DNA of 64,000 bases from an uncultured Candidatus Saccharibacteria bacterium (GCA_965231075.1 OZ246412.1:321587-385586); one strand, 5' to 3'. Shown: positions 1 through 64,000, counted from the stretch's first letter. Notes: generated by a model not told the origin, from the sequence alone. A program made the numbers and translations.

Positions 1-380
1 CTTTCCAGTTCCTTCAACTAAGGAAGTCTTAGTTTTGTATCCACTTTCCCGAGATTTCTCTCGACGTTATTATCTTACTACCCCTAATAAATTTTTCTTG
101 CGAAAAATTTACCAGGTTTGGGCTGTTCCCTTTTCGCTCGCCACTACTTGGGGAATTACTTTTATTCTCTGTTCCTTCGGCTACTGAAATGTTTTACTTC
201 GCCGAGTTCGCTCTCCGACGCAAGGTCGGAGTAATTCCAGTTTATTGGAATTGAGTTTCCTCATTCGGAGATTCCCGGATCATAGGTTGCTACACACCTC
301 CCCGAGACTTATCGCAGTTACGCCACGTCCTTCTTCGCCTTCTAGTGTCAAGGCATCCACCATATACCCTTACTAACCTG
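1..380 (-). rRNA. rrl: 23S rRNA, 5' portion; the gene runs off the window start
   Basis: Reverse complement reads GGTTAGTAAGGGTATATGGTGGATGCCTTGACACTAGAAGGCGAAGAAGGACGTG...GTAGTGGCGAGCGAAAAGGGAACAGCCC, matching the conserved 23S 5' domain of E. coli (GGTGGATGCCCTGGCAGTCAGAGGCGATGAAGGACGTG...AGTAGCGGCGAGCGAA). Confidence 0.85.
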
Positions 381-520
381 CTTAATTTAGCTGGCAATTT
401 ATAGACATTACTACTTAGACTTTAATTGCTTTAATTTAACTAATTTTACTCGATATAAAATGCTTTATTTTTTTTGTTTACTTGATGTCGAAACATATTC
501 AGTTATCAAGGTTCAAGATT

Positions 521-552
521 TTATGATTTAAAAAAACCGCTTTCTAGCGGTT
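521..552 (-). terminator. Rho-independent terminator upstream of the 23S promoter region
   Basis: Hairpin AACCGCTTTCTAGCGGTT (535-552) followed on the minus strand by a T7 run. Confidence 0.5.
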
Positions 553-684
553 CAAGTAACTTAAGGTATGAAAATACCTGGTTTCATCAACCGCCTGTTT
601 TCATAAATTGTTTTTGGTTTTTTCTCATAATTCTTTATGTTGTTAGTTTATGCGAAAAAAAATAGCGTGTCAAGCCCCAAACTA

Positions 685-720
685 AAAGGGCCGGAAACAA
701 AAGTTTCCGGCCCCTAAATA
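685..720 (-). terminator. Rho-independent terminator after the CDS at 735-1403
   Basis: GGGCCGGAAAC-AAAA-GTTTCCGGCCC hairpin (688-714) followed on the minus strand by a T-rich tract. Confidence 0.6.
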
Positions 721-734
721 TCTGTATAATTCAA

Positions 735-1403
735 TTATTTTTCAGTTAAATCGTTCTTGATTTTTTCTAGAGTTTTTTCGGCCATGTTCTTACCGCCCAG
801 TCCGAATGCTAGTCCGCCAGCGATTGCTAACATCGCAATAATTCCCATAACAATGGTTTGAATTAAAGTTGTGGCAATGCCTAGTTGCGTTAAAGCAATT
901 ATGAATCCAAAAATTAAAATTGCCCACTTTACAATTGTTCCAATGGTTGACGATGATTGTAATCCTGCCGCATCAGCGCTGGCTTGCACTAATTTTTGCA
1001 TAAACTTCGCAACAATTCCCGCGGCTAACAAAATAATTGCCGCCACAATCACGCTAGGAATATAATACAAAATACTTTGTAAAAACATCGTTACTTGCGT
1101 TAATCCCAAAATATCAACTGCGGTCATCAAGAATACGATGATTAAAAACCATTTCACAAGTTCTTCAAAAAACTTTGCTGAATCTAACTTGATTTTTGTT
1201 TTTGACAAAACTTTTGCAAAACCAATTTTTTCTAAAAGCGAATCTAATTTTATGGTTTTGATTAACTTGTTGATTAATTTACCAATAAAAATGGAAATTA
1301 ACCAACCCACAATAAAAACAATCAGGGCAGCAATTAAGGTTGGCAAAAAACCAATAACGCTTACCCAGACTTGTTTTAACGAATTCAATAAAATTTCGAT
1401 CAT
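735..1403 (-). CDS. Integral membrane protein with repeated TM-helix modules, possibly small mechanosensitive-channel-like
   Basis: 222-aa ORF, several hydrophobic helices, K/E-rich C-terminus, own terminator. Confidence 0.5.
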   Translation of the reverse strand: MIEILLNSLKQVWVSVIGFLPTLIAALIVFIVGWLISIFIGKLINKLIKTIKLDSLLEKIGFAKVLSKTKIKLDSAKFFEELVKWFLIIVFLMTAVDILGLTQVTMFLQSILYYIPSVIVAAIILLAAGIVAKFMQKLVQASADAAGLQSSSTIGTIVKWAILIFGFIIALTQLGIATTLIQTIVMGIIAMLAIAGGLAFGLGGKNMAEKTLEKIKNDLTEK

Positions 1404-1491
1404 ATTGTTTGCCCTGTTAAATTCGCCTTTCGGCGACCCGCTTCGCGGGATTTAACGGGGTGAATTTAATTATTATCCCCTCCAAAATGAA

Positions 1492-2376
1492 TTATAGCAC
1501 ATATTGGATCATTAATCCAGCAAAAGCACTAATTCCAAAAAGCAAGGCTAAAATTTTAACTGCGTTTCTTTTATTTTTTTCTTCTTTAAACAAAATTAAT
1601 ATGCCCAGTCCGCCACCAGCACAAAGCCCAGAAATCATTGCTCCAAAAGTGATTATTTCTTTCAAATATAATTGAGCGATTAGAACCGATGACGCACAAT
1701 TAGGAATTAATCCAATTATTGCTGTTAAAAACGGTTGTAAAAATTTTTGTGTCGAGAAAAATTTGTAAAAATTTTCTTCTCCAATTAAAGAAATTAAAGC
1801 GCCGATTAGAAATGAAGCGCAAAATATAAAAAGAAAAATTTTCAACGTGTGAATTATGGGGTGCGAAAAATTAATTTTACTATGTCCACAACAGGCATGT
1901 TTGTCTACTGTTAATTCGTGATGATGTGTTTTGTCGTCGGTACCGTGTTTATAATTTTCGATATGAGTTAAAATGTTTTGATTGTGCTTTTTAAAAACAA
2001 AATCAATAAAATATCCGGCAATGAAGGCAATTACAATTTTTGTTAAAATCAATGGAAAAATTATTTTTGTCTTTTCGGGTTGAGATAAAATCACGGGAAT
2101 TGCTTCATCAGACGTGGATAAATAAACCGCCAACAATGTTCCAATCGTGATTAATCTTTGATTGTATAGTGCGGTAGCAATAACCGAAAATCCGCATTGC
2201 GGAAAACTCCCAGCAATTGATCCAATCGCTGGACCGGCTTTCCCGGCGTTTTGCATCTTTTCGCGAATTCTATTGCCAAATTTATATTCCACTAATTCAA
2301 TCGCAACATAAACCACCAACAGCAATGGAATCATTTTTGCACTATCAATCAATGCGTCTTTAAAAATCTCAAACAT
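1492..2376 (-). CDS. Multi-pass permease with duplicated Cys motifs and a His-rich loop; putative metal or organoarsenical exporter-like (ArsP_2-like)
   Basis: 294 aa, about 8-10 TM helices. Two repeat halves carry PQCGFS and PNCASS. Central loop KHGTDDKTHHHELTVDKHACCGH. Confidence 0.45.
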   Translation of the reverse strand: MFEIFKDALIDSAKMIPLLLVVYVAIELVEYKFGNRIREKMQNAGKAGPAIGSIAGSFPQCGFSVIATALYNQRLITIGTLLAVYLSTSDEAIPVILSQPEKTKIIFPLILTKIVIAFIAGYFIDFVFKKHNQNILTHIENYKHGTDDKTHHHELTVDKHACCGHSKINFSHPIIHTLKIFLFIFCASFLIGALISLIGEENFYKFFSTQKFLQPFLTAIIGLIPNCASSVLIAQLYLKEIITFGAMISGLCAGGGLGILILFKEEKNKRNAVKILALLFGISAFAGLMIQYVL

Positions 2377-2414
2377 ATAGTCATATTATATATTAATAAA
2401 TGTTTTGTAAAACA

Positions 2415-2442
2415 TTGACAAATTCTGTGTATATGTTATAAT
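2415..2442 (+). promoter_or_regulatory. Sigma-70 promoter TTGACA-N16-TATAAT of the TPM cassette
   Basis: TTGACA at 2415-2420, TATAAT at 2437-2442, then AAGGAGGT Shine-Dalgarno 6 nt before GTG 2470. Confidence 0.6.
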
Positions 2443-2469
2443 TAGGTCAATACCAAAAGGAGGTATCGC

Positions 2470-3219
2470 GTGAAAAAAACATTTGCTCTCTTTATCTTCG
2501 TTCTTCTGGTGTTCTCTGGAGCGGTTGCTCAGCAATTCCCAAAGAACACGGGCATGGTCAACGATTTTGCTAACATCATTCCTGATGATGTTCAGCAACA
2601 ACTCGAAGAAAACCTGAGAGAATTCAACGGTAAAACGTCGATTGAAATTGCCGTGGTAACGGTAAATTCTCTGGACGGCATGGTCATCGAAGACTACGCC
2701 GCAAGGCTCTTCAAAGAGTGGGGCATTGGCAAAAAAGACAACGATAACGGCGTTTTATTTCTCGTTGCAATGCGGGAGAAAAAAATGCGAATCGAAACCG
2801 GTTACGGTATCGAACCATTTTTAACCGATGCAACTTGCGGCAGGATAATCAATGACCAAATCGTACCGATCTTCAAGAGCGGCGCATACGCTTCGGGCAT
2901 TGCCCTAGGAATAAAAAAAATCATTGAAAAACTCGAGCAAGCCCACACAGAAGAACCTGAAGCACTGACTTCCGGCGACAAAAAAGTGAGGACGTTTAAA
3001 AATAACAGCGAAGTGGTTCTTATTGTCGTTCTCGTAATATTGTTGCTTGTTATAGTCGTGTTCGTTGCCTGGTTTGATGATGGCACGGGCGGTTCTAACG
3101 ATTCCGGCGGGGGGTTCATCAGTGGTAGTGGCTTTTCTTCGGGAGGTTCCGACTCTGGCGGAGGATTCAGCTTTGGTGGTGGATCGTCCGGAGGCGGAGG
3201 AGCCAGTGGTGGTTGGTAA
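2470..3219 (+). CDS. TPM-domain (TLP18.3/Psb32/MOLO-1, YgcG-like) protein with signal peptide, C-terminal TM helix and Gly/Ser-rich tail. GC-rich alien cassette.
   Basis: Motif GVLFLVAMREKKMRIETGYGIEPFLTD matches the TPM consensus. GC content is far above the surroundings. Perfect SD, GTG start. Confidence 0.7.
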   Translation: MKKTFALFIFVLLVFSGAVAQQFPKNTGMVNDFANIIPDDVQQQLEENLREFNGKTSIEIAVVTVNSLDGMVIEDYAARLFKEWGIGKKDNDNGVLFLVAMREKKMRIETGYGIEPFLTDATCGRIINDQIVPIFKSGAYASGIALGIKKIIEKLEQAHTEEPEALTSGDKKVRTFKNNSEVVLIVVLVILLLVIVVFVAWFDDGTGGSNDSGGGFISGSGFSSGGSDSGGGFSFGGGSSGGGGASGGW

Positions 3220-3325
3220 GTATTTAGAACGTTTAGGGGAAATCGCTTCGGCGATCTCCCCTATTTTTTTCTCGACCTTACGTTGGGATTTTGTCTTTAG
3301 ATTTTTGGCATGATAGAATCAATTT

Positions 3326-4666
3326 ATGGAAAATTATAAAGAATATTTCAAGAACAAAAAAATCATCATTATGGGACTCGGGCTACTTGGCCGAGGCATT
3401 GGCGTGGCAAAATTTTTGGCAAAACATGGCGCCGAACTTTTAATCACTGACTTGAAAACTGAACAACAGCTCGCTTCTTCCTTAAAACAACTCAAAAAAT
3501 TTAAAAACATTAAATATATTTTGGGTCAACATCGCATTGAAGATTTTCAACAAGGAGATATGTTAATCAAGGCCGCAGGGGTTCCGTTGGATTCAATTTA
3601 TCTTGCCGAGGCAAGAAAAAACAATATTCCCATCGAAATGGATGCTTCCTTGTTTGCTAAATTTACTAAAGCAAAAATTATTGGCATCACTGGCACGCGT
3701 GGAAAATCAACCGTAACACAAATGATTTATCATGGGCTGAAAAAATATTACAGAAAAGGAAATGTATTTTTGGGTGGAAATGTACGTGGACTTGCGACTT
3801 TGCCACTACTCGAAAAAGTTAAAGATAATGATGTTGTTGTTCTCGAGTTAGATTCTTGGCAATTACAAGGTTTTGGCGAAGCCAAAATTAGCCCACAGAT
3901 TGCCGTATTTACAACTTTTATGAACGACCACATGAATTACTATAAAAATGACATGCAAAGATATTTTGACGACAAGGCAAAAATTTTCGAACACCAAACC
4001 GAAAAAGATTTTCTAGTAATCAGTGAACAAGCGATGTTACAAATTAAAAAAAGGACCCAATACGGAAAAATAAAAAGTAAAATAACCGTTGTAAATGAGG
4101 ATGCAATTAGAAACCTAAAAACTAAATTAATTGGTGAACACAACAAAACTAATATTGCTTTAGCGGTTGAAGTTCTAAAATTAATGAAATTAAATCAAAA
4201 GCAAATTAAACAAGCAATTGCCACTTATCCTGGTGAGCCCGGACGATTACAAATGATTTTAAAAAGAAATGGAGTTGCTTATTACAACGACAATAATGCT
4301 ACTTCACCTGACGCTTGCGTAGCTGCCTTAAATTCTCTTTATAAAAACGAAAAAAATATTGTTTTGATTTGTGGTGGAGCTGACAAGGAATTTAATTTTA
4401 ATGATATGTTAGAAGTTATCGCCAATACAACTAAAAATGTTGTATTCATAAAAGGCACAGCAACTGATAAGATTTTAAATATTTTGCCGAAAGACTTTCC
4501 TGAATATGTTGTTGTTGATTCAATGCCATTGGCAGTTAAAGAAGCGAGAAAATCTGTTAAAAAAGGAGACGTTATTTTATTGTCTCCTGGTGCCGCATCA
4601 TTTGGTGTTTTCAAAAACGAATACGACCGCAATGATCAATTTGTAAAATACGTTAAAAAATATTGA
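3326..4666 (+). CDS. murD: UDP-N-acetylmuramoyl-L-alanine--D-glutamate ligase
   Basis: N-terminal IMGLGLLGRGIG Rossmann motif, GITGTRGKST P-loop, Mur ligase C-terminal domain. No SD; likely -10 TAGAAT 6 nt before the ATG. Confidence 0.85.
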   Translation: MENYKEYFKNKKIIIMGLGLLGRGIGVAKFLAKHGAELLITDLKTEQQLASSLKQLKKFKNIKYILGQHRIEDFQQGDMLIKAAGVPLDSIYLAEARKNNIPIEMDASLFAKFTKAKIIGITGTRGKSTVTQMIYHGLKKYYRKGNVFLGGNVRGLATLPLLEKVKDNDVVVLELDSWQLQGFGEAKISPQIAVFTTFMNDHMNYYKNDMQRYFDDKAKIFEHQTEKDFLVISEQAMLQIKKRTQYGKIKSKITVVNEDAIRNLKTKLIGEHNKTNIALAVEVLKLMKLNQKQIKQAIATYPGEPGRLQMILKRNGVAYYNDNNATSPDACVAALNSLYKNEKNIVLICGGADKEFNFNDMLEVIANTTKNVVFIKGTATDKILNILPKDFPEYVVVDSMPLAVKEARKSVKKGDVILLSPGAASFGVFKNEYDRNDQFVKYVKKY

Positions 4667-4691
4667 CAAATATCGCATATTATGATAAAAT
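4663..4691 (+). promoter_or_regulatory. Sigma-70 promoter TTGACA-N17-TAAAAT for the small membrane protein cassette
   Basis: TTGACA 4663-4668, TAAAAT 4686-4691, followed by GAGGAGGT SD and TTG start at 4724. Confidence 0.55.
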
Positions 4692-4723
4692 AAAGTAGTT
4701 CGAATCAATTAGAGGAGGTTCGT

Positions 4724-5017
4724 TTGATCGAACAACTGTGTGCTGTTTTCTCTGTTTCGGACGTGGTGGCGCAAGTGATCGGGTCGGTCAAGACCTGGAT
4801 CATCAAGATGGATCGGGCGTTCTTGCGTAAGGACCCCTTTCTACTGCTGACGGCGGTATCCTATGTCGTCGCGATGGCTATCGGGACGATGACGGGGCTG
4901 CTGTTCAGCAACGAACTCACCCAATTCATCGTCTTCTTATCGGCGTGGTTGGTGGTGTTCGTGGGCTTGGGCGTCACCTATTGGTTTTTCTTCGCCAAGC
5001 TGGCGCGGAAAAACTAG
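4724..5017 (+). CDS. Small (97 aa) GC-rich integral membrane protein of unknown function; alien cassette
   Basis: Three predicted TM helices, G/C-ending codon bias, perfect SD, TTG start, own terminator. Confidence 0.55.
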   Translation: MIEQLCAVFSVSDVVAQVIGSVKTWIIKMDRAFLRKDPFLLLTAVSYVVAMAIGTMTGLLFSNELTQFIVFLSAWLVVFVGLGVTYWFFFAKLARKN

Positions 5018-5030
5018 ACAGAGAGCGGAC

Positions 5031-5068
5031 AAAGGCCGAGTGGGAAACCACTCGGCCTATTTTATTTT
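5031..5068 (+). terminator. Rho-independent terminator of the 4724-5017 cassette
   Basis: AGGCCGAGTGG-GAAA-CCACTCGGCCT hairpin followed by TATTTTATTTT. Confidence 0.7.
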
Positions 5069-5085
5069 GCTAACGCATATTTAAA

Positions 5086-6396
5086 ATGTTAAAATTTAAA
5101 CTTATGCTAGATCACGTTAAAAAAATACATTTTATTGGGGTTGGAGGCGTGGGAGTTTCGGCAATTGCCAGAATGGCCCGACTTAAAGGCATAAAAGTTA
5201 CCGGCTCTGATGTTTCCATGAATAAAATGGCCGAAAGAATTCAAACCATTCACGGCAAAATTTTTATTGGTCACAAGCGCGAAAATTTACCCCAAGACAC
5301 TGATATGGTTGTTTATTCCCCCGCCATAACCGAAGATAATCCCGAAATGATTTACGCTAAAGAATTAAACATTCCCACCTATTCATATCCCGAAATTCTA
5401 GGAATAATTTCTAAGGACATGCACACAATTGCCGTTTCCGGAACTCACGGCAAAACTACCACCACTTCCATGCTTGCGGAATTATTTATTTATGGAAATT
5501 TAGATCCCACAGTTGTTGTTGGGGGTCTTTTAAAAAAACAAGAAGATAATTTTGTTTTGGGAAGCAGTAAACACTTTATTGTTGAGGCCTGCGAATATAA
5601 GGAGTCGTTTCTGAACTTAACTCCCAATATTTTAATAATTTTAAACATTGATAATGATCATTTAGATTATTATGGGACAATTGAAAATGTTAAAACCGCA
5701 TTCAAAAAATTAATCGAAAAAGTGCCCGATGACGGATATATAATTTACAACGGAGATGACGAAAATGTTTTAGATGTCTTGGGTAATGCAAGTACAAATG
5801 CTAAAAAATTAAATTATTTAGACGTAAAAGCCGAAATTAAACTTTCTGTTCCTGGCGAACATAATTTAAAAAATGCCAAAGCCGCATTTACGGTTGCGAG
5901 ATTAAACGGAATCACAGAAAATGTGGCCTTAAAAATTTTAAAAAATTATACCGGCACTTGGCGCAGGTTTGATTTTATGGGAAACACAAAAACTGGCGCT
6001 TTAATTTATAACGATTATGGCCATCATCCCACAGAAATTAAAGCGACTATTGCTGCAGCAGAACAATTATATTACGATAATAGAATTTTTGTTGTCTTTC
6101 AGCCACATTTATTTTCACGCACAAAACTTTTATTAAACGATTTCGCAACTGCTTTTGATTTGGCGGATGAAGTAATTATCACCGATATTTATGCTGCCAG
6201 AGAAAAAGATGATCACTCAATCCATGCTAAAGATTTAGTTGATGCGATAAATAAAAAAATCATTAAAGCAAAATACGTTAATGATTTTGATAATATTAAA
6301 AAATATTTAGAACTTAAAGCACAAAAAGACGACATCATCCTCCTCCAGGGCGCGGGGGATGTTTACAAGATTGGAGAAGAAATTGTAAAAAAATAA
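5086..6396 (+). CDS. murC: UDP-N-acetylmuramate--L-alanine ligase
   Basis: HFIGVGGVGVSAIA N-terminal motif, GTHGKTTTTSM P-loop, Mur ligase domains. Confidence 0.85.
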   Translation: MLKFKLMLDHVKKIHFIGVGGVGVSAIARMARLKGIKVTGSDVSMNKMAERIQTIHGKIFIGHKRENLPQDTDMVVYSPAITEDNPEMIYAKELNIPTYSYPEILGIISKDMHTIAVSGTHGKTTTTSMLAELFIYGNLDPTVVVGGLLKKQEDNFVLGSSKHFIVEACEYKESFLNLTPNILIILNIDNDHLDYYGTIENVKTAFKKLIEKVPDDGYIIYNGDDENVLDVLGNASTNAKKLNYLDVKAEIKLSVPGEHNLKNAKAAFTVARLNGITENVALKILKNYTGTWRRFDFMGNTKTGALIYNDYGHHPTEIKATIAAAEQLYYDNRIFVVFQPHLFSRTKLLLNDFATAFDLADEVIITDIYAAREKDDHSIHAKDLVDAINKKIIKAKYVNDFDNIKKYLELKAQKDDIILLQGAGDVYKIGEEIVKK

Positions 6397-6398
6397 AT

Positions 6399-7424
6399 TT
6401 ATTTAATACCCTCTCCGCCGAACCATTTTTTGTATAGCGTGTCGTAAAGTCCGCTCTCTTGGACAGTTAAGATTGCACGATTTATTTTCTCTCTTAATGG
6501 GCTGTTGTTTTCTAGAACAAAACCGTAATCTTGTTTATCAAATAACTCTCCTACAATTTTAACTTTTCCCGCTCCTTCATTAAGGGCATAATATTCTAAA
6601 ATTGGTGCATCAAACACAACGACTTCAACTTCGTTGTTTTTTAATTTTTCGTATGCTTCTTCTATCTTAATCACAGGTACAATTATCGCTCCCAAACTTT
6701 TTAATACCGGTTCAGTGGTTGTCCCTTGGACCGTAGCAACAACTTTTCCCGACAAATCTTTGGGGCCCTCGATATTAAGTTTTATTTTTCTGGTTGTTAA
6801 AAATGCCGTAAATTGTCCGATAATCAACCCTAGCGCAGCCAGTTTAACTAATTGTCCGAATTGAACAACAATAAACCCCGCCCAAGATTGAACCTTGTAA
6901 ACTGTTATCATTGCCGGAGAACCAAGAATCATTGATAAAGAAAACCAAATTGCCTGAAAAATTCCTGGAAAATACGTTTTTGAAAATGTTTCGGCACTTT
7001 TTTCTGTTAACCACAACACATTACCAAAAACAATAATTATTAGAGCCAAAAGAAGTATTGGTTTTAATAATTTTTTATATCCTTGTGTAAAAAATGTCTT
7101 TATCGTACTACCAATATTTACTCTCGATCTGTCTTTTGACAACAGAATACGCAACCCGGAATGAAAGGTTGCGTGTGAAAAATCAATAACTTCTTCGCGT
7201 TTCTCGTTAATCGTTATCGAAGCCATAGCAATGTCTGCCTTTTTGTCGGCAACAAGTGGAATCAATTCTTGAAAATTATATTTGCTATATTCAAAATCTG
7301 TTTGGATTTCCTTGGCAATCATTTCCCATAATTCAATTTCAAACCCAGAATATTTTCCATCTTTCTCAAAAACGAAAGGAGAAAGATTTGTCACCGCGAT
7401 TTTTAATTTATTTGTCATATACAT
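6399..7424 (-). CDS. Ionotropic-glutamate-receptor-like ligand-gated channel: a split periplasmic amino-acid-binding (SBP_bac_3) domain interrupted by an M1-pore-M2 channel module
   Basis: Lobe 1 (LKIAVTNLSPFVFEKDGKYSGFEIELW...ADIAMASITINEKREEVIDFSH), TM/pore segment, lobe 2 (GKVVATVQGTTTE...VVVFDAPILEYY...YGFVLENNSPLREKINRAILTVQESGLYDTLYKKWFG). Confidence 0.65.
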   Translation of the reverse strand: MYMTNKLKIAVTNLSPFVFEKDGKYSGFEIELWEMIAKEIQTDFEYSKYNFQELIPLVADKKADIAMASITINEKREEVIDFSHATFHSGLRILLSKDRSRVNIGSTIKTFFTQGYKKLLKPILLLALIIIVFGNVLWLTEKSAETFSKTYFPGIFQAIWFSLSMILGSPAMITVYKVQSWAGFIVVQFGQLVKLAALGLIIGQFTAFLTTRKIKLNIEGPKDLSGKVVATVQGTTTEPVLKSLGAIIVPVIKIEEAYEKLKNNEVEVVVFDAPILEYYALNEGAGKVKIVGELFDKQDYGFVLENNSPLREKINRAILTVQESGLYDTLYKKWFGGEGIK

Positions 7425-7440
7425 TTATTATATCATAAAC

Positions 7441-7470
7441 AAAAAAATCCCGTAATGTGGGATTTTTAAG
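7441..7470. terminator. Bidirectional hairpin terminator between tRNA-Ala and the channel gene
   Basis: AATCCCGTAATGTGGGATT flanked by A7 and T5. Confidence 0.55.
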
Positions 7471-7544
7471 TGGTGGACCATAGGAGAATCGAACTCCTGT
7501 CCTCCGGATGCAAACCGGGAGCTCTACCACTAAGCTAATGGCCC
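7471..7544 (-). tRNA. tRNA-Ala (anticodon UGC), CCA encoded
   Basis: GGGCCAT acceptor with G3:U70, anticodon loop TTTGCAT, T-arm GGAGTTCGATTCTCC, 3' CCA. Confidence 0.85.
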
Positions 7545-7556
7545 TCAAATAAAATT

Positions 7557-7630
7557 TGCGCGTGCATGGACTCGAACCATGGACCTCGTCATTATCAGTG
7601 ACGCGCTCTAACCGCCTGAGCTACACGCGC
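7557..7630 (-). tRNA. tRNA-Ile (anticodon GAU), no encoded CCA
   Basis: GCGCGTGTAGCTCAGGCGGTTAGAGCGCGTCACTGATAATGACGAGGTCCATGGTTCGAGTCCATGCACGCGC; the classic rRNA spacer tRNA. Confidence 0.85.
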
Positions 7631-7638
7631 GAAAAATC

Positions 7639-7797
7639 TTAGGCCTTGCCTAAAATTTTAAACATTCCTGTTCCACAAACTGGACAAACACCTTTTAATG
7701 CTCTTCTGTCCCCTCCCTTTCCTTTCATTTTAACTTCTTTGGCGTCTTTCATTTCTTGTTTTGCTCTACACTTAACACAATATGCAATATCTGCCAT
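7639..7797 (-). CDS. 52-aa C4 zinc-ribbon protein encoded between 16S and tRNA-Ile (MADIAYCVKCRAKQEMKDAKEVKMKGKGGDRRALKGVCPVCGTGMFKILGKA)
   Basis: Below the 60-aa ORF-track cutoff; found by hand translation. CxxC...CxxC, highly basic. Own promoter TTGATT-N18-TATAAT (about 7841-7870, minus strand). Stop lies 4 nt from tRNA-Ile. Confidence 0.5.
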   Translation of the reverse strand: MADIAYCVKCRAKQEMKDAKEVKMKGKGGDRRALKGVCPVCGTGMFKILGKA

Positions 7798-7870
7798 AAA
7801 AATAAAATTTATTAATTATTAATAAACTTACTTTATTATACAGCTAAAATAATAATAAAATCAAGCACAA

Positions 7871-7906
7871 ATAAAAAAATCGTCTAATAGACGATTTTTT
7901 TATTTC
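7871..7906 (-). terminator. Hairpin terminator downstream of the 16S 3' end
   Basis: AATCGTCTA-AT-AGACGATT followed by T7ATTT on the minus strand (and A-run/T-run on both sides). Confidence 0.55.
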
Positions 7907-8042
7907 GAATTCTTTATGGTTTTCCCGATACTTATTATTTGTTTAGTACAAATAATTAAAAAACTTTTTATGTTACTGCCTTATCGGCAAATAATCGACT
8001 CTTACTTAATAAATTTTATTTACTAAGTAAAAATATTTTCCA

Positions 8043-9503
8043 TCCACAGGTTCCCCTACGGATGCCTTGTTATGACTTCACCCTAGTCACCGAATTTACC
8101 TTAGGACTCTGAAATCAGAGCACGTCAGGTACTCCCGGCTTCTCTGGTGTGACAGGCGGTGAGTACAAAGCTTGAGAACGTATTCACCGCAGCGTAGCTG
8201 ATCTGCGATTACTAGCGATTCCGGCTTCATGGGGTCGAATTGCAGACCCCAATCCGAACTGGGGCCGATTTTGATGAGATTGGCTCCATCTTACGACTTG
8301 GCGACTCATTGTATCGGCCATTGTAGCGCCTGTGTTGCCCAGGGTATCAAAGGGCCATGCTGATTTGGCGTCATCCCTACCTTCCTCCTCGTATCACGAG
8401 GCAGTCTTGTCTGACACTTATAACAGACAACAGGGGTTGCGCTTGTTACCCGAATTAACGGAGCAACTCACGCCACAAGCTGACGACAACCATGCAGCAC
8501 CTGTTCTAGTGTCCTTGTAGAAGACCCGACTTTCATCAGGCTTTCACTAGAATTTCAAACCCTGGTAAGGTTCTCCGCTTACCGTCGAATTAAACCAGAC
8601 GCTCCACCGCTTGTGCAAGCTCCCGTCTATTCCTTTGAGTTTTAGTCTTGCGACCGTACTTCCCAGGCGGAGTACTTAACGCGTTAGCTTCGTCACCTGA
8701 AGGGTCGATACTTCAGACAACTAGTACTCATAGTTTAGGGCGTGGACTACAAGGGTATCTAATCCTTTTTGCTCCCCACGCTTTCGTCTCTCAGGGTCAG
8801 AAATGCACCAGCCAAATGCCTTCGCCTTTGGTATTCCCTAAGGTATCAACGGATTTCACCCCTACTCCTTAAGTTCTATTGGCCTCTCACACTCTCTAGT
8901 CTGACCGTTTCCCCTGCAGTTTCGATGTTGAGCATCGAAATTTAACAGAAGACGTATCAAACGCCCTACAGACGCTTTACGCCCAGTAATTCCGGACAAC
9001 GCTTGGGGTACTCGTATTACCGCTGCTGCTGGCACGAGTTTAGCAACCCCTTATTCATAGAGTACACTCAAAAATTGCTCCTCTATAAAAGTACTTTACA
9101 TCCCGAAGGACTTCTTCATACACGCGGCGTCGCTCCATCAGACTTTCGTCCATTGTGGAAGATTCTCGACTGCAGCCTCCCGTAGGAGTAAGGCCCGTAT
9201 CTCAGTGCCATCGTTGGGGAACACGCTCTCACGCCCCCTACCCGTCATCGCCTTGGTAAGCCATTACCTTACCAACTAGCTGATAGGACGCAGGCCACTC
9301 TCTCACCATCTTATCTTGCGATAAGACTTTACTCTTGCGAGACCATCGGAAATTATCTTGCCTTTCGGCAAGTTATGTCCGAGTCAGAGGGATGTACCTA
9401 CGTATTACTAACTCGTTCGCCATGGGTCTAAACCCATTCGACTTGCATGCCTAATCCACGCCGCCAGCGTTCGTCCTGAGCTAGGATCAAACTCTCAATA
9501 AAG
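8043..9503 (-). rRNA. rrs: 16S rRNA, complete, about 1.46 kb
   Basis: 5' end AGAGTTTGATCCTAGCTCAGGACGAACGCTGGCGG (reverse complement at about 9470-9503). 3' end ...GTCATAACAAGGCATCCGTAGGGGAACCTGTGGATGGA (8043-8080). The 530 loop reads GTGCCAGCAGCAGCGGTAATAC (9014-9035), carrying the C-to-A change in the 515F site reported for Patescibacteria. Confidence 0.9.
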
Positions 9504-9759
9504 ATTCAGAAGTAGATTGGCCGAAACGGCCTGCCTACTTCTGATTGTATCAGAAAAACCATAAAAAATTCGATTCCTGACTAACTCACACAAACTACTG
9601 TAAATTACTTAAACATATTTAATTTATAGTGTACCTGTTTTTGATTAAAAAACAGAGCTCAATTTTTGAACATGGTTCCAAAACTAAACTCTGTTTTAAA
9701 GTACGTTTGTTGTTTTCGCTCTTTTACATAAAAATTATATTAATGATTATGTGCTTACA

Positions 9760-9788
9760 AATATATATCAGAAAAATTCACGTGTCAA
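9760..9788 (-). promoter_or_regulatory. Probable 16S promoter TTGACA-N17-TATATT
   Basis: Minus strand CCTTGACACGTGAATTTTTCTGATATATATT about 260 nt upstream of the mature 16S 5' end. Confidence 0.45.
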
Positions 9789-10405
9789 GGGTTTTTCCTC
9801 CACTCGTTTATTTTTTTGTGATCGCCGGATAAGAGGGTTTTTGGAACGGGCCATTTATTGAAAACTTCTGGTCTAGTGTAAACGGGATAACTGCCTTTGA
9901 TTTCTTCAAGTGATTCGTGTTTTCCTAAAACGCCAGGAATCAAACGACTGACTGCGTCCACAACGATCATCGCTGGAATTTCCCCGCCAGTTAAAACATA
10001 ATCACCAATCGAAACTTCTTCGTCAGCAATATGTTTTGCCACTCTTTCGTCGACTCCTTCGTATCGTCCACAAATCATAATTAAATTATCTAATTTTGAA
10101 AATCTTTTCGCCATCGCTTGATCAAACTTTTTCCCGCGAGTAGAGAAAAGAATTACCTTCGTCTTCGAACTTCGAACCTTCAACTTTTTAACCGCTTTAA
10201 AAATTGGCTCCAGCATCATAACCATTCCCGGCCCTCCACCATACGGCGTATCATCCACGGTCTTTCTTTTGTCGTCCGTAAAATCTCTCAAATTATGAAT
10301 TTTGATATTCACCAATTTCTTTTCCTGCGCACGCTTAATAATGCTCTCATTAAAATAGCTTTGAAATATATCCGGAAATATTGTTATTATATTGAACTTG
10401 ATCAT
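9785..10405 (-). CDS. trmD: tRNA (guanine37-N1)-methyltransferase
   Basis: [13 protein letters not shown] motif, SPOUT-fold length. Downstream of rpsP and the KH protein, as in the canonical operon (rimM is absent). Confidence 0.8.
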
Positions 10406-10577
10406 ATTAATGTATCGGTCCCGCGGAGCGGGATCCCGCTTTGCGGGAGAAAAATTGTAATAATATTGAATTTCATAATCTTATGTCGCACCCCGCAATA
10501 GCGGGGTTGTTTTTCGCTTCGCTCAAAACAAAAACCGCACTAATTATATAGTAGCACGGTTTTCGACAAGTTTCTAT

Positions 10578-10904
10578 TTAAATCTTTAAATCGTCAACGA
10601 CGCTATCAACGTCTCTTCCTTTTGGTTCCACAACTCTGCGGCCACCTTCTGGTTCTTCGATTTTAAGATTGACACGAGCATTGTTCTTGGCACCAACTAT
10701 CCTCAATAAAGTTCGAATAGCTCTTGCAGTTGAACCTCCACGACCGATTAAAGCTCCCATATCTTCTGGGTTAACCTTTAAGGTCAAGAGTACGCCCATT
10801 TCATCAACATTTCTATCAATCTTTATGTCTTTGGGATTGTTAACAATTCCTTCGACTATTGATTCAAGAAATTCCTGATCTTTTGGTTTTGACATGTTCT
10901 TCAA
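10578..10904 (-). CDS. KH-domain RNA-binding protein (YlqC/UPF0109 family)
   Basis: LIGRGGSTARAIRTLL GXXG-loop KH motif. Located between rpsP and trmD. Confidence 0.7.
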   Translation of the reverse strand: MKNMSKPKDQEFLESIVEGIVNNPKDIKIDRNVDEMGVLLTLKVNPEDMGALIGRGGSTARAIRTLLRIVGAKNNARVNLKIEEPEGGRRVVEPKGRDVDSVVDDLKI

Positions 10905-10992
10905 TGTTAAATGAATTACTTTCCTGCGACCTTTTACTTACTATATATGAATAATATTATTTTGATTTAAGGTTGTCAACTCTAACAATGGA

Positions 10993-11418
10993 TTATTTCC
11001 CGACGTTATCAGTCGGGACCCCGACCTCTTCGGGCGTCGGGGCTGTTTTTGTTTCCGTGTCAACAATTACTGGCTCTTCGGTTTTTGGTTCTTCTTTGGG
11101 AGTTTCGGCTATTGCTGTCGGTGCGACTGCTGGTTTTTCTGATTCCGCTTTCTTTTTCGGTTTCCACGCTTTCACTTTTGATTTATCAATAATTTTTTCA
11201 TCAACCAACATATTGTGTATGGTTTCTGAAAGTTGTGCGCCTTTGGAAATCCAATGTAAAATTCTTTCTTTATTAAAACTTTTTTGTTTTTGAACTTTAT
11301 TGTATGAACCTAATAATTCAAGAAATTTTCCTTGTGGTCTAAATGTGTGTTCAACCAAAACAACCCGGAAACTCGGGCTATTCTTTTTTCCAACTTTTTG
11401 TAATCGTATTTTTAACAT
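10993..11418 (-). CDS. rpsP: 30S ribosomal protein S16 with a K/E/P/T-rich C-terminal extension
   Basis: MLKIRLQKVGKKNSPSFRVVLV N-terminus. Promoter TTGTCA-N17-TATATT at 11428-11456 places the transcription start within a few nt of the ATG (leaderless). Confidence 0.85.
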   Translation of the reverse strand: MLKIRLQKVGKKNSPSFRVVLVEHTFRPQGKFLELLGSYNKVQKQKSFNKERILHWISKGAQLSETIHNMLVDEKIIDKSKVKAWKPKKKAESEKPAVAPTAIAETPKEEPKTEEPVIVDTETKTAPTPEEVGVPTDNVGK

Positions 11419-11427
11419 ATTAAAATC

Positions 11428-11456
11428 AATATAACAGATAATTAATTTTGTGACAA
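11428..11456 (-). promoter_or_regulatory. rpsP promoter giving an essentially leaderless mRNA
   Basis: -35 TTGTCA (11451-11456), -10 TATATT (11428-11433), ATG at 11418. Confidence 0.5.
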
Positions 11457-11475
11457 GTCCTACATATTCTCTAGC

Positions 11476-11577
11476 AAAAAATTTGTTTTCACTGAGACAA
11501 TTTCGGAAGCCCCGCCACGCGGGGCTGAGAATTAGCGCGCCTCTGACAATTTGCAGGGGCGACGCGTGTCGACATGG
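11476..11577. repeat. Copy A of a roughly 100-bp structured intergenic element (second copy at 40188-40287)
   Basis: TTTCACTGAGACAATTTCGGAAGCCCCGCCACGCGGGGCTGAGAATTAGCGCGCCTCTGACAATTTGCAGGGGCGACGCGTGTCGACATGG. Two hairpins plus a CGAC(A/G)CGTGTCG palindrome. About 85% identical to copy B, with compensatory stem changes. Confidence 0.7.
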
Positions 11578-11593
11578 AAATAAATTTTGAGCG

Positions 11594-12334
11594 TTATTCC
11601 CAACACTTCTTTTTTAGCGCCTTTCTGGCTGCGTCTTCCTGTGCTGCTTGTTTTGAAGGACCCTCGCCCTCAGCAACCAAACTATCTTTTAGATAAACCC
11701 CGACAACAAATTTTTTGCAATGATCGGGGCCTTCTTCGTTTCTTACTTGATAACTCGGCGTAATTCCTACCTTCCCCTGGGCTTGTTCTTGGAAATAGCT
11801 TTTTGGATCAACGTAAAGCTTTTCATCTAAAACTCTTTTTAATTCACAAACAATATTTTTTAAAATAAATTCTTCGGCTTTGTCATATCCTCGATCTAAA
11901 TAAATTGCCCCGATTGTTGCTTCTAGTGTGTTGGCCAAAATAAATTGTCTGGCGCGACCATTGTCTTGTGATTCGCCCTTAGATAAAATTAGATATTCAT
12001 TAAATTCTAATTTTGAAGCAACCTCAGAAAGCATTTTTGAATTCACCAATGCTGCTCTCCAGGCAGTTAAATCCCCTTCCGGATTTTTGGGGTATTTATT
12101 AAACAGATAATTTGTCACTACTAATTCCATTACTGCATCACCCAAAAACTCTAATCTTTCGTTTTGCTCTAGTTTGCAACCCGGATTTTCATTTAAATAA
12201 GAGCGGTGCACGAATGCCTGCTCTAATAATTTCTTGTTCTTAAATTTTATTTTAAGATTCTTTTCTAATTTTTCAAAATCTTTATTTATCATTGGTTTTC
12301 TCCATTTCTCTAAAAATTGTTCCCAAAACGCCAT
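11594..12334 (-). CDS. rnc: Ribonuclease III
   Basis: [15 protein letters not shown] signature and C-terminal dsRBD. The 5' end overlaps the nusB 3' end; the true start may be the internal Met at about 12292. Confidence 0.85.
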
Positions 12335-12719
12335 TTACAAATCTGCCTGAACTTTCTCCGCCATAACCTTTGGCCAATTCAATTGCTTCATTAATTGCGA
12401 CTTTGGGTGGAACCTGTTGTTTGTCGCCAAATAATAATTCGTAAATTCCAATTCTTAAAACGTTTCTATCAACAATTGTAATTTGAGCTAACGGCCATTC
12501 TGGGGCTGATTTAATAATAATTTCATCAATCTGTGCTTGATGCTTTAAAACCCCGTGCGCTAGATCATTTATAAATGCTTCTTCGTTGACACCCGGACCA
12601 AACTCTTCGGCATTTCTTTTTAATGCTTCATCGATATTAATCTCTTTTTTGTCTTTATTAAAATCTATCTCGTAAAGAGACTGAAGAACTATTGACCTTG
12701 CTATGTGTCTTGATGACAT
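12282..12719 (-). CDS. nusB: Transcription antitermination factor NusB
   Basis: All-helical 145 aa; N-terminal [17 protein letters not shown] and other NusB family motifs. Confidence 0.75.
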
Positions 12720-12721
12720 AA

Positions 12722-13006
12722 TTACTTTTTAGACATCGTTTCTAAATCTAACGGTTTTGATTCTTTGGCTTCGTGTTCGTGTTCCTTTAACTCTTTCTCT
12801 TTCTTCTTTTTGTCTTTCTTTTCGAGTTTGGCTAGAACATTGATCACTTCTTTTCCGTCATAAAAACCGCAAAAAGCACAAACATGATGTGGTAGAACTG
12901 GTTCTCCACACTTTGAACAACTCGCCACAGTTCTCTTTTTTAGTTTAAGATGTGATCTGCGTCGGTTGCGTCTTGATTTTGTATGTCTTTGTCTTGGTAT
13001 TGGCAT
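12722..13006 (-). CDS. rpmF: 50S ribosomal protein L32 with a Lys/Glu-rich C-terminal extension
   Basis: [19 protein letters not shown]...[25 protein letters not shown] zinc ribbon. Confidence 0.85.
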
Positions 13007-13053
13007 ATTGGTTTTATAATATCAGAAAAAATAAATTAATGCAAATCGACATT

Positions 13054-13082
13054 TTGCCTATATCTATTTTTAGTGTTAAAAT
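13054..13082 (+). promoter_or_regulatory. dnaE promoter TTGCCT-N17-TAAAAT; the -10 lies 6 nt before the ATG (leaderless)
   Basis: -35 13054-13059, -10 13077-13082, ATG 13089. Confidence 0.45.
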
Positions 13083-13088
13083 TATTGC

Positions 13089-16000
13089 ATGGAAGAAAAA
13101 TTTACTCACCTACATGTCCATACCCATTATTCTCTTTTAGATGGACTAGCAAAAATTGACGAATTAGTGGAAAAAGCCAAGGCGACCGGAATGGATTCCT
13201 TGGCTATTACTGACCATGGCGCAATGTATGGTGTGGTTGAGTTTTATAAAAAAGCCACTGCCGCTGGAATTAAGCCAATTATTGGCGTAGAAACCTATAT
13301 TACTCCCGGAAGTCGATTCGATAAAACCATGGGCAAAGGCGATGTCCGACATCATTTGATTTTATTGGCAAGAAATAAAACTGGTTATCACAATTTAATT
13401 AAATTAGTAACCAAGTCATATCTTGAGGGATTTTATTATAAACCACGCATTGATTGGGAAATTTTAAAAGAATATCACGAAGGATTAATTGCATTAAGTG
13501 CTTGCCCACAAGGCGAAGTACCTTCGGCACTAGCATCTGATGATTTAGCGAAAGCAAAAAAAATTGCATTAGAATATTCTAAACTTTTCGGCAAGGATCA
13601 TTTCTATTTGGAGATTATGGACCACCCCAATGATTTAGAACAAGTAAGAATTAATGAGAAATTAATTCAATTAGCCAAAGAAACTAGCTTGCCACTAGTT
13701 GCCACTAATGATGTCCATTATTTAAATAAAGAGGACGCTGAAGTGCACGATGTCTTATTGTGTGTACAAATGGTTAGAACTGTCGACGAAAAAGACAGGA
13801 TGTCTATGACCAATGAAGATTATTCTTTAAAATCGCCCGATGAAATGATTCGCGCATTTAGGAATGTTCCCGAGGCTATTGCCAATACTCAAAAAATTGC
13901 CGAAATGTGCAATATTGAATTAGAGCTTGACAAAACAGAACTCCCACATTTTCCTCTTCCTGACGACCAAACTGCTGACGGATATCTAAAAGAACTATGC
14001 GAACAAGGAGTTGTTAAAAGATATCCTGTTTCGTTGTTTAAATCTGACGAGGGCAAGCAATATATTGAACAAGCCAAAAAACAATTAGAATACGAATTAA
14101 GCATAATTAAAAAAACTGGCTTTGCTTCCTATTTTTTGATTGTGCAAGATCTTGTTAATTGGGCAAAAAATCAAGGTATTGTTGTCGGTCCGGGTCGAGG
14201 TTCGGCTGCCGGTTCAATTGTTTCATATCTTCTTAATATTACCAATGTTGATCCTTTAAAATATAAACTTCTTTTTGAAAGATTTTTGAACCCTGAAAGA
14301 ATTTCTATGCCTGATATTGATATGGACTTTGCCGATATTAGACGCGATGAAGTTGTTGCCTACGTAAGCAAAAAATATGGAGCTGATCATGTTGCTCAAA
14401 TTATAACCTTTGGAACTATGGCTGCACGCGCAGCTATTCGTGACGCCGGCAGAGCACTAGGATATCCCTATGCTTTTTGTGACCAACTTTCTAAAATGAT
14501 TCCTTTTGGCTCTTCACTAAAAGAAGCTCTCGAGAGAGTGCCTGAACTTTCACAAGCCTATGATACTGACGATCAAACCAAAAAATTGCTTGATATCGCC
14601 AAAAAACTTGAGGGCGTTGCCAGGCACGCCTCCACTCATGCTTGTGGAATTGTAATCACAAAAAATTCTCTTGATTTTTATACACCGCGCCAATTTGCTC
14701 CACAAGACGAAAATGCGATTGTCACTCAATATGAAATGCATTCTATTGAATCTTTGGGGCTTTTAAAAATGGACTTTCTGGGATTAAAGAACTTAACCAC
14801 TATTGAAACCGCCCTGAATTTAATTGAAAGATTGCGTGGAATTAAAATTAATATCGATAATATTCCACTCGATGATCAAAAAGTTTTTGATTTGTTTAAA
14901 AAAGCAAACACCGTGGGAGTGTTTCAACTTGAATCATCGGGCATGAGAAAGTATTTACAAAAATTAAAGCCCAACGACCTAGAAGACATTATCGCCATGG
15001 TTGCTCTGTATCGACCCGGCCCAATGGAGCTTATTCCTGATTATATTGCTAGAAAACATGGCGAAAAAAAAGTCAAATATGCTCATCCTAAGCTAGAACC
15101 AATTTTAAAGAATACTTACGGCATTACGGTTTATCAAGAACAGTTAATGCAAATTGCTAAAGATTTGGCTGGGTTTAGCTTGTCAGAAGCCGATGTTTTA
15201 AGAAAGGCCGTAGGAAAGAAAATCAGAAAATTGCTTGAACAACAGGCCGATAAAATGATTGAAGGAATGATTAAAAATGGAGTCGACAAAGAAACCGCTC
15301 AAGGAATTTGGGATTCCATTGAACCCTTTGCTCAATATGGATTTAATCGTTCACATGCAACTTGTTATGCCTTAATCGCCTATCAAACCGCTTACCTAAA
15401 AGCAAATTACCCCGAAGAATTTATTACGGCTCTAATGCAAGCAGATCAGAAAGATTTAGATAGAATTAATATTCTTGTTGACGAAGCCAAAAAAATGAAA
15501 ATTCAGGTTTTACCCCCGGACGTTAATGAAAGTTTTGACAATTTTACACTCGTCCCACCTTCATCTATCCGTTTTGGCATGGCCGCTGTAAAAAATGTTG
15601 GCCACAACGTTGTGGCGGGAATTGTTGCCGAAAGAAAACAAAACGGAGAATACAAAAACATGGCTGATTTTCTTATTCGTTTGTCCCCCAAAGCCGGACA
15701 ATCCGCCATTATTAATAAAAAGTCTTTAGAAAGCTTAATTCGTGCGGGTGCGTTTGATGCCCTAGGCTCAAGAAAAGAATTACTAGATAAGATCGAAGAT
15801 TTGTTAGAGTTTTCCAAGGAATCGAAAAAGACCAAAAATCTCGGACAAACTAGTTTGTTTGGCGAAGAACCTGCGCCACAAAAAAATCAATTTTTATTTA
15901 CTAACGGTAATGGCGAAAAAAGAAAACTACTCCAAGAAGAAATCCAGTGGGAAAAAGATCTTCTGGGAATGTATATTTCCGACCATCCCTTAAATGATCA

Positions 16001-16316
16001 TAAGGAGTTTTTAAGACAGCGCACAATTCAAATTAAAGACTTGATAAAAGAGAAAAAAGATAGTAAAGTGAAAGTTGCGGGAGTAATTATAAAAATTACT
16101 AAATTTATTACAAAGTCGGGCAAACCGATGTTGTTTGTGAAAATCGAGGATTTAACTGCAACCGTAGAAATATTGGTTTTCGCCACAATTTTAGAAAAAA
16201 ATCCCACGATTTGGCAAGAAGGAAAAATTGTTATGGTTACCGGTCGCTTAACCGACAAAGACGACCAATTAAAAATTCTCTGTGACGATGCAGAACAATT
16301 AATAAGTCAAAGATAA
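13089..16316 (+). CDS. dnaE: DNA polymerase III alpha subunit
   Basis: PHP domain HLHVHTHYSLLDG, polymerase core, OB fold. 1075 aa. Confidence 0.9.
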   Translation: MEEKFTHLHVHTHYSLLDGLAKIDELVEKAKATGMDSLAITDHGAMYGVVEFYKKATAAGIKPIIGVETYITPGSRFDKTMGKGDVRHHLILLARNKTGYHNLIKLVTKSYLEGFYYKPRIDWEILKEYHEGLIALSACPQGEVPSALASDDLAKAKKIALEYSKLFGKDHFYLEIMDHPNDLEQVRINEKLIQLAKETSLPLVATNDVHYLNKEDAEVHDVLLCVQMVRTVDEKDRMSMTNEDYSLKSPDEMIRAFRNVPEAIANTQKIAEMCNIELELDKTELPHFPLPDDQTADGYLKELCEQGVVKRYPVSLFKSDEGKQYIEQAKKQLEYELSIIKKTGFASYFLIVQDLVNWAKNQGIVVGPGRGSAAGSIVSYLLNITNVDPLKYKLLFERFLNPERISMPDIDMDFADIRRDEVVAYVSKKYGADHVAQIITFGTMAARAAIRDAGRALGYPYAFCDQLSKMIPFGSSLKEALERVPELSQAYDTDDQTKKLLDIAKKLEGVARHASTHACGIVITKNSLDFYTPRQFAPQDENAIVTQYEMHSIESLGLLKMDFLGLKNLTTIETALNLIERLRGIKINIDNIPLDDQKVFDLFKKANTVGVFQLESSGMRKYLQKLKPNDLEDIIAMVALYRPGPMELIPDYIARKHGEKKVKYAHPKLEPILKNTYGITVYQEQLMQIAKDLAGFSLSEADVLRKAVGKKIRKLLEQQADKMIEGMIKNGVDKETAQGIWDSIEPFAQYGFNRSHATCYALIAYQTAYLKANYPEEFITALMQADQKDLDRINILVDEAKKMKIQVLPPDVNESFDNFTLVPPSSIRFGMAAVKNVGHNVVAGIVAERKQNGEYKNMADFLIRLSPKAGQSAIINKKSLESLIRAGAFDALGSRKELLDKIEDLLEFSKESKKTKNLGQTSLFGEEPAPQKNQFLFTNGNGEKRKLLQEEIQWEKDLLGMYISDHPLNDHKEFLRQRTIQIKDLIKEKKDSKVKVAGVIIKITKFITKSGKPMLFVKIEDLTATVEILVFATILEKNPTIWQEGKIVMVTGRLTDKDDQLKILCDDAEQLISQR

Positions 16317-16320
16317 TTTT

Positions 16321-18066
16321 ATGGAAAAACAAATTGAATTAATCAGACATTCACTAAGCCATGTGATGGCGAGTGCAATAAAAGACATTTTTAAAGATGT
16401 TAAATTTGGCATTGGTCCGATAATCGAAAATGGTTTTTATTACGACTTAGATATTAAGCAATCAATCACTCCTGAAGATTTACCCAAGATTGAAGCTCGG
16501 ATGAAAGAAATAATCAAACAAAACATTGAATTTAAGAAAAGCTTAAAAACGAAAGCCGATGCAAACAAGGTTTTTAAAGACCAACCATATAAATTAGAAC
16601 TGATTAAGGAATTGAAGTCGGCAAAAGCAACAATTTATGTCTCTGGTGAATTTACAGATCTCTGTGCTGGCCCCCACGTCAAATCAACCAAAGAAATCGA
16701 CCCAGAAGCATTTAAGCTCACCAAAATCGCTGGAGCGTACTGGAAAGGTAGCGAAAAAAATAAAATGCTACAAAGAATTTATGGAGTCGCATTCGAATCA
16801 AAACAAGAATTAGAAAATTACCTCAAACAACAAGAAGAGGCAGAAAAACGAGATCATCGTAAGCTTGGTAAGGATTTGGATCTGTTTACCGTTGATGATT
16901 ATATTGGACCAGGGTTGGTGTTGTGGCACCCTAAACTTTCCGTGGTTAGAGAAGAAATTGAATTATACTGGAGAAAGCAACACCGAAAGAAAGGATATCA
17001 ATATGTTTATACTCCCCACGTTGGACTTTCAAATTTATGGGAAAAGTCGGGACACCTAGAAAATTTCAGCGGAATGATGTATCCTCCAATGCAGATGTCT
17101 TTAAAAGATAAAACTGAAAATGTGGCATATTACACTAAACCGATGAATTGTCCGTTTCATATTAGAATTTATAAGTCCAAACCACGAAGTTATAAAGAAT
17201 TACCAATTCGCTGGTGCGAACTTGGTAGCGTCTACAGATATGAAGAGTCCGGTGTTTTGCATGGCATGCTTAGGGTAAGGGGTTTCACACAAGATGATGC
17301 ACATATTATTTGTACCGAAGATCAATTTGTTGAGGAGGTAAACAAAATTTTTGATTTCGCAATCGAAATTAACAAGGCTTTCGGGTTTGATAAATTAAAT
17401 GTTTATCTTTCTGTTCGTGATCTTAAAAACAAGGAAGCAAAATACATTAAGAATGAGAAAATTTGGAAATTCGCCGAACAAACCCTAGAAGACATTCTCC
17501 AAAAAAGAAAAATTATATATCAAAAAGATATTGGCGGGGCAAAATTTTACGGTCCATCAATCGATTTAAAGGCAGTTGATTCTATGGGTCGTGAATGGCA
17601 AGGCACAACAATTCAATTGGACATGAACTTACCTACTCGTTTTGGAATGACTTATATTGGTCCGGATGGCAAAGAACACACTCCGATTATGCTTCACCGA
17701 ACATTGCTTGGCTCAATGGAAAGATTTGTTGGTACGCTGATTGAACATTATGCTGGAGCATTTCCGTTTTGGTTGGCACCGGTACAAATTACAATTTTAC
17801 CCGTCGGGAAAAACCATATAGATTTTGCCAAGAAAATTCAAAACAAGTTTCAAGAACATAGTTTTCGAGTTGAGGTTGATGATTCTGACGATACTGTGGG
17901 CAAAAAAATCCGTGAAGCCGAAATGCAAAAAATCCCCTACATTATTGTGGTCGGAGACAAAGAAATGAATTCTAGTGAATTGGCCGTTCGCTCTCGAGGC
18001 CAGAAAGACATTGAAACAATTAATATTGATGAGTTTATCGAAAAAATTAAAACAGAGTTGAAATGA
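16321..18066 (+). CDS. thrS: Threonyl-tRNA synthetase, short form lacking the N-terminal TGS domain
   Basis: Class II motifs, HRKLGKDLDLF, anticodon-binding C-terminus. Confidence 0.85.
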   Translation: MEKQIELIRHSLSHVMASAIKDIFKDVKFGIGPIIENGFYYDLDIKQSITPEDLPKIEARMKEIIKQNIEFKKSLKTKADANKVFKDQPYKLELIKELKSAKATIYVSGEFTDLCAGPHVKSTKEIDPEAFKLTKIAGAYWKGSEKNKMLQRIYGVAFESKQELENYLKQQEEAEKRDHRKLGKDLDLFTVDDYIGPGLVLWHPKLSVVREEIELYWRKQHRKKGYQYVYTPHVGLSNLWEKSGHLENFSGMMYPPMQMSLKDKTENVAYYTKPMNCPFHIRIYKSKPRSYKELPIRWCELGSVYRYEESGVLHGMLRVRGFTQDDAHIICTEDQFVEEVNKIFDFAIEINKAFGFDKLNVYLSVRDLKNKEAKYIKNEKIWKFAEQTLEDILQKRKIIYQKDIGGAKFYGPSIDLKAVDSMGREWQGTTIQLDMNLPTRFGMTYIGPDGKEHTPIMLHRTLLGSMERFVGTLIEHYAGAFPFWLAPVQITILPVGKNHIDFAKKIQNKFQEHSFRVEVDDSDDTVGKKIREAEMQKIPYIIVVGDKEMNSSELAVRSRGQKDIETINIDEFIEKIKTELK

Positions 18067-19967
18067 AGCAATATCATTTAAAAGTTTTCGGATGCCAAAT
18101 GAACGAAAGCGATTCTCAAAGAATCGCTTCGTTTTTAGAACAACAAAATTATCGGACTACAGATAAGATGGAAAACGCAGACCTAATTGTAATCACTGCT
18201 TGCTCTGTGCGACAAAGTGCAATTGATAGGGTTTTTGGTTTAAACAGAAAATTCAGACAATTAAAAGCGAAAAAAATATTGACTGGGTGCGTAATTAAGA
18301 CAGATAAACCCAAGTTCTTAAAATTCTTTGATGAAGTTTTATCTATTGATGAATTATTGGGGAAAAATTATTTAGAGCTACAACCGAAAAATTCAAACAT
18401 TAAATCGGCTTACGTGCCAATAATGACCGGGTGTAATAATTTTTGCACTTACTGTGCCGTCCCCTACACTCGTGGAAGAGAGGTTTCTAGGCCAGCAAAA
18501 AATATCATTACAGAAATAGTTAAACTAATCAAAAATGGTTGCAAAGAAATAATTTTATTAGGACAGAATGTTAATTCCTACAAAGGCGATAAAATTAATT
18601 TTCCCAAACTATTAAAAAGGATTTCTGATATTAAGGGTGATTTTACAATTAAATTCCTCACTTCTCACCCCAAAGATTTTTCTGAAGAACTAATTGATGT
18701 AATCGCTGGTTCTCCTAAAATTAGCCGAGAGATTCACTTGCCAGTGCAAAGTGGCGACAACAACATTCTCGAAAAAATGAATCGTAAATATACGCGCGAA
18801 CACTATATTAACTTAATTAAAAAAATAAAAAATAAAATTCCTGACGTAAGATTTACCACTGATGTTATTGTAGGTTTTCCTGGCGAAACAAAAAAACAAT
18901 TTGAAAATACGGTTAAATTATTTAAAGAAATAAATTTTGATTTGGCCTATATTAATAAATATTCAACCCGCCAAGGCACTGCTGCGGCAAAATTAGAAGA
19001 TAATGTTTCGCTTATTGAGAAAAAACGCAGATGGGAAGTTCTAGAAAAACTTGTAAATCAGAAGCCCAAGATAATTGTCGTCCTCGGTCCTACCGCCTCT
19101 GGTAAATCTAATTTAGCGGTAGAAATTGCTAAAAAATTTAACGGAGAGATAATTTCCGCTGATTCAAGACAAGTTTACAAGGGAATGGATATTGGAACAG
19201 GGAAAATTACCAAAAAAGAAATGTCTGGTGTCCCCCATTATTTATTAGACATTGCTAGTCCTCAGAAACAATTTAGTGTTGGAGAATATAAAAAATTGGC
19301 ACAAAAAGCAATAAATAAAATTATCTCTAAGAACAAAGTACCAATCATTTGTGGAGGTACGGGGTTTTATATCCAAGCCATAACTGAAAATTTGGATATT
19401 CCTGAAGTGGCTCCGGACTGGAAACTGAGAAAACAATTAGAAAAAAGGACAACTGAAAAATTATTAGAACAATTAAAAAAACTTGATCCAGACAGAGCAA
19501 GCAGTATTGATGTTAAAAATCGTCGAAGATTAATTAGAGCAATTGAAATTGTTCTAAAAACAGGGAGGCCGGTGCCACCATTAAATTATGCCGCCCGAGG
19601 CGGACCAGCCGTAGGTTGGGATGTTTTATATATCGGCATTAAAAAATCAATTCCCGAATTAAAAAAATTAATTCATAAACGATTAATTAAACGAATTAAC
19701 GCAGGAATGATTGGAGAAATAAAAAAACTCCACGATCGAGGAGTTAATTGGAATCGTTTAGATGATTTTGGCCTAGAATATCGCTATGTAGCACGTTATC
19801 TGCAAAGAATATTGACCAAAGAGCAAATGATTGAACAATTAGAACAGCAAATTATCAACTTCGCCAAACGTCAAATGACCTGGTTTAAAAAATATCCAGG
19901 CAAAAAAATAAACTGGGTCTTAGGCCCAGTTCAAGCTAAAAATCTCATAAAAAGATTTCTAGAATAA
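18063..19967 (+). CDS. Fusion protein: MiaB-like radical-SAM methylthiotransferase (N-terminal, about 1-330) plus tRNA dimethylallyltransferase MiaA (C-terminal, about 335-634)
   Basis: N-terminus HLKVFGCQMNESDSQ plus CNNFCTYCAVPYTRG radical-SAM motif. The TRAM domain is replaced by IIVVLGPTASGKSNLAVEIAKKFNGEIISADSRQVYKGMDIGTGK, the MiaA P-loop. One uninterrupted 634-codon ORF. Confidence 0.75.
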   Translation: MKQYHLKVFGCQMNESDSQRIASFLEQQNYRTTDKMENADLIVITACSVRQSAIDRVFGLNRKFRQLKAKKILTGCVIKTDKPKFLKFFDEVLSIDELLGKNYLELQPKNSNIKSAYVPIMTGCNNFCTYCAVPYTRGREVSRPAKNIITEIVKLIKNGCKEIILLGQNVNSYKGDKINFPKLLKRISDIKGDFTIKFLTSHPKDFSEELIDVIAGSPKISREIHLPVQSGDNNILEKMNRKYTREHYINLIKKIKNKIPDVRFTTDVIVGFPGETKKQFENTVKLFKEINFDLAYINKYSTRQGTAAAKLEDNVSLIEKKRRWEVLEKLVNQKPKIIVVLGPTASGKSNLAVEIAKKFNGEIISADSRQVYKGMDIGTGKITKKEMSGVPHYLLDIASPQKQFSVGEYKKLAQKAINKIISKNKVPIICGGTGFYIQAITENLDIPEVAPDWKLRKQLEKRTTEKLLEQLKKLDPDRASSIDVKNRRRLIRAIEIVLKTGRPVPPLNYAARGGPAVGWDVLYIGIKKSIPELKKLIHKRLIKRINAGMIGEIKKLHDRGVNWNRLDDFGLEYRYVARYLQRILTKEQMIEQLEQQIINFAKRQMTWFKKYPGKKINWVLGPVQAKNLIKRFLE

Positions 19968-19969
19968 CC

Positions 19970-20167
19970 TTATTCTTCTAGTTTTTTTAGTTTTATCCGT
20001 AATTCTGCTAATTCGTTTAGTCGTGGATCTGGATATTTGTGCTGAACGCCAAGTTTCTTAGACATTTTTTCGTCTGCACTTATTGCTTCTTGCAATTTTT
20101 CTATTTCGTCAATTATTCGATTAATCTCCTCTATCCTTGATAACGAGGGAAATCCTTCTTTCTTCAT
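19970..20167 (-). CDS. Small coiled-coil protein, hypothetical
   Basis: 65-aa ORF immediately downstream of gatB; no recognisable GatC motifs. Confidence 0.35.
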   Translation of the reverse strand: MKKEGFPSLSRIEEINRIIDEIEKLQEAISADEKMSKKLGVQHKYPDPRLNELAELRIKLKKLEE

Positions 20168-20173
20168 ATAGAT

Positions 20174-21595
20174 TTATTTTAATTTTCTAATAATTATTTC
20201 TGCCGCAATATTTGGATTGGCCTTGCCTTTTGATTCTTTCATTGCTAAGCCAATTAAAAACTGTAACGCAGTCCCCTTGCCTTTTTTGTAATCCTCAACT
20301 GGTTGAGGGTTATTTTTTATTATCTTATCGATGATCTCATCCATTTCTCCTGTATCGGTCATTTGTTTTAAATTTTTTAACTCCACAATTTGTGATGGAT
20401 CGCCTCCAGTTCTAAACATTTCTTTTAAAACTTCTTGCGCTCCACTCGAAGAAACGTCCCCAATAAATGTCATATAAATGAGTTCGGCAAAGTTTTCTGG
20501 TGTAATTTTTATCTCTCCAGTTATTGGCACAAATTTAGGGAATTCAGTAATAATATAATTTGCGCTCAACACAATTAATCGATCAATGTCAGTTTTAATC
20601 TTCCCACCTTCTAACCATCCCTTTAATTCACTTACGGTTTGTTCAAAAAATTCTGATAAATATTTAGATCCCACCAAAACGTCGGCATTTTGTTCCGACA
20701 ACTTGTATTCTTGCGTAAATCTTTCTTTCCTTGCAAATGGTAATTCGGGAATTTCTTGTTTTAATTTTTCTATGTCTTCTCTGCTAAAATTCATTGGTGG
20801 CAAGTCTGGTTCTGGAAAATATCGATAATCATCCGAAGTTTCTTTGATTCTTTGAGAAAAGGTTTCTCCTTTGGCATCGTTCCATCCACGCGTTTCGTGA
20901 ATAACTTTTTGGTCTTCTTCTAAAATCGCTTGCTGTCTAATAATTTCAAATTCAATCGCCTTTTCTACGGATCTAAATGAATTAAGATTTTTTACCTCAA
21001 CTTTTGTGCCCATGTTTAAAGAAATGTTTGCTTCCACGCGCATTTGTCCTTTTTCCATATCGGCATCAGAAATTCCTAAATATTTAAAAATTAATTGCAA
21101 GTCCTGCGCAAATTTCTTTGCTTGTTGAGCATTATGAATGTCTGGCTCCGTAACCAATTCCATCAAAGGAACGCCTGCACGATTATAATCAACTAAAGAA
21201 TAGTCCCCTTTATCGTGAATTGATTTACCAACATCTTCTTCTAAATGAATTCTTCTGATTCTAATATTGTCTAGTTTTCCTTCATAACACAATGGTGATT
21301 CGAATTGTGTAATTTGGTATCCCTTCGGCAAATCGGGATAAAAATAATTCTTTCTCTCGAACCAAGTTTTTTCGTTAATTTTACAATTTAAGGCCAATCC
21401 TGCTTTAATCACATCGTGTGCTGCTTCTTCATTAATGACTGGCATCGAACCCGGTTGCGCAGTACAAACTGGGCAAATATTAACATTGGGATCCTTTTGT
21501 AAAGGATCATTCAAACAAGAACAAAACATTTTCGTTTTGGTCTTTAATTCCACGTGAATTTCTAATCCAATTGTCGGCTCATATTTATTTGCCAT
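20174..21595 (-). CDS. gatB: Asp-tRNA(Asn)/Glu-tRNA(Gln) amidotransferase subunit B
   Basis: N-terminus EPTIGLEIHVELKTKTKMFCSC plus a full-length GatB core. Confidence 0.85.
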   Translation of the reverse strand: MANKYEPTIGLEIHVELKTKTKMFCSCLNDPLQKDPNVNICPVCTAQPGSMPVINEEAAHDVIKAGLALNCKINEKTWFERKNYFYPDLPKGYQITQFESPLCYEGKLDNIRIRRIHLEEDVGKSIHDKGDYSLVDYNRAGVPLMELVTEPDIHNAQQAKKFAQDLQLIFKYLGISDADMEKGQMRVEANISLNMGTKVEVKNLNSFRSVEKAIEFEIIRQQAILEEDQKVIHETRGWNDAKGETFSQRIKETSDDYRYFPEPDLPPMNFSREDIEKLKQEIPELPFARKERFTQEYKLSEQNADVLVGSKYLSEFFEQTVSELKGWLEGGKIKTDIDRLIVLSANYIITEFPKFVPITGEIKITPENFAELIYMTFIGDVSSSGAQEVLKEMFRTGGDPSQIVELKNLKQMTDTGEMDEIIDKIIKNNPQPVEDYKKGKGTALQFLIGLAMKESKGKANPNIAAEIIIRKLK

Positions 21596-21596
21596 A

Positions 21597-22136
21597 TTAT
21601 ACCTGTTTTTCTTTTTTCTTGGTTGTTACTCGACCGCCTTGCCACTGACCACGATAAAGATGTGACTTGCCATCAACTTTAAAAAACATCGCGTGTGCAA
21701 CTCTTGCGCCAAGTTCAATTTCAACATCAACCGGACCAATGTTAGCGATTCCAAAAGTTAATTCTCCGCAATAACCAGGAGCACAATTGCCGGTAATAAT
21801 TGTCATCCCTGAACGAAATATAGTTGTACGTGGCCTAAACAAAATTACAATATCTTTTGGCGTGTTTACTTTCTCAACTGTCTTCATTAAATAATATGTG
21901 CCAGGTTTAAATAAAAATTTCTCTTTTTTGTTTCCGTTAAACTTCGCCAATAATTTAATTTCTGGGGTTTTTCTCTCTTCGATACCCAAAAATGATTTTC
22001 CTTCTAATTGGTAAATTTCGCCCAATCTCAAATCAAAACCTGCACCCTCCGGATTTTCCAACTCCCTTTGGCATAAATTTTCTACCAATTTTTTATCTTT
22101 GACCAACTTATGTAATTTATCAATTCCTAAAATCAT
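21597..22136 (-). CDS. dcd: dCTP deaminase (dUTPase superfamily)
   Basis: N-terminal MILGIDKL...DLRLG, C-terminal RSGMTIITGNCAPGYCGELTFGI, collinear with E. coli Dcd. AT-rich native composition. Confidence 0.65.
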   Translation of the reverse strand: MILGIDKLHKLVKDKKLVENLCQRELENPEGAGFDLRLGEIYQLEGKSFLGIEERKTPEIKLLAKFNGNKKEKFLFKPGTYYLMKTVEKVNTPKDIVILFRPRTTIFRSGMTIITGNCAPGYCGELTFGIANIGPVDVEIELGARVAHAMFFKVDGKSHLYRGQWQGGRVTTKKKEKQV

Positions 22137-22154
22137 ATATCTATATCTTATATT

Positions 22155-22200
22155 AAAATAATAAAAAAATGAAGTCCTACCGGCTATCCGGTAGGACTTC
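22155..22200 (-). terminator. Terminator of the GC-rich dCMP-deaminase/thyX cassette
   Basis: GAAGTCCTACCGG-CTAT-CCGGTAGGACTTC followed by T7ATTATTTT on the minus strand. Confidence 0.7.
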
Positions 22201-22208
22201 TTCGATTT

Positions 22209-22487
22209 TTAAAGACCGAGTCGTTTTTTGAGTTCCTCCTCACCCTCAATCCTGATAGGATCAATCTTAAACGGTTCGCCCTCTAGTGGTTCACAGATAC
22301 TTTCTCCTGATCTGCGTAAATCACAGAGTTTGCCGTTTATCCCGTGTTCCAGGACTTTTGGGCTTACCCCCGTCCCCATGTCGATGTCTTCGACGGTTTC
22401 ACCGTGTACACTGCAACAGGAATAGGTTCCATCCGGTTCTGGCTTGAAAAACAATCGATACATGCAGGTAAAGCACTGTCCTTTCAT
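22209..22487 (-). CDS. 92-aa Cys-rich protein of unknown function, translationally coupled to thyX (ATGA overlap); GC-rich
   Basis: MKGQCFTCMYRLF...YSCCSVHGETVED...; seven Cys, GC-rich codons. Confidence 0.45.
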   Translation of the reverse strand: MKGQCFTCMYRLFFKPEPDGTYSCCSVHGETVEDIDMGTGVSPKVLEHGINGKLCDLRRSGESICEPLEGEPFKIDPIRIEGEEELKKRLGL

Positions 22488-23200
22488 TTCGAGTACCCCT
22501 TTGTTGCCATTTCCTGAAAATCCTTAAACAAAGATGGTGCTTGCTGCATCACGATATCGTAAAACAGTTTATGGAGCCGCCGAATCTCCCACTCGGCATC
22601 TTGAGCCAATCGAAGATTAAACAGATACCGCAGAGATCTGGCGTTGCAATAAGCGTAGCATGGCGTGCACCAGAAAACCGGCATGTTTTTCCTCGAATCT
22701 TGCTTTGTGGCACCCAGAGCGATTTTGGAATCATATTCCGCGATTGCTCTTTTGGCGGTTTTTTCATCGATGCTCAGAAGTTGTTTGACCGAATCTTCAT
22801 CTTCGACGTAATGATAGGTATTGTAAACAAATCTGTTCTGACTTGCCGAGATAAATCTCGTGCTTCTGAATGTCCATCCAATACCGATTCTGTGCCGAAC
22901 CCATTGGTTCTGTAGACTTTTGGTAATACCGTCTACGTCAAAGACGAAAGATAGTGCCTCAAGAGGAGTGTGATGCCCCTTCTTGATTAGCCACTCGTTC
23001 AGTCTTAGGTCGTCGATTATTGTCCCCAAAGATTCGTGGCTTCTTCGTGCGGTGAAGGCCGGAAGAGTCTCGGGTGTAACCAACTCGATGTACCTGCCAA
23101 CCGGTTGTGTCATTGCCACCAATTCAGCAACCGGTTCGACGTTTCTGAACAACCCTTCCCTCAAATGTTTCCATTTGTCGATGTCCGCGTATTCGATCAT
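22484..23200 (-). CDS. thyX: Flavin-dependent thymidylate synthase
   Basis: RHRIGIGWTFRSTR (ThyX RHR...S signature), 238 aa, GC-rich. Confidence 0.8.
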   Translation of the reverse strand: MIEYADIDKWKHLREGLFRNVEPVAELVAMTQPVGRYIELVTPETLPAFTARRSHESLGTIIDDLRLNEWLIKKGHHTPLEALSFVFDVDGITKSLQNQWVRHRIGIGWTFRSTRFISASQNRFVYNTYHYVEDEDSVKQLLSIDEKTAKRAIAEYDSKIALGATKQDSRKNMPVFWCTPCYAYCNARSLRYLFNLRLAQDAEWEIRRLHKLFYDIVMQQAPSLFKDFQEMATKGYSK

Positions 23201-23201
23201 G

Positions 23202-23663
23202 TTAAACCTCCTCAGTATCGGTGATTTGTATCAATTCGATGCCAACTCCGGCAAAAAGTTCGGAAACCTGCGGAAACTCTTCTTCATAGCGCTTGACGTA
23301 AAAAACTCTTTTGACGCCCAGGTTGTTAAGATGCTTGGCACAGTCGTAACACGGCGAATAAGTGCAATAGAGATCGCAATCCGATAAATTAATGCCATTT
23401 TTCGCGGCATTTACAATGGCATTCATTTCTGCGTGAGCACCTCTGCACCTTTTTGATCCTGAAGGAAGAAATTTTCCATCGACTTTTTTGGCGCACCCCA
23501 CCGCGTCACAGTGTTTATCGCCGGCAGTTGGACCATTATAGCCAACCTGCAAGAGTTGCTTTCCACGAACAAAAACGGCGCCAATTTGATAAAGCTGACA
23601 TCTTGATTTTTTTGCCAGAAGATTAACCATCTCCACGAATAGTTTCTGCCAAGAAATAGCCAT
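23202..23663 (-). CDS. dCMP deaminase (cytidine/deoxycytidylate deaminase family)
   Basis: HAEMNAI zinc motif and SPCYDCAK second zinc ligand pair; 153 aa; GC-rich. Confidence 0.8.
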   Translation of the reverse strand: MAISWQKLFVEMVNLLAKKSRCQLYQIGAVFVRGKQLLQVGYNGPTAGDKHCDAVGCAKKVDGKFLPSGSKRCRGAHAEMNAIVNAAKNGINLSDCDLYCTYSPCYDCAKHLNNLGVKRVFYVKRYEEEFPQVSELFAGVGIELIQITDTEEV

Positions 23664-23744
23664 GTTTTTTTGTCCTTTCTTGTTAAATTGTAAGGAGCTT
23701 TCCCCCTTTATTTATAAAAATCTCATCTTATCAATGAGATTTTT

Positions 23745-23773
23745 ATAATATCAAATTAAATTAATAATATCAA
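23745..23773 (-). promoter_or_regulatory. Cassette promoter TTGATA-N17-TATTAT, followed by a 5'-UTR hairpin
   Basis: -35 at 23768-23773, -10 at 23745-23750. The hairpin AAAATCTCAT-TGATAAG-ATGAGATTTT (23716-23745) sits in the leader. The promoter overlaps the 3' end of trxB. Confidence 0.5.
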
Positions 23774-24684
23774 GCTTTATTTTTTAAATAATCCGTCGCT
23801 GCTAACATTGCTTTTGCGCCTTCACCACAAGCAATTGTAATTTGTTCATATTTAATATCAGTAATATCGCCAGCAGCAAATAGTCCCGGCGTTTTTGTGT
23901 TGTTGTTTTTATCAATAACGATTTCGCCAACCTTATTTAATTCAACCCACTTTTCGGCAAATCCAACTTTCGCCGACATGCCCACAGAAATAAATACTCC
24001 ACCAACATTAATTTCCGAATCCTCGCCAGTTTTTCTGTCTTCATAAACTAAGCTCTCGACAAATTTTGTCCCCTTAATCTCCTTAACCGAAACATTGGTG
24101 ATAAATTCTACAATTCCACTTTGTGCTAATTTCTCTTTAGTTATTGGATCTCCTTTCATTTCTTCAAAAAATTCTAAAATGTAAACTTTCTTGGCATATT
24201 TAATCATGTCTAATGCAACTCCAAACCCAGCATTACCACCTCCGATTACTGCCACATCTTTGTCTTTAAACATTGGCGCATCACAAGTAGAACAAATACT
24301 TACCCCTTTACCTTTAAATTGATCTTCTCCGGGAATATTTAATGATCGAGGAATCTTGCCGGTTGCAATCACCACTGTCCTGGCTTCGTATTTTTCTTCG
24401 CCATCATTAATTATAAAATTATCACCGTTTTTATCTAGATCAATAACTTCTTTGTTTTCTTTAATTTCTATTTCAAAGTTCTTCAAATGTTCGGTCATTT
24501 GCTTCATTAAATCCATTCCGGAAATTTTCTTAATTCCTGGCCAATTTTCAATTTCAATCGCTTTAGTAACCTGACCACCCCATTCTTTGGTGATTAAAAG
24601 TGTTTTTAATTTTTTTCTGGCAGCATAAATTCCCGCCGTAATTCCAGCCGGTCCCCCGCCGATAATTATTACATCGTAAATCAT
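23770..24684 (-). CDS. trxB: Thioredoxin reductase
   Basis: VIIIGGGPAGITAGIYAAR FAD motif and CSTCDAP redox-active site. Confidence 0.85.
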   Translation of the reverse strand: MIYDVIIIGGGPAGITAGIYAARKKLKTLLITKEWGGQVTKAIEIENWPGIKKISGMDLMKQMTEHLKNFEIEIKENKEVIDLDKNGDNFIINDGEEKYEARTVVIATGKIPRSLNIPGEDQFKGKGVSICSTCDAPMFKDKDVAVIGGGNAGFGVALDMIKYAKKVYILEFFEEMKGDPITKEKLAQSGIVEFITNVSVKEIKGTKFVESLVYEDRKTGEDSEINVGGVFISVGMSAKVGFAEKWVELNKVGEIVIDKNNNTKTPGLFAAGDITDIKYEQITIACGEGAKAMLAATDYLKNKA

Positions 24685-24685
24685 A

Positions 24686-24931
24686 TTATTTTATGTTTAA
24701 CAATTGGTTTATTCGTTCTTGATTAAATCCAATAATAATCTCTCCATTAATTTCCGCTACTGGCACTCCGTATTGACCAGATTTTTCAATCATTTCTTTT
24801 TGTGCTTCTAAATTTTGAGAAACATCAATATATTCGAACTCAACATTGTGTTCCTGAAGATAACTTTTCAACGCCACACAATATGGACAGGTTGGTGTTG
24901 AAAATACGCGTACTTTTGGTTTTTGTTCCAT
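24686..24931 (-). CDS. Glutaredoxin-like (NrdH/YruB-type) small redox protein
   Basis: 81 aa, CPYC active site. Confidence 0.7.
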   Translation of the reverse strand: MEQKPKVRVFSTPTCPYCVALKSYLQEHNVEFEYIDVSQNLEAQKEMIEKSGQYGVPVAEINGEIIIGFNQERINQLLNIK

Positions 24932-25356
24932 TATATTTTTATACCTTCTTTTATTTTGTTCATTAAATCATCGACCATTTTTTCAAGTTGTTGTTTTAAA
25001 CTTTCTTTCCCTTTATCCATAGCCTTTTGAATTTCTTTATTTAAAGCGTCTTTGGCTTTATTTAAATATGTTTGATAAATATTTTTTAATTTTTCGGCTA
25101 TTTCTGGTTTACCAGCAGCAATCATTTGCTTTATTTCTTCTGCTCTTTGTTCGGCAAAAACCTGATATTTCTCTGCTCTTTTTTGTGCGTCAAATGTAAA
25201 TATTAATACAATTTTCTCCCACCAAACTTTCAAAAAATATAATTTGCTGTCTGGACTAATGTTAGGACCGGAAAGATTATCAGAGGTCGCCGCCAACACG
25301 CCACTTGCGATTACAAAAAAACCAACTAAAACTATTAAAATAATTGTTTTTTTCAT
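24931..25356 (-). CDS. Secreted coiled-coil protein, hypothetical
   Basis: Signal peptide plus K/E-rich helices. Confidence 0.45.
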   Translation of the reverse strand: MKKTIILIVLVGFFVIASGVLAATSDNLSGPNISPDSKLYFLKVWWEKIVLIFTFDAQKRAEKYQVFAEQRAEEIKQMIAAGKPEIAEKLKNIYQTYLNKAKDALNKEIQKAMDKGKESLKQQLEKMVDDLMNKIKEGIKI

Positions 25357-25377
25357 ACGATTTTATTATATCACAAA

Positions 25378-25424
25378 TAAAAAACAAAATAAAAAGAGGG
25401 TGGAACCTTGCGGAACCACCCTCG
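25378..25424 (-). terminator. Terminator of the 25459-26034 cassette
   Basis: GAGGGTGG...CCACCCTC stem followed by T5ATTTTGTTTT on the minus strand. Confidence 0.6.
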
Positions 25425-25458
25425 TGCTTTGCCTTAAAAGAACACGTCTGTTCAGCGT

Positions 25459-26034
25459 TCAAAGCTTAACGCTGAAACTCGCTTCTCCGGTCCAGCCAGA
25501 GTTGATCGTGTCCCAAGCGAACCAGAACTGGATCGCCCCGAACTTGACCGTAGGACCGATTTGGAAGAAAATCGTCTTTTCTCCAAACGTCCCGCAACCG
25601 GACCAGCGGAGACCCCAGCCGTCCTTGCCAACCGTGTGACGAACGAACCAGATCCCCTTACCATCGCGGTCGATCCCAACTTCGTTGACGAACGCCCCGA
25701 ACAGGCCGAAGGCCGAAATCACGGGCGTCACATCCATGGTCACGGAATTGACCAATTCCTTGGTCTTCTTCGCGGCCAGATTGAAGTGGGGACCAATGGC
25801 TACCTGGACCGATCCGATCTTGCCCAGCTTGAATGCCGGGGGACCGAATTTGGTCAGCAGAGACCCGGACCCGGGCCAGGTCAGCATGAAGTAGTAGTTC
25901 ATGCCCTTAGGCGCGTCGTGGAAATACCACGCATTCGCCTTCGAAGGAAAGACCTGGAACTGAGCCCGGTCTTCCGCCACGGCCATCGGAACCATGAACA
26001 GGACGAGCAGAACAACGATCATAAGATTTTTCAT
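25459..26034 (-). CDS. GC-rich secreted beta-rich protein (191 aa, signal peptide, aromatic/Gly-rich; ends ...FSVKL); alien cassette
   Basis: AGAGGAG SD, consensus promoter at 26074-26102, G/C codon bias. Alternating aromatic strands suggest a beta-barrel or beta-sandwich. Confidence 0.55.
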   Translation of the reverse strand: MKNLMIVVLLVLFMVPMAVAEDRAQFQVFPSKANAWYFHDAPKGMNYYFMLTWPGSGSLLTKFGPPAFKLGKIGSVQVAIGPHFNLAAKKTKELVNSVTMDVTPVISAFGLFGAFVNEVGIDRDGKGIWFVRHTVGKDGWGLRWSGCGTFGEKTIFFQIGPTVKFGAIQFWFAWDTINSGWTGEASFSVKL

Positions 26035-26073
26035 CAGAAACTCCTCTCTTGTTTAGTTGTAGGGTACTCTTAT

Positions 26074-26102
26074 ATTATACACCCGATTACATGATTTGTC
26101 AA
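26074..26102 (-). promoter_or_regulatory. Perfect consensus sigma-70 promoter TTGACA-N17-TATAAT
   Basis: Minus strand TTGACAAATCATGTAATCGGGTGTATAAT. Shares the CGGGTGTATAATAT core with the promoter at 60645-60673. Confidence 0.6.
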
Positions 26103-26129
26103 GCACATTAGTCGCGTTTCTGGTTTTAG

Positions 26130-26168
26130 AATAATTTAAAAAGAGGAGACCAACCATCTCCCCTTTTT
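26130..26168 (-). terminator. Terminator after the DsbA-like gene
   Basis: GGAGA-CCAACCA-TCTCC hairpin followed by a T-run on the minus strand. Confidence 0.4.
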
Positions 26169-26191
26169 AAGACTACTAACTATTTTATAAT

Positions 26192-27130
26192 TTATTCACA
26201 ACTCCCATCAGCCGTACTCGTGGTCGAACTTAAGGATTGTGAACATTCTGTTGGTTCGTCCTCAAATCCGGCACAAATTCCTGCCTTGTATCCCTCTGCG
26301 CTTCTTGCTCCGTTAAATTCTTTTTCGTTAATTAATAGCATTGGTGAGCCTTGCACTTCATATTTTTCGTTTAAAGCAACTTCTTCTTGTAGTAAATTAA
26401 TTGCTTCATCCTTTTGGCAGGTCTTGATTTTCGCAACATCTATTCCAATTGTCTTGGCAATTGGTTCCCAACAACTATCGACATTCCCTGAACTACAAGC
26501 ATTATTGATCTGTAAAACAAAATCCCAAAGCTTGTCTGACTGATATTTCTGCACACACAACTCTCTGACGCCTTGATTCAGCTCTTGAATTCCATGCATT
26601 GAACAATACTTGTTTTCTTTGTCTAGACAATAATTTGCACCACCACCATTATAATTACTATAGATCACATAATGCAACTTGATGTCTGCTTTGTCGCCCA
26701 ATAAATCTACAACTGGCGCCATTGCATCTTCGGCTTGATTGCCATAAGGGCAAAAACTCATCACAAATAACATTGCCTGCGATTTTTCTTTTTTAGGAAT
26801 ATCTTTGGTTACCTGCGTATTATCTTCTTCTGCGGGAGTAATTTCCGCTCCCTGGGGGAATAAAATTTTTCCATCCTTGGTAATATAGGTAAAATATTCT
26901 TGACCCTGTACGTCGATTTTAATCTTATAAACACCGCTCTGGCTGGTTATTTCTTTGGTGGTTGCTGTCGCTTGTCCTTGCAGTAAATTAGTGTTAATAA
27001 AATCAATTGCAATTTTATTTGCTTTATCTTTTGAAATCGTATTGCCATTTATATAATAAAGTCCGGCCGCAACCCCCAACAAGATTACAACCACAATGAC
27101 TGGTAATATAATTTTTTTTATTTTTTCCAT
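26192..27130 (-). CDS. Membrane-anchored thioredoxin-fold (DsbA-like) protein
   Basis: N-terminal TM helix; SFCPYG motif where a CxxC would be expected; multiple Cys in the C-terminal domain. Confidence 0.4.
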   Translation of the reverse strand: MEKIKKIILPVIVVVILLGVAAGLYYINGNTISKDKANKIAIDFINTNLLQGQATATTKEITSQSGVYKIKIDVQGQEYFTYITKDGKILFPQGAEITPAEEDNTQVTKDIPKKEKSQAMLFVMSFCPYGNQAEDAMAPVVDLLGDKADIKLHYVIYSNYNGGGANYCLDKENKYCSMHGIQELNQGVRELCVQKYQSDKLWDFVLQINNACSSGNVDSCWEPIAKTIGIDVAKIKTCQKDEAINLLQEEVALNEKYEVQGSPMLLINEKEFNGARSAEGYKAGICAGFEDEPTECSQSLSSTTSTADGSCE

Positions 27131-27134
27131 AAAT

Positions 27135-27512
27135 TTAATTTACTTCTGAATATTTATTGATCGCATCTTTTAATGCTTCAGTGACTAACTGAGCACAATG
27201 AATTTTAAGTGGAGGCAATGTCCCCAATTCAGTTGAGACATCCTGAAAACCTATATTTAGTGCTTGTTGCATTGTCTTTCCCTTCGCTAGTTGGCAAATC
27301 ATGTCTGAAGAAGCAATCGCCGAAGCACAACCCAAAGTTTCAAACTTAATCTCTTTTATTTTTTTAGTTTTTTTATCAATTTTCAAATATAAAGTTAATA
27401 AATCTCCGCAGCGGGGGTTGCCTGCTTTTCCAGTCACGTCTGGGTTATCGATTCTTCCAAAATATTTAGGATGCGTAAAATGCTCCATTATTTTTTTATT
27501 ATAAATTGCCAT
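27135..27512 (-). CDS. iscU: Fe-S cluster assembly scaffold (IscU/NifU N-terminal type)
   Basis: NPRCGD...GCASAIASS...HCAQL conserved Cys triad. Confidence 0.8.
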   Translation of the reverse strand: MAIYNKKIMEHFTHPKYFGRIDNPDVTGKAGNPRCGDLLTLYLKIDKKTKKIKEIKFETLGCASAIASSDMICQLAKGKTMQQALNIGFQDVSTELGTLPPLKIHCAQLVTEALKDAINKYSEVN

Positions 27513-27516
27513 AATT

Positions 27517-28707
27517 TTATCTGCCCGATATTTTTCTTAATTTTTCAATCACTTTTGGTAAAATTTTTACAAATTGATCTATTTCTGCGATAGTTGTATG
27601 CTTTCCCATGCTTATTCTAAGACTTGAGTGCGCATCTAATTCAATTAATCCCATGGCAATCAAAACATGTGATGGCAAGAGTGCCGTAGAAGTACAAGCC
27701 GAACCAGTTGAAACTGCGATTCCTTCTTGATCAAGGGCAATAACCAAACTTTCCCCCTCCACACCCAAAAAACTAAAATTAGCAATATTCGGTAATTGCT
27801 CTTCTGGCTTTCGAGAACCATTTAATTTACTTCCCTGTACATTGTTTAATACTCCTTTAACTAATCTATCTTTCAATTTTAACATCTCGGCAATCTCGGT
27901 TTTGGTGTGCTTAATTTGAGAGACCGCGGCACCCATGCCAACTATTCCGGCAACATTTTCTGTTCCTGCTCTTAATTTCCATTCCTGATCACCGCCAGAG
28001 ATTAATGGCATTATTGGCGTTCCTTCTTTAATATACAAAACCCCCACCCCCTTTGGTCCATAAATTTTATGGCCCGACAATGTAAGTAAGTGTACCCCCA
28101 AATTATCAACATCCAAATCCAACCAGTTAGCGGCCTGTACGGCATCAGTATGAAAATAGATTGGACGTTCTTCGACTTTATTAATCTCAGCAACCATCTT
28201 GCCGATTTTTTTAATCGATTGGATTGAACCAACTTCATTATTGGCATACATAATCGATATTAAATCAGTTTCTGGGACAATTTCTGCTTTTAAATCGTCT
28301 AAATTAATTAGTCCATCTGGACCTACCGGCAAATAAACAACTCTCACCCCCTCTTTTTCTAGTTCTTTAAAAACCTCTAAAACAGCCTTGTGTTCTATTT
28401 TTGTGGTGATTACATGGATTCTATCGCCAGCTTGTTTTTTGCGTCTAATGGCCTTAATTACGCCCCTAATAGCTAAATTGTCACTCTCTGATGCTGAGCC
28501 CGTAAAAATAACTTCTGTCGGTTTACAATTCAAAAATTTAGCCACTTTTTCTCTAGCGTCATCAATCGCTTCGCTTGCCTCTTGTCCGAATTTATGAATC
28601 GATGATGGGTTGCCATATTTGTTTTCCAAATACGGCATCATTTTCTTTAAAACAGAAGCGTCAAGAGGGGTTGTGGCGGCATAATCTAAATAGATTTTTT
28701 TGTTCAT
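27517..28707 (-). CDS. Cysteine desulfurase (NifS/IscS family)
   Basis: PLP-binding SGHKIYGPKGVGVLY and active-site loop SGSACTS. Confidence 0.8.
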   Translation of the reverse strand: MNKKIYLDYAATTPLDASVLKKMMPYLENKYGNPSSIHKFGQEASEAIDDAREKVAKFLNCKPTEVIFTGSASESDNLAIRGVIKAIRRKKQAGDRIHVITTKIEHKAVLEVFKELEKEGVRVVYLPVGPDGLINLDDLKAEIVPETDLISIMYANNEVGSIQSIKKIGKMVAEINKVEERPIYFHTDAVQAANWLDLDVDNLGVHLLTLSGHKIYGPKGVGVLYIKEGTPIMPLISGGDQEWKLRAGTENVAGIVGMGAAVSQIKHTKTEIAEMLKLKDRLVKGVLNNVQGSKLNGSRKPEEQLPNIANFSFLGVEGESLVIALDQEGIAVSTGSACTSTALLPSHVLIAMGLIELDAHSSLRISMGKHTTIAEIDQFVKILPKVIEKLRKISGR

Positions 28708-28711
28708 ATGT

Positions 28712-29623
28712 TTATATTACCAAAATTCCCAGGCCTAGACAAATTAACAAAATTGCTACAATTTTCTGTAAAATTAATTCTCGACTAAATTGCTCTTTAA
28801 GACTAGGAATTTTCTTGAATAATATTAAGGCTAAAATTAAAATAAATACATATTGTAATCCTTGTAGGGCATTAGTTAAAACCACACTCCCCAAAAATAC
28901 CGCACCATATAAAAACAAACTTCCCAAAACATTCAAAACTCTTCCTAACATAAAAAATTTAGTTGTTTTTGGTTTTGCCTCTTTGGTGTTAACCAAAATT
29001 TCTTTTCGGTTCTTTTTAGAGAACAATAGAAATAGAGCGACTATCGCCACTCCTACTCTTACCCAAACTACCCCACTAATGAAGTTTGTCCCCAAAAATA
29101 AGTATTTTGTAATTACCCAAAAAAGAGCAAACAAGAACGAAGAAAAAACCACTGGCCAAAAAACTCCTTTATCGAAGAATTCATTCTTTTTGACTCCAAC
29201 GATTAAACTTCCTAGTACCAGTAATACAAAAGCGACTAATTGGTTTGTGGTAAGAAATTCTTTAATCCAGAAAGAATTTAATATTAAAACAAAAACCGAG
29301 CTAATGCCACCAACAAAGGGCACTAATCGAGAGACCTCGACTCGATTCAAGGCCCTATAAAAGATGATCATTGCCCAAATCTGAGAAATTCCGGCAACGA
29401 TGCTCCAAAAAATTTCTGAACCATTGGGCATTATAAATCTATTATTGGGGATTACTAAACCCAAGGGTATAAGAACTAATGTTGTAATGCCCATAAATCC
29501 AACCCAAAAAGTATATACGGTTGGATGTGGCATTGGCTTAACCAAAATGTATTTATCTAAAATAAATACTAGAGCATAAAATAGATGCGCCAATACTAAA
29601 ATTAAAATCCAGGAGATTATCAT
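28712..29623 (-). CDS. 10-TM membrane transporter, DMT/EamA-like
   Basis: 303 aa, about 10 helices, duplicated halves; 4-nt overlap with the GH1 gene. Confidence 0.4.
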   Translation of the reverse strand: MIISWILILVLAHLFYALVFILDKYILVKPMPHPTVYTFWVGFMGITTLVLIPLGLVIPNNRFIMPNGSEIFWSIVAGISQIWAMIIFYRALNRVEVSRLVPFVGGISSVFVLILNSFWIKEFLTTNQLVAFVLLVLGSLIVGVKKNEFFDKGVFWPVVFSSFLFALFWVITKYLFLGTNFISGVVWVRVGVAIVALFLLFSKKNRKEILVNTKEAKPKTTKFFMLGRVLNVLGSLFLYGAVFLGSVVLTNALQGLQYVFILILALILFKKIPSLKEQFSRELILQKIVAILLICLGLGILVI

Positions 29624-30768
29624 ATATTTATTGTATTGTTTTTACAAATTTCAGAGTAAATTTTGCTACTTTCGCGTGGAATGCGTTTTAAATTGTTGTT
29701 GCGGTCTATTTCCATTAACCCAAACCTCGGCCAAAAACCTTTATCCCATTCAAAGTTGTCTAACAGAGACCAGTGAAAATATCCCTTGATATCAGCGCCA
29801 TTTTCTATTGCTTTATGAATCCATTTTAAGTGATCAATAATGAATTTTGCGCGTTTTTCATCTTTTGCGTCAGCCAATCCGTTTTCTGTGACATAAATTG
29901 GTCTATTGTATTTTTTTAGATCCATTAAAACATGGTAAATTCCTTCGGGCACAATTTTCCATCCCATATCTGTGAGTTGATTGTTTGTTGTGTTCTGCTT
30001 AATCCTTAAGTGGTTTATAGCAGAAAATAAACTATGCGTGAAATAATAATTTAAGCCAATAAAATCATAATAATTTTTAATTTTATTTAGAAACCAATGG
30101 TTGTAAGTGTAGTCACCAAAAATTCTTATAATCCCTTTAAGCCAAGTATTGTTTGTGACTAAACCCACCTTTGAATCTGGCGCAACTTTTTTTATAATTT
30201 CGAAAGATGACTTGTGGGCTTTGACTAATTGTCTTGCGACTTTTATTGTTTTAATAATGTTCTTGGTGAATGGGGGCCAAACACCTTGTAAATAACAATT
30301 TGGCGCATATATATTCGGCTCATTTAATGTAATCCAGAATTTTACCGAATCTTTATATTCTGAAACAATTTTTTCTGTAAATCTAGCAAAATATTCTGGC
30401 GCTTTTGGGTTTAACCAGCCTCCTTTTTCTGTAAACCATATTGGCAATGTCCAGTGATATAAACCTACGAACGGTTCCAGTCCGCGTTGTTTTAGGGCCA
30501 AAATTACTTTTCTATAATGAGCAATTTCATTTTGATCAAATTTTCCTTCTTCGGGTTCAATTCGAGCCCACTCGATTGAAAATCTGTGGGCATTATTATT
30601 CATCGATTTTGCTAAATCGAAATCTTCTTCAAATCGATTATAGTGATCACAGGCGGTTTCCGCATCATATCTATTTCCGGCGTTAGACCAGTCGTTTTTA
30701 ATTCCTCCTTCAACTTGATATGAAGCAGTTGCCGTTCCCCAATAGAATTTATCAGGAAATTTTAACAT
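29620..30768 (-). CDS. Glycoside hydrolase family 1 beta-glucosidase
   Basis: FYWGTATASYQVEGG N-terminus, ITLNEPN acid/base and YVTENG nucleophile motifs. Confidence 0.8.
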   Translation of the reverse strand: MLKFPDKFYWGTATASYQVEGGIKNDWSNAGNRYDAETACDHYNRFEEDFDLAKSMNNNAHRFSIEWARIEPEEGKFDQNEIAHYRKVILALKQRGLEPFVGLYHWTLPIWFTEKGGWLNPKAPEYFARFTEKIVSEYKDSVKFWITLNEPNIYAPNCYLQGVWPPFTKNIIKTIKVARQLVKAHKSSFEIIKKVAPDSKVGLVTNNTWLKGIIRIFGDYTYNHWFLNKIKNYYDFIGLNYYFTHSLFSAINHLRIKQNTTNNQLTDMGWKIVPEGIYHVLMDLKKYNRPIYVTENGLADAKDEKRAKFIIDHLKWIHKAIENGADIKGYFHWSLLDNFEWDKGFWPRFGLMEIDRNNNLKRIPRESSKIYSEICKNNTINI

Positions 30769-31928
30769 TATTGTATGATCAAAATATTATTATAGTTCTC
30801 AGTTAAAACTGTCTCGGCTTTTTGGTTTTTAATATTCAACCTAATAATTTTAAACATATTCACTACATCACTATCTGATTTTTCAAGAAAATATAAATAA
30901 TTACTAGAATCTTCGTACCCTAACTGACTAATATAGCTTCCGGAATATAATTTTGTGTCTGTCTCTTTATATAGGTCAATTAAATGAATTGTTTCTTTCA
31001 CATTTTGACCACTAATCGTTTCTTGTTCTGTATAAAAAAATTCTTTTTCACTATCAGACCAAATTTTATCACTAATCCTGTCGGTGGTTAAAATTGGTTT
31101 GTATTCTTTGGTTTCGAAACTTCCTAAATATAATTCGGTAATTTCCTTTTCGTTCTTTTTGCTGTAAATTTCATATAGGAATAACTTTCCACTCGGTGAA
31201 AATTCTATGTTTTGACAATAAACCATACCCTCCCCACACCCCTTTGGTTCAATATATTCTATTTGCTTGGTTTGAACGTTTATTCTGCCCAGGGTCTTGT
31301 TGTTAACATCAAAAATTCCTTGGAAATAAATATAATCACCATCCCAACGTTTTAGTAAAACAACATTCTCTTCGAGGCTGAGCAAAAGTCTTGCATTTTC
31401 TCCGTCAACACGACTGATCCACAATTCTCTTTTTTCCCTGCTTTGTTCAATCTCTTCGTAGGTTGAACCCTGAACTTCTTTTATCCAGGCGATATTGTTG
31501 CTATCAGATGAAAAAACCATTGAAGTAGAATCGATTGGTTGTTCAATTTTTTTCTCTTTTCCGGTTTTTAAATTAACTAAAATTAAATCATAAAAAATCC
31601 TACTAGCAACCATGTTGTCTCCGAAATTTTCAATAATTTCTTCTTTATCCTTCTTTAAATAGATTAATTGTCGATTATCGTTCGAAATAAAAGATCTTTT
31701 TGGTGGCTTATATTTATTCAAATCAATTTCTTGGGCGTCGACAGTAATCACTTTTTCTCCTTCGCCACTACCATTTAATAGGAATAGGTCTGCTTTGTTT
31801 TTGTTTAAACGATAATAAAAAACCCCCGCACCTAATTGGGGAGCAAAAATTTTCCAGGCCAAAATGCCTAGAATAATACCTATTAATACAGCGATTAAAA
31901 CAAAGAAAGTTGTACGCTTCCTCTCCAT
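30768..31928 (-). CDS. Membrane-anchored protein, likely beta-propeller (TolB/PD40-like)
   Basis: N-terminal TM helix plus a repetitive beta-rich body. Confidence 0.4.
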   Translation of the reverse strand: MERKRTTFFVLIAVLIGIILGILAWKIFAPQLGAGVFYYRLNKNKADLFLLNGSGEGEKVITVDAQEIDLNKYKPPKRSFISNDNRQLIYLKKDKEEIIENFGDNMVASRIFYDLILVNLKTGKEKKIEQPIDSTSMVFSSDSNNIAWIKEVQGSTYEEIEQSREKRELWISRVDGENARLLLSLEENVVLLKRWDGDYIYFQGIFDVNNKTLGRINVQTKQIEYIEPKGCGEGMVYCQNIEFSPSGKLFLYEIYSKKNEKEITELYLGSFETKEYKPILTTDRISDKIWSDSEKEFFYTEQETISGQNVKETIHLIDLYKETDTKLYSGSYISQLGYEDSSNYLYFLEKSDSDVVNMFKIIRLNIKNQKAETVLTENYNNILIIQ

Positions 31929-31987
31929 ATAAAATATATCCTATCACAATTTTAATCCCTGATCAATAAGTTATCCCCATGTTTCGT

Positions 31988-32015
31988 TTGACTTTCTCAT
32001 AAATTTTGTTACACT
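31988..32015 (+). promoter_or_regulatory. Candidate promoter TTGACT-N16-TACACT for the GC-rich non-coding island
   Basis: 31988-31993 TTGACT, 32010-32015 TACACT. Confidence 0.35.
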
Positions 32016-32019
32016 TAAA

Positions 32020-32476
32020 TTAGCGGTCCGATGGAGGAGGTGATCCAAGCATCTGACTTCGGTCCGATCCCACTGAAAGGAGAGTTATGACAATTTGATT
32101 GTCTAAGGTCGAGGCATTCGGTAAAATCCCACTGACCGGCCAAAGGAAGAGAGGAGGATACTGTTTGCTTGCGTAGGTGTACCTTCAAAGACATCGCCCT
32201 AATATAGGGGCACCGAGGATTGGTCTTAGGACCTCCGGACAATAGTCCCAGTGTATCGCGTTTCTTCGGAAATGCGAATGACTAGAGGATGAGTCCCCTC
32301 GAACAAAAGAGGCAATTGCCTAACGTTCACTTTTGCGTGCCGTGTGCACTGCATAAAGTACTCAAGAACCGTTAGGGTTCGCCTTACCTCCGGGTAAAAA
32401 TTAAAACCCGACAGGTCGCACCATAGGGGCCAAAAAAACAGGGCTTCTCCCGGCGGGAGAAGCCCTTTATTATTTT
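32020..32476 (+). ncRNA. Candidate structured ncRNA of unknown class (about 450 nt, GC-rich, no ORF longer than 75 aa)
   Basis: GC is far above the local background, as for rRNA and tRNA in this genome. UUCG-loop hairpins on the plus strand (GAC-UUCG-GUC; CGCGUUUC-UUCG-GAAAUGCG). Internal repeat AUCCCACUGA..GG..AAAGGA. Ends in a strong bidirectional terminator GGGCTTCTCCCG-GCG-GGAGAAGCCC (32441-32465). Begins with GGAGGAGGTGATCCAAGC. Confidence 0.4.
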
Positions 32477-32493
32477 AAAATTAGTATTTTATA

Positions 32494-33762
32494 TTATTTC
32501 CACGGACCCCAAAAATAATTTTTTTTACCCTTACGAATAATAACAAGGTCGTGTAGCCTGTCTTTTTTTGTTAAAACCATTCCCGTGTCGTTAACAAGAT
32601 TACCGTTTATAGTTACTGAATTGCTCAAAATAAACTCTTTCGCCTCCCTTTTAGATTCGACGACTTTGGCATCAACCAAAAGGTCAATCGGTTGAATACT
32701 TTCTTTGTTTTTATCAATTTCGAAATGAAATGGGCTACTAAACGCATTATAGGTATCTTTTTTTGAAAGCTTTTTAATGTCTCCCCCAAACAGAACATTG
32801 GTAATCTCCTCTGCCTTTTTTAGTTCTTTTTCTCCGTGAATCATTTTGGTTAATTCTCGGGCCAAAACCTTTTGCGCAACTCGATTTTGAGGATTCTTTG
32901 CTACTTCTTCGGTTTCTAATCTTGAGATCTCTTCGTTTGATAAAAACGTAAAATATTTTATAAAATTAATCACTTCTTTGTCGTCGACATTGATCCAGAA
33001 TTGATAAAATTGGTACGGGCTAGTTTTTTTGGCATCAAGCCAGATTGCCCCAGTTTCAGTTTTCCCAAACTTAGAACCATCAGACTTGGTAATCAGGGGA
33101 ATGGTTAGTGCGAACACCTCTTTTTGTTCTGTTTTACGAATTAAATCAATTCCCGCCGTAATATTTCCCCACTGATCACTTCCACCAATTTGGAGTTCAC
33201 AATTGTATTTTTTATAAAGATTCAAAAAGTCATACGACTGCAAAAGCATATAACTAAACTCTGTAAAAGAAATTCCCGTCTCAATTCGTGACTTAATCGA
33301 TTCCTTGGCCAACATTGCACCAATTGAAAAATGTTTACCAACATCACGAATAAAATCAATCATTTTAACTTCGCCCAGCCAATCAATATTGCCAACAACT
33401 TTTGTTCTTCTGCCATCAAATGACATTGTATTTTCTATCTGCTTTTTAATCTCTTTTGACCAGGTGTCTACTGTTTTTTTGGAATTTAAGACTCTTTCTG
33501 ATTTTTTTCCGCTCGGATCACCAATTAAGCTTGTGCCGTTACCTAAAAGCACAATTGGTTGATGACCAGCCATTTGAAATCGTTTTAATGTCAATAGTGG
33601 CAAAAGATTCCCAACATGCAAACTGTCTGCGGTTACATCAAAACCACAATACAAAACACACGACTTTTCCAATCGTTTTCTTAAAACATCAATATCGGTA
33701 GTTTGATTTAATAATCCCCTAAATTTTAAATCTTCTAATATATGCATGATTTTATTATACAA
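32494..33762 (-). CDS. tyrS: Tyrosyl-tRNA synthetase
   Basis: LYCGFDVTADSLHVGNLLPL (HIGH region), KFGKT (KMSKS), C-terminal S4 domain. Confidence 0.85.
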   Translation of the reverse strand: MYNKIMHILEDLKFRGLLNQTTDIDVLRKRLEKSCVLYCGFDVTADSLHVGNLLPLLTLKRFQMAGHQPIVLLGNGTSLIGDPSGKKSERVLNSKKTVDTWSKEIKKQIENTMSFDGRRTKVVGNIDWLGEVKMIDFIRDVGKHFSIGAMLAKESIKSRIETGISFTEFSYMLLQSYDFLNLYKKYNCELQIGGSDQWGNITAGIDLIRKTEQKEVFALTIPLITKSDGSKFGKTETGAIWLDAKKTSPYQFYQFWINVDDKEVINFIKYFTFLSNEEISRLETEEVAKNPQNRVAQKVLARELTKMIHGEKELKKAEEITNVLFGGDIKKLSKKDTYNAFSSPFHFEIDKNKESIQPIDLLVDAKVVESKREAKEFILSNSVTINGNLVNDTGMVLTKKDRLHDLVIIRKGKKNYFWGPWK

Positions 33763-33767
33763 TTCTG

Positions 33768-33838
33768 CTGCGGGACCTGGATTCGAACCAAGATCGACTC
33801 CTTCAAAGGGAGCTGTCCTACCATTAGACGATCCCGCA
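33768..33838 (-). tRNA. tRNA-Gln (anticodon UUG), U1:A72, no encoded CCA
   Basis: TGCGGGATCGTCTAATGGTAGGACAGCTCCCTTTGAAGGAGTCGATCTTGGTTCGAATCCAGGTCCCGCAG. Confidence 0.8.
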
Positions 33839-33842
33839 ATAT

Positions 33843-34958
33843 TTACCTTTCACAGATTTCTACTACCGCTAATTCCATATTGATTTGCTGGAAAGATGAA
33901 CGTTTCATATCATACAACGTCTGAATTAAAATTTCAATGGTTTTGGACAGTTCCTGCAAAGAAAATTGTTCAGCTTGTTTTGTCGCTGTGCCTAATTGTT
34001 CGGCACTCAATTCTTCTTTGATTAATTTTGACAAATCATTGCTCACTCTTAATAGCATCAGTTTCCTAAAATAATTTATCAAAGATTCCATAAATTGTAC
34101 TAAATCATAACCTTGATTTACAAACTTATCAACAAACGACAATGCCTCTTTGGAGTCTTTTTTGGCTAAAATTTCTACAAGTTTAATCGCCAGATTAATA
34201 TCTACAATTCCCAAAATATGTTCGATATCCTCAATCGTAATTTCTTTGTCTCCGGAAAACGCAATCGCCTGCCCCAACATGCTTTCGGCATCTCTCATAA
34301 ATCCTTCTGAATTTAAGGCGATGATTCTTAATGCTTTATCGCTAATTTTAACCTGCTCTTTTTTGGCAACAATTTCCAGTTTTTTAATTACGTCTGCTAA
34401 GGAAAGCTTTTTAAAATCAAACCTCTGTACACGCGATAGAATCGTTGGTAACATCTTGTGCGCCTCAGTTGTAGCTAAAATGAAAATTGCATGCGCTGGG
34501 GGCTCTTCTAGGGTCTTTAGAAGCGCATTAAACGCTTCCTTGGTTAGTTGATGAGCTTCATCAATCACAAACACCTTATACTTGCTATGTGTTGGCGCAA
34601 ATCTAATTCTTTCACGCAATTCCCTAATCTCATCAATCCCGCGGTTAGAAGCAGCATCAATTTCAATTAAATCCATAGCTCGATTTTCTATGATTTCTAC
34701 GCAGGATTCACATTTATTGCAAGGCTCATAACTAGAAGTGTCTGTACAGTTTACGGCCTTAGCCAAAAGACGAGCAATAGTTGTTTTTCCTGTACCGCGT
34801 GGACCCGCAAATAAATAAGCGTGCGCAATTTTATTATTATTAATTGCGTTAATTAAGGTTTTCACGACGTGTTCTTGTCCGACAACGTCAGAAAATTTTT
34901 GCGGTCGATATTTACGATAGATTGCTAGGTTGTTCTCCATTTTTTTCTTTAAACACAA
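33843..34958 (-). CDS. dnaX: DNA polymerase III gamma/tau subunit, short form
   Basis: AYLFAGPRGTGKTTIARLLAKAVNC P-loop plus zinc module CTDTSSYEPCNKCESC. Confidence 0.8.
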   Translation of the reverse strand: MCLKKKMENNLAIYRKYRPQKFSDVVGQEHVVKTLINAINNNKIAHAYLFAGPRGTGKTTIARLLAKAVNCTDTSSYEPCNKCESCVEIIENRAMDLIEIDAASNRGIDEIRELRERIRFAPTHSKYKVFVIDEAHQLTKEAFNALLKTLEEPPAHAIFILATTEAHKMLPTILSRVQRFDFKKLSLADVIKKLEIVAKKEQVKISDKALRIIALNSEGFMRDAESMLGQAIAFSGDKEITIEDIEHILGIVDINLAIKLVEILAKKDSKEALSFVDKFVNQGYDLVQFMESLINYFRKLMLLRVSNDLSKLIKEELSAEQLGTATKQAEQFSLQELSKTIEILIQTLYDMKRSSFQQINMELAVVEICER

Positions 34959-35535
34959 TCAATTTATAACCAATAAAGTTCCATGCTAACGATATCACAG
35001 TTGCTATAATTTTTACAACATTTATCCATGCGCTCTGATTTAGATTAAACATCGGATTAACCAAGCTACTTAGAGCGTAAACAATACCAGTGTTGATAAA
35101 TACTCCAATTATACTAACTATTAAAAATTGGATGAATTGGGTAGCGCTGTTGGTTTTGTCACCGGATTTAAATGTCCAAAATTTATTCCAAAAATAACTA
35201 TGTGTTACAGCAATCAGAAACGAAATCGTATTAAACAATACAATTGTTTTTCCGTTGTTTATTCCACTAGACCACATTAATAGATTTAATACGCCAAAAT
35301 CAACAGCGGTGTTGGCCAAACCGACGATGGCATATTTAGCAAGTTGAAAAATAATTGATATCTTCTTGCCGACTAAATATGCAATATAAATTCCGGTTAT
35401 CGCCAAAATTGGCAATACCACAAACAAAATTCCTAGCGGGAAAAAATTAAATTGCAATGATTTCAAAATAAAAAACAAAAACAGCGCAATAATTTCACTT
35501 AAAACAAAAACCACGATCAAGTCTTTTTTTTTCAT
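34912..35535 (-). CDS. GtrA-family membrane protein
   Basis: KYAIVGLANTAVDFGVLNLL and WNFIGYKLIVFK family motifs. Confidence 0.6.
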   Translation of the reverse strand: MKKKDLIVVFVLSEIIALFLFFILKSLQFNFFPLGILFVVLPILAITGIYIAYLVGKKISIIFQLAKYAIVGLANTAVDFGVLNLLMWSSGINNGKTIVLFNTISFLIAVTHSYFWNKFWTFKSGDKTNSATQFIQFLIVSIIGVFINTGIVYALSSLVNPMFNLNQSAWINVVKIIATVISLAWNFIGYKLIVFKEKNGEQPSNLS

Positions 35536-35546
35536 AAAGTTTGTTT

Positions 35547-37994
35547 TTACCTTAGATCCAATTCTTCCGGAAGGGTGTCGGCTCCTCGAGAATAAGAAAT
35601 TTTGTCAGAAATTTTTGATCTCTCAAAAATCTCTTTTTCTACAACTGCTTTATCTCGACCATATTTCAGACGAGATAGTTCTTTAATTTTCTCGGCGATC
35701 AGTGGATCACCCTTGGCTGGCGAGTTTGCCTTCATATTAAACGGCACACTAACCATATTATTAATTAATAATTTGACGTAAGCATTAAAATTATCAATAT
35801 TTACGATATCTTGTTGATCAAAAACTGGTTCGAATTGTTTAACCAAAAATTCTGCGTCTTCCGCGCCGACTCGATAAACTGCCATACTGCCAACATTGCC
35901 AAAAACCGCATCCTTAATCTTGTCTTCTAATTGTCCAATGAATTGATGTGCAAGAATTAAATTCAATTTAAATTTTCTTGCCTCAGATAATATTGTGGCA
36001 ATAGTATCGGTTGTAAAATTTTGAAATTCATCAATATAAAGATAAAAATCTTCTAGATTTTTGGCGTTTGTATCGACCCTAGAGAACGCTGCCATCAGAA
36101 ATCTACCAACAATGATTAAACCCAACAAATAACTGTTTATATCTCCCAGGCGCCCTTTCGATAAATTAGCTAAGAAAATTTTCTTTTCGTCCATGATTTT
36201 CCTAAAATCAAAAGCGCTTTTTTGTTGACACAAAATTGGGCGCATAATATCATTGGCCAAAAACACATTTGTTTTAGAGGTAATATAAGGAACCATGTTT
36301 GCCAAAGACGCTTCTCCTCCGGCTTTCTCAGCCTCCTTCTCCCAAAAATCTTTAACTACAATATTGTTGGTTTTGGAAAGCTTGTATTTCCTGAATTGTG
36401 GATCAGCCAATACTTTAGGAACCTCTAAAAGCGTTGCGCCAGACGCAATATCGTCCATAACTAGAAGTATTGCGCCTCGCATATATTGTTGAAACATTGG
36501 ACCCATTGCTTCTAATGACTCTGGAAAAACTTTTCTAAAAATATTGAGCATTTCATTAGAGAGAAATGTTTTCTGTTCGGGAAAATTGGGATCGTATTCA
36601 AGCATATTCAAACCCATCGGTCTTTCTGTGTCCCCAGGATTAAAATAAATTACATCTTCGGCACGTTCTGGTGGGATCATCCCCAAGAGTTCTTCAACGT
36701 CCTTGCCATGAGGATCGATATAACAAACCCCTTTCCCTGCCAAAATATCTTGCTTGATCATGTTTATCGCCAAAGTGGTTTTACCGGTACCAGTCTGTCC
36801 AATAATGTAAAAATGTCTGCGTCTATCGTCATCGGTCATCCTAATTTCTGTTTCTTCTCCTCTGAAAATGTTTTTACCAAGAATCACCCCCTCTTTGGGC
36901 AAAACTGTTGGTGGACATGATTCTTTTGACTTAAGCCACTTCAATTTCGGTGAACTTAAATTAGTTAGTGGAAAATGAAAAACACTAGCAATTTCCTCGC
37001 TATTTAAAACTAATCTCTGTTTACGTTCAAATAACCTAAACGAAAAACTAAAGAAAAGTTTTTTTAATCCACTCTTTTTCATTTTTTCTAGTTTGAAAGA
37101 GTTTAAATTTGGCGAACTAAACTGCTGAAACGAACCACTGAGGTGCGACAATAATTCATCCGACCTGTCTTTGGTTTTGGAAGAAAACAAGAGACGAATA
37201 TTAACTTCAAATCCAGTTTTAGAAATTTTTGATTGCAAACTTTTAATTATCTCTTCGTCAACGGGCGATGTTCTCGGTTGAACAACTGGCGCATCTTTTT
37301 CTTGTTTTTTCTTGGGCTTGTTTTTGAGCGCGTCCTTAAAACTTTGACCCTGATTCATCTTTTGGATTATGTTTAATCCAAATTTTGCCCAATTTTTTCC
37401 CGCCACCTTCAAAACGATCTGCACCGCTCCACCTTCACCGTTTTCCGCTATTTTACTTAGGGCTGTAGAAAGATTCTCTAGTGGATCAATCTCTAATTCT
37501 TTGTAGGTTTTAATTGGCAAAACACTATTCTTGTCTAATTTCAAAAATCCGCCCGATGATTCTCCTTCGGGATTAAAAATATTGTAGTCTTCTGTTTTTT
37601 GTACGATCGCTTTGGGATAGAATCCATAAATTTGTTTTTCTAGAAAATTATCATATTTCTTAGGCACGGCAACATAAAAAGAAATTTCTGAGCCAGAAAA
37701 TGGAACTGCCATTTCTAAAACAATATAAGGTTGGCCATATTTTGCTTTTTTTTCGTACAGTGCGCCCAGACTCGACAAAAACTGCTCCATTACAGCAATT
37801 CGATTCTTCCTTTCGTCCGCAGATAAATCTTGTTTGGCTTCTCTGGGGATTCTAACCAAAAATAGGCTCATGTCTAGGGCCTTGATAATTATTTTTCTTC
37901 CTCGCGATTTATCGATAATAAAAATCAAAAACAACCCTCCCAACAAGAGAGCTATGAAACCCGACACGATATATACGAGCTGCATCGTAGTCAT
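35547..37994 (-). CDS. 815-aa membrane-anchored P-loop ATPase of the HerA/FtsK/VirD4 (DUF87 / type-IV coupling-protein-like) clade. Fused version: membrane N-domain plus ATPase.
   Basis: N-terminal TM helix; Walker A IIGQTGTGKTT then YIDPHGKD; Walker B FYLYIDEFQNF; ILAHQF. The N-domain (1-390) is homologous to the separate ORF at 47115-48386; the ATPase is homologous to the ORF at 45574-47118. Confidence 0.7.
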   Translation of the reverse strand: MTTMQLVYIVSGFIALLLGGLFLIFIIDKSRGRKIIIKALDMSLFLVRIPREAKQDLSADERKNRIAVMEQFLSSLGALYEKKAKYGQPYIVLEMAVPFSGSEISFYVAVPKKYDNFLEKQIYGFYPKAIVQKTEDYNIFNPEGESSGGFLKLDKNSVLPIKTYKELEIDPLENLSTALSKIAENGEGGAVQIVLKVAGKNWAKFGLNIIQKMNQGQSFKDALKNKPKKKQEKDAPVVQPRTSPVDEEIIKSLQSKISKTGFEVNIRLLFSSKTKDRSDELLSHLSGSFQQFSSPNLNSFKLEKMKKSGLKKLFFSFSFRLFERKQRLVLNSEEIASVFHFPLTNLSSPKLKWLKSKESCPPTVLPKEGVILGKNIFRGEETEIRMTDDDRRRHFYIIGQTGTGKTTLAINMIKQDILAGKGVCYIDPHGKDVEELLGMIPPERAEDVIYFNPGDTERPMGLNMLEYDPNFPEQKTFLSNEMLNIFRKVFPESLEAMGPMFQQYMRGAILLVMDDIASGATLLEVPKVLADPQFRKYKLSKTNNIVVKDFWEKEAEKAGGEASLANMVPYITSKTNVFLANDIMRPILCQQKSAFDFRKIMDEKKIFLANLSKGRLGDINSYLLGLIIVGRFLMAAFSRVDTNAKNLEDFYLYIDEFQNFTTDTIATILSEARKFKLNLILAHQFIGQLEDKIKDAVFGNVGSMAVYRVGAEDAEFLVKQFEPVFDQQDIVNIDNFNAYVKLLINNMVSVPFNMKANSPAKGDPLIAEKIKELSRLKYGRDKAVVEKEIFERSKISDKISYSRGADTLPEELDLR

Positions 37995-38004
37995 TAATTT
38001 GAAT

Positions 38005-38376
38005 TTATTTTAATTTTTCATTAGCAACTAATTGATTGTAAAAATAATCAATCAAAGCATCGTGAAATTCGTCTAACAAATAAGGATTATCGAGATTTCG
38101 AGCAATATTTATCGCTTCAATTACCCCTTTGTCCATAGCCATTTGTACCAATAACTGGATCTGTCTTTCCTTGGGTTCGTCTTTTAATTTTTGGGTTGTT
38201 TGCGCGATAACTTGTTGTTGGTTTTGCGTAATTGGCTGTGCGTTAGAGATTTTTTCATTAACCGCTTCTTTTAAAATTTCTTTTTGTTTTTCCACGCTTA
38301 ATTCGCCCTCTTGATTATCCATTTGTCTTAAGGCTTCGGTTTTTTTGTTTTCAAAATTTTTAAATATTTCTTCCAT
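38005..38376 (-). CDS. Hypothetical 123-aa helical protein upstream of the fused ATPase
   Basis: ORF only; Q-rich middle region. Confidence 0.35.
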   Translation of the reverse strand: MEEIFKNFENKKTEALRQMDNQEGELSVEKQKEILKEAVNEKISNAQPITQNQQQVIAQTTQKLKDEPKERQIQLLVQMAMDKGVIEAINIARNLDNPYLLDEFHDALIDYFYNQLVANEKLK

Positions 38377-38417
38377 ATGTTTTTAATTATATCACAAAAA
38401 TGATACAATAAAAACAT

Positions 38418-40190
38418 ATGAAAAAATTATCACCCATTATAGCAATAGCTTGTGTTTTTTTAATGCTTGTTTTGGCGACAATCAGTCAGCAACAAGAATC
38501 GGCAATTATGGACGAAGTAGCGCACATTCCAGCTGGATATTCTTATCTCACCCAAAATGATATGCGCTTAAACCCAGAACATCCTCCGTTACTTAAAGAT
38601 CTATCTGCAATCCCCTTACTTTTTATAAACAACATTAAGTTTCCTATGGGATTGAGTGCTTGGACATCGGAAATTAATAGCCAATGGGATTTTGGTTTTA
38701 ATTTTTTATATAGGTTTGGCAACGATGCCGATAAAATCGTTTTTTGGTCCAGAATACCAATGTTGTTGTTGTTAATTCTGTTAGGATATTTTGTCTATCA
38801 ATGGACAAAAAAATTATACGGCAAGATTCCGGCATTATTCGCAATAATTTTATTCGCTTTTTCGCCAACATTTATCGCTCATGGTCGATATGTAACAACC
38901 GATGTTGGTGCGGCTTTTGCATTTTTTTTCGCCTCTTATTTTTTTATTAAGTGGTTAAGAAGTCAAACCAGCAAAAATCTATTTATTGCCGGCATTGCTT
39001 TTGGCGTTGCTCAATTAATAAAATTTTCTTTGATTTTACTAATTCCCTATTTTGGAATTTTAATTTTGATCTATGTTTATATTAAGTGGCGAGAAGATAA
39101 AAAATTCTGGAAGAACTTTATTAAATATGTTTGGAAATTTGTTTTAATTATGATTATCGGCTTTGTTCTTGTTTATCCGGTATACGCATTTCACGTCGCG
39201 GGCTATCCCGTTGAAAAACAACTTTCTGATACCAAATTTATAGCCTCTACATTTCCTCTTAAGCCCGCTGGAGATCTTGTGGTATGGATGTCTGAACAAC
39301 CAATATTGAGGCCGTATGCTCAATATACAATGGGATTGTTTATGGTATTTATTAGAGCAACCGGCGGTAACACAACTTTTTTCTTAGGCGATGTTACCAA
39401 CAAGGGATGGAAAAGCTACTTTCCGATAGTTTATGCGATTAAGGAACCGTTGGCGCTACACATTCTCACGATTATCGCTCTTTTGGTTCTAGCGGCTGGA
39501 GGGACAATAATTGCATGGAAAAAGATATTTAAATCATTTCCGCAATTTTTGAAAAACAATTTTACAGAAATTGCCATGTTAATTTTCTTAGCGATTTATT
39601 GGGGGGCCAGTCTAACCAGCAATCTCAATATCGGCGTTAGACATATCTTACCCACGTTTCCATTTGTTTACGTTCTAATTTCTGGTCAAATTAAAAAATT
39701 GTTTGAAAAAATCCACAACAAAAAAATAATTACCATCGTTTGGATATTAATTATTGGATTAACTGGTTGGTATGTTGTATCTTCGCTTTCTTCTTTCCCT
39801 TATTATTTGTCTTATTTTAACGAATTAACCGGTGGTAGTAAAAATGGATATAAATATGTTACCGACTCTAATCTTGATTGGGGTCAGGACCTGAAACGAC
39901 TTGCCAAATGGGTTGAGGAAAACAAAATCCCCAAAATTTATGTAGATTATTTTGGAGGCGGAATTCCCAATTATTATTTGTGGGATAAAGTTGAAAATTG
40001 GTCGGGAAACAACAGTCCCGAAGAAGCCAAAGGAAAATGGATAGCGGTCTCGGCAACGTTTAAGCAACAAGGCCAGGCATTGCAAACAAAAGGCTGGACA
40101 CAAAAAACTGACTTCTATTTCTGGCTTAATCAATACGAACCCGTAACGGTCATCGGTAATTCTATTTTTGTATATTATATAGATAAATAA
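38418..40190 (+). CDS. GT-C fold glycosyltransferase (PMT/ArnT-like, GT39/GT83 family)
   Basis: N-terminal loop-1 DE motif (AIMDEVAH), at least 11 TM helices, C-terminal soluble domain. Confidence 0.6.
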   Translation: MKKLSPIIAIACVFLMLVLATISQQQESAIMDEVAHIPAGYSYLTQNDMRLNPEHPPLLKDLSAIPLLFINNIKFPMGLSAWTSEINSQWDFGFNFLYRFGNDADKIVFWSRIPMLLLLILLGYFVYQWTKKLYGKIPALFAIILFAFSPTFIAHGRYVTTDVGAAFAFFFASYFFIKWLRSQTSKNLFIAGIAFGVAQLIKFSLILLIPYFGILILIYVYIKWREDKKFWKNFIKYVWKFVLIMIIGFVLVYPVYAFHVAGYPVEKQLSDTKFIASTFPLKPAGDLVVWMSEQPILRPYAQYTMGLFMVFIRATGGNTTFFLGDVTNKGWKSYFPIVYAIKEPLALHILTIIALLVLAAGGTIIAWKKIFKSFPQFLKNNFTEIAMLIFLAIYWGASLTSNLNIGVRHILPTFPFVYVLISGQIKKLFEKIHNKKIITIVWILIIGLTGWYVVSSLSSFPYYLSYFNELTGGSKNGYKYVTDSNLDWGQDLKRLAKWVEENKIPKIYVDYFGGGIPNYYLWDKVENWSGNNSPEEAKGKWIAVSATFKQQGQALQTKGWTQKTDFYFWLNQYEPVTVIGNSIFVYYIDK

Positions 40191-40287
40191 AAAAATATTC
40201 TCACTGAGACAACTTCGGAAACCGACTGCAGTCGGTTGAGAATTAGTGCGCCATTGACAATTTGCAATGGCGACACGTGTCGACATG
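40188..40287. repeat. Copy B of the roughly 100-bp structured intergenic element
   Basis: TCTCACTGAGACAACTTCGGAAACCGACTGCAGTCGGTTGAGAATTAGTGCGCCATTGACAATTTGCAATGGCGACACGTGTCGACATGAG, lying between convergent genes. Confidence 0.7.
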
Positions 40288-40298
40288 AGAATATTTCT

Positions 40299-40907
40299 TT
40301 ATTTATAGTAAATACGATTTTCGATCCGCAAATCAATATATTGGAGACTCATTCGATCTTCAATTTTTTCATCTAGAACAACTTTTAGCGATAAAAGTTG
40401 TTTTTTAATTTCTTGTTTTAGGCCAAATAAGACATACCAGCTTTCATTGGTCACAACTCTTAATTTATTTACAGGGTAACTGTCGATATCAAAACTAACA
40501 GCACTCAAACCAATTTCTGAAGATAAATAATTTTTTATTTCTGTGATCATATTAATCGTTTCGAGATTTAAAACTTGATCATATAACTTAATTTCTTTAT
40601 CAGAGTAATCTTTAATCAATAAAACTAGTCCTCCGCTTGTTCTGGGAGCGTCTTCAAAAATAACCCCTTGTTTGTCAACGTAAAAACACTTATTTTCCTG
40701 CAAAGAATTCTCTTTGCAAAAAATTCCGATTTGTTCGTATTTTTTAATATCCTCTCTTTTTGTTTGAAAATTTAAATAGGGGATCAAAATGTAAATTAAA
40801 TACAGTGTTAATAAAATCAAAACAATCAGAAGAATTTTTTTTCTTTTTTTTCCTCTCGGCCTGCGCTGATATTGATTTAAATCGATTTTTTTTCTCTTCT
40901 TAAACAT
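40299..40907 (-). CDS. Single-pass membrane protein, possibly FtsQ/DivIB-like (POTRA)
   Basis: Basic N-terminus, TM helix, about 150-aa periplasmic domain; follows alr. Confidence 0.3.
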   Translation of the reverse strand: MFKKRKKIDLNQYQRRPRGKKRKKILLIVLILLTLYLIYILIPYLNFQTKREDIKKYEQIGIFCKENSLQENKCFYVDKQGVIFEDAPRTSGGLVLLIKDYSDKEIKLYDQVLNLETINMITEIKNYLSSEIGLSAVSFDIDSYPVNKLRVVTNESWYVLFGLKQEIKKQLLSLKVVLDEKIEDRMSLQYIDLRIENRIYYK

Positions 40908-42025
40908 TATTTGATTATTCTGGGAATTAATGGATTGATTCTCGACACGATCTCATAGTTTATTGTCCCGACTTTTTGCGCCACCTCTTCTGCGATAACG
41001 AACTCTTTTCCTTGCCCACCAATTAAAACTACCTCATCTTCAATCTGAACGTTATTAATGTGGGTTACATCTACAATCATCATATTCATGCAAATCCTGC
41101 CCAAGACCTTGCATCTTTTATTGCGAATTAAAACATTGCCGACTCCAGACAACTTGCGATCGTAACCATCGTAATAACCAACGGGGATCACCGCAACCTT
41201 TGATTTTTTGAATACTTTTTCCGTTAAACCATAACCGATTGCTGCCCCGGATTTGATGTTTTTTATTTGTGCAACTTTTGTTTTCCAACTTAACACCGGC
41301 TCTAAAGTCAACTTTTTGTGTTCGTTTTTTGCAGAAACAAATGTTTCTTTAGATGGCCAAAGCCCGTAAATTCCAATTCCCACTCTCACTAAATTAAAAT
41401 AGGTTTCCGGAAATAAAATTGTTGCAGCCGTACAGGCAGTATGTTTCACGGGAATTGTGGTGTTATTTCTTTCCAACAGATTTACAACTTCTTTAAATTT
41501 GTTGAGTTGTTTTTCGGCAAAGCTATAATTTGTTGTGTCCTCAATATTTGCAAAATGAGTATAAATTCCTTCGATTTCAATGCGTTGATATTTTTTAATT
41601 AATTTTACAAAATCCAAAACTTGATCTTTTTCTATACCCTGCCTTGAAGTTCCGGTTTCGATTTTTAAATGAACCCTGATCTTTTTATTGATCTTCCCCA
41701 ATTCAATAATTGTTTCTTCGTTGTAGACAACCTGTCTGAAACCGTATTTTACGACATCCTTTAATCTCGATTTTAAAGTATAACCCAATATTAAAATCGG
41801 GGAATTAATCCCCGCTTTTTTTAATCTTATCGCCTCGTTAATCGAGTCAACTCCAAGCCATGTTACGTTGCTGATTTTCAATATTTTTGCTGTTTCAATC
41901 AAACCGTGTCCGTAGGCATTCGACTTCACAACTGCCATTAAATTTACATTTCCGATTAGTTTTTGAAATTGACGAATATTATTCTTGAGAGCGTTTTTAT
42001 TTATCTCCACCCAAGTTTTGTGCAT
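40907..42025 (-). CDS. alr: Alanine racemase
   Basis: PLP site AVVKSNAYGHG. Confidence 0.85.
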   Translation of the reverse strand: MHKTWVEINKNALKNNIRQFQKLIGNVNLMAVVKSNAYGHGLIETAKILKISNVTWLGVDSINEAIRLKKAGINSPILILGYTLKSRLKDVVKYGFRQVVYNEETIIELGKINKKIRVHLKIETGTSRQGIEKDQVLDFVKLIKKYQRIEIEGIYTHFANIEDTTNYSFAEKQLNKFKEVVNLLERNNTTIPVKHTACTAATILFPETYFNLVRVGIGIYGLWPSKETFVSAKNEHKKLTLEPVLSWKTKVAQIKNIKSGAAIGYGLTEKVFKKSKVAVIPVGYYDGYDRKLSGVGNVLIRNKRCKVLGRICMNMMIVDVTHINNVQIEDEVVLIGGQGKEFVIAEEVAQKVGTINYEIVSRINPLIPRIIK

Positions 42026-42028
42026 AAA

Positions 42029-43252
42029 TTAACTAATTTTTTTAATTCCAATATATTTCTGAAGAACTTTGGGAACTTTAATTGTACCGTCTTTTTGTTG
42101 ATAGTTTTCAATAATCGCAATTAATGTTCTGCCAATAGCGAAAGCTGTACCATTTAAAGTGTGCACTAAATTTAGTTTTCCCTGACTATCTTTATATTTA
42201 ATGTTTAATCTTCTGGCTTGAAAATCGGTGCAATTTGACGTTGAATGTGTTTCTCGATACTCGTTTTGTCCCGGCATCCAAGCCTCAATATCATATTTCT
42301 TGGCTGCTGGATCACCTAAATCCCCCGTACAAATATCAATCACGCGGTAAGGAACTTCTAGTTTTTGCATTAACTTTTCTTCCATCGACAAAATTAGTTC
42401 ATGAGCTTTTGCAGATTCTTCTGGCTTACAAAATATAAACATTTCAACTTTATCAAATTGATGAACTCTCAAAATTCCTTTCGTGTCTTTGCCGTAAGAA
42501 CCGGCTTCGCGCCTAAAGCAGGTTGAAAAAGCGACGTATTTTTTGGGTAAATCTTTTTCTTCGAATGTCTCGTCGGCATGAAGTGGTCCGATTGATTGTT
42601 CCGATGTCCCAGTTAAATATAAATCATCTTTATCAAAATAATAAATTTCATCTCCGCCGCGCTCAACATAACCCATCGCCTTCATCATTTCTGGCTTAAT
42701 CATTACTGGCGGGACGACCGGAATAAACCCTTCTTTTCTAGTAATATCCATTGCTAATTGTATCAACCCGAACTCCATTAGCGCTAAATCCCCCTTCAGA
42801 TAGCCAAATCTTGCCCCAGAAACCTTTCCTGCCCGCTTAACATCGATCACGTCCAGTGTTTCTGCGATTTCCATATAATCTTTCGGTTGAAACGAAAATT
42901 TTGTTTTTTTACCCACTTCTCGTAAAATTTTGTTTTCGGTTTCATCTTTGCCAACAATAACATCATCTAGTGGTGGGTTGGGTATTTTGGAAAACATTTC
43001 TTTGAATTCTTTTTCCGCTTTTTCTAATTCCGGCTCCAATTCTTTAATTTTGTTTTTTAATTCTTTAGCCCGCTCGATCTGATCTTTGCCTAATTTTTTC
43101 TGTTCAGCTCTCAATCCTTCGATTTGTTGAATTAACTCTCGTCTTTTTTTGTCTAATTCTAAAACTTCGTCAACATTAACCTTGGCGCGCTTATTTTCAC
43201 ATGCTTGTTTAATTTTTTCCGGATTTTCTCGAAGTAATTTTATATCGATCAT
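42029..43252 (-). CDS. serS: Seryl-tRNA synthetase
   Basis: N-terminal coiled-coil arm plus class II core. Confidence 0.85.
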   Translation of the reverse strand: MIDIKLLRENPEKIKQACENKRAKVNVDEVLELDKKRRELIQQIEGLRAEQKKLGKDQIERAKELKNKIKELEPELEKAEKEFKEMFSKIPNPPLDDVIVGKDETENKILREVGKKTKFSFQPKDYMEIAETLDVIDVKRAGKVSGARFGYLKGDLALMEFGLIQLAMDITRKEGFIPVVPPVMIKPEMMKAMGYVERGGDEIYYFDKDDLYLTGTSEQSIGPLHADETFEEKDLPKKYVAFSTCFRREAGSYGKDTKGILRVHQFDKVEMFIFCKPEESAKAHELILSMEEKLMQKLEVPYRVIDICTGDLGDPAAKKYDIEAWMPGQNEYRETHSTSNCTDFQARRLNIKYKDSQGKLNLVHTLNGTAFAIGRTLIAIIENYQQKDGTIKVPKVLQKYIGIKKIS

Positions 43253-43346
43253 ATCGTTAAAAAATTAACCTAATTGACCTAATTAGTCTAATTAACCTAA
43301 ATTGGGATTTGATTAGAATAATTAGAGTAATTAGAAATTAGAATAA
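43253..43346. repeat. AT-rich degenerate tandem repeats upstream of serS
   Basis: CCTAATTGA / CCTAATTAG / TCTAATTAA / CCTAAATTG units, then AATTAGA x4. Confidence 0.5.
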
Positions 43347-43898
43347 TTATAAATTTAATTCTGTTGCAATTCCCTTCATGGCTTTCAGACCAATTTCGAC
43401 AAATTGTTCTAATGTTAATCCTGCATCCGAACATTTATTAATTATATCTCTGTTTGCGCCTTTAGCAAATCCTTTTTCTTTAAATCTATTTAAAACATTT
43501 TCCGTTGTTACTTCAGTAATCTTTTTGCTTGGCAGAACCAAGACTGAAGCAATAATTAATCCGGTTAATGGATCTACCGGCAATAAAACTTTACCCATCA
43601 AGCTTTCTGGTTTTAATCCGTGTGCTTCGTTGTGGGTTTTTACGGCTTCGCAAATTTCTTTGTCTAGTCCCGCATCCTCTGAAATCTTTGCACCCACAAG
43701 GGAATGTTGAGATAAATCGTCTTTTGTTGTTTCGTAGTCAACGTCATGCAATAATCCTGCCAGTCCCCACCGCTCCAAATCCTCATTGAAGTGCTCCGCA
43801 AATTCTCTCATACACGCTTCAACCGCCAAACAATGTTTAACTAGGTTTTTATTTTGAACCTTTTCGTTTAATAATTTTACTGCTTCTTCTCTGGTCAT
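43347..43898 (-). CDS. HD-domain phosphohydrolase
   Basis: H...HD motif (KHCLAVE...LLHDVDYE). Confidence 0.6.
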   Translation of the reverse strand: MTREEAVKLLNEKVQNKNLVKHCLAVEACMREFAEHFNEDLERWGLAGLLHDVDYETTKDDLSQHSLVGAKISEDAGLDKEICEAVKTHNEAHGLKPESLMGKVLLPVDPLTGLIIASVLVLPSKKITEVTTENVLNRFKEKGFAKGANRDIINKCSDAGLTLEQFVEIGLKAMKGIATELNL

Positions 43899-44009
43899 AA
43901 TATACTTATTTCTTTTTACTTTTTAAATGGGCGAGTCCGAAAAATCGTCGGGTTGGCAGTGGGATCATTATTATAATTATAAAATATAGGCGAGATTTTT
44001 AGGACTTGC

Positions 44010-45506
44010 CTATTTAATCTCTTTCTTTGGTCTCATTAACGGGAAAATAACGGTTTCGCGAATCGGTTTACCCTCTAAAAATGCAAACAACCTTTCAGAA
44101 ACACCAAAACCACAGGTCGGTGGCATGCCATATTCTAGGGCTTCCACAAAATCATTATCGGTCATCTGCGCTTCTTCGTCTCCACCCTCTCTTAGTTTTT
44201 GTTGGTCGTTAAATCTTCCCAGTTGATCAATTGGATCATTTAATTCCGAAAATCCCTTGCCTAGCTCTGACCCCGCCAAAATAACCTGAAATCTTTCCAC
44301 TAAGTTGTTGTCCTTTTCCATTCTTTTGGCTAACGGTTCCATGGTTACTGGCACGTTAATTAAAAATCCCGGACCAGCAATATCTTTTCGGCAATATTTC
44401 CATAAACCGTCAATTGCTCTAGTGATATTAAATCCTTTCTTGTCGTAATCAACTTTCAATTCATTCAATTTGTTTTCTATTGTTTTTAGATCAGAATTTA
44501 ATACATTGATTCCTGTCATTTTTTTTATTATCTCAATATAATCGTAGATTTCCCATTTTTTAGCAAAATCAATATTGAATCCCTTAATTTCAAATTTGGT
44601 TTTACCATAAACTTCTTTAGCAATTTTCTTATACATTTCTTCGATTAATTTCATTCCGTCATTATAATCGGCAAATGCCCAATAAAATTCCATTTGGGTA
44701 TAATCCTGTAAGTGTTCTGCGTCCATGCCTTCGTTTCTAAAAATTCTGCCAATTTCAAAAACTTTCGGATATCCCGCAACAATTAATCTTTTAAGCCATA
44801 ATTCATCAGAAATTCTTAAATAAACATCTAAATCTAAGGCGTTATGATGAGTGATAAATGGCCTGGCCTCTGCGCCACCGGTTGTGTTTTCTAAAACCGG
44901 AGTTTCAACCTCCATAAATCCTTTTTCGATTAAAAAATTTCTCATTGTTTGCCAGAATTTAAATTTTCTCACAAACATTTCTTTTATCTCTGAATTGATT
45001 AGAATATCTAAATATCTTTTTCGTAGTTTCTCTTCAGTGTCTTCAAGTCCATACCATTCACTGGGAATCGGCATTATCGATTTGGTTAAAATTCTCCAAC
45101 TCAAGACTTGAAGGGTTTGTTCGCCTTTTTGAGTTAAAAACAATTTTCCTTTTGCTTCAATAAAGTCCCCCAAATCAATGTTGTTGATAAATAAATCATA
45201 ATTTGTATCACTGATTAGATCTTTTTTGAAATAAAGCTGGATTTTGGCATAACCGTCCTCAATGTGACAAAAAGTTGAACCTCCGTGCCCTCTTAATGAA
45301 CGCACCCTACCCACCAAGGTTATTTCTTTGCCTTTTTGCACAACCCCGTTTTTGTCTGGCTTGCCAGCAAGTTTTTTAAAACCATCTATTGCTTCGGCGT
45401 TGGTGTGTGTAAATGAAACACCAGCCGTAAACGGATTCATTCCGGCTTTTTTTAGATTTTCTAATTTTTGTATCCTAACTTTTCGGATTTCTTCTAAATT
45501 GTCCAT
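44010..45506 (-). CDS. lysS: Lysyl-tRNA synthetase (class II)
   Basis: OB anticodon domain plus class II core. -10 TAAGAT lies 6 nt before the ATG (leaderless). Confidence 0.85.
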   Translation of the reverse strand: MDNLEEIRKVRIQKLENLKKAGMNPFTAGVSFTHTNAEAIDGFKKLAGKPDKNGVVQKGKEITLVGRVRSLRGHGGSTFCHIEDGYAKIQLYFKKDLISDTNYDLFINNIDLGDFIEAKGKLFLTQKGEQTLQVLSWRILTKSIMPIPSEWYGLEDTEEKLRKRYLDILINSEIKEMFVRKFKFWQTMRNFLIEKGFMEVETPVLENTTGGAEARPFITHHNALDLDVYLRISDELWLKRLIVAGYPKVFEIGRIFRNEGMDAEHLQDYTQMEFYWAFADYNDGMKLIEEMYKKIAKEVYGKTKFEIKGFNIDFAKKWEIYDYIEIIKKMTGINVLNSDLKTIENKLNELKVDYDKKGFNITRAIDGLWKYCRKDIAGPGFLINVPVTMEPLAKRMEKDNNLVERFQVILAGSELGKGFSELNDPIDQLGRFNDQQKLREGGDEEAQMTDNDFVEALEYGMPPTCGFGVSERLFAFLEGKPIRETVIFPLMRPKKEIK

Positions 45507-45529
45507 GATTTTATCTTAACAGATTTCTG

Positions 45530-45580
45530 AAAATAAAAAAAGAGGGGCGCCTAAGGCGCCCCTCTTTTTATTTTTATTCT
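45530..45580. terminator. Bidirectional terminator between lysS and the ATPase gene
   Basis: A-run, AGAGGGGCGCC-TAA-GGCGCCCCTCT, T-run. Confidence 0.7.
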
Positions 45581-47118
45581 TTTTTATCACCCACTGCTTT
45601 TTTGATTGCCTCGCGGACACTGGCTAGATCGATTTCCATTTTTTTCTTGACCTGTGATGGTGGGGGCATTTGTGGTTTTTTTTCTCGTTCTTTTTGTAAA
45701 CAATTCGCACAGTAAACTGGTCTTTTTCCGTCGGGAGCAAAAGCAACTTTAGTTTTCTTGCCACAATTTGCGCAAATAGTTTCGAATCTTTTCCCGCTTT
45801 TTTCCTCCTCGGGCTCGAGTCCTTCATTCCATCTCGCAATCTTTTCTTCAACAATCTTTCTCGGCACAGCATATCTTTCTCGAGAAATTTTAATTGTCGT
45901 TTCTTTATATGATTTATCAGGAACTGGAGGAATTTTGGTCGTGGAAGCACTGAAAGCGCGCGAAGCGAATCCATTAACCATTAATTTCAAATAGATATTA
46001 TAATTGGGAATATTGACTAAATCATCAATGGTAAATGCTGGCAGAAATTCTTTTTCCAAAAATTCCGCATCGTCGGCACCCACCCTGAATGTAATTATTG
46101 TTCCCACGTTTCCAAAAATTGCGTCTCTTACTTTTGTATTTCTACCCTTATCACCCATGGTTTCAAGTTGCGCAACATATTGGTGGGCAAGGATTAAACA
46201 TAATTTATATTTTCTGGCTTCTGATAATGTGGTTGCAAACGCATCAGTAGCAAAGTTTTGAAATTCATCAACATAAAGATAAAAATCCTTTCTTTCTTCT
46301 TCGGCCATATCGGCTCTTTCCATGGCTGCTAATTGTAATTTGGTAATCACTAACGCGCCCAATAACTGTGAAGCATCTTCTCCAATTTTGCCCTTGGGCA
46401 AATTAACAATCAAAATCTTTTGATTGTCCATTATCTCTCGCATATTAATCGAAGATTTGACTTGCCCGATAATATTTCGAATAAGTGGCGTAGTAATGAA
46501 TTGACCAACTTTATTTTGAATTGGTGCCACTGCTTCTTCTCTGAATTTGTCGGGATATTTGGCAAATTCATTATTCCAAAAAGATTTAACTCCTGGATCG
46601 GTAATTTTTTCTACTACCTTTTGTCGGTAATCTTTGTCAGCCAATAAACGATTAATGCCTAAAAGCGTTGCTCCGGGATATTCCAACAGCGCTAAGATTG
46701 AATTTCTTAAAATGTACTCCATTCTTGCCGACCAAACATCCGGCCAAATCTTTTTAAATACGCCCATTAATCCCGATGCAATCAGATAGCGATATTCTGA
46801 ATCCACTTTTTCCATAATATTAAAAGTTATGGGAAAATCAACATCAGCAGGATTAAAATAAATTACGTCATTTACCCTGTTTGAAGGAATATAATCCAAC
46901 ATTTTTTCAGCAAACTCACCGTGTGGATCAACAACTGCCAAACCACTTCCATTCTGAATGTCTTGAATCGCCATGTTCTTTAATAATTCTGACTTACCCA
47001 CACCAGTTTTTCCAATAATATAAGTATGCTGACGCCTGTCTTTGGTTTTAATACCAAATCTGACCTTATGATTACGAAAGCTGGTTTCACCTAGGATTGT
47101 AATATCTTGTTCACTCAT
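45574..47118 (-). CDS. 514-aa soluble HerA/VirD4-like (DUF87) P-loop ATPase with a C-terminal zinc ribbon; split version
   Basis: IIGKTGVGKSE...VVDPHGEF; FYLYVDEFQNF; ILAHQY; C-terminal CANCGKK...YCANC. Confidence 0.7.
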   Translation of the reverse strand: MSEQDITILGETSFRNHKVRFGIKTKDRRQHTYIIGKTGVGKSELLKNMAIQDIQNGSGLAVVDPHGEFAEKMLDYIPSNRVNDVIYFNPADVDFPITFNIMEKVDSEYRYLIASGLMGVFKKIWPDVWSARMEYILRNSILALLEYPGATLLGINRLLADKDYRQKVVEKITDPGVKSFWNNEFAKYPDKFREEAVAPIQNKVGQFITTPLIRNIIGQVKSSINMREIMDNQKILIVNLPKGKIGEDASQLLGALVITKLQLAAMERADMAEEERKDFYLYVDEFQNFATDAFATTLSEARKYKLCLILAHQYVAQLETMGDKGRNTKVRDAIFGNVGTIITFRVGADDAEFLEKEFLPAFTIDDLVNIPNYNIYLKLMVNGFASRAFSASTTKIPPVPDKSYKETTIKISRERYAVPRKIVEEKIARWNEGLEPEEEKSGKRFETICANCGKKTKVAFAPDGKRPVYCANCLQKEREKKPQMPPPSQVKKKMEIDLASVREAIKKAVGDKKE

Positions 47119-48386
47119 ATAATTGGAAGATCGGTTGGCGGACTACCCTTCTTCGCTCCGATCTTAGATAGTTTTTCGGCTTCAACAAATGTTCCTGGAA
47201 TATGAAAAATTGTCGCCAATTCTTCGGTATTAAAGATAAATCCTCTGGTTTTAATTTTATGTCCAGGAAAAACTCTTTTTTTAAACAATCCAACAAAAAA
47301 TCTTTTTTGACCAATTTCTCTTCTCTTTTTAAATATTTTCCCTCTGCCCGGAGTAACTTTTTTATTGGCCTTAAATCCATTTAAATTTAAAGTATTAAAT
47401 TGTCTAAAAAATCCTGCCGCAACAGTGGGCTTGTCTTTATTAAAAATTTCTTTCGGCGCCCAATACATAAATCGGATCATGGTCTTAAAACCAATTTTGG
47501 CGATGTTTTGTTCTATCGCTAAGACAATCTCCTTTTGTCCAGGTGTTAGAAATGGAGTTAGCGCTTTTACTTCTTCTTTCTTTTTTTCTCCTTCTCCGCC
47601 AAAACCAAAAAGTTCAGTTATTCCAAATCCGAGTGCGGTAAGCCAACTTTTACCTTCCTCTACAATCAATAATCCTTTTTTCTTGTCTGCTTTTACCTCT
47701 TTGCCAACTAACTTACCAACCAACTTTTCTCCTGCTTCCTTCCATTTATCATCTGCGGGATTAATGAGAATGTGTATCCCAATACTCTCTCTTGGGTCTA
47801 GACTACTCAAAAATTCAAATAGACCAGCGATTGGATCGGTTCTTTCTTCTTCCTCTTTGTCTTCGAAAAACACCGGATAAGTTCTTATAGGATAAGCATC
47901 GGGTTTGTTTAAAATCAGTTCCGTGCCCCAGGCATCAAAATCTTTGGTCGGCGTACCTGCCGGGATGTCGGAAACATAATCTTCTGCCTCAATGATTTCG
48001 ATTTGTGGATATTGTGCATATAAATGTGATTCAATTAAATTTCTGTATTTGGATTCGGTTCTGATATAAAAACGAATCTCTCCCCCGTGTCCTAAAATTT
48101 CAACACTAAACCAAGGCGGTAATGTGCCCTTTAAATATCGATCTTTTTTCTTGGGATTCTTTTCTGTGGCATGAAGACCAGCGAAAAACTGTTCCATTGC
48201 CTTGGGAGTTTTAATCACCTCGCGAGGAAATTTTATCTCTAGCATTATCCATTTTAGTCCCATTAAATACTTCTTAGTCATATAGTTAAGCCAGTATTTA
48301 TTTAAAAATAAAAAAAGAGCTACCGGTGCAATAATCCACCAAAAGCTCGAAAATATATCTTTATAGATATTTAAAATTTCCTCCAT
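47115..48386 (-). CDS. 423-aa membrane-anchored protein homologous to the N-domain of the fused ATPase at 35547-37994
   Basis: N-terminal TM helix. Collinear blocks LEIKFPREV / LVRIPREA, YPQIEI / YPKAIV, NTEELATIFHIPGT / NSEEIASVFHFPLT. ATGA overlap with the downstream ATPase. Confidence 0.65.
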   Translation of the reverse strand: MEEILNIYKDIFSSFWWIIAPVALFLFLNKYWLNYMTKKYLMGLKWIMLEIKFPREVIKTPKAMEQFFAGLHATEKNPKKKDRYLKGTLPPWFSVEILGHGGEIRFYIRTESKYRNLIESHLYAQYPQIEIIEAEDYVSDIPAGTPTKDFDAWGTELILNKPDAYPIRTYPVFFEDKEEEERTDPIAGLFEFLSSLDPRESIGIHILINPADDKWKEAGEKLVGKLVGKEVKADKKKGLLIVEEGKSWLTALGFGITELFGFGGEGEKKKEEVKALTPFLTPGQKEIVLAIEQNIAKIGFKTMIRFMYWAPKEIFNKDKPTVAAGFFRQFNTLNLNGFKANKKVTPGRGKIFKKRREIGQKRFFVGLFKKRVFPGHKIKTRGFIFNTEELATIFHIPGTFVEAEKLSKIGAKKGSPPTDLPII

Positions 48387-48433
48387 TTAGATTACTTACC
48401 CCAACACAAGACTAGGGTTAATTTAAAATTTAA

Positions 48434-49474
48434 CTAAGCAGCAACGTACTTACCGTCTTCCATTCTTCTGACTTTCGGAGAACGGTGAAGATTTAAAACA
48501 ATTGTATTTGGTCTCACCTGTCTTTTTTGTAGAACCAAATCAACAATCTCTTTCTTGGTTAACGGTTTTTTGTTTTCTGATAAAACCTTATAAATGACAT
48601 CTTCTACGGTTCCTGATTCATATCCCCATTCGTTAAGTGCATAGGTTCCGCGTCCAATTAAAATAAATCTCGGATCTTTGATTAGTTCGTTGTGAACTGT
48701 TTGGGTATATGCTGGCTTATCTACGAAGGTTTTGTTAATCAATTCTGTGATTGCTGTGAAGTGTTTGGGATTACCGTCTTTCTTTAATAATAAATAAGCT
48801 CGATCCTTCACTCCTTGTGGAGTAATGTCTGGCCATAAACTCAGGCCAATTTCGCCAAAAATATTTTTATTAATATCTCGTGCAATCTCTAAGACAACAC
48901 TAAACATTTTGGGCGGAATATTAGAATGTTTTTTAGAAAGTAAATCCATAACCTCCGTTTCATGAAAAACTTTATTATTCTTTTTGAAATGATCGATTAG
49001 AAAATCAACTATCTTTTGCGCCCTTTCTTTGGCGGTATCGTGACTAATCCAGTAAGGATGGAATTTATTGTCCTTAACCACTCTTTTAAATGGCTCTCCT
49101 ATGGTTAACGTTAAATAAACCTGACCTCTTATTGGACGTAATTCTTTTGTTCCAGTTGCTAAAGAATACAAATAATCTTCACCCATAATGTGTCCGTGTT
49201 CGGCAAATAGTTCATTCAAAAAATCAAAAGCGGCATTAAATAATGGTAACACTTTGTCGGATTTTAATATTTTTAATCCGTTTTCTTCTAATTGTCTCAC
49301 CCGTTCTCTGGTTATGCCATGATCTTTACCGATCGCCTCTAATGTTTCAGTTTTACCATCTTTTAAGCCAAATCTGCGCTCAACAACTTCCCGAACCCTA
49401 GGATTGGTTAGGTAATTGATGGCTTTTTCAATTTTTTTAGAAATATCTTTAGAAAAAGTTGATTTTTTTGACAT
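48434..49474 (-). CDS. Sigma-70 region-4 HTH domain protein with a large C-terminal domain
   Basis: REVVERRFGLKDGKTETLEAIGKDHGITRERVRQLEENGLKILK, the classic region 4.2 helix-turn-helix. Confidence 0.6.
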   Translation of the reverse strand: MSKKSTFSKDISKKIEKAINYLTNPRVREVVERRFGLKDGKTETLEAIGKDHGITRERVRQLEENGLKILKSDKVLPLFNAAFDFLNELFAEHGHIMGEDYLYSLATGTKELRPIRGQVYLTLTIGEPFKRVVKDNKFHPYWISHDTAKERAQKIVDFLIDHFKKNNKVFHETEVMDLLSKKHSNIPPKMFSVVLEIARDINKNIFGEIGLSLWPDITPQGVKDRAYLLLKKDGNPKHFTAITELINKTFVDKPAYTQTVHNELIKDPRFILIGRGTYALNEWGYESGTVEDVIYKVLSENKKPLTKKEIVDLVLQKRQVRPNTIVLNLHRSPKVRRMEDGKYVAA

Positions 49475-49579
49475 ACATTTTTTATCCCTCTTTTATTAAA
49501 AGATTATATTTTTTATAAATATAATATACTATATTAAAAATAACCTGTCAAGCCTGCTCCGACCCCGCGTTAGGGCCTT

Positions 49580-50467
49580 TTAATTCTTGCCCTTAAGTCC
49601 CCAAGAAACTAAAATTGAACTAGCGACAAATAAAGAAGTGTAGGTTCCAACAATAATCCCCACGATTAAAGTTAATGAGAAATATTTTAGTGTTTCTCCC
49701 CCCAGGAAGAACAAAACAAACAAAACAATCAACGTACAGGCTCCTGTACTTAACGATCTACCAAGTATTTGGTTTAAGCTTTTATTAACCGTATCAGAAA
49801 AATTATCGGATCTTTCTTTTAAAATATTCTCTCTTACTCGATCAAAAACAATAACCTTGTCATTGATCGTGTAACCTAAAATAGTTAATAGTGCTGCAAC
49901 AATCGCTACGTTGAATTGCACATTATAAAATCTTCCCAACAAAATTAAAACCAATAAAGTCACAATTAGGTCCAATAAAAGCGTGACGATAGAGACAATC
50001 CCATATTGCCAACTAGCAATTGGCCACTTTAATTTCCTAAAAGAAATGGCAATATAGGTCAACAAAGAAACCAAAGAAATAACCGCTAGAGCGATGGTTT
50101 TGTCTTTTAATTCCCTGCCAATGGTTGGACCAATGCTTTCAAATCTTTTCTCTTGTATCGGTGAAATTTCGTTTAACTTGGAAAGCATTTCTTGATGCGT
50201 GTCTTCGTTAATATCTTTAAATCTCAAAATCACACCATTATTATCGGTTGGTTGGATAACAATTTCGCCTAAATTAAAACTGTTCAACTTTTCTTGAATT
50301 GCAGCATTAGTCGGCCTATTTTCGAAGTTTACCTCCCAAAGTGTTCCACCTAGAAAATCGATACCTAAATTTAAGCCAAATATCATCAAACAACCAATTG
50401 TTGCCAATATCAACACGATGGCGAAAAAATAATTTAACTTATGATATTTGATAAAATTTATTTTCAT
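49580..50467 (-). CDS. secF: Protein translocase subunit SecF
   Basis: 295 aa, 6-TM SecF topology; 4-nt overlap with secD. Confidence 0.8.
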   Translation of the reverse strand: MKINFIKYHKLNYFFAIVLILATIGCLMIFGLNLGIDFLGGTLWEVNFENRPTNAAIQEKLNSFNLGEIVIQPTDNNGVILRFKDINEDTHQEMLSKLNEISPIQEKRFESIGPTIGRELKDKTIALAVISLVSLLTYIAISFRKLKWPIASWQYGIVSIVTLLLDLIVTLLVLILLGRFYNVQFNVAIVAALLTILGYTINDKVIVFDRVRENILKERSDNFSDTVNKSLNQILGRSLSTGACTLIVLFVLFFLGGETLKYFSLTLIVGIIVGTYTSLFVASSILVSWGLKGKN

Positions 50468-51870
50468 AGCCAGATTTTCTTTCTTCCTTCTCTTGATCCA
50501 GAAAAGAATTTAATTAAATATTTAGTAATGATAATTGCAGAAAATATACTAATAATGTTTCCCAAGATAAGTGTTAGTGCAAATCCTTTAACAAATCCTG
50601 TGCCAAATAAAAATAAAATAATTCCCACTAAAATTGTCGTAAAATTACCATCACGAATCGATGACCACGCCTTTTTAATTCCATTGTCCAGCGCATCTGA
50701 AAAATGTCTTCCTTGTTGTAGCTCTTCTTTGGTACGAGAAAATATTAAAATATTGGCATCCACGGCCATACCCATTGATAATAAAAATCCAGCGATACCA
50801 GCCAAGGTCAGGGTTACCGGAACAAGCTTAAATACGCTTAATAATGTAACAATGTAAATAATTAAAGAAATCGAAGCAAATAGCCCGCTTAATCGGTAAA
50901 ACACAATCATGAATAAAAATATAATCAAAAATCCGATAATTCCCGCTTTTAAGCTCTGGTTTAATGATTCTTGACCTAAAGAGGCCTCAATGTTTTGTTG
51001 GCTAACCAAGTTGATTGGTACTGGCAATGCCCCGGCGTTTAATCTTTCAGCAAGTTGTTTGGCTTCTTTCTGGGTAAAATTACCACTGATTTGCGCCTTG
51101 CCACTGGGAATTTCTTCGTTGACAGTTGGGATGCTTATTGGCGCTCCATCAAGATAAATTGCCAGTTTTTTACCGATGTTTTTCTTAGTTAATTCAGCAA
51201 ATAACTTTGTGCCCTCGTCATTAAAATCCAAAGTAACGTATGGTTGAATTGTGGTCTGATCAAAAGTTAATTGTGAATTCTTTAAGAATCTTCCGGTAAG
51301 TTGAGTGGAAACAAAATATGGATCAAGCATTAATGCATTTTCATCGCCCGCTTCTTGGGCTTTTAAAATCGCGTCTGTTTCTTCAGCACTTCTTTCTTCC
51401 TTGAATTCCAAATAAGGTGTTTCGCCAATCATTTTAATGGCTTCGTGGGTATCTTTAACCCCTGGTAAATCAACGATTAGTCGGTAGGAGTCCTCGGTTT
51501 TGTTAATTTGAACAATTGCCTCAGAAACACCAAACATATTTACTCTTCTCTCGATGACATCTCGGATACCACTTAAAGAACCGTCTCGATCTGCTTCATC
51601 GATACTGGAAAGATCAGCCAAATAAATTAAATGTGTCCCGCCCTGTAGATCTAGTCCCAATTTGAATGGCACCTTAAAAAATGTGGGCAATCCTAGATGG
51701 ATATTGTCGTTAATCCAATTAACTGAACTGTCCCAGATTTTGGGATATACTAAACTTCCTGTTAAAACAACAAAAATAAAAATCCCTAGCACAATAAGCC
51801 GGATTTTATTTTTTTGTTTTACTGCATGTCCTGTTTTTGGGACAACGGATTGATTCTTTATAAATGCCAT
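50464..51870 (-). CDS. secD: Protein translocase subunit SecD
   Basis: 468 aa, periplasmic P1 domain plus 6 TM helices. Confidence 0.8.
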   Translation of the reverse strand: MAFIKNQSVVPKTGHAVKQKNKIRLIVLGIFIFVVLTGSLVYPKIWDSSVNWINDNIHLGLPTFFKVPFKLGLDLQGGTHLIYLADLSSIDEADRDGSLSGIRDVIERRVNMFGVSEAIVQINKTEDSYRLIVDLPGVKDTHEAIKMIGETPYLEFKEERSAEETDAILKAQEAGDENALMLDPYFVSTQLTGRFLKNSQLTFDQTTIQPYVTLDFNDEGTKLFAELTKKNIGKKLAIYLDGAPISIPTVNEEIPSGKAQISGNFTQKEAKQLAERLNAGALPVPINLVSQQNIEASLGQESLNQSLKAGIIGFLIIFLFMIVFYRLSGLFASISLIIYIVTLLSVFKLVPVTLTLAGIAGFLLSMGMAVDANILIFSRTKEELQQGRHFSDALDNGIKKAWSSIRDGNFTTILVGIILFLFGTGFVKGFALTLILGNIISIFSAIIITKYLIKFFSGSREGRKKIWL

Positions 51871-51915
51871 AGAAATTCTATCCTACAATAAAAAAATTTT
51901 TTTGTAAACCCTTGA

Positions 51916-52014
51916 TCACTTAATTGAAGAAAACAGCATAATACTTGCGATTATAATCCCAATAATCGCGACCGCGTAAAGTACTTCTAAAAGACTAAAT
52001 TTTTTAAATTTCAT
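51916..52014 (-). CDS. Possible 32-aa hydrophobic peptide with a type-IV-pilin-like N-terminal segment (MKFKKFSLLEVLYAVAIIGIIIASIMLFSSIK)
   Basis: Hand-translated. FSLLEVL with Glu at the pilin position, but no Gly at the cleavage site. Confidence 0.2.
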   Translation of the reverse strand: MKFKKFSLLEVLYAVAIIGIIIASIMLFSSIK

Positions 52015-52075
52015 AAATTTATTATAACACAAAAAAACAATAATAATAACAAGTCAAGTAGTAATGTTTCTCCTA

Positions 52076-52104
52076 TTGACAAAAGGCAACCAAAATGTTA
52101 TACT
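52076..52104 (+). promoter_or_regulatory. Promoter TTGACA-N17-TATACT of the 52150 cassette
   Basis: Followed by AAGGAGGT SD 5 nt before the ATG. Confidence 0.55.
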
Positions 52105-52149
52105 TATGGTGTAGTTGAAATACACTACTATTCTGAAAAGGAGGTCGAT

Positions 52150-52545
52150 ATGACCAAGAAAATCCTTTACGCTCTTTTCATCGTGTTCGTGGTCGGTATC
52201 CTGGCCAACGCCGGGTACCACATCGGCGAGATCTGGGGTTCGGTCCAGGGGGACGTCGTCGACCCCACGTTCGTCCAGAGCTTTCTGGCCGGACCGGACA
52301 AGGTTCTCGATTTCGAGAAGGACATCGATTCGACAGTCCAGGGAATCGTCTTCACGTTACTGGGAATCCCCTTCCTGGTCATCGTGCTTCTTCTCTGGAT
52401 CGTCTACTTCCTGTTCTTCGGAGAGCTGTTCCGGTTCATCGGGGTTCTCCCGTCGATCCTGGCCACGCTGGCCAGCATCGTGATCGCGGTGATCTGCCTC
52501 AAGCGGAGCCGCGAGAACAAGACCACAACCACGACCACGACCTGA
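52150..52545 (+). CDS. GC-rich 131-aa membrane protein with a poly-Thr C-terminus; alien cassette
   Basis: About 3 TM helices, ...ENKTTTTTTT, G/C codon bias. Confidence 0.55.
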   Translation: MTKKILYALFIVFVVGILANAGYHIGEIWGSVQGDVVDPTFVQSFLAGPDKVLDFEKDIDSTVQGIVFTLLGIPFLVIVLLLWIVYFLFFGELFRFIGVLPSILATLASIVIAVICLKRSRENKTTTTTTT

Positions 52546-52569
52546 TCCTTCGGTCCTCGGAGGGGGACC

Positions 52570-52612
52570 AAATGGGCCAAGCGCAAGCGCTTGGCCCTAT
52601 TTTATTTCTTTA
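52570..52612 (+). terminator. Terminator of the 52150 cassette
   Basis: GGGCCAAGCGC-AA-GCGCTTGGCCC then TATTTTATTTCTTT. Confidence 0.7.
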
Positions 52613-52615
52613 AAA

Positions 52616-53635
52616 TTATTCGTATCTTTTTAGATCATCTTTAACCCTTTTAATAAACTTGCCGAACTGACGATCCTTTTGTCTTTTTTCTAGTTTATCC
52701 ATTTCGTAATATTCGGCCTCTTTCTTCAAATTGATATAATTATTGTATTGTTTTTTATCGAGCTCATTGGATTCAACAGCCGACAGAACCCTACATCCCG
52801 GTTCATGAGTATGTGTACAGTCAGCGTATTTGCACTCATTAGCTAAAACCGTTATTTTATCAAAAAAATTATCTATCCCTGTACTTATATCAGTTACCCC
52901 TACCTTGCGCATCCCGGGATTGTCTATAACCATGGCTCCGTTTTTTAGAAAAAACATTTCTCGGTTTGTGGTAACGTGTTTTCCTCTATTCGAATAAGTG
53001 CTAATGCTTTCAGTTTTAATAATATCTTCTTCGAGCAATTTGTTAATCAAAGAAGATTTCCCCACCCCCGAAGAACCAAGAAAACAATAGGTTTTATCTT
53101 TAATTAAATATTTTTTTAATTCATTTAGTCCTTCGTCTTTAATAACACTGGTGGGAATAAAATCAACGTCGGGAAATCGATTTTTTATTTCTAATATTTT
53201 TGAATTTAATTCTTCTTCTGTAATTAAGTCTGTTTTATTTAATATGATCACGGGCCTTATTCCTCCGTCGTTGACCATTGTGATATATCTTTCAAAGCGA
53301 TTTAAATTGTAATCCCTGCCAATCGATTCAACGATAAATGCCACATCAATATTTGTGGCAATAACTTGGTTCTCGTTTTTATCAACATATTTTCTTTTGA
53401 TAATCGTTCTTCTCGGCAATATTTTGCGGATTACTGCTTGCTCTTCGTTGAGTTCATCGATTTCTACCCAATCGCCAACGGCTGGATAATCTTCTCGGGA
53501 GGAAGCAACAAACATTTGCTTGCCGGTTATTTTGGCAAAATATTCTTTGTCTAAATTTTTAACCCGATAACCTCCCCGGTATTCCCCAATCACCCGCGCA
53601 GTTAAATTATTATTCTGTTCTGGTCCAGTTTTCAT
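52616..53635 (-). CDS. rsgA: Ribosome small-subunit-dependent GTPase A (circularly permuted GTPase)
   Basis: NKTDL (G4) precedes GSSGVGKSSLIN (G1); C-terminal CxxxHxxxPxC zinc motif. Confidence 0.85.
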   Translation of the reverse strand: MKTGPEQNNNLTARVIGEYRGGYRVKNLDKEYFAKITGKQMFVASSREDYPAVGDWVEIDELNEEQAVIRKILPRRTIIKRKYVDKNENQVIATNIDVAFIVESIGRDYNLNRFERYITMVNDGGIRPVIILNKTDLITEEELNSKILEIKNRFPDVDFIPTSVIKDEGLNELKKYLIKDKTYCFLGSSGVGKSSLINKLLEEDIIKTESISTYSNRGKHVTTNREMFFLKNGAMVIDNPGMRKVGVTDISTGIDNFFDKITVLANECKYADCTHTHEPGCRVLSAVESNELDKKQYNNYINLKKEAEYYEMDKLEKRQKDRQFGKFIKRVKDDLKRYE

Positions 53636-53638
53636 TTT

Positions 53639-53917
53639 TTATCTGTTTATATATTTTGCTTTTCTAATCGCGTATTTGGTCATTTCTTGTGCAGATATTC
53701 CAATCATTTCTGCGACCTGTTCAATGTAATCAGGATTTGCCGAATCGTTGCCTTCGTACGGAGCAAAAACTGCAAGATCCCCGATTATATCGTCGGGATT
53801 CATATCTTGTTCGGCAGCGATTTTTTCAATCAAACCATCAATTTCTTCTTCTCTTTGTTCAAAGCTTTTGATTTGTTCTGTTTTTGGTTTAAATGTTGGA
53901 AATTTTTCCTTTCCCAT
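53639..53917 (-). CDS. Hypothetical acidic 92-aa protein
   Basis: ORF only. Confidence 0.35.
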   Translation of the reverse strand: MGKEKFPTFKPKTEQIKSFEQREEEIDGLIEKIAAEQDMNPDDIIGDLAVFAPYEGNDSANPDYIEQVAEMIGISAQEMTKYAIRKAKYINR

Positions 53918-53924
53918 AATATTT

Positions 53925-54314
53925 TTACGTCTTATATTTTTCTACTATTTCGGTAGATACTATTTTTGCCTTAATTGTTTTATGTTCCAACTGGAATGCT
54001 TTTACGAGACGATGAACACCGTCGATTATCAACCATTTATCGTTTTTGTTTAATAACAGAATTGGAAATTGTAAATCGGCTTGCTCGACTCTTTGTTGGT
54101 GACCCATGCTCCCGTCAATTTTATTGATAACATCCCAAGGAGTTAAATTCCAGTCATCTGTTCCATCTTTTGCCCAAAATGGTATATCAAAGTTCCATAT
54201 TAATTTATCAATCTCGAAATCAACAACCGGCAAATCTAATTCTTGTATTTTCTTCACATCGCAATAAATTTCATATCCCGCATCAGTCAAAATTTTAGGT
54301 CTTTTCTCTGCCAT
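53925..54314 (-). CDS. Hypothetical 129-aa protein, possibly ParB/Srx-fold
   Basis: IIDGVHRL motif. Confidence 0.3.
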   Translation of the reverse strand: MAEKRPKILTDAGYEIYCDVKKIQELDLPVVDFEIDKLIWNFDIPFWAKDGTDDWNLTPWDVINKIDGSMGHQQRVEQADLQFPILLLNKNDKWLIIDGVHRLVKAFQLEHKTIKAKIVSTEIVEKYKT

Positions 54315-54320
54315 AACATA

Positions 54321-56750
54321 TTATTCCCCGCAACACTTTTTATACTTTTTCCCTGACCCACACGGGCAGGGATCGTTTCTGCCAACATGTTTTTTGATTT
54401 GAGTATTTTGATCATTAGATTTTCTTTGGTCATTGGCCATTGAAAATTGGGGATTTTGTTTTAGTTCCACCCTCAATAACATTTCTACAATCGAATTATT
54501 AATTTCGTCCATCATTTTACCAAACAATCGATGACCTTCGTTTTTGTATTCCACTAGTGGATCTTTTTGTCCGTAAGCGCGCAAATTTACGCTGTCGCGC
54601 AAACATTCCATTGTCTCTAAATGTTCCATCCAAAGCATGTCAATTGCTCTTAACATGACAAATTTTTCTAAATTACCTTTTTCGTTTTCGGGAGTTTCTT
54701 GGATTTTTCCCTCGTATTGTTTTAATTCTTCCTCGTTCATCAATTCCTTAACCTTGTTGTGAATTTCTTCATTTGTAGAATCAAATAAAATTTCCTTGCG
54801 CATATTATAAACCGCAGTTCTTTGTTTGTTCATTACTTCGTCATAATCTAAAACATGTTTTCGAATATCAAAATTATATCCTTCAATCTTTGCTTGTGCT
54901 TTTTCAATCGCGCTAGAAATCATTTTGTTTTCAATGGGCATGTCTTCAGGCACTTTCAGCATGTCCATCAACCCTTTAATTCTATCTGAACCAAATCTCT
55001 GCATTAATTCATCTTCTAAAGATACAAAAAACTGTGTTTCTCCTGGATCTCCTTGCCTTCCCGATCTTCCTCTTAATTGATTATCAATTCTTCTGGCTTC
55101 GTGTCTTTCGGTGCCCAAAACATATAAACCTCCCGCCTCTTTAACCTTCTGCGCTTCTTCTGTATCTTGTGGCACGCCCCCCAAAACAATATCAACTCCA
55201 CGACCCGCCATGTTAGTAGCCACTGTGACTGCGCCCAACTTACCGGCCTGGGCAACAATCGCTCCTTCCTGTTCGTGTTGCTTGGCATTCAAGATTTCGC
55301 ATCTAATACCTTCTCTTTTCAATAACATGCCTAAATATTCATTTTTTTCAATTGAAATCGTACCAATTAAAACTGGTTGCCCCTTAGCATGCCTTTTTTT
55401 GGTTTCTTCAACAATGGCTTTAAATTTTCCTTTTTCGGTTTTGTAGATTTGGTCTTGTAAATCCTTTCTCACCATGGGGTTGTTCGTGGGAATAACAATT
55501 GTGTCTAGTTTGTAAACCTTATCAAATTCTTCGGAATTGCTTAAAGCCGTTCCAGTCATGCCGGCCAATTTTTTATACATTCTAAAATAATTTTGAAAAG
55601 TAATTGTCGCTAGAGTTTTAGATTCTTTTTGTACAATAACATTCTCCTTGGCCTCAATGGCTTGATGCAAACCGCCAGAATATCTTCGGCCAGGCATTAA
55701 TCGTCCAGTAAATTCATCAACAATTATAATCTCGCCATCTTTAACAACATATTCTTTGTCTTTTTTAAACAAAACCTCTGCACGCAATGCCTGTTCTAAA
55801 TGATGAACAATCTGAATTCCTGTTTCCTCATAAATATTACTCATTCCCAAAATCTTTTCCATTTTATCCATGCCAGCATTGGTTAATGTTACTGAACGTT
55901 TTTTTTCATCAATTTTATAATCGATATCTTTTTCAAGTCGAGGTACAATCTTTGAGAATTTTTTGTATAAATCTGCTGATTCAGTGTCAGGCGCAGAAAT
56001 AATTAATGGCGTTCGTGCCTCATCAATCAAAATACTATCTACTTCATCAATGATTACGAAATTATGTTCCCGTTGCGAGATTTGTGATTTTTCATAGGCC
56101 ATGTTGTCCCGCAAATAATCAAACCCGAATTCATTGTTCGTGCCATATAAAATATCAGCATCATAGGCTTGTTTTCGAGTGCATGGCTTTAAATAGTCTT
56201 CAACAATTCTGAAGTTTCCCATTGCATCACGAATTTCATCTTTTTCGTTGTTTTTGTATTCAGGATCATAAATATATGATTTCTCATGATTAATACAGGC
56301 TACCGATAGGCCCAAAAAATTATAAACCTGTCCCATCCAAACCATATCTCTTTTTGCTAGATAATCATTAACAGTCACAAGTTGAACTCCCTGACCATCT
56401 AGGGCGTTTAAATAAAGCGCCAAAGTTGCAGTTAAAGTTTTTCCTTCTCCGGTTTTCATTTCAGCGATTTTTCCCTGATGTAGAACAATTCCACCAATTA
56501 ATTGCACGTCGAAATGTCTTTGTTTTAAAGTTCTTTTTGCGGCTTCACGAATATTGGCAAATGCTTCTGGCAAAATATCGTCCAATGTTTCGCCCTCAGT
56601 TAGTCTCTTTTTAAATTCTTCGGTTTTGTCTTTCAGTTCCTGATTTGAAAAATGCTCGAATTTTTGTTCGAGCTCATTTATTTTATCAACCAACATCTGA
56701 ATTTTATTTAAATATTTTTTGTTCGGATCCCCGAATAATTTTTCCAACAT
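54321..56750 (-). CDS. secA: Preprotein translocase ATPase SecA
   Basis: DEAD-like motor and C-terminal CPCGSGKKYKKCCG zinc finger. Promoter TTGTTT-N17-TAAAAT lies 6 nt before the ATG. Confidence 0.9.
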   Translation of the reverse strand: MLEKLFGDPNKKYLNKIQMLVDKINELEQKFEHFSNQELKDKTEEFKKRLTEGETLDDILPEAFANIREAAKRTLKQRHFDVQLIGGIVLHQGKIAEMKTGEGKTLTATLALYLNALDGQGVQLVTVNDYLAKRDMVWMGQVYNFLGLSVACINHEKSYIYDPEYKNNEKDEIRDAMGNFRIVEDYLKPCTRKQAYDADILYGTNNEFGFDYLRDNMAYEKSQISQREHNFVIIDEVDSILIDEARTPLIISAPDTESADLYKKFSKIVPRLEKDIDYKIDEKKRSVTLTNAGMDKMEKILGMSNIYEETGIQIVHHLEQALRAEVLFKKDKEYVVKDGEIIIVDEFTGRLMPGRRYSGGLHQAIEAKENVIVQKESKTLATITFQNYFRMYKKLAGMTGTALSNSEEFDKVYKLDTIVIPTNNPMVRKDLQDQIYKTEKGKFKAIVEETKKRHAKGQPVLIGTISIEKNEYLGMLLKREGIRCEILNAKQHEQEGAIVAQAGKLGAVTVATNMAGRGVDIVLGGVPQDTEEAQKVKEAGGLYVLGTERHEARRIDNQLRGRSGRQGDPGETQFFVSLEDELMQRFGSDRIKGLMDMLKVPEDMPIENKMISSAIEKAQAKIEGYNFDIRKHVLDYDEVMNKQRTAVYNMRKEILFDSTNEEIHNKVKELMNEEELKQYEGKIQETPENEKGNLEKFVMLRAIDMLWMEHLETMECLRDSVNLRAYGQKDPLVEYKNEGHRLFGKMMDEINNSIVEMLLRVELKQNPQFSMANDQRKSNDQNTQIKKHVGRNDPCPCGSGKKYKKCCGE

Positions 56751-56756
56751 GTGTTT

Positions 56757-56785
56757 ATTTTATCAGTTTTTTCGTAGAAAAACAA
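56757..56785 (-). promoter_or_regulatory. secA promoter giving a leaderless mRNA
   Basis: -35 TTGTTT, 17-nt spacer, -10 TAAAAT, 6 nt, ATG. Confidence 0.45.
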
Positions 56786-56850
56786 GAGATTTTAAAAAGA
56801 TACATTTTGGATGTATCTTTTTTGGGAAAATAAATCTAAAACTATTGCTT

Positions 56851-57618
56851 TTATTCTTCTTGATTTTTGTCGATTTCACTTAATATTTCATCTTTTTTTA
56901 TGTCCCATTCCTTTTCGGACATTTCTTGGACTGGTTTAAATTTTCCAGGAATTCTGTCTTTGTATGGCGTATCCAGTGATTCATTTAATATATTTTTCAA
57001 TCCTATTTTGTCTTTGCTAAGTATCTCTATTTGACTCTTTAAGTAGTCTATAGTGTTCTTATTAGAGTTTTCATTGATTTTTCTTATATTCTCCTCTATC
57101 AATTTAGTGGCTAAGTCAATTGAGCCAACCAAGATATCTTCGAATTTTTCTCGATTTACTGTTCTGTCTTTAAAGACGTCATCTGTTATGTGGCATTGAT
57201 TGTCTCTAATTTCACGAATTCCATCTAAAAAATCACAAAGTTCTTGTGTAGAAATTGGCAATTTTTTTATATTTTTATGAAGTTCGCTCTCCTTGTTTGA
57301 AACCAAAGAAGTATCAGTAAATAATGGATCTTTTCGTTCGGCAAAAATATGTATTTGTTTGCCATGCTTGTTAAATCCTATTCGATAATGACTTAATAAA
57401 ATATTGTGTGCTATTTTCTTTAATTGCTGGGTTTTTTCTTCTAATTTACGTACTTCTTCTAATATTGGCCCAACTATTTCTGCTGTTTTTGCAGAAATAT
57501 CCTCGAAACACGTATAATATTTCTCTATTGATTTTTGTAATTCGGTTTTTTCTTTTTTGTCATCATCCGCTGATTGAGATTGTATATTTATATTTTCTTT
57601 AGATTTCTTCCTGAACAT
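56851..57618 (-). CDS. Hypothetical 255-aa helical protein containing an R-x4-H (HEPN-like) motif
   Basis: IREIRDNQCHITDD. Confidence 0.35.
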   Translation of the reverse strand: MFRKKSKENINIQSQSADDDKKEKTELQKSIEKYYTCFEDISAKTAEIVGPILEEVRKLEEKTQQLKKIAHNILLSHYRIGFNKHGKQIHIFAERKDPLFTDTSLVSNKESELHKNIKKLPISTQELCDFLDGIREIRDNQCHITDDVFKDRTVNREKFEDILVGSIDLATKLIEENIRKINENSNKNTIDYLKSQIEILSKDKIGLKNILNESLDTPYKDRIPGKFKPVQEMSEKEWDIKKDEILSEIDKNQEE

Positions 57619-57694
57619 TGTATATTTTTACTTATTTATTTTAATTAATCTTCCCTATTTTAATTTTACCCCCCCAGCAGAAAGTCAAGTGTAA

Positions 57695-57735
57695 ACAAAA
57701 AATTCGGAGGTGCAATCTCCGAATTTTATAATCTT
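57695..57735. terminator. Bidirectional terminator
   Basis: A-run, AATTCGGAG-GTGCAAT-CTCCGAATT, T-run. Confidence 0.6.
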
Positions 57736-57745
57736 TTAACAACAA

Positions 57746-58030
57746 TTATTCCTGTAATTTCAGACCCAACTTTTCAGCGAGTTGAAAGATCCATTTTTCG
57801 TGAATATCCATCTTTGCTTTTATGGCCATTTGTTCTTGATGATAATCTGTAATTAATTTAGCAAGTTTATCAATCGAAGTAGTTAAACTATCAACCCGTT
57901 CTATGAGTACATCCAAATCTTTCTGTTTGGCACATTGATCAATTCGTCCTTCTATTACATCGAACTTCTTGTCTATTTTGACAAACTTTCCATCTAAATA
58001 TTCAACTAATTCACTAAAATCCTTATTCAT
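57746..58030 (-). CDS. Hypothetical 94-aa coiled-coil protein
   Basis: ORF only. Confidence 0.35.
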   Translation of the reverse strand: MNKDFSELVEYLDGKFVKIDKKFDVIEGRIDQCAKQKDLDVLIERVDSLTTSIDKLAKLITDYHQEQMAIKAKMDIHEKWIFQLAEKLGLKLQE

Positions 58031-58072
58031 ATAATCTATATTATATTTTTTATAAATTACGATGTCAATGTC

Positions 58073-59866
58073 TTATATCGCAGTTTTGTCTGCACCTTTG
58101 GGATACCAGTTTAATTCTGATTTATTAATTGTGAAAATCGATTCTGATTTTGCGCCTGAAGATAAAAACTGGTTAGCGGTTATATTTAACCAGTATAATT
58201 TCCCTGTGTCCGCACCGGTTACTTCTAATTCATAAACTTTTGGCGAATCAGAATATTTGTAATAATTTGAAGTCTTGAATGCATCCCGAACCTGTGGTTT
58301 TACTGTTTTAATACTTTTCCAACCCCCTAGATGTCCATACATATTAAAAATTTCTGGGTTTAGAAATAATCTCTTATATCCAAATTGATTAATAATAAAA
58401 ACATCAAAATCGCCTTCGGCTCTAATTAAATCACCCTCCTTTAATCCATAATCTTCTGGTTTGGTCTGAATTGTAGTATCAGGTAGTTCGGTTGGTTCAT
58501 CAAAAATAGTTGTGTAAGCCGAAAGAGTAAATTGGGTAGCTGGATCATTATTCGTAAAACCACTATTGCGAGACTGATTTGAAACAATAATCGTTACAGA
58601 ATCAAAGTTATCCCTGAAGTTGGGGATTTTTATCGTGCCTTGTTGGTTGATTAGATTTAAGTTTCCAATAATTGGTCCCTTGGATTGATCAATATAATCG
58701 ATTACATAAAGAACGTTAAAATTTCCGCCATTAATTTCTCCTTCAAATTCCAATTCCAGGTCTTTGGTGGTGGTGCCACGCTCTTGGCGATTGGTAAATT
58801 TATACCAATGTGGCGCCCAATCTTTAACATCTTGAGAAATATTGATTACATTTGCCGAGACAATTCCGTAGCTTATTGGCGAAACAAATAAATTTCCTTT
58901 TAAATAGGGGTTTTTGTATCCATATATTCCTCCCAGTAAGATTTTATCGTTTAAATAGCTAGCAACTGTCCATTGATTGAATATTTTTGAAAAATTAACA
59001 TTGTATCCTTTATCAATTAAGGCTTGCTCTAAACTAGCAATTCCGGTTTTGTTGTTTTGCGCAGTCATGCCAATAATTTCTTCTCCGTATTGTTCGGCAA
59101 TATAGTGTCCCAAAACATTAACTGATGGATAATCAATTCTTTCTCCCTTCCATTCGGTTAACGAATCAAAGGGATAAGATAAAAAATCATCAACCCTTCT
59201 TTCTAAATTACTTCCCACATAATCGCTATCATAACCACAAAGTGTTGGAGCGTATTCACTTCTTAATTCGTTAAGCCAAATATCGTCTCGAACTCCCCTT
59301 TCGCGCTCTTTCTGGTTCCAGCTAATTAAGTGTTGCATTTCGTGAGCCAGTAAACTATAAATCAGTGGATTGGTAATTTGATTGGCATTTAAATAAATCA
59401 TCTCGCGCATATTTGACCTTGGTTCGTGGGTTTGATTTTTTTCGTCTTTCTCGTTGAAATATCCTCCTGCGGTCGCATCAAGCTTGGTTAATAAAATTGT
59501 TATCTTGGCATCGTCATCGATTCCCGGGTTCCATTCTGAACCAAAAAAATAAGTCAACGTAGGATAAATTATTTGATCAAATTCCTCTGCCAATAAATTA
59601 ATATCACCCAAATAATCCTGTTGTTGTAACAGCGTTAAATTGTCCCAATATTCATCTTCTATATAAAAATAAGCATTGTCAGAAATTTTTCTCAAAGTCG
59701 CTGAAGTTTCTATGCGATTATTATAATCGTATTCTGGATCTAGATAGAATCCTACGTTCTTATTTAAATCATCAATAGCGAAAGCACACTGAAAGAAAAC
59801 AATAAAAACCCCACCCGAAACAAGTAAGGTTAAAACTATTCTCTTTTTTATTGAAAAGAATTTCAT
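58073..59866 (-). CDS. Secreted HExxH zinc-metallopeptidase-like protein
   Basis: Signal peptide/TM helix; LLAHEMQHLISWNQ. Confidence 0.5.
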   Translation of the reverse strand: MKFFSIKKRIVLTLLVSGGVFIVFFQCAFAIDDLNKNVGFYLDPEYDYNNRIETSATLRKISDNAYFYIEDEYWDNLTLLQQQDYLGDINLLAEEFDQIIYPTLTYFFGSEWNPGIDDDAKITILLTKLDATAGGYFNEKDEKNQTHEPRSNMREMIYLNANQITNPLIYSLLAHEMQHLISWNQKERERGVRDDIWLNELRSEYAPTLCGYDSDYVGSNLERRVDDFLSYPFDSLTEWKGERIDYPSVNVLGHYIAEQYGEEIIGMTAQNNKTGIASLEQALIDKGYNVNFSKIFNQWTVASYLNDKILLGGIYGYKNPYLKGNLFVSPISYGIVSANVINISQDVKDWAPHWYKFTNRQERGTTTKDLELEFEGEINGGNFNVLYVIDYIDQSKGPIIGNLNLINQQGTIKIPNFRDNFDSVTIIVSNQSRNSGFTNNDPATQFTLSAYTTIFDEPTELPDTTIQTKPEDYGLKEGDLIRAEGDFDVFIINQFGYKRLFLNPEIFNMYGHLGGWKSIKTVKPQVRDAFKTSNYYKYSDSPKVYELEVTGADTGKLYWLNITANQFLSSGAKSESIFTINKSELNWYPKGADKTAI

Positions 59867-59891
59867 TAATTTAAATACAACAAATTACGTC

Positions 59892-59964
59892 GCCTGAGGA
59901 GCTTGGAAGGTAAAAACCCCAATACTTGGTATTGAATGGGTACCGGTTCCAGAGCTCCTCAGGC
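59892..59964 (-). promoter_or_regulatory. Large 5'-UTR hairpin (12-bp perfect stem) in the leader of the metallopeptidase gene
   Basis: GCCTGAGGAGCT...AGCTCCTCAGGC with internal substructure; candidate promoter TTGACA-N18-TATACT at 59983-60012 (minus strand). Confidence 0.4.
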
Positions 59965-60029
59965 AACACAATCTCCTAATTAAGTATAACCGAAATAAAT
60001 AATGAGTGTCAAACCCCGACGCAAGGTCG

Positions 60030-60076
60030 GGGTAAATAAAAAATGTCCTCGTCGGGCCGAAGCCCAACAAGGACAA
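60030..60076 (-). terminator. Terminator of the 60080-60610 cassette, preceded by a second GC hairpin
   Basis: GTCCTCGTCGGGC-CGAA-GCCCAACAAGGAC followed by a T-run on the minus strand; CCCCGAC-GCAAG-GTCGGGG at 60014-60032. Confidence 0.65.
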
Positions 60077-60079
60077 AAC

Positions 60080-60610
60080 CTATTTCAGAAAATTCCACCA
60101 AAGTTCGAAAGTGCAGACGAGGAGCATTAGGGCCGTACTAATCAGAATTTCCTTTCTGATTTTGGTCGGATAACCCCACTTTCTGACCCATGACTTGCCC
60201 CACGGATAGAAGAAGGACGCATAAGGATAAGTTTCATCGTTTTTCTGGAAACGATCGATCATCATGTGTACGAACCAGAACGTAAACGGAACCCACCATA
60301 AACGGTGAAAAAATATTAATCCGCACACAAACGACATGATTGCTCCGGGCCAAAGATGAAACCAGCATGCAGGGATTTTTACTCCCGGAGACGGCTTGCC
60401 AACATCACCGCCCCTGAGAAATCGCGGAATACGCACGAAAAAAATGTCCGCGACATAACTCGGCGAGGTGAAGTGATCGGCAAAGTCCATTACCGAACCC
60501 CAGAAATAAATGAGTGCGAGCTGGAGAATAGAAAACTCCATCCCGAACCCGAAAAGCAGAATCGCCCGAAACGCGAACGTAATGTCAAAGTGCGTCATTG
60601 GTGCGGCCAT
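60080..60610 (-). CDS. GC-rich 176-aa Trp/Phe-rich membrane protein; alien cassette
   Basis: AAAGGAGGTG SD 5 nt before the ATG; perfect consensus promoter at 60645-60673. Confidence 0.55.
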   Translation of the reverse strand: MAAPMTHFDITFAFRAILLFGFGMEFSILQLALIYFWGSVMDFADHFTSPSYVADIFFVRIPRFLRGGDVGKPSPGVKIPACWFHLWPGAIMSFVCGLIFFHRLWWVPFTFWFVHMMIDRFQKNDETYPYASFFYPWGKSWVRKWGYPTKIRKEILISTALMLLVCTFELWWNFLK

Positions 60611-60644
60611 CCTGCACCTCCTTTCTTAAATTCTAATAATATAT

Positions 60645-60673
60645 ATTATACACCCGAAACACAATTATGTCAA
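60645..60673 (-). promoter_or_regulatory. Perfect consensus promoter TTGACA-N17-TATAAT
   Basis: Minus strand TTGACATAATTGTGTTTCGGGTGTATAAT, a near-twin of the promoter at 26074-26102. Confidence 0.6.
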
Positions 60674-60859
60674 CCAAAAAGAAAAACGTCGACATAAAGC
60701 CAGACGTTTTTCCCCAAGTATAGAGTCCTCCCTTGCGGGATTTCCCATTCAATAACTATATATTAGCAGATAAAAAATCCGTTGTCAACCCCTGTTAAAT
60801 AAAAACCTTTGGTTTTTGATTTTAATATAAAATCATTTAACGGGGTCAAGACCCTAGAT

Positions 60860-61621
60860 TTAATATTTAAATTCTGCATCAACCACAATGTCGTGAGCGA
60901 ACTCTTGGCAACCAATGGCGAAAATTCTAAACATTGGCGAAATATCAGCACCATCTAAAAACTTTAACGATTTGCCGTTGTTTCCCAAACACTCACCTCC
61001 TTGTATTTTCTCGCATTTTAATTCAATCAAGATTTCAAATTCTAAAACTGTTTCTTTGTCATATGGATAAATATCTCCTAAGGGATAGTTGTCTAGTTCG
61101 AGTAACATATATTCGTCGCCACCCAATTTTATTTCTTGGGCTTGATCATTGACAATCAGTGTCATTTTGGCGACATAGGATTTCTCTAGAGCGTAAACCT
61201 TGTCATCGCGATCGCTTAATTTGTTGCTTTCAAAATATAGCCACAATTTCGGAATATCCATTAAGGTGTAAATTGGATTTTTGATTTTGTATTTGCCTAA
61301 ACTAATTGTATTAGTGGACCCGTCTTTGGGAATTGTCCATGTCGCATTTGCTTCTTTGGTGACAGCAGGAACAATTGTTGCCGGGCTGGCGCAACCATAT
61401 TTTGAATTATCAACAATTGCCTCTGATCTTCTAGGGTTATCAGTCTTAGAAACTGGCACTGGCCTATATTCTTCTTGAGAAGTTGGCGGATTTCCAGGAT
61501 TGTTTTCGTTCTTACGATAATCTTGATAGATAAAAATTCCCACAATAATAAGAACAGCAATTAGGGGCAAGATTATCTTCCAATTTATTTTTTTGTTTTC
61601 CGAATTTTCTAAGTTCTCCAT
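60860..61621 (-). CDS. Membrane-anchored hypothetical protein
   Basis: N-terminal TM helix, Pro-rich linker, globular C-terminus. Confidence 0.4.
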   Translation of the reverse strand: MENLENSENKKINWKIILPLIAVLIIVGIFIYQDYRKNENNPGNPPTSQEEYRPVPVSKTDNPRRSEAIVDNSKYGCASPATIVPAVTKEANATWTIPKDGSTNTISLGKYKIKNPIYTLMDIPKLWLYFESNKLSDRDDKVYALEKSYVAKMTLIVNDQAQEIKLGGDEYMLLELDNYPLGDIYPYDKETVLEFEILIELKCEKIQGGECLGNNGKSLKFLDGADISPMFRIFAIGCQEFAHDIVVDAEFKY

Positions 61622-61636
61622 AATTTTTAATTTTAC

Positions 61637-62212
61637 TTATTTAATTTTAAAATTCTCTGCAACTTGACTAAACAATTCTTTATATTCCGCCCATTTTTCT
61701 TCTAGGGTGTTGAAGGAAATTATCCAAACATCGTGATCTTTGATTCTAATTGCCAAAAAAACCTTAAAATCAACTTCGTTTTGCCTGAACTGTGACTCAA
61801 TAAAATAAATCTCCCCATCTTCGGTGGCTTGGATTTCTTCGTTCAAAACTTGTAATCCTTTAAAGCTTTGAGTTAATGATTCTTTAATTTTGTTGAGGTA
61901 TTCCGGAATTGTTGCTTCCGCAAAAACGTCTTTAATCACAGAGTAATAACTGGCGAAATTTAATTCTTTGATCTTTGGGTCGCCAAACTGTTCAACTTCC
62001 TTCATTGCCATGGCATAAGCGCCGTAGGCCGGAGGATTTATTTCAACCCAACCTTGGATTAATTTAATTTTAAAAAATTCGTTCTCAATGTTTTCTTTAG
62101 GCGCTTTAACCTGATTGCTTGTTTCCGGCTTTAAAACCAGAAAATAAACAACAACCAAAACAACCAATAAAAAGACTAGTATTCCGGCAAAAATTAAGGT
62201 TTTTTTATTCAC
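61637..62212 (-). CDS. Membrane-anchored hypothetical protein
   Basis: N-terminal TM helix plus a 160-aa domain. Confidence 0.4.
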   Translation of the reverse strand: MNKKTLIFAGILVFLLVVLVVVYFLVLKPETSNQVKAPKENIENEFFKIKLIQGWVEINPPAYGAYAMAMKEVEQFGDPKIKELNFASYYSVIKDVFAEATIPEYLNKIKESLTQSFKGLQVLNEEIQATEDGEIYFIESQFRQNEVDFKVFLAIRIKDHDVWIISFNTLEEKWAEYKELFSQVAENFKIK

Positions 62213-62220
62213 CTGTTTGT

Positions 62221-63975
62221 TTACTTGGGTAATGAGTTAATAAATTTCTCTGCATCTTTTTCAAAATTGGGATCAATTTCCGCTGACATTAATGCGGCTG
62301 CCCTAGCCCTAACATAGTCACCTGTTATAGCGTAAGCAGCAGCCAAAGAAGCATGGAGTTGGGCATTATTTGGCTCTTCAATAACGGCAAGTTCATAAAT
62401 GTCTCGTACTTTTTGATAATCTTTAACTTTTTCATAAATGAATACCATGCGCATCATATCAGTAATACTGTTTTGGTAATTAGAATACCCCTTATCAATC
62501 GCTTGGTTTAAGTATTTTGCAGCCGTTTCATAATCCCCCAAATAAGAGGCTGCCACAGCCAAAAGCCAATGAGAAACATTAACCTCTGGATTTAAATCTA
62601 GCGCCGTTTTAAAGCTATTAAAGGCGTCTTGGAATTTCTTTTGTGATATTTGTGCCTGCCCCAATTCGTACCAAATTCGAGGATTTTTATCATTAATTTT
62701 CACTGCATTGCGTATGCTTTCTTCTGCCAGCACTCCAAACTTATTGTCGGCATTAATTAATAAAATATACATTCTGCCTAAATACAAATAGGGGTTGGTA
62801 TCTAGGGGGTATTTTTCAATATTCTTTTTTATTTCTTTGGCGCCAAAGTTCAATAGATTAACCACGCTTTGACTTAGTTTGTCTTCTTGAGATTTTTGTG
62901 CTTCAACCACCTGCACAACAAATGAAGCAAATTTATGTCTAATTTCGTAAGCCCCTTGATTGGTATTGTAATTTAATGCTTTTTGATAGTACTGTAGCGC
63001 TTTATTAGCATCTCCGGCACCTGTGGCCAGAATTGCTCGAGTAGAGGCATAGTTGGCTTTCGCTGGCTCAATGTTTAATTGAAAAATTGAAACTAGCGCA
63101 AGAACCAACAGAATCGTCGCTAAAATAATCGATGGCTCTTTACTTACGATCACTTCTTGTTTGTTTTTGGGTTCTGGTTCGTTGTTCAAAAACAAGAAAT
63201 AAACATATCCCAATACCAGAAAAAACATTAAATAATTTGCTGTGGTATCGAAAATAAATAGATTTTGTATAAAATAAGCAATAATCATCGCCGACAAGAT
63301 TCCTAAAACCAGAGCCGATATTTTATTTTCCTTAAATTTTTTATACAAATAATAAAAAATAAAAAAGAAAACGCTTAAATAGCTAATCAGACCTACAACA
63401 CCCATGGTACATAAAATTTCTAAGGGCATATTGTGAGCGCGATCCCAAATTGTTTCTGATCCAAAACCAGTAAAGTGTTTGGGGTTAAAATATTTCATAT
63501 GTAAAAACATGAAATTTTCTGGTCCCCAACCCAAAATCGGTCTATCTTTAAATCCCTGTAAACCACTACTCCACGACCATAAACGAGTCTGTACCGTACT
63601 TGTGCCCAGAGAAATATCCGCTAATCGACTTAACCAACTTGTGTTTTTTACCCACGCCTGGTTTTTGCTAAAAGCAACAACCAAAACCAACAACACAAAA
63701 ATTGCCAAACTAATAATAAGATATTTTTTAACCCTGGCCGACCCGGACTTAAAAATCAAAAATAAAATCAAAAGAAATAGTGATCCAAGAAAGGCAACCA
63801 TTGCTCCACGCACTGCTGTAATAAAAACAATCGGCACACCCAAGATAAATGTTAATAGGAAAAAATTTCTCTGCCATCGTGGAAAATCTTTTTTAAAAAA
63901 CAGAAACAGGGCCAGAAACAAAACAAACAACAAATAACCGGCAAAAAGCGCGGGGTTGCCAATTGTACCAATCAA
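62221..63975 (-). CDS. O-antigen-ligase-like (Wzy_C) polytopic membrane protein with C-terminal TPR repeats; the N-terminus probably continues beyond the window
   Basis: WGPENFMFLH-type Wzy_C region, TPR helices at the C-terminus. The frame is still open at nt 64000 (TTG start at 63975 is the first in-window start). Confidence 0.55.
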   Translation of the reverse strand: MIGTIGNPALFAGYLLFVLFLALFLFFKKDFPRWQRNFFLLTFILGVPIVFITAVRGAMVAFLGSLFLLILFLIFKSGSARVKKYLIISLAIFVLLVLVVAFSKNQAWVKNTSWLSRLADISLGTSTVQTRLWSWSSGLQGFKDRPILGWGPENFMFLHMKYFNPKHFTGFGSETIWDRAHNMPLEILCTMGVVGLISYLSVFFFIFYYLYKKFKENKISALVLGILSAMIIAYFIQNLFIFDTTANYLMFFLVLGYVYFLFLNNEPEPKNKQEVIVSKEPSIILATILLVLALVSIFQLNIEPAKANYASTRAILATGAGDANKALQYYQKALNYNTNQGAYEIRHKFASFVVQVVEAQKSQEDKLSQSVVNLLNFGAKEIKKNIEKYPLDTNPYLYLGRMYILLINADNKFGVLAEESIRNAVKINDKNPRIWYELGQAQISQKKFQDAFNSFKTALDLNPEVNVSHWLLAVAASYLGDYETAAKYLNQAIDKGYSNYQNSITDMMRMVFIYEKVKDYQKVRDIYELAVIEEPNNAQLHASLAAAYAITGDYVRARAAALMSAEIDPNFEKDAEKFINSLPK

Positions 63976-64000
63976 TCTTTCTCCGTGTTGCCAACCGACA

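Follow-up and report, generated by a model that had tools for sequence, protein, structure and literature searches.

Two loci in the 64,000-nt stretch of DNA that was analysed (the window), part of the genome of an ultra-small member of the Patescibacteria (CPR), hold old copies of one membrane-anchored motor ATPase, encoded by a single gene (F815) at one locus and by two overlapping genes (N423 and A514) at the other. Each unit consists of one N-terminal transmembrane (TM) helix, a cytoplasmic alpha/beta domain of ~330 residues (DUF8128), and a P-loop motor with an all-alpha insertion of the coupling-protein type. The motor is a type IV coupling protein (T4CP) of the VirD4/TrwB type. Overall, we favor, with a probability of about 0.55, the explanation that the two units are ancient paralogs of a distinct DUF8128-type T4CP subfamily, which would act as a hexameric membrane-anchored translocase for the Patescibacteria type IV secretion system (T4SS).

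The three ORFs listed in the preliminary description of this DNA were all present, each on the minus strand (Table 1), and the coupling of the 423-aa and 514-aa genes through ATGA could be read directly at the junction (...CCA ATT ATA TGA / ATG AGT GAA...). The motifs quoted there were likewise found in F815 (GQTGTGKT, IDPHG, YIDEFQNF, and LAHQF) and in A514 (GKTGVGKS, VDPHG, YVDEFQNF, and LAHQY), with Ser instead of Thr in Walker A of the latter. Walker A and Walker B are intact in both paralogs.

Table 1. Positions of the two loci and their features, counted from the first nucleotide of the window.
Feature	Position	Strand	Description or basis
Fused paralog F815, 815 aa	35547..37994	-	N-terminal TM helix, DUF8128, T4CP-type ATPase; ORF and translation
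ATPase domain of F815, residues ~370-790	35625..36887	-	BLASTP to A514, Pfam, Foldseek
F815 Walker B, DEFQNF	36015-36032	-	
F815 Walker A, GQTGTGKT	36777-36800	-	
DUF8128 domain of F815, residues ~40-366	36897..37877	-	BLASTP to N423, E 2e-28
F815 single TM helix, residues 1-32	37899-37994	-	Hydropathy
123-aa soluble protein directly upstream of F815, candidate partner	38005..38376	-	Position conserved in orthologues
Split paralog ATPase A514, T4CP-type, 514 aa, no TM helix	45574..47118	-	Pfam, NCBIfam, hydropathy
A514 C-terminal treble-clef zinc ribbon, residues 444-478	45685-45789	-	Pfam and TIGR04272
A514 Walker A	46990-47013	-	
ATGA stop/start overlap, N423 gene to A514 gene	47115..47118	-	Read from sequence
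Split paralog N-domain protein N423, 423 aa	47115..48386	-	TM helix residues ~10-29, DUF8128, C-terminal KKGSPPTDLPII tail
346-aa protein, Sigma70_r4 and HARE-HTH, candidate regulator or partner	48434..49474	-	Pfam, NCBIfam

F815 is collinear with N423 followed by A514. BLASTP aligned F815 residues 39-366 with N423 residues 43-421 (26% identity, E = 2e-28) and F815 residues 370-789 with A514 residues 7-427 (40% identity, E = 2e-103), both significantly, and tblastn found no third copy in the window. The split point is the exact domain boundary, just past a conserved K-G-x-P-P-x-x-L-P motif, and the C-terminal tail motif of N423 is conserved among its homologues. The break at a domain boundary, together with the fused form being itself a large conserved family, bears out the earlier view of a fusion/fission pair. 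The two split genes also stay linked elsewhere: of 78 loci from other species that could be assessed, which belong to many Patescibacteria lineages, 63 have the ATPase gene following the N-domain gene. Neither result named beforehand as refuting the pair (the two families unlinked in most related genomes, or N-domains that do not align significantly) was thus obtained.

The N-domain had been described as having no obvious characterized homologue, but it is catalogued in Pfam as DUF8128 (PF26449), and clear homologues outside the phylum make up the N-terminal half of plasmid ATPases of Bacillus/Shouchella. By precomputed annotation, the listed homologues of N423 and F815 all carry PF26449; the homologues of N423 amount to 1867 representative clusters, and a protein identical to F815 (P0121) carries PF10412 and PF01935 as well. 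The description of this part as a membrane domain held for a single hydrophobic helix, the only one, at the N-terminus of F815 and N423; by model and hydropathy the domain is not multi-pass, and the remainder is cytoplasmic alpha/beta. The cytoplasmic side is predicted from the basic residues that come after the TM helix. Hydropathy detected no hydrophobic segment in A514, which would need N423 for membrane anchoring.

The AF2 model of N423 was confident (pLDDT 88.9, pTM 0.85), and that of F815 had a pLDDT of 89.9. In Foldseek, the best 13 PDB matches of the N423 model were all TrwK/VirB4, and the full-length F815 model aligned with TrwK over ~900 columns (E = 4e-15); the likeness of the N-domain to VirB4 has a query-normalised TM-score of just 0.32-0.39. 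The N-terminal domain of TrwK comprises residues 15-400 (PMC9259494). A DUF8128 profile matched neither PDB sequences, nor TrsD, nor an alignment of TrsE-type VirB4 proteins. By Foldseek, though not by profile comparison, the predicted fold of the N-domain may resemble that of the VirB4 N-terminal domain.

The ATPase had been placed correctly in the FtsK/HerA/VirD4 clade, and Pfam, relatives in the PDB, and Foldseek narrow this to the VirD4/TrwB branch. In A514, Pfam matched TrwB_AAD_bind (residues 25-347, 48.6 bits against a cut-off of 20.5, E = 7.2e-13), TraG-D_C (31.2 bits, cut-off 22), and T4SS-DNA_transf (27.3 bits, cut-off 20.1); F815 also exceeded the cut-off for TrwB_AAD_bind (25.2 bits). 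The best NCBIfam matches were TraD, conju_CD1115, and CedD, and the equivalog cut-offs (TraD, VirD4, conju_CD1115) were missed widely, with at best 46-48 bits against 250-650. Among PDB sequences, the T4CPs DotL and TrwB were the only relatives. The ATPase half of the F815 model matched TrwB (target-normalised TM-score 0.60-0.67, rmsd ~5 A) and also Cag-beta, and it has a helical block (residues 473-602) between Walker A and Walker B. In hhalign, TrsK of pSK41 was aligned over 281 columns, whereas the F815 profile aligned with the VirB4 protein TrsE at the P-loop only.

Like the known T4CPs (VirD4/TrwB/TraD/DotL/Cag-beta), the Patescibacteria proteins combine predicted N-terminal membrane anchoring with a P-loop motor of the FtsK/HerA superfamily that contains an inserted all-alpha domain; they share the three Pfam families above, and in structure the ATPase half matches TrwB best. 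T4CPs typically possess two TM helices, whereas the Patescibacteria proteins possess one and insert the DUF8128 domain between anchor and motor. They further differ from T4CPs in their low equivalog scores, in being encoded on the chromosome, in duplicate, where neither relaxase nor T4SS genes are close by, and in the division of one paralog, which also has a zinc ribbon, between two genes.

Neither HerA nor FtsK/SpoIIIE accounts for the proteins. HerA and FtsK/SpoIIIE share the ASCE P-loop superfamily with them, HerA structures were among the Foldseek matches, and DUF87 scored above the Pfam cut-off but weakly (E = 2.2e-5 and 1.2e-7), covering in F815 only the P-loop region (residues 392-430). 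The predicted N-domain is, however, alpha/beta with helices and mixed sheets and not a beta-barrel, and no NurA-like family was found among the neighbouring proteins scanned. FtsK_SpoIIIE was not matched at E <= 0.01, and the proteins have a single TM helix rather than a multi-pass membrane domain.

With tblastn, we found full-length homologues on small plasmids of Bacillus/Shouchella: ATPases of ~885 aa, for example WP_248290882.1 on NZ_CP012476.1 and WP_345805471.1 on NZ_CP154917.1, which are named 'DUF87 domain-containing proteins'. A profile of the fused family aligned with the plasmid protein over 649 columns across both domains (hhalign, Prob 100%, E = 9.5e-47), and the N-domain profile by itself also matched it (Prob 99%, E = 2e-18). 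The plasmid gene is the first of a T4SS-like operon, in the position of a coupling protein, followed by Replic_Relax, transfer genes, VirB4 (AAA_10), and a lytic transglycosylase; the operon encodes this bona fide VirB4 separately. Genetic association with a relaxase-like gene and VirB4 is seen only for these plasmid homologues, not for the Patescibacteria loci searched. The plasmid proteins have the same fused architecture, but they lack the N-terminal TM helix and have a long acidic C-terminal tail. No experimental characterization of them was found in the literature searched.

A neighbor-joining tree, a phylogeny that the preliminary description had recommended, grouped the fused and split Patescibacteria forms as sister clades and put the plasmid proteins outside, as the outgroup. 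Because this outgroup is fused and branches outside both Patescibacteria clades, the ancestral form is probably the fused one. The family may have originated as a coupling protein of monoderm conjugative elements; in Patescibacteria it would have turned into a core chromosomal gene, acquired a membrane anchor, and duplicated. The split ATPase has gained its C-terminal zinc ribbon. The homologues in plasmid T4SS operons, their outgroup position, and the possible VirB4 likeness of the predicted N-domain fold are new here.

Both loci lie within housekeeping genes of the Patescibacteria chromosome and belong neither to a mobile element nor to a defence island. The order SecA-SecD-SecF-HTH-DUF8128-ATPase-LysRS-SerRS at the split locus (usually SecD-SecF-HTH-DUF8128-ATPase in other species) and the order PMT / small protein / fused gene / GtrA / DnaX at the fused locus are deeply conserved, and SecDF, SecA, LysRS, SerRS, Alr, DnaX, and TyrRS are encoded near the two loci. 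Two readings that the preliminary description had left room for, a mobile element and an anti-phage system centred on a HerA/FtsK-type ATPase, are accordingly disfavored and in our view very improbable. Relatives do occur on Bacillus plasmids, and in PADLOC the ATPase domain matched mad8 of MADS (E ~1e-16) and, weakly, HerA. N423, however, was unmatched in PADLOC, defence partner genes, integrase, relaxase, and repeats are absent nearby, GC is uniform across the region (33-37%), and a search of 50,697 phage records gave no match; the neighbourhood is retained even by relatives whose N-domains are only 31-43% identical. A MADS/HerA-based defence ATPase was rejected on these grounds.

The family is already known as the near-universal 'T4CP homologues' of Patescibacteria. 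A published survey counted 5,713 of them in 2,918 of 3,035 genomes, about two per genome, with 148 of the 5,713 near virB4 (Quinonero-Coronel et al., 2025; PMC12102498). These are almost certainly the proteins analysed here, because about two VirD4-type matches per genome, rarely near virB4, fits two paralogs in housekeeping contexts. The passages of the survey retrieved by term search report that T4CP homologues occur in 96% of the genomes (2,918) against 80% for VirB4 (2,417), that the T4SS of Patescibacteria belongs to the monoderm conjugation type, that relaxases are almost absent from the phylum, and that in S. epibionticum the T4SS genes are essential and the T4CP homologue is not (PMC12102498). 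Those passages make no mention of DUF8128 as the N-domain, of the two paralog types (fused and split), of their conserved synteny, or of the plasmid relatives.

We infer that the proteins would form membrane-anchored hexameric rings, in which a DUF8128 ring may lie between membrane and motor by analogy with the N-terminal domain of VirB4. ATP hydrolysis would pass a macromolecular substrate to a membrane conduit; DNA or a nucleoprotein complex is the likeliest substrate, a protein a less likely one. The conduit would most likely be the Patescibacteria VirB4/VirB6 T4SS, a system that otherwise lacks a coupling protein. As for the split pair, the conserved C-terminal PPxxLP tail of N423 probably docks it onto the ATPase. 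The translocase would thus most likely serve the Patescibacteria T4SS, and it has possibly been exapted.

Exaptation, which the survey authors themselves raised, is at the core of another explanation that we consider quite possible, though less likely: a housekeeping translocase derived from a coupling protein and now operating without any T4SS, for instance as a membrane-anchored DNA pump that handles the chromosome or imports nucleic acids to scavenge nucleotides, or as a motor tied to envelope or secretion processes whose genes lie close by. The rarity near virB4, the wider spread than VirB4, and the non-essentiality in S. epibionticum all fit such a T4SS-independent role (PMC12102498). It is also in keeping with the deeply conserved housekeeping synteny of both loci, the near absence of relaxases, the TM anchor that distinguishes the CPR proteins from their plasmid relatives, and the zinc ribbon of the split form. 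However, VirB4 can be missing from draft genomes at >50% completeness, gene order in reduced genomes may persist for historical and not functional reasons, a specific alternative substrate or partner lacks positive support, and the Patescibacteria T4SS would be left with no coupling protein. Speaking against a role in a T4SS, on the other hand, a search by tblastn, of low sensitivity, detected no VirB4, VirB6, pilin, or relaxase genes, either in the window or across the 985 kb that related Patescibacteria loci comprise, so the partners that had been suggested as a check did not appear there. A bolder form, which strikes us as rather unlikely, is that DUF8128 T4CPs retain a VirB4-like N-domain as a VirB4/VirD4 intermediate, and that a plasmid motor was domesticated, anchored, and duplicated into a near-universal T4SS-free translocase. 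If true, this would explain both the spread of the family beyond that of VirB4 and its place inside core operons, with import of host nucleic acids or DNA handling at the membrane as a candidate role in organisms that cannot make nucleotides.

The VirB4-like structural matches bear on a different possibility, namely an assembly ATPase that energizes pilus or channel formation and recruits no substrate. Like TrwK of R388, the proteins have an N-terminal domain (~350-400 residues; ~400 in VirB4) and a C-terminal motor in ~800 aa (~815 aa here), TrwK/VirB4 is the top Foldseek match for both the N-domain and the full-length model, and a separate gene for the N-terminal part (TrsD + TrsE, pGO1/pSK41-type) is known in monoderm systems and in Patescibacteria (PMC12102498). 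We nevertheless judge this quite improbable. The Pfam scan matched none of AAA_10, P-loop_TraG, and CagE_TrbE_VirB, all three of which true VirB4s carry, but T4CP families instead; DUF8128 has no sequence or profile similarity to TrwK, TrsD, or TrsE, the TM-scores are low (0.3-0.4), and the TrsE-type alignment was matched at the P-loop only or not at all. Moreover, true VirB4 proteins coexist with DUF8128-type proteins in the operons of the plasmids as well as in Patescibacteria, which possess their own VirB4 (PMC12102498).

Accessory features of the split locus agreed with the earlier account. The zinc ribbon of A514 matched zf_Tbcl_2 (E = 6.6e-14) and TIGR04272 (E = 4.8e-14). The 346-aa protein, whose gene lies upstream of the split pair at a distance of 47 bp, has an N-terminal Sigma70_r4 domain (E = 7.6e-10), as described, and additionally a HARE-HTH domain in its C-terminal half; of 75 loci that could be assessed, 62 have a homologue of it directly upstream of the split gene for DUF8128. 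At the fused locus, the 123-aa protein matches no family in Pfam or NCBIfam, and orthologues that share an invariant motif at the C-terminus are encoded at the equivalent place in L001, L003, L086, and L087.

Two paralogous forms of one ATPase system lie about 9 kb apart in the window, and the same arrangement was found in relatives at 57–74% identity. F815 unites an N-domain and an ATPase in a single protein, whereas the other form is split into the N-domain protein N423 and the ATPase A514, whose genes are joined by an ATGA overlap and are translationally coupled. The preliminary description had proposed that these three ORFs form a fusion/fission pair, and all three were present on the minus strand with the overlap visible in the sequence. 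Residues 39–366 of F815 aligned with N423 (26% identity, E 2e-28) and residues 370–789 with A514 (40% identity, E 2e-103). Both halves of F815 align collinearly with the split pair, and the fusion/fission argument holds. A tblastn search revealed no third copy within the window. The Walker and catalytic motifs were intact in both paralogs; the ATPase motifs quoted from the sequence, the A514 zinc ribbon (zf_Tbcl_2, E 6.6e-14), and the Sigma70_r4 protein upstream of the split pair were likewise all present.

Features of the window discussed in the text
Feature	Position	Strand	Description
23S rRNA	starts at 383		
Six ORFs	735-7424	both	222-446 aa
tRNA-Ile and tRNA-Ala	7471-7630		
16S rRNA	8028-9502	minus	
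MiaB-MiaA ORF	18063-19967	plus	634 aa, apparent fusion
F815	35547-37994	minus	815 aa, fused N-domain + ATPase
123-aa protein	38005-38376	minus	soluble, directly upstream of the fused gene
A514	45574-47118	minus	514 aa, split ATPase
N423	47115-48386	minus	423 aa, split N-domain protein
346-aa protein	48434-49474	minus	Sigma70_r4 + HARE-HTH
597-aa ORF	58073-59866	minus	no Pfam match

The ATPase matched TrwB_AAD_bind, TraG-D_C, T4SS-DNA_transf, and DUF87 above the Pfam cut-off, and the only PDB entries related to it in sequence were those of DotL and TrwB, both coupling proteins. With TrsK, the coupling protein of pSK41, it aligned over 281 columns, whereas the alignment with the VirB4 protein TrsE was limited to the P-loop. 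The C-terminal half of the F815 model matched TrwB with a target-normalised TM-score of 0.60–0.67 and an rmsd of about 5 Å. The family is a variant of the type IV coupling proteins (T4CPs), and is in part known already. A survey of 3,035 Patescibacteria genomes reports 5,713 VirD4-type T4CP homologues across 2,918 genomes, just 148 of them near virB4, together with VirB4 in 2,417 genomes and only 109 relaxases (Quinonero-Coronel et al. 2025; PMC12102498). At about two T4CP homologues per genome, these numbers agree with the two types of paralog. The passages retrieved from the survey do not describe the N-domain, a fused and a split type, or relatives on plasmids, and we found no paper on DUF8128 (PF26449), the Pfam family of the N-domain, nor on DUF87 in Patescibacteria. 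The N-domain was known as a Pfam DUF and the ATPases had been counted in one survey; new here are the division into paralogs, the conserved gene order, the descent from plasmids, an ancestor that was likely fused, and an N-domain whose fold is probably VirB4-like.

Precomputed annotations assign DUF8128, a model missing from our local Pfam copy, to all homologues and to P0121, a protein identical to F815. An exhaustive HMMER search with the N-domain recovered 1867 clusters at 50% identity. Hydropathy indicated a single N-terminal transmembrane helix in F815 (residues 1–32) and N423 (residues 10–29), followed by basic residues, and none in A514. Since the ATPase in the fused protein must be cytoplasmic, we infer that the DUF8128 domain is cytoplasmic as well.

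For the AlphaFold2 model of N423 (137-sequence alignment; pLDDT 88.9, pTM 0.85), the best 13 PDB matches in Foldseek were all TrwK, the VirB4 protein encoded by plasmid R388 (probability 1.0, E-values from 3e-5), and the next family was the BBE-like oxidases (E 2e-3). The F815 model (pLDDT 89.9, pTM 0.64) matched TrwK with an E-value of 4e-15 over about 900 alignment columns. The N-terminal domain of TrwK comprises residues 15–400 (PMC9259494), the same layout as in F815, but the query-normalised TM-scores between the N-domain and TrwK were low (0.32–0.39). Lower-ranked matches (chlorite dismutase, Cas6, regulatory domains) suggest that DUF8128 is composed of common alpha/beta sandwich modules. 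The 137-sequence profile had no match among PDB sequences at E ≤ 10 (hmmsearch), and hhalign found none to pSK41 TrsD or to a 16-sequence alignment of TrsE-type VirB4, so that a profile-level homology of DUF8128 to TrsD or the VirB4 N-terminus was unsupported. The link to VirB4 is therefore structural only, and the models point to a probable VirB4-like fold of the N-domain. If this is true, the family bears on the divergence of the two T4SS ATPase families. A reading of the proteins as true VirB4 is disfavoured despite the TrwK matches, because the profile comparison with TrsE-type VirB4 was empty and the related plasmid operons hold a separate VirB4.

These plasmid relatives were found by a tblastn search of 72,556 plasmids with N423; the matches fell in the N-terminal region of 'DUF87 domain-containing proteins' of ~885 aa, encoded on small plasmids of Bacillus and Shouchella. 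Phage records gave no match, and a phage origin was rejected. The fused-family profile aligned with the Shouchella protein over 649 columns across both domains (hhalign, Prob 100%, E 9.5e-47), and the split N-domain profile alone also matched the plasmid protein (Prob 99%, E 2e-18). The ATPase gene is the first of an operon that continues with a Replic_Relax protein, several 'conjugal transfer' proteins, VirB4 (AAA_10, E 8e-116), a large membrane protein, and a lytic transglycosylase/C40 peptidase. As the only ATPase of the operon besides VirB4, it is, judging by position, presumably the coupling protein. Unlike F815 and N423, the plasmid proteins have no transmembrane helix. The plasmid pLS20 was rejected as a source of these homologues, as its T4CP, p48, has two transmembrane helices (PMC8557374) and its operon layout differs. 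MOB-suite labels the plasmids of NZ_CP154917.1 (L090/L091) and NZ_CP012476.1 (L089) 'non-mobilizable', and they hold a complete-looking T4SS operon (DUF8128-type ATPase, Replic_Relax, VirB4, a VirB6-like protein, cell-wall hydrolase); the atypical relaxase and coupling protein may have led to a wrong mobility call.

Whether the fusion or the split came first had been left to a phylogeny. In a neighbour-joining tree built from the motor domains, the Patescibacteria proteins formed two sister clades, one fused and one split, with the plasmid proteins outside both and TrsK further out. The tree therefore indicates an old duplication that took place inside the phylum or at its base, and with a fused plasmid outgroup, parsimony makes the fused state likely ancestral.

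When one genome per species was scanned using the DUF8128 alignment, at least 580 relatives were recovered, of which the best 80 loci were analyzed. They span Terry-, Portnoy-, Moran-, Lipton-, Magasanik-, Niyogi-, Doudna-, Colwell-, Nealson-, Buchanan-, Kerfeld-, and Uhrbacteria, and all named homologues were from Patescibacteria, Parcubacteria, or Portnoybacteria MAGs. Among these best 80, the DUF8128 gene is followed by an A514-type ATPase, beginning 0–670 bp downstream, in 63 of 78 assessable loci. Its immediate upstream neighbour encodes a homologue of the 346-aa protein in 62 of 75 loci, and SecF is found within 3 kb upstream in 38 of 62. In the 15 loci without a downstream ATPase, YceG/MltG accounted for six of the eight downstream ORFs scanned (L037, L043, L047, L063, L071, L073). 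Six others (L057, L060, L065, L078, L081, L084; four labelled Magasanikbacteria, two auto-labelled Gammaproteobacteria) encode a longer DUF8128 protein (~460–490 aa) after SecDF, with neither the HTH nor the ATPase gene adjacent. The split ATPase is conserved far better than its N-domain partner (45–68% versus 31–43% identity to the window proteins, near-identical L006 excluded). The split point falls just after a conserved K-G-x-P-P-x-x-L-P motif, which by a loose pattern ends 67 of 80 split N-domain proteins and marks the domain junction in fused ones. The zinc ribbon occurred in 33 of 59 complete split ATPases versus 0 of 120 fused ones. The HARE-HTH domain of the 346-aa protein resembles that of the RNA polymerase delta subunit, and the protein scored 31.7 bits against TIGR04567, below the cut-off; it could be an RNA-polymerase-associated factor instead of a simple regulator.

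The surroundings of the fused gene are also conserved, with PMT-type glycosyltransferases on the opposite strand, a ~125-aa protein upstream, and GtrA and DnaX downstream. In the window the upstream protein has 123 aa and no family match; its position is kept in four related loci, with the invariant C-terminal motif DRQ..L...G..A...YL.D.FHD.L.D, and small DUF5663 proteins precede it in more distant relatives.

Homology to ATPases of plasmid T4SS operons and deep conservation characterize the family. By analogy with TrwB and VirB4, the motor would assemble as a ring, with a DUF8128 ring held beneath the membrane by the transmembrane helices; in the split form, N423 would use its PPxxLP tail to anchor A514, which is otherwise soluble. 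ATP would then drive the hand-over of a macromolecule. Descent from coupling proteins, the zinc ribbon, and the HTH protein encoded alongside favour DNA or nucleoprotein as this substrate. We favour service to the Patescibacteria T4SS, which would otherwise have no coupling protein. In the survey, the T4CP homologue of S. epibionticum, the only one mentioned, is non-essential and the T4SS genes are essential (PMC12102498). Redundant paralogs, or an essential T4SS role independent of the T4CP such as pilus formation, could explain this; with redundancy, a tolerated single knockout could follow, provided both paralogs are present.

Nearly as likely is an exapted translocase independent of the T4SS. 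The authors of the survey raise exaptation as a possibility, and by its counts T4CP homologues are more widespread than VirB4 (PMC12102498). Both loci, moreover, are locked into Sec, aminoacyl-tRNA synthetase, and DnaX neighbourhoods. Near these loci tblastn, with low sensitivity, detected no VirB4, TrsD, or relaxase genes. A mobile-element reading, for which the plasmid relatives might be cited, is disfavoured. The window is core chromosome of a Patescibacteria (CPR) bacterium, with genes for DnaE, ThrRS, a MiaB-MiaA fusion, GatB, TyrRS, DnaX, Alr, SerRS, LysRS, SecDF, SecA, and 16S rRNA; its GC content is 33–45%, composition is even across the region, and nothing suggests an island origin. 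Neither an integrase nor a relaxase was detected in the region, nor any defence partner or similarity to phages. The anti-phage role that had been entertained for this clade is disfavoured too, what speaks for it being one generic ATPase match to mad8. That match covers most of the PADLOC mad8 (MADS) profile with the ATPase domains of both paralogs (E ~1e-16), so a related ATPase of coupling-protein type seems to operate in the MADS defence system.

Patescibacteria make up a large, poorly understood share of bacterial diversity; they are host-attached and import most of their building blocks. A motor present in ~96% of their genomes by the survey counts, usually in two copies and in core neighbourhoods, makes a strong candidate for a function central to this lifestyle. 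The family now has a defined anatomy, two recognisable orthologous types, and named candidate partners in the 346-aa HTH protein and the 123-aa protein; its relative on Bacillus plasmids is amenable to experiments.

Elsewhere in the window, about 7 kb with six ORFs separates the tRNA genes that follow the 16S rRNA gene from the 23S rRNA gene, so the rRNA operon is interrupted or unlinked. In two related loci (L001 and L003), counterparts of the 597-aa ORF with lengths of 595 and 599 aa lie upstream of SecA, a few genes away. In the MiaB-MiaA ORF, a radical-SAM methylthiotransferase resembling MiaB (UPF0004 + Radical_SAM) appears to be fused to MiaA (IPPT), which would place two consecutive tRNA A37 modification steps in a single polypeptide.
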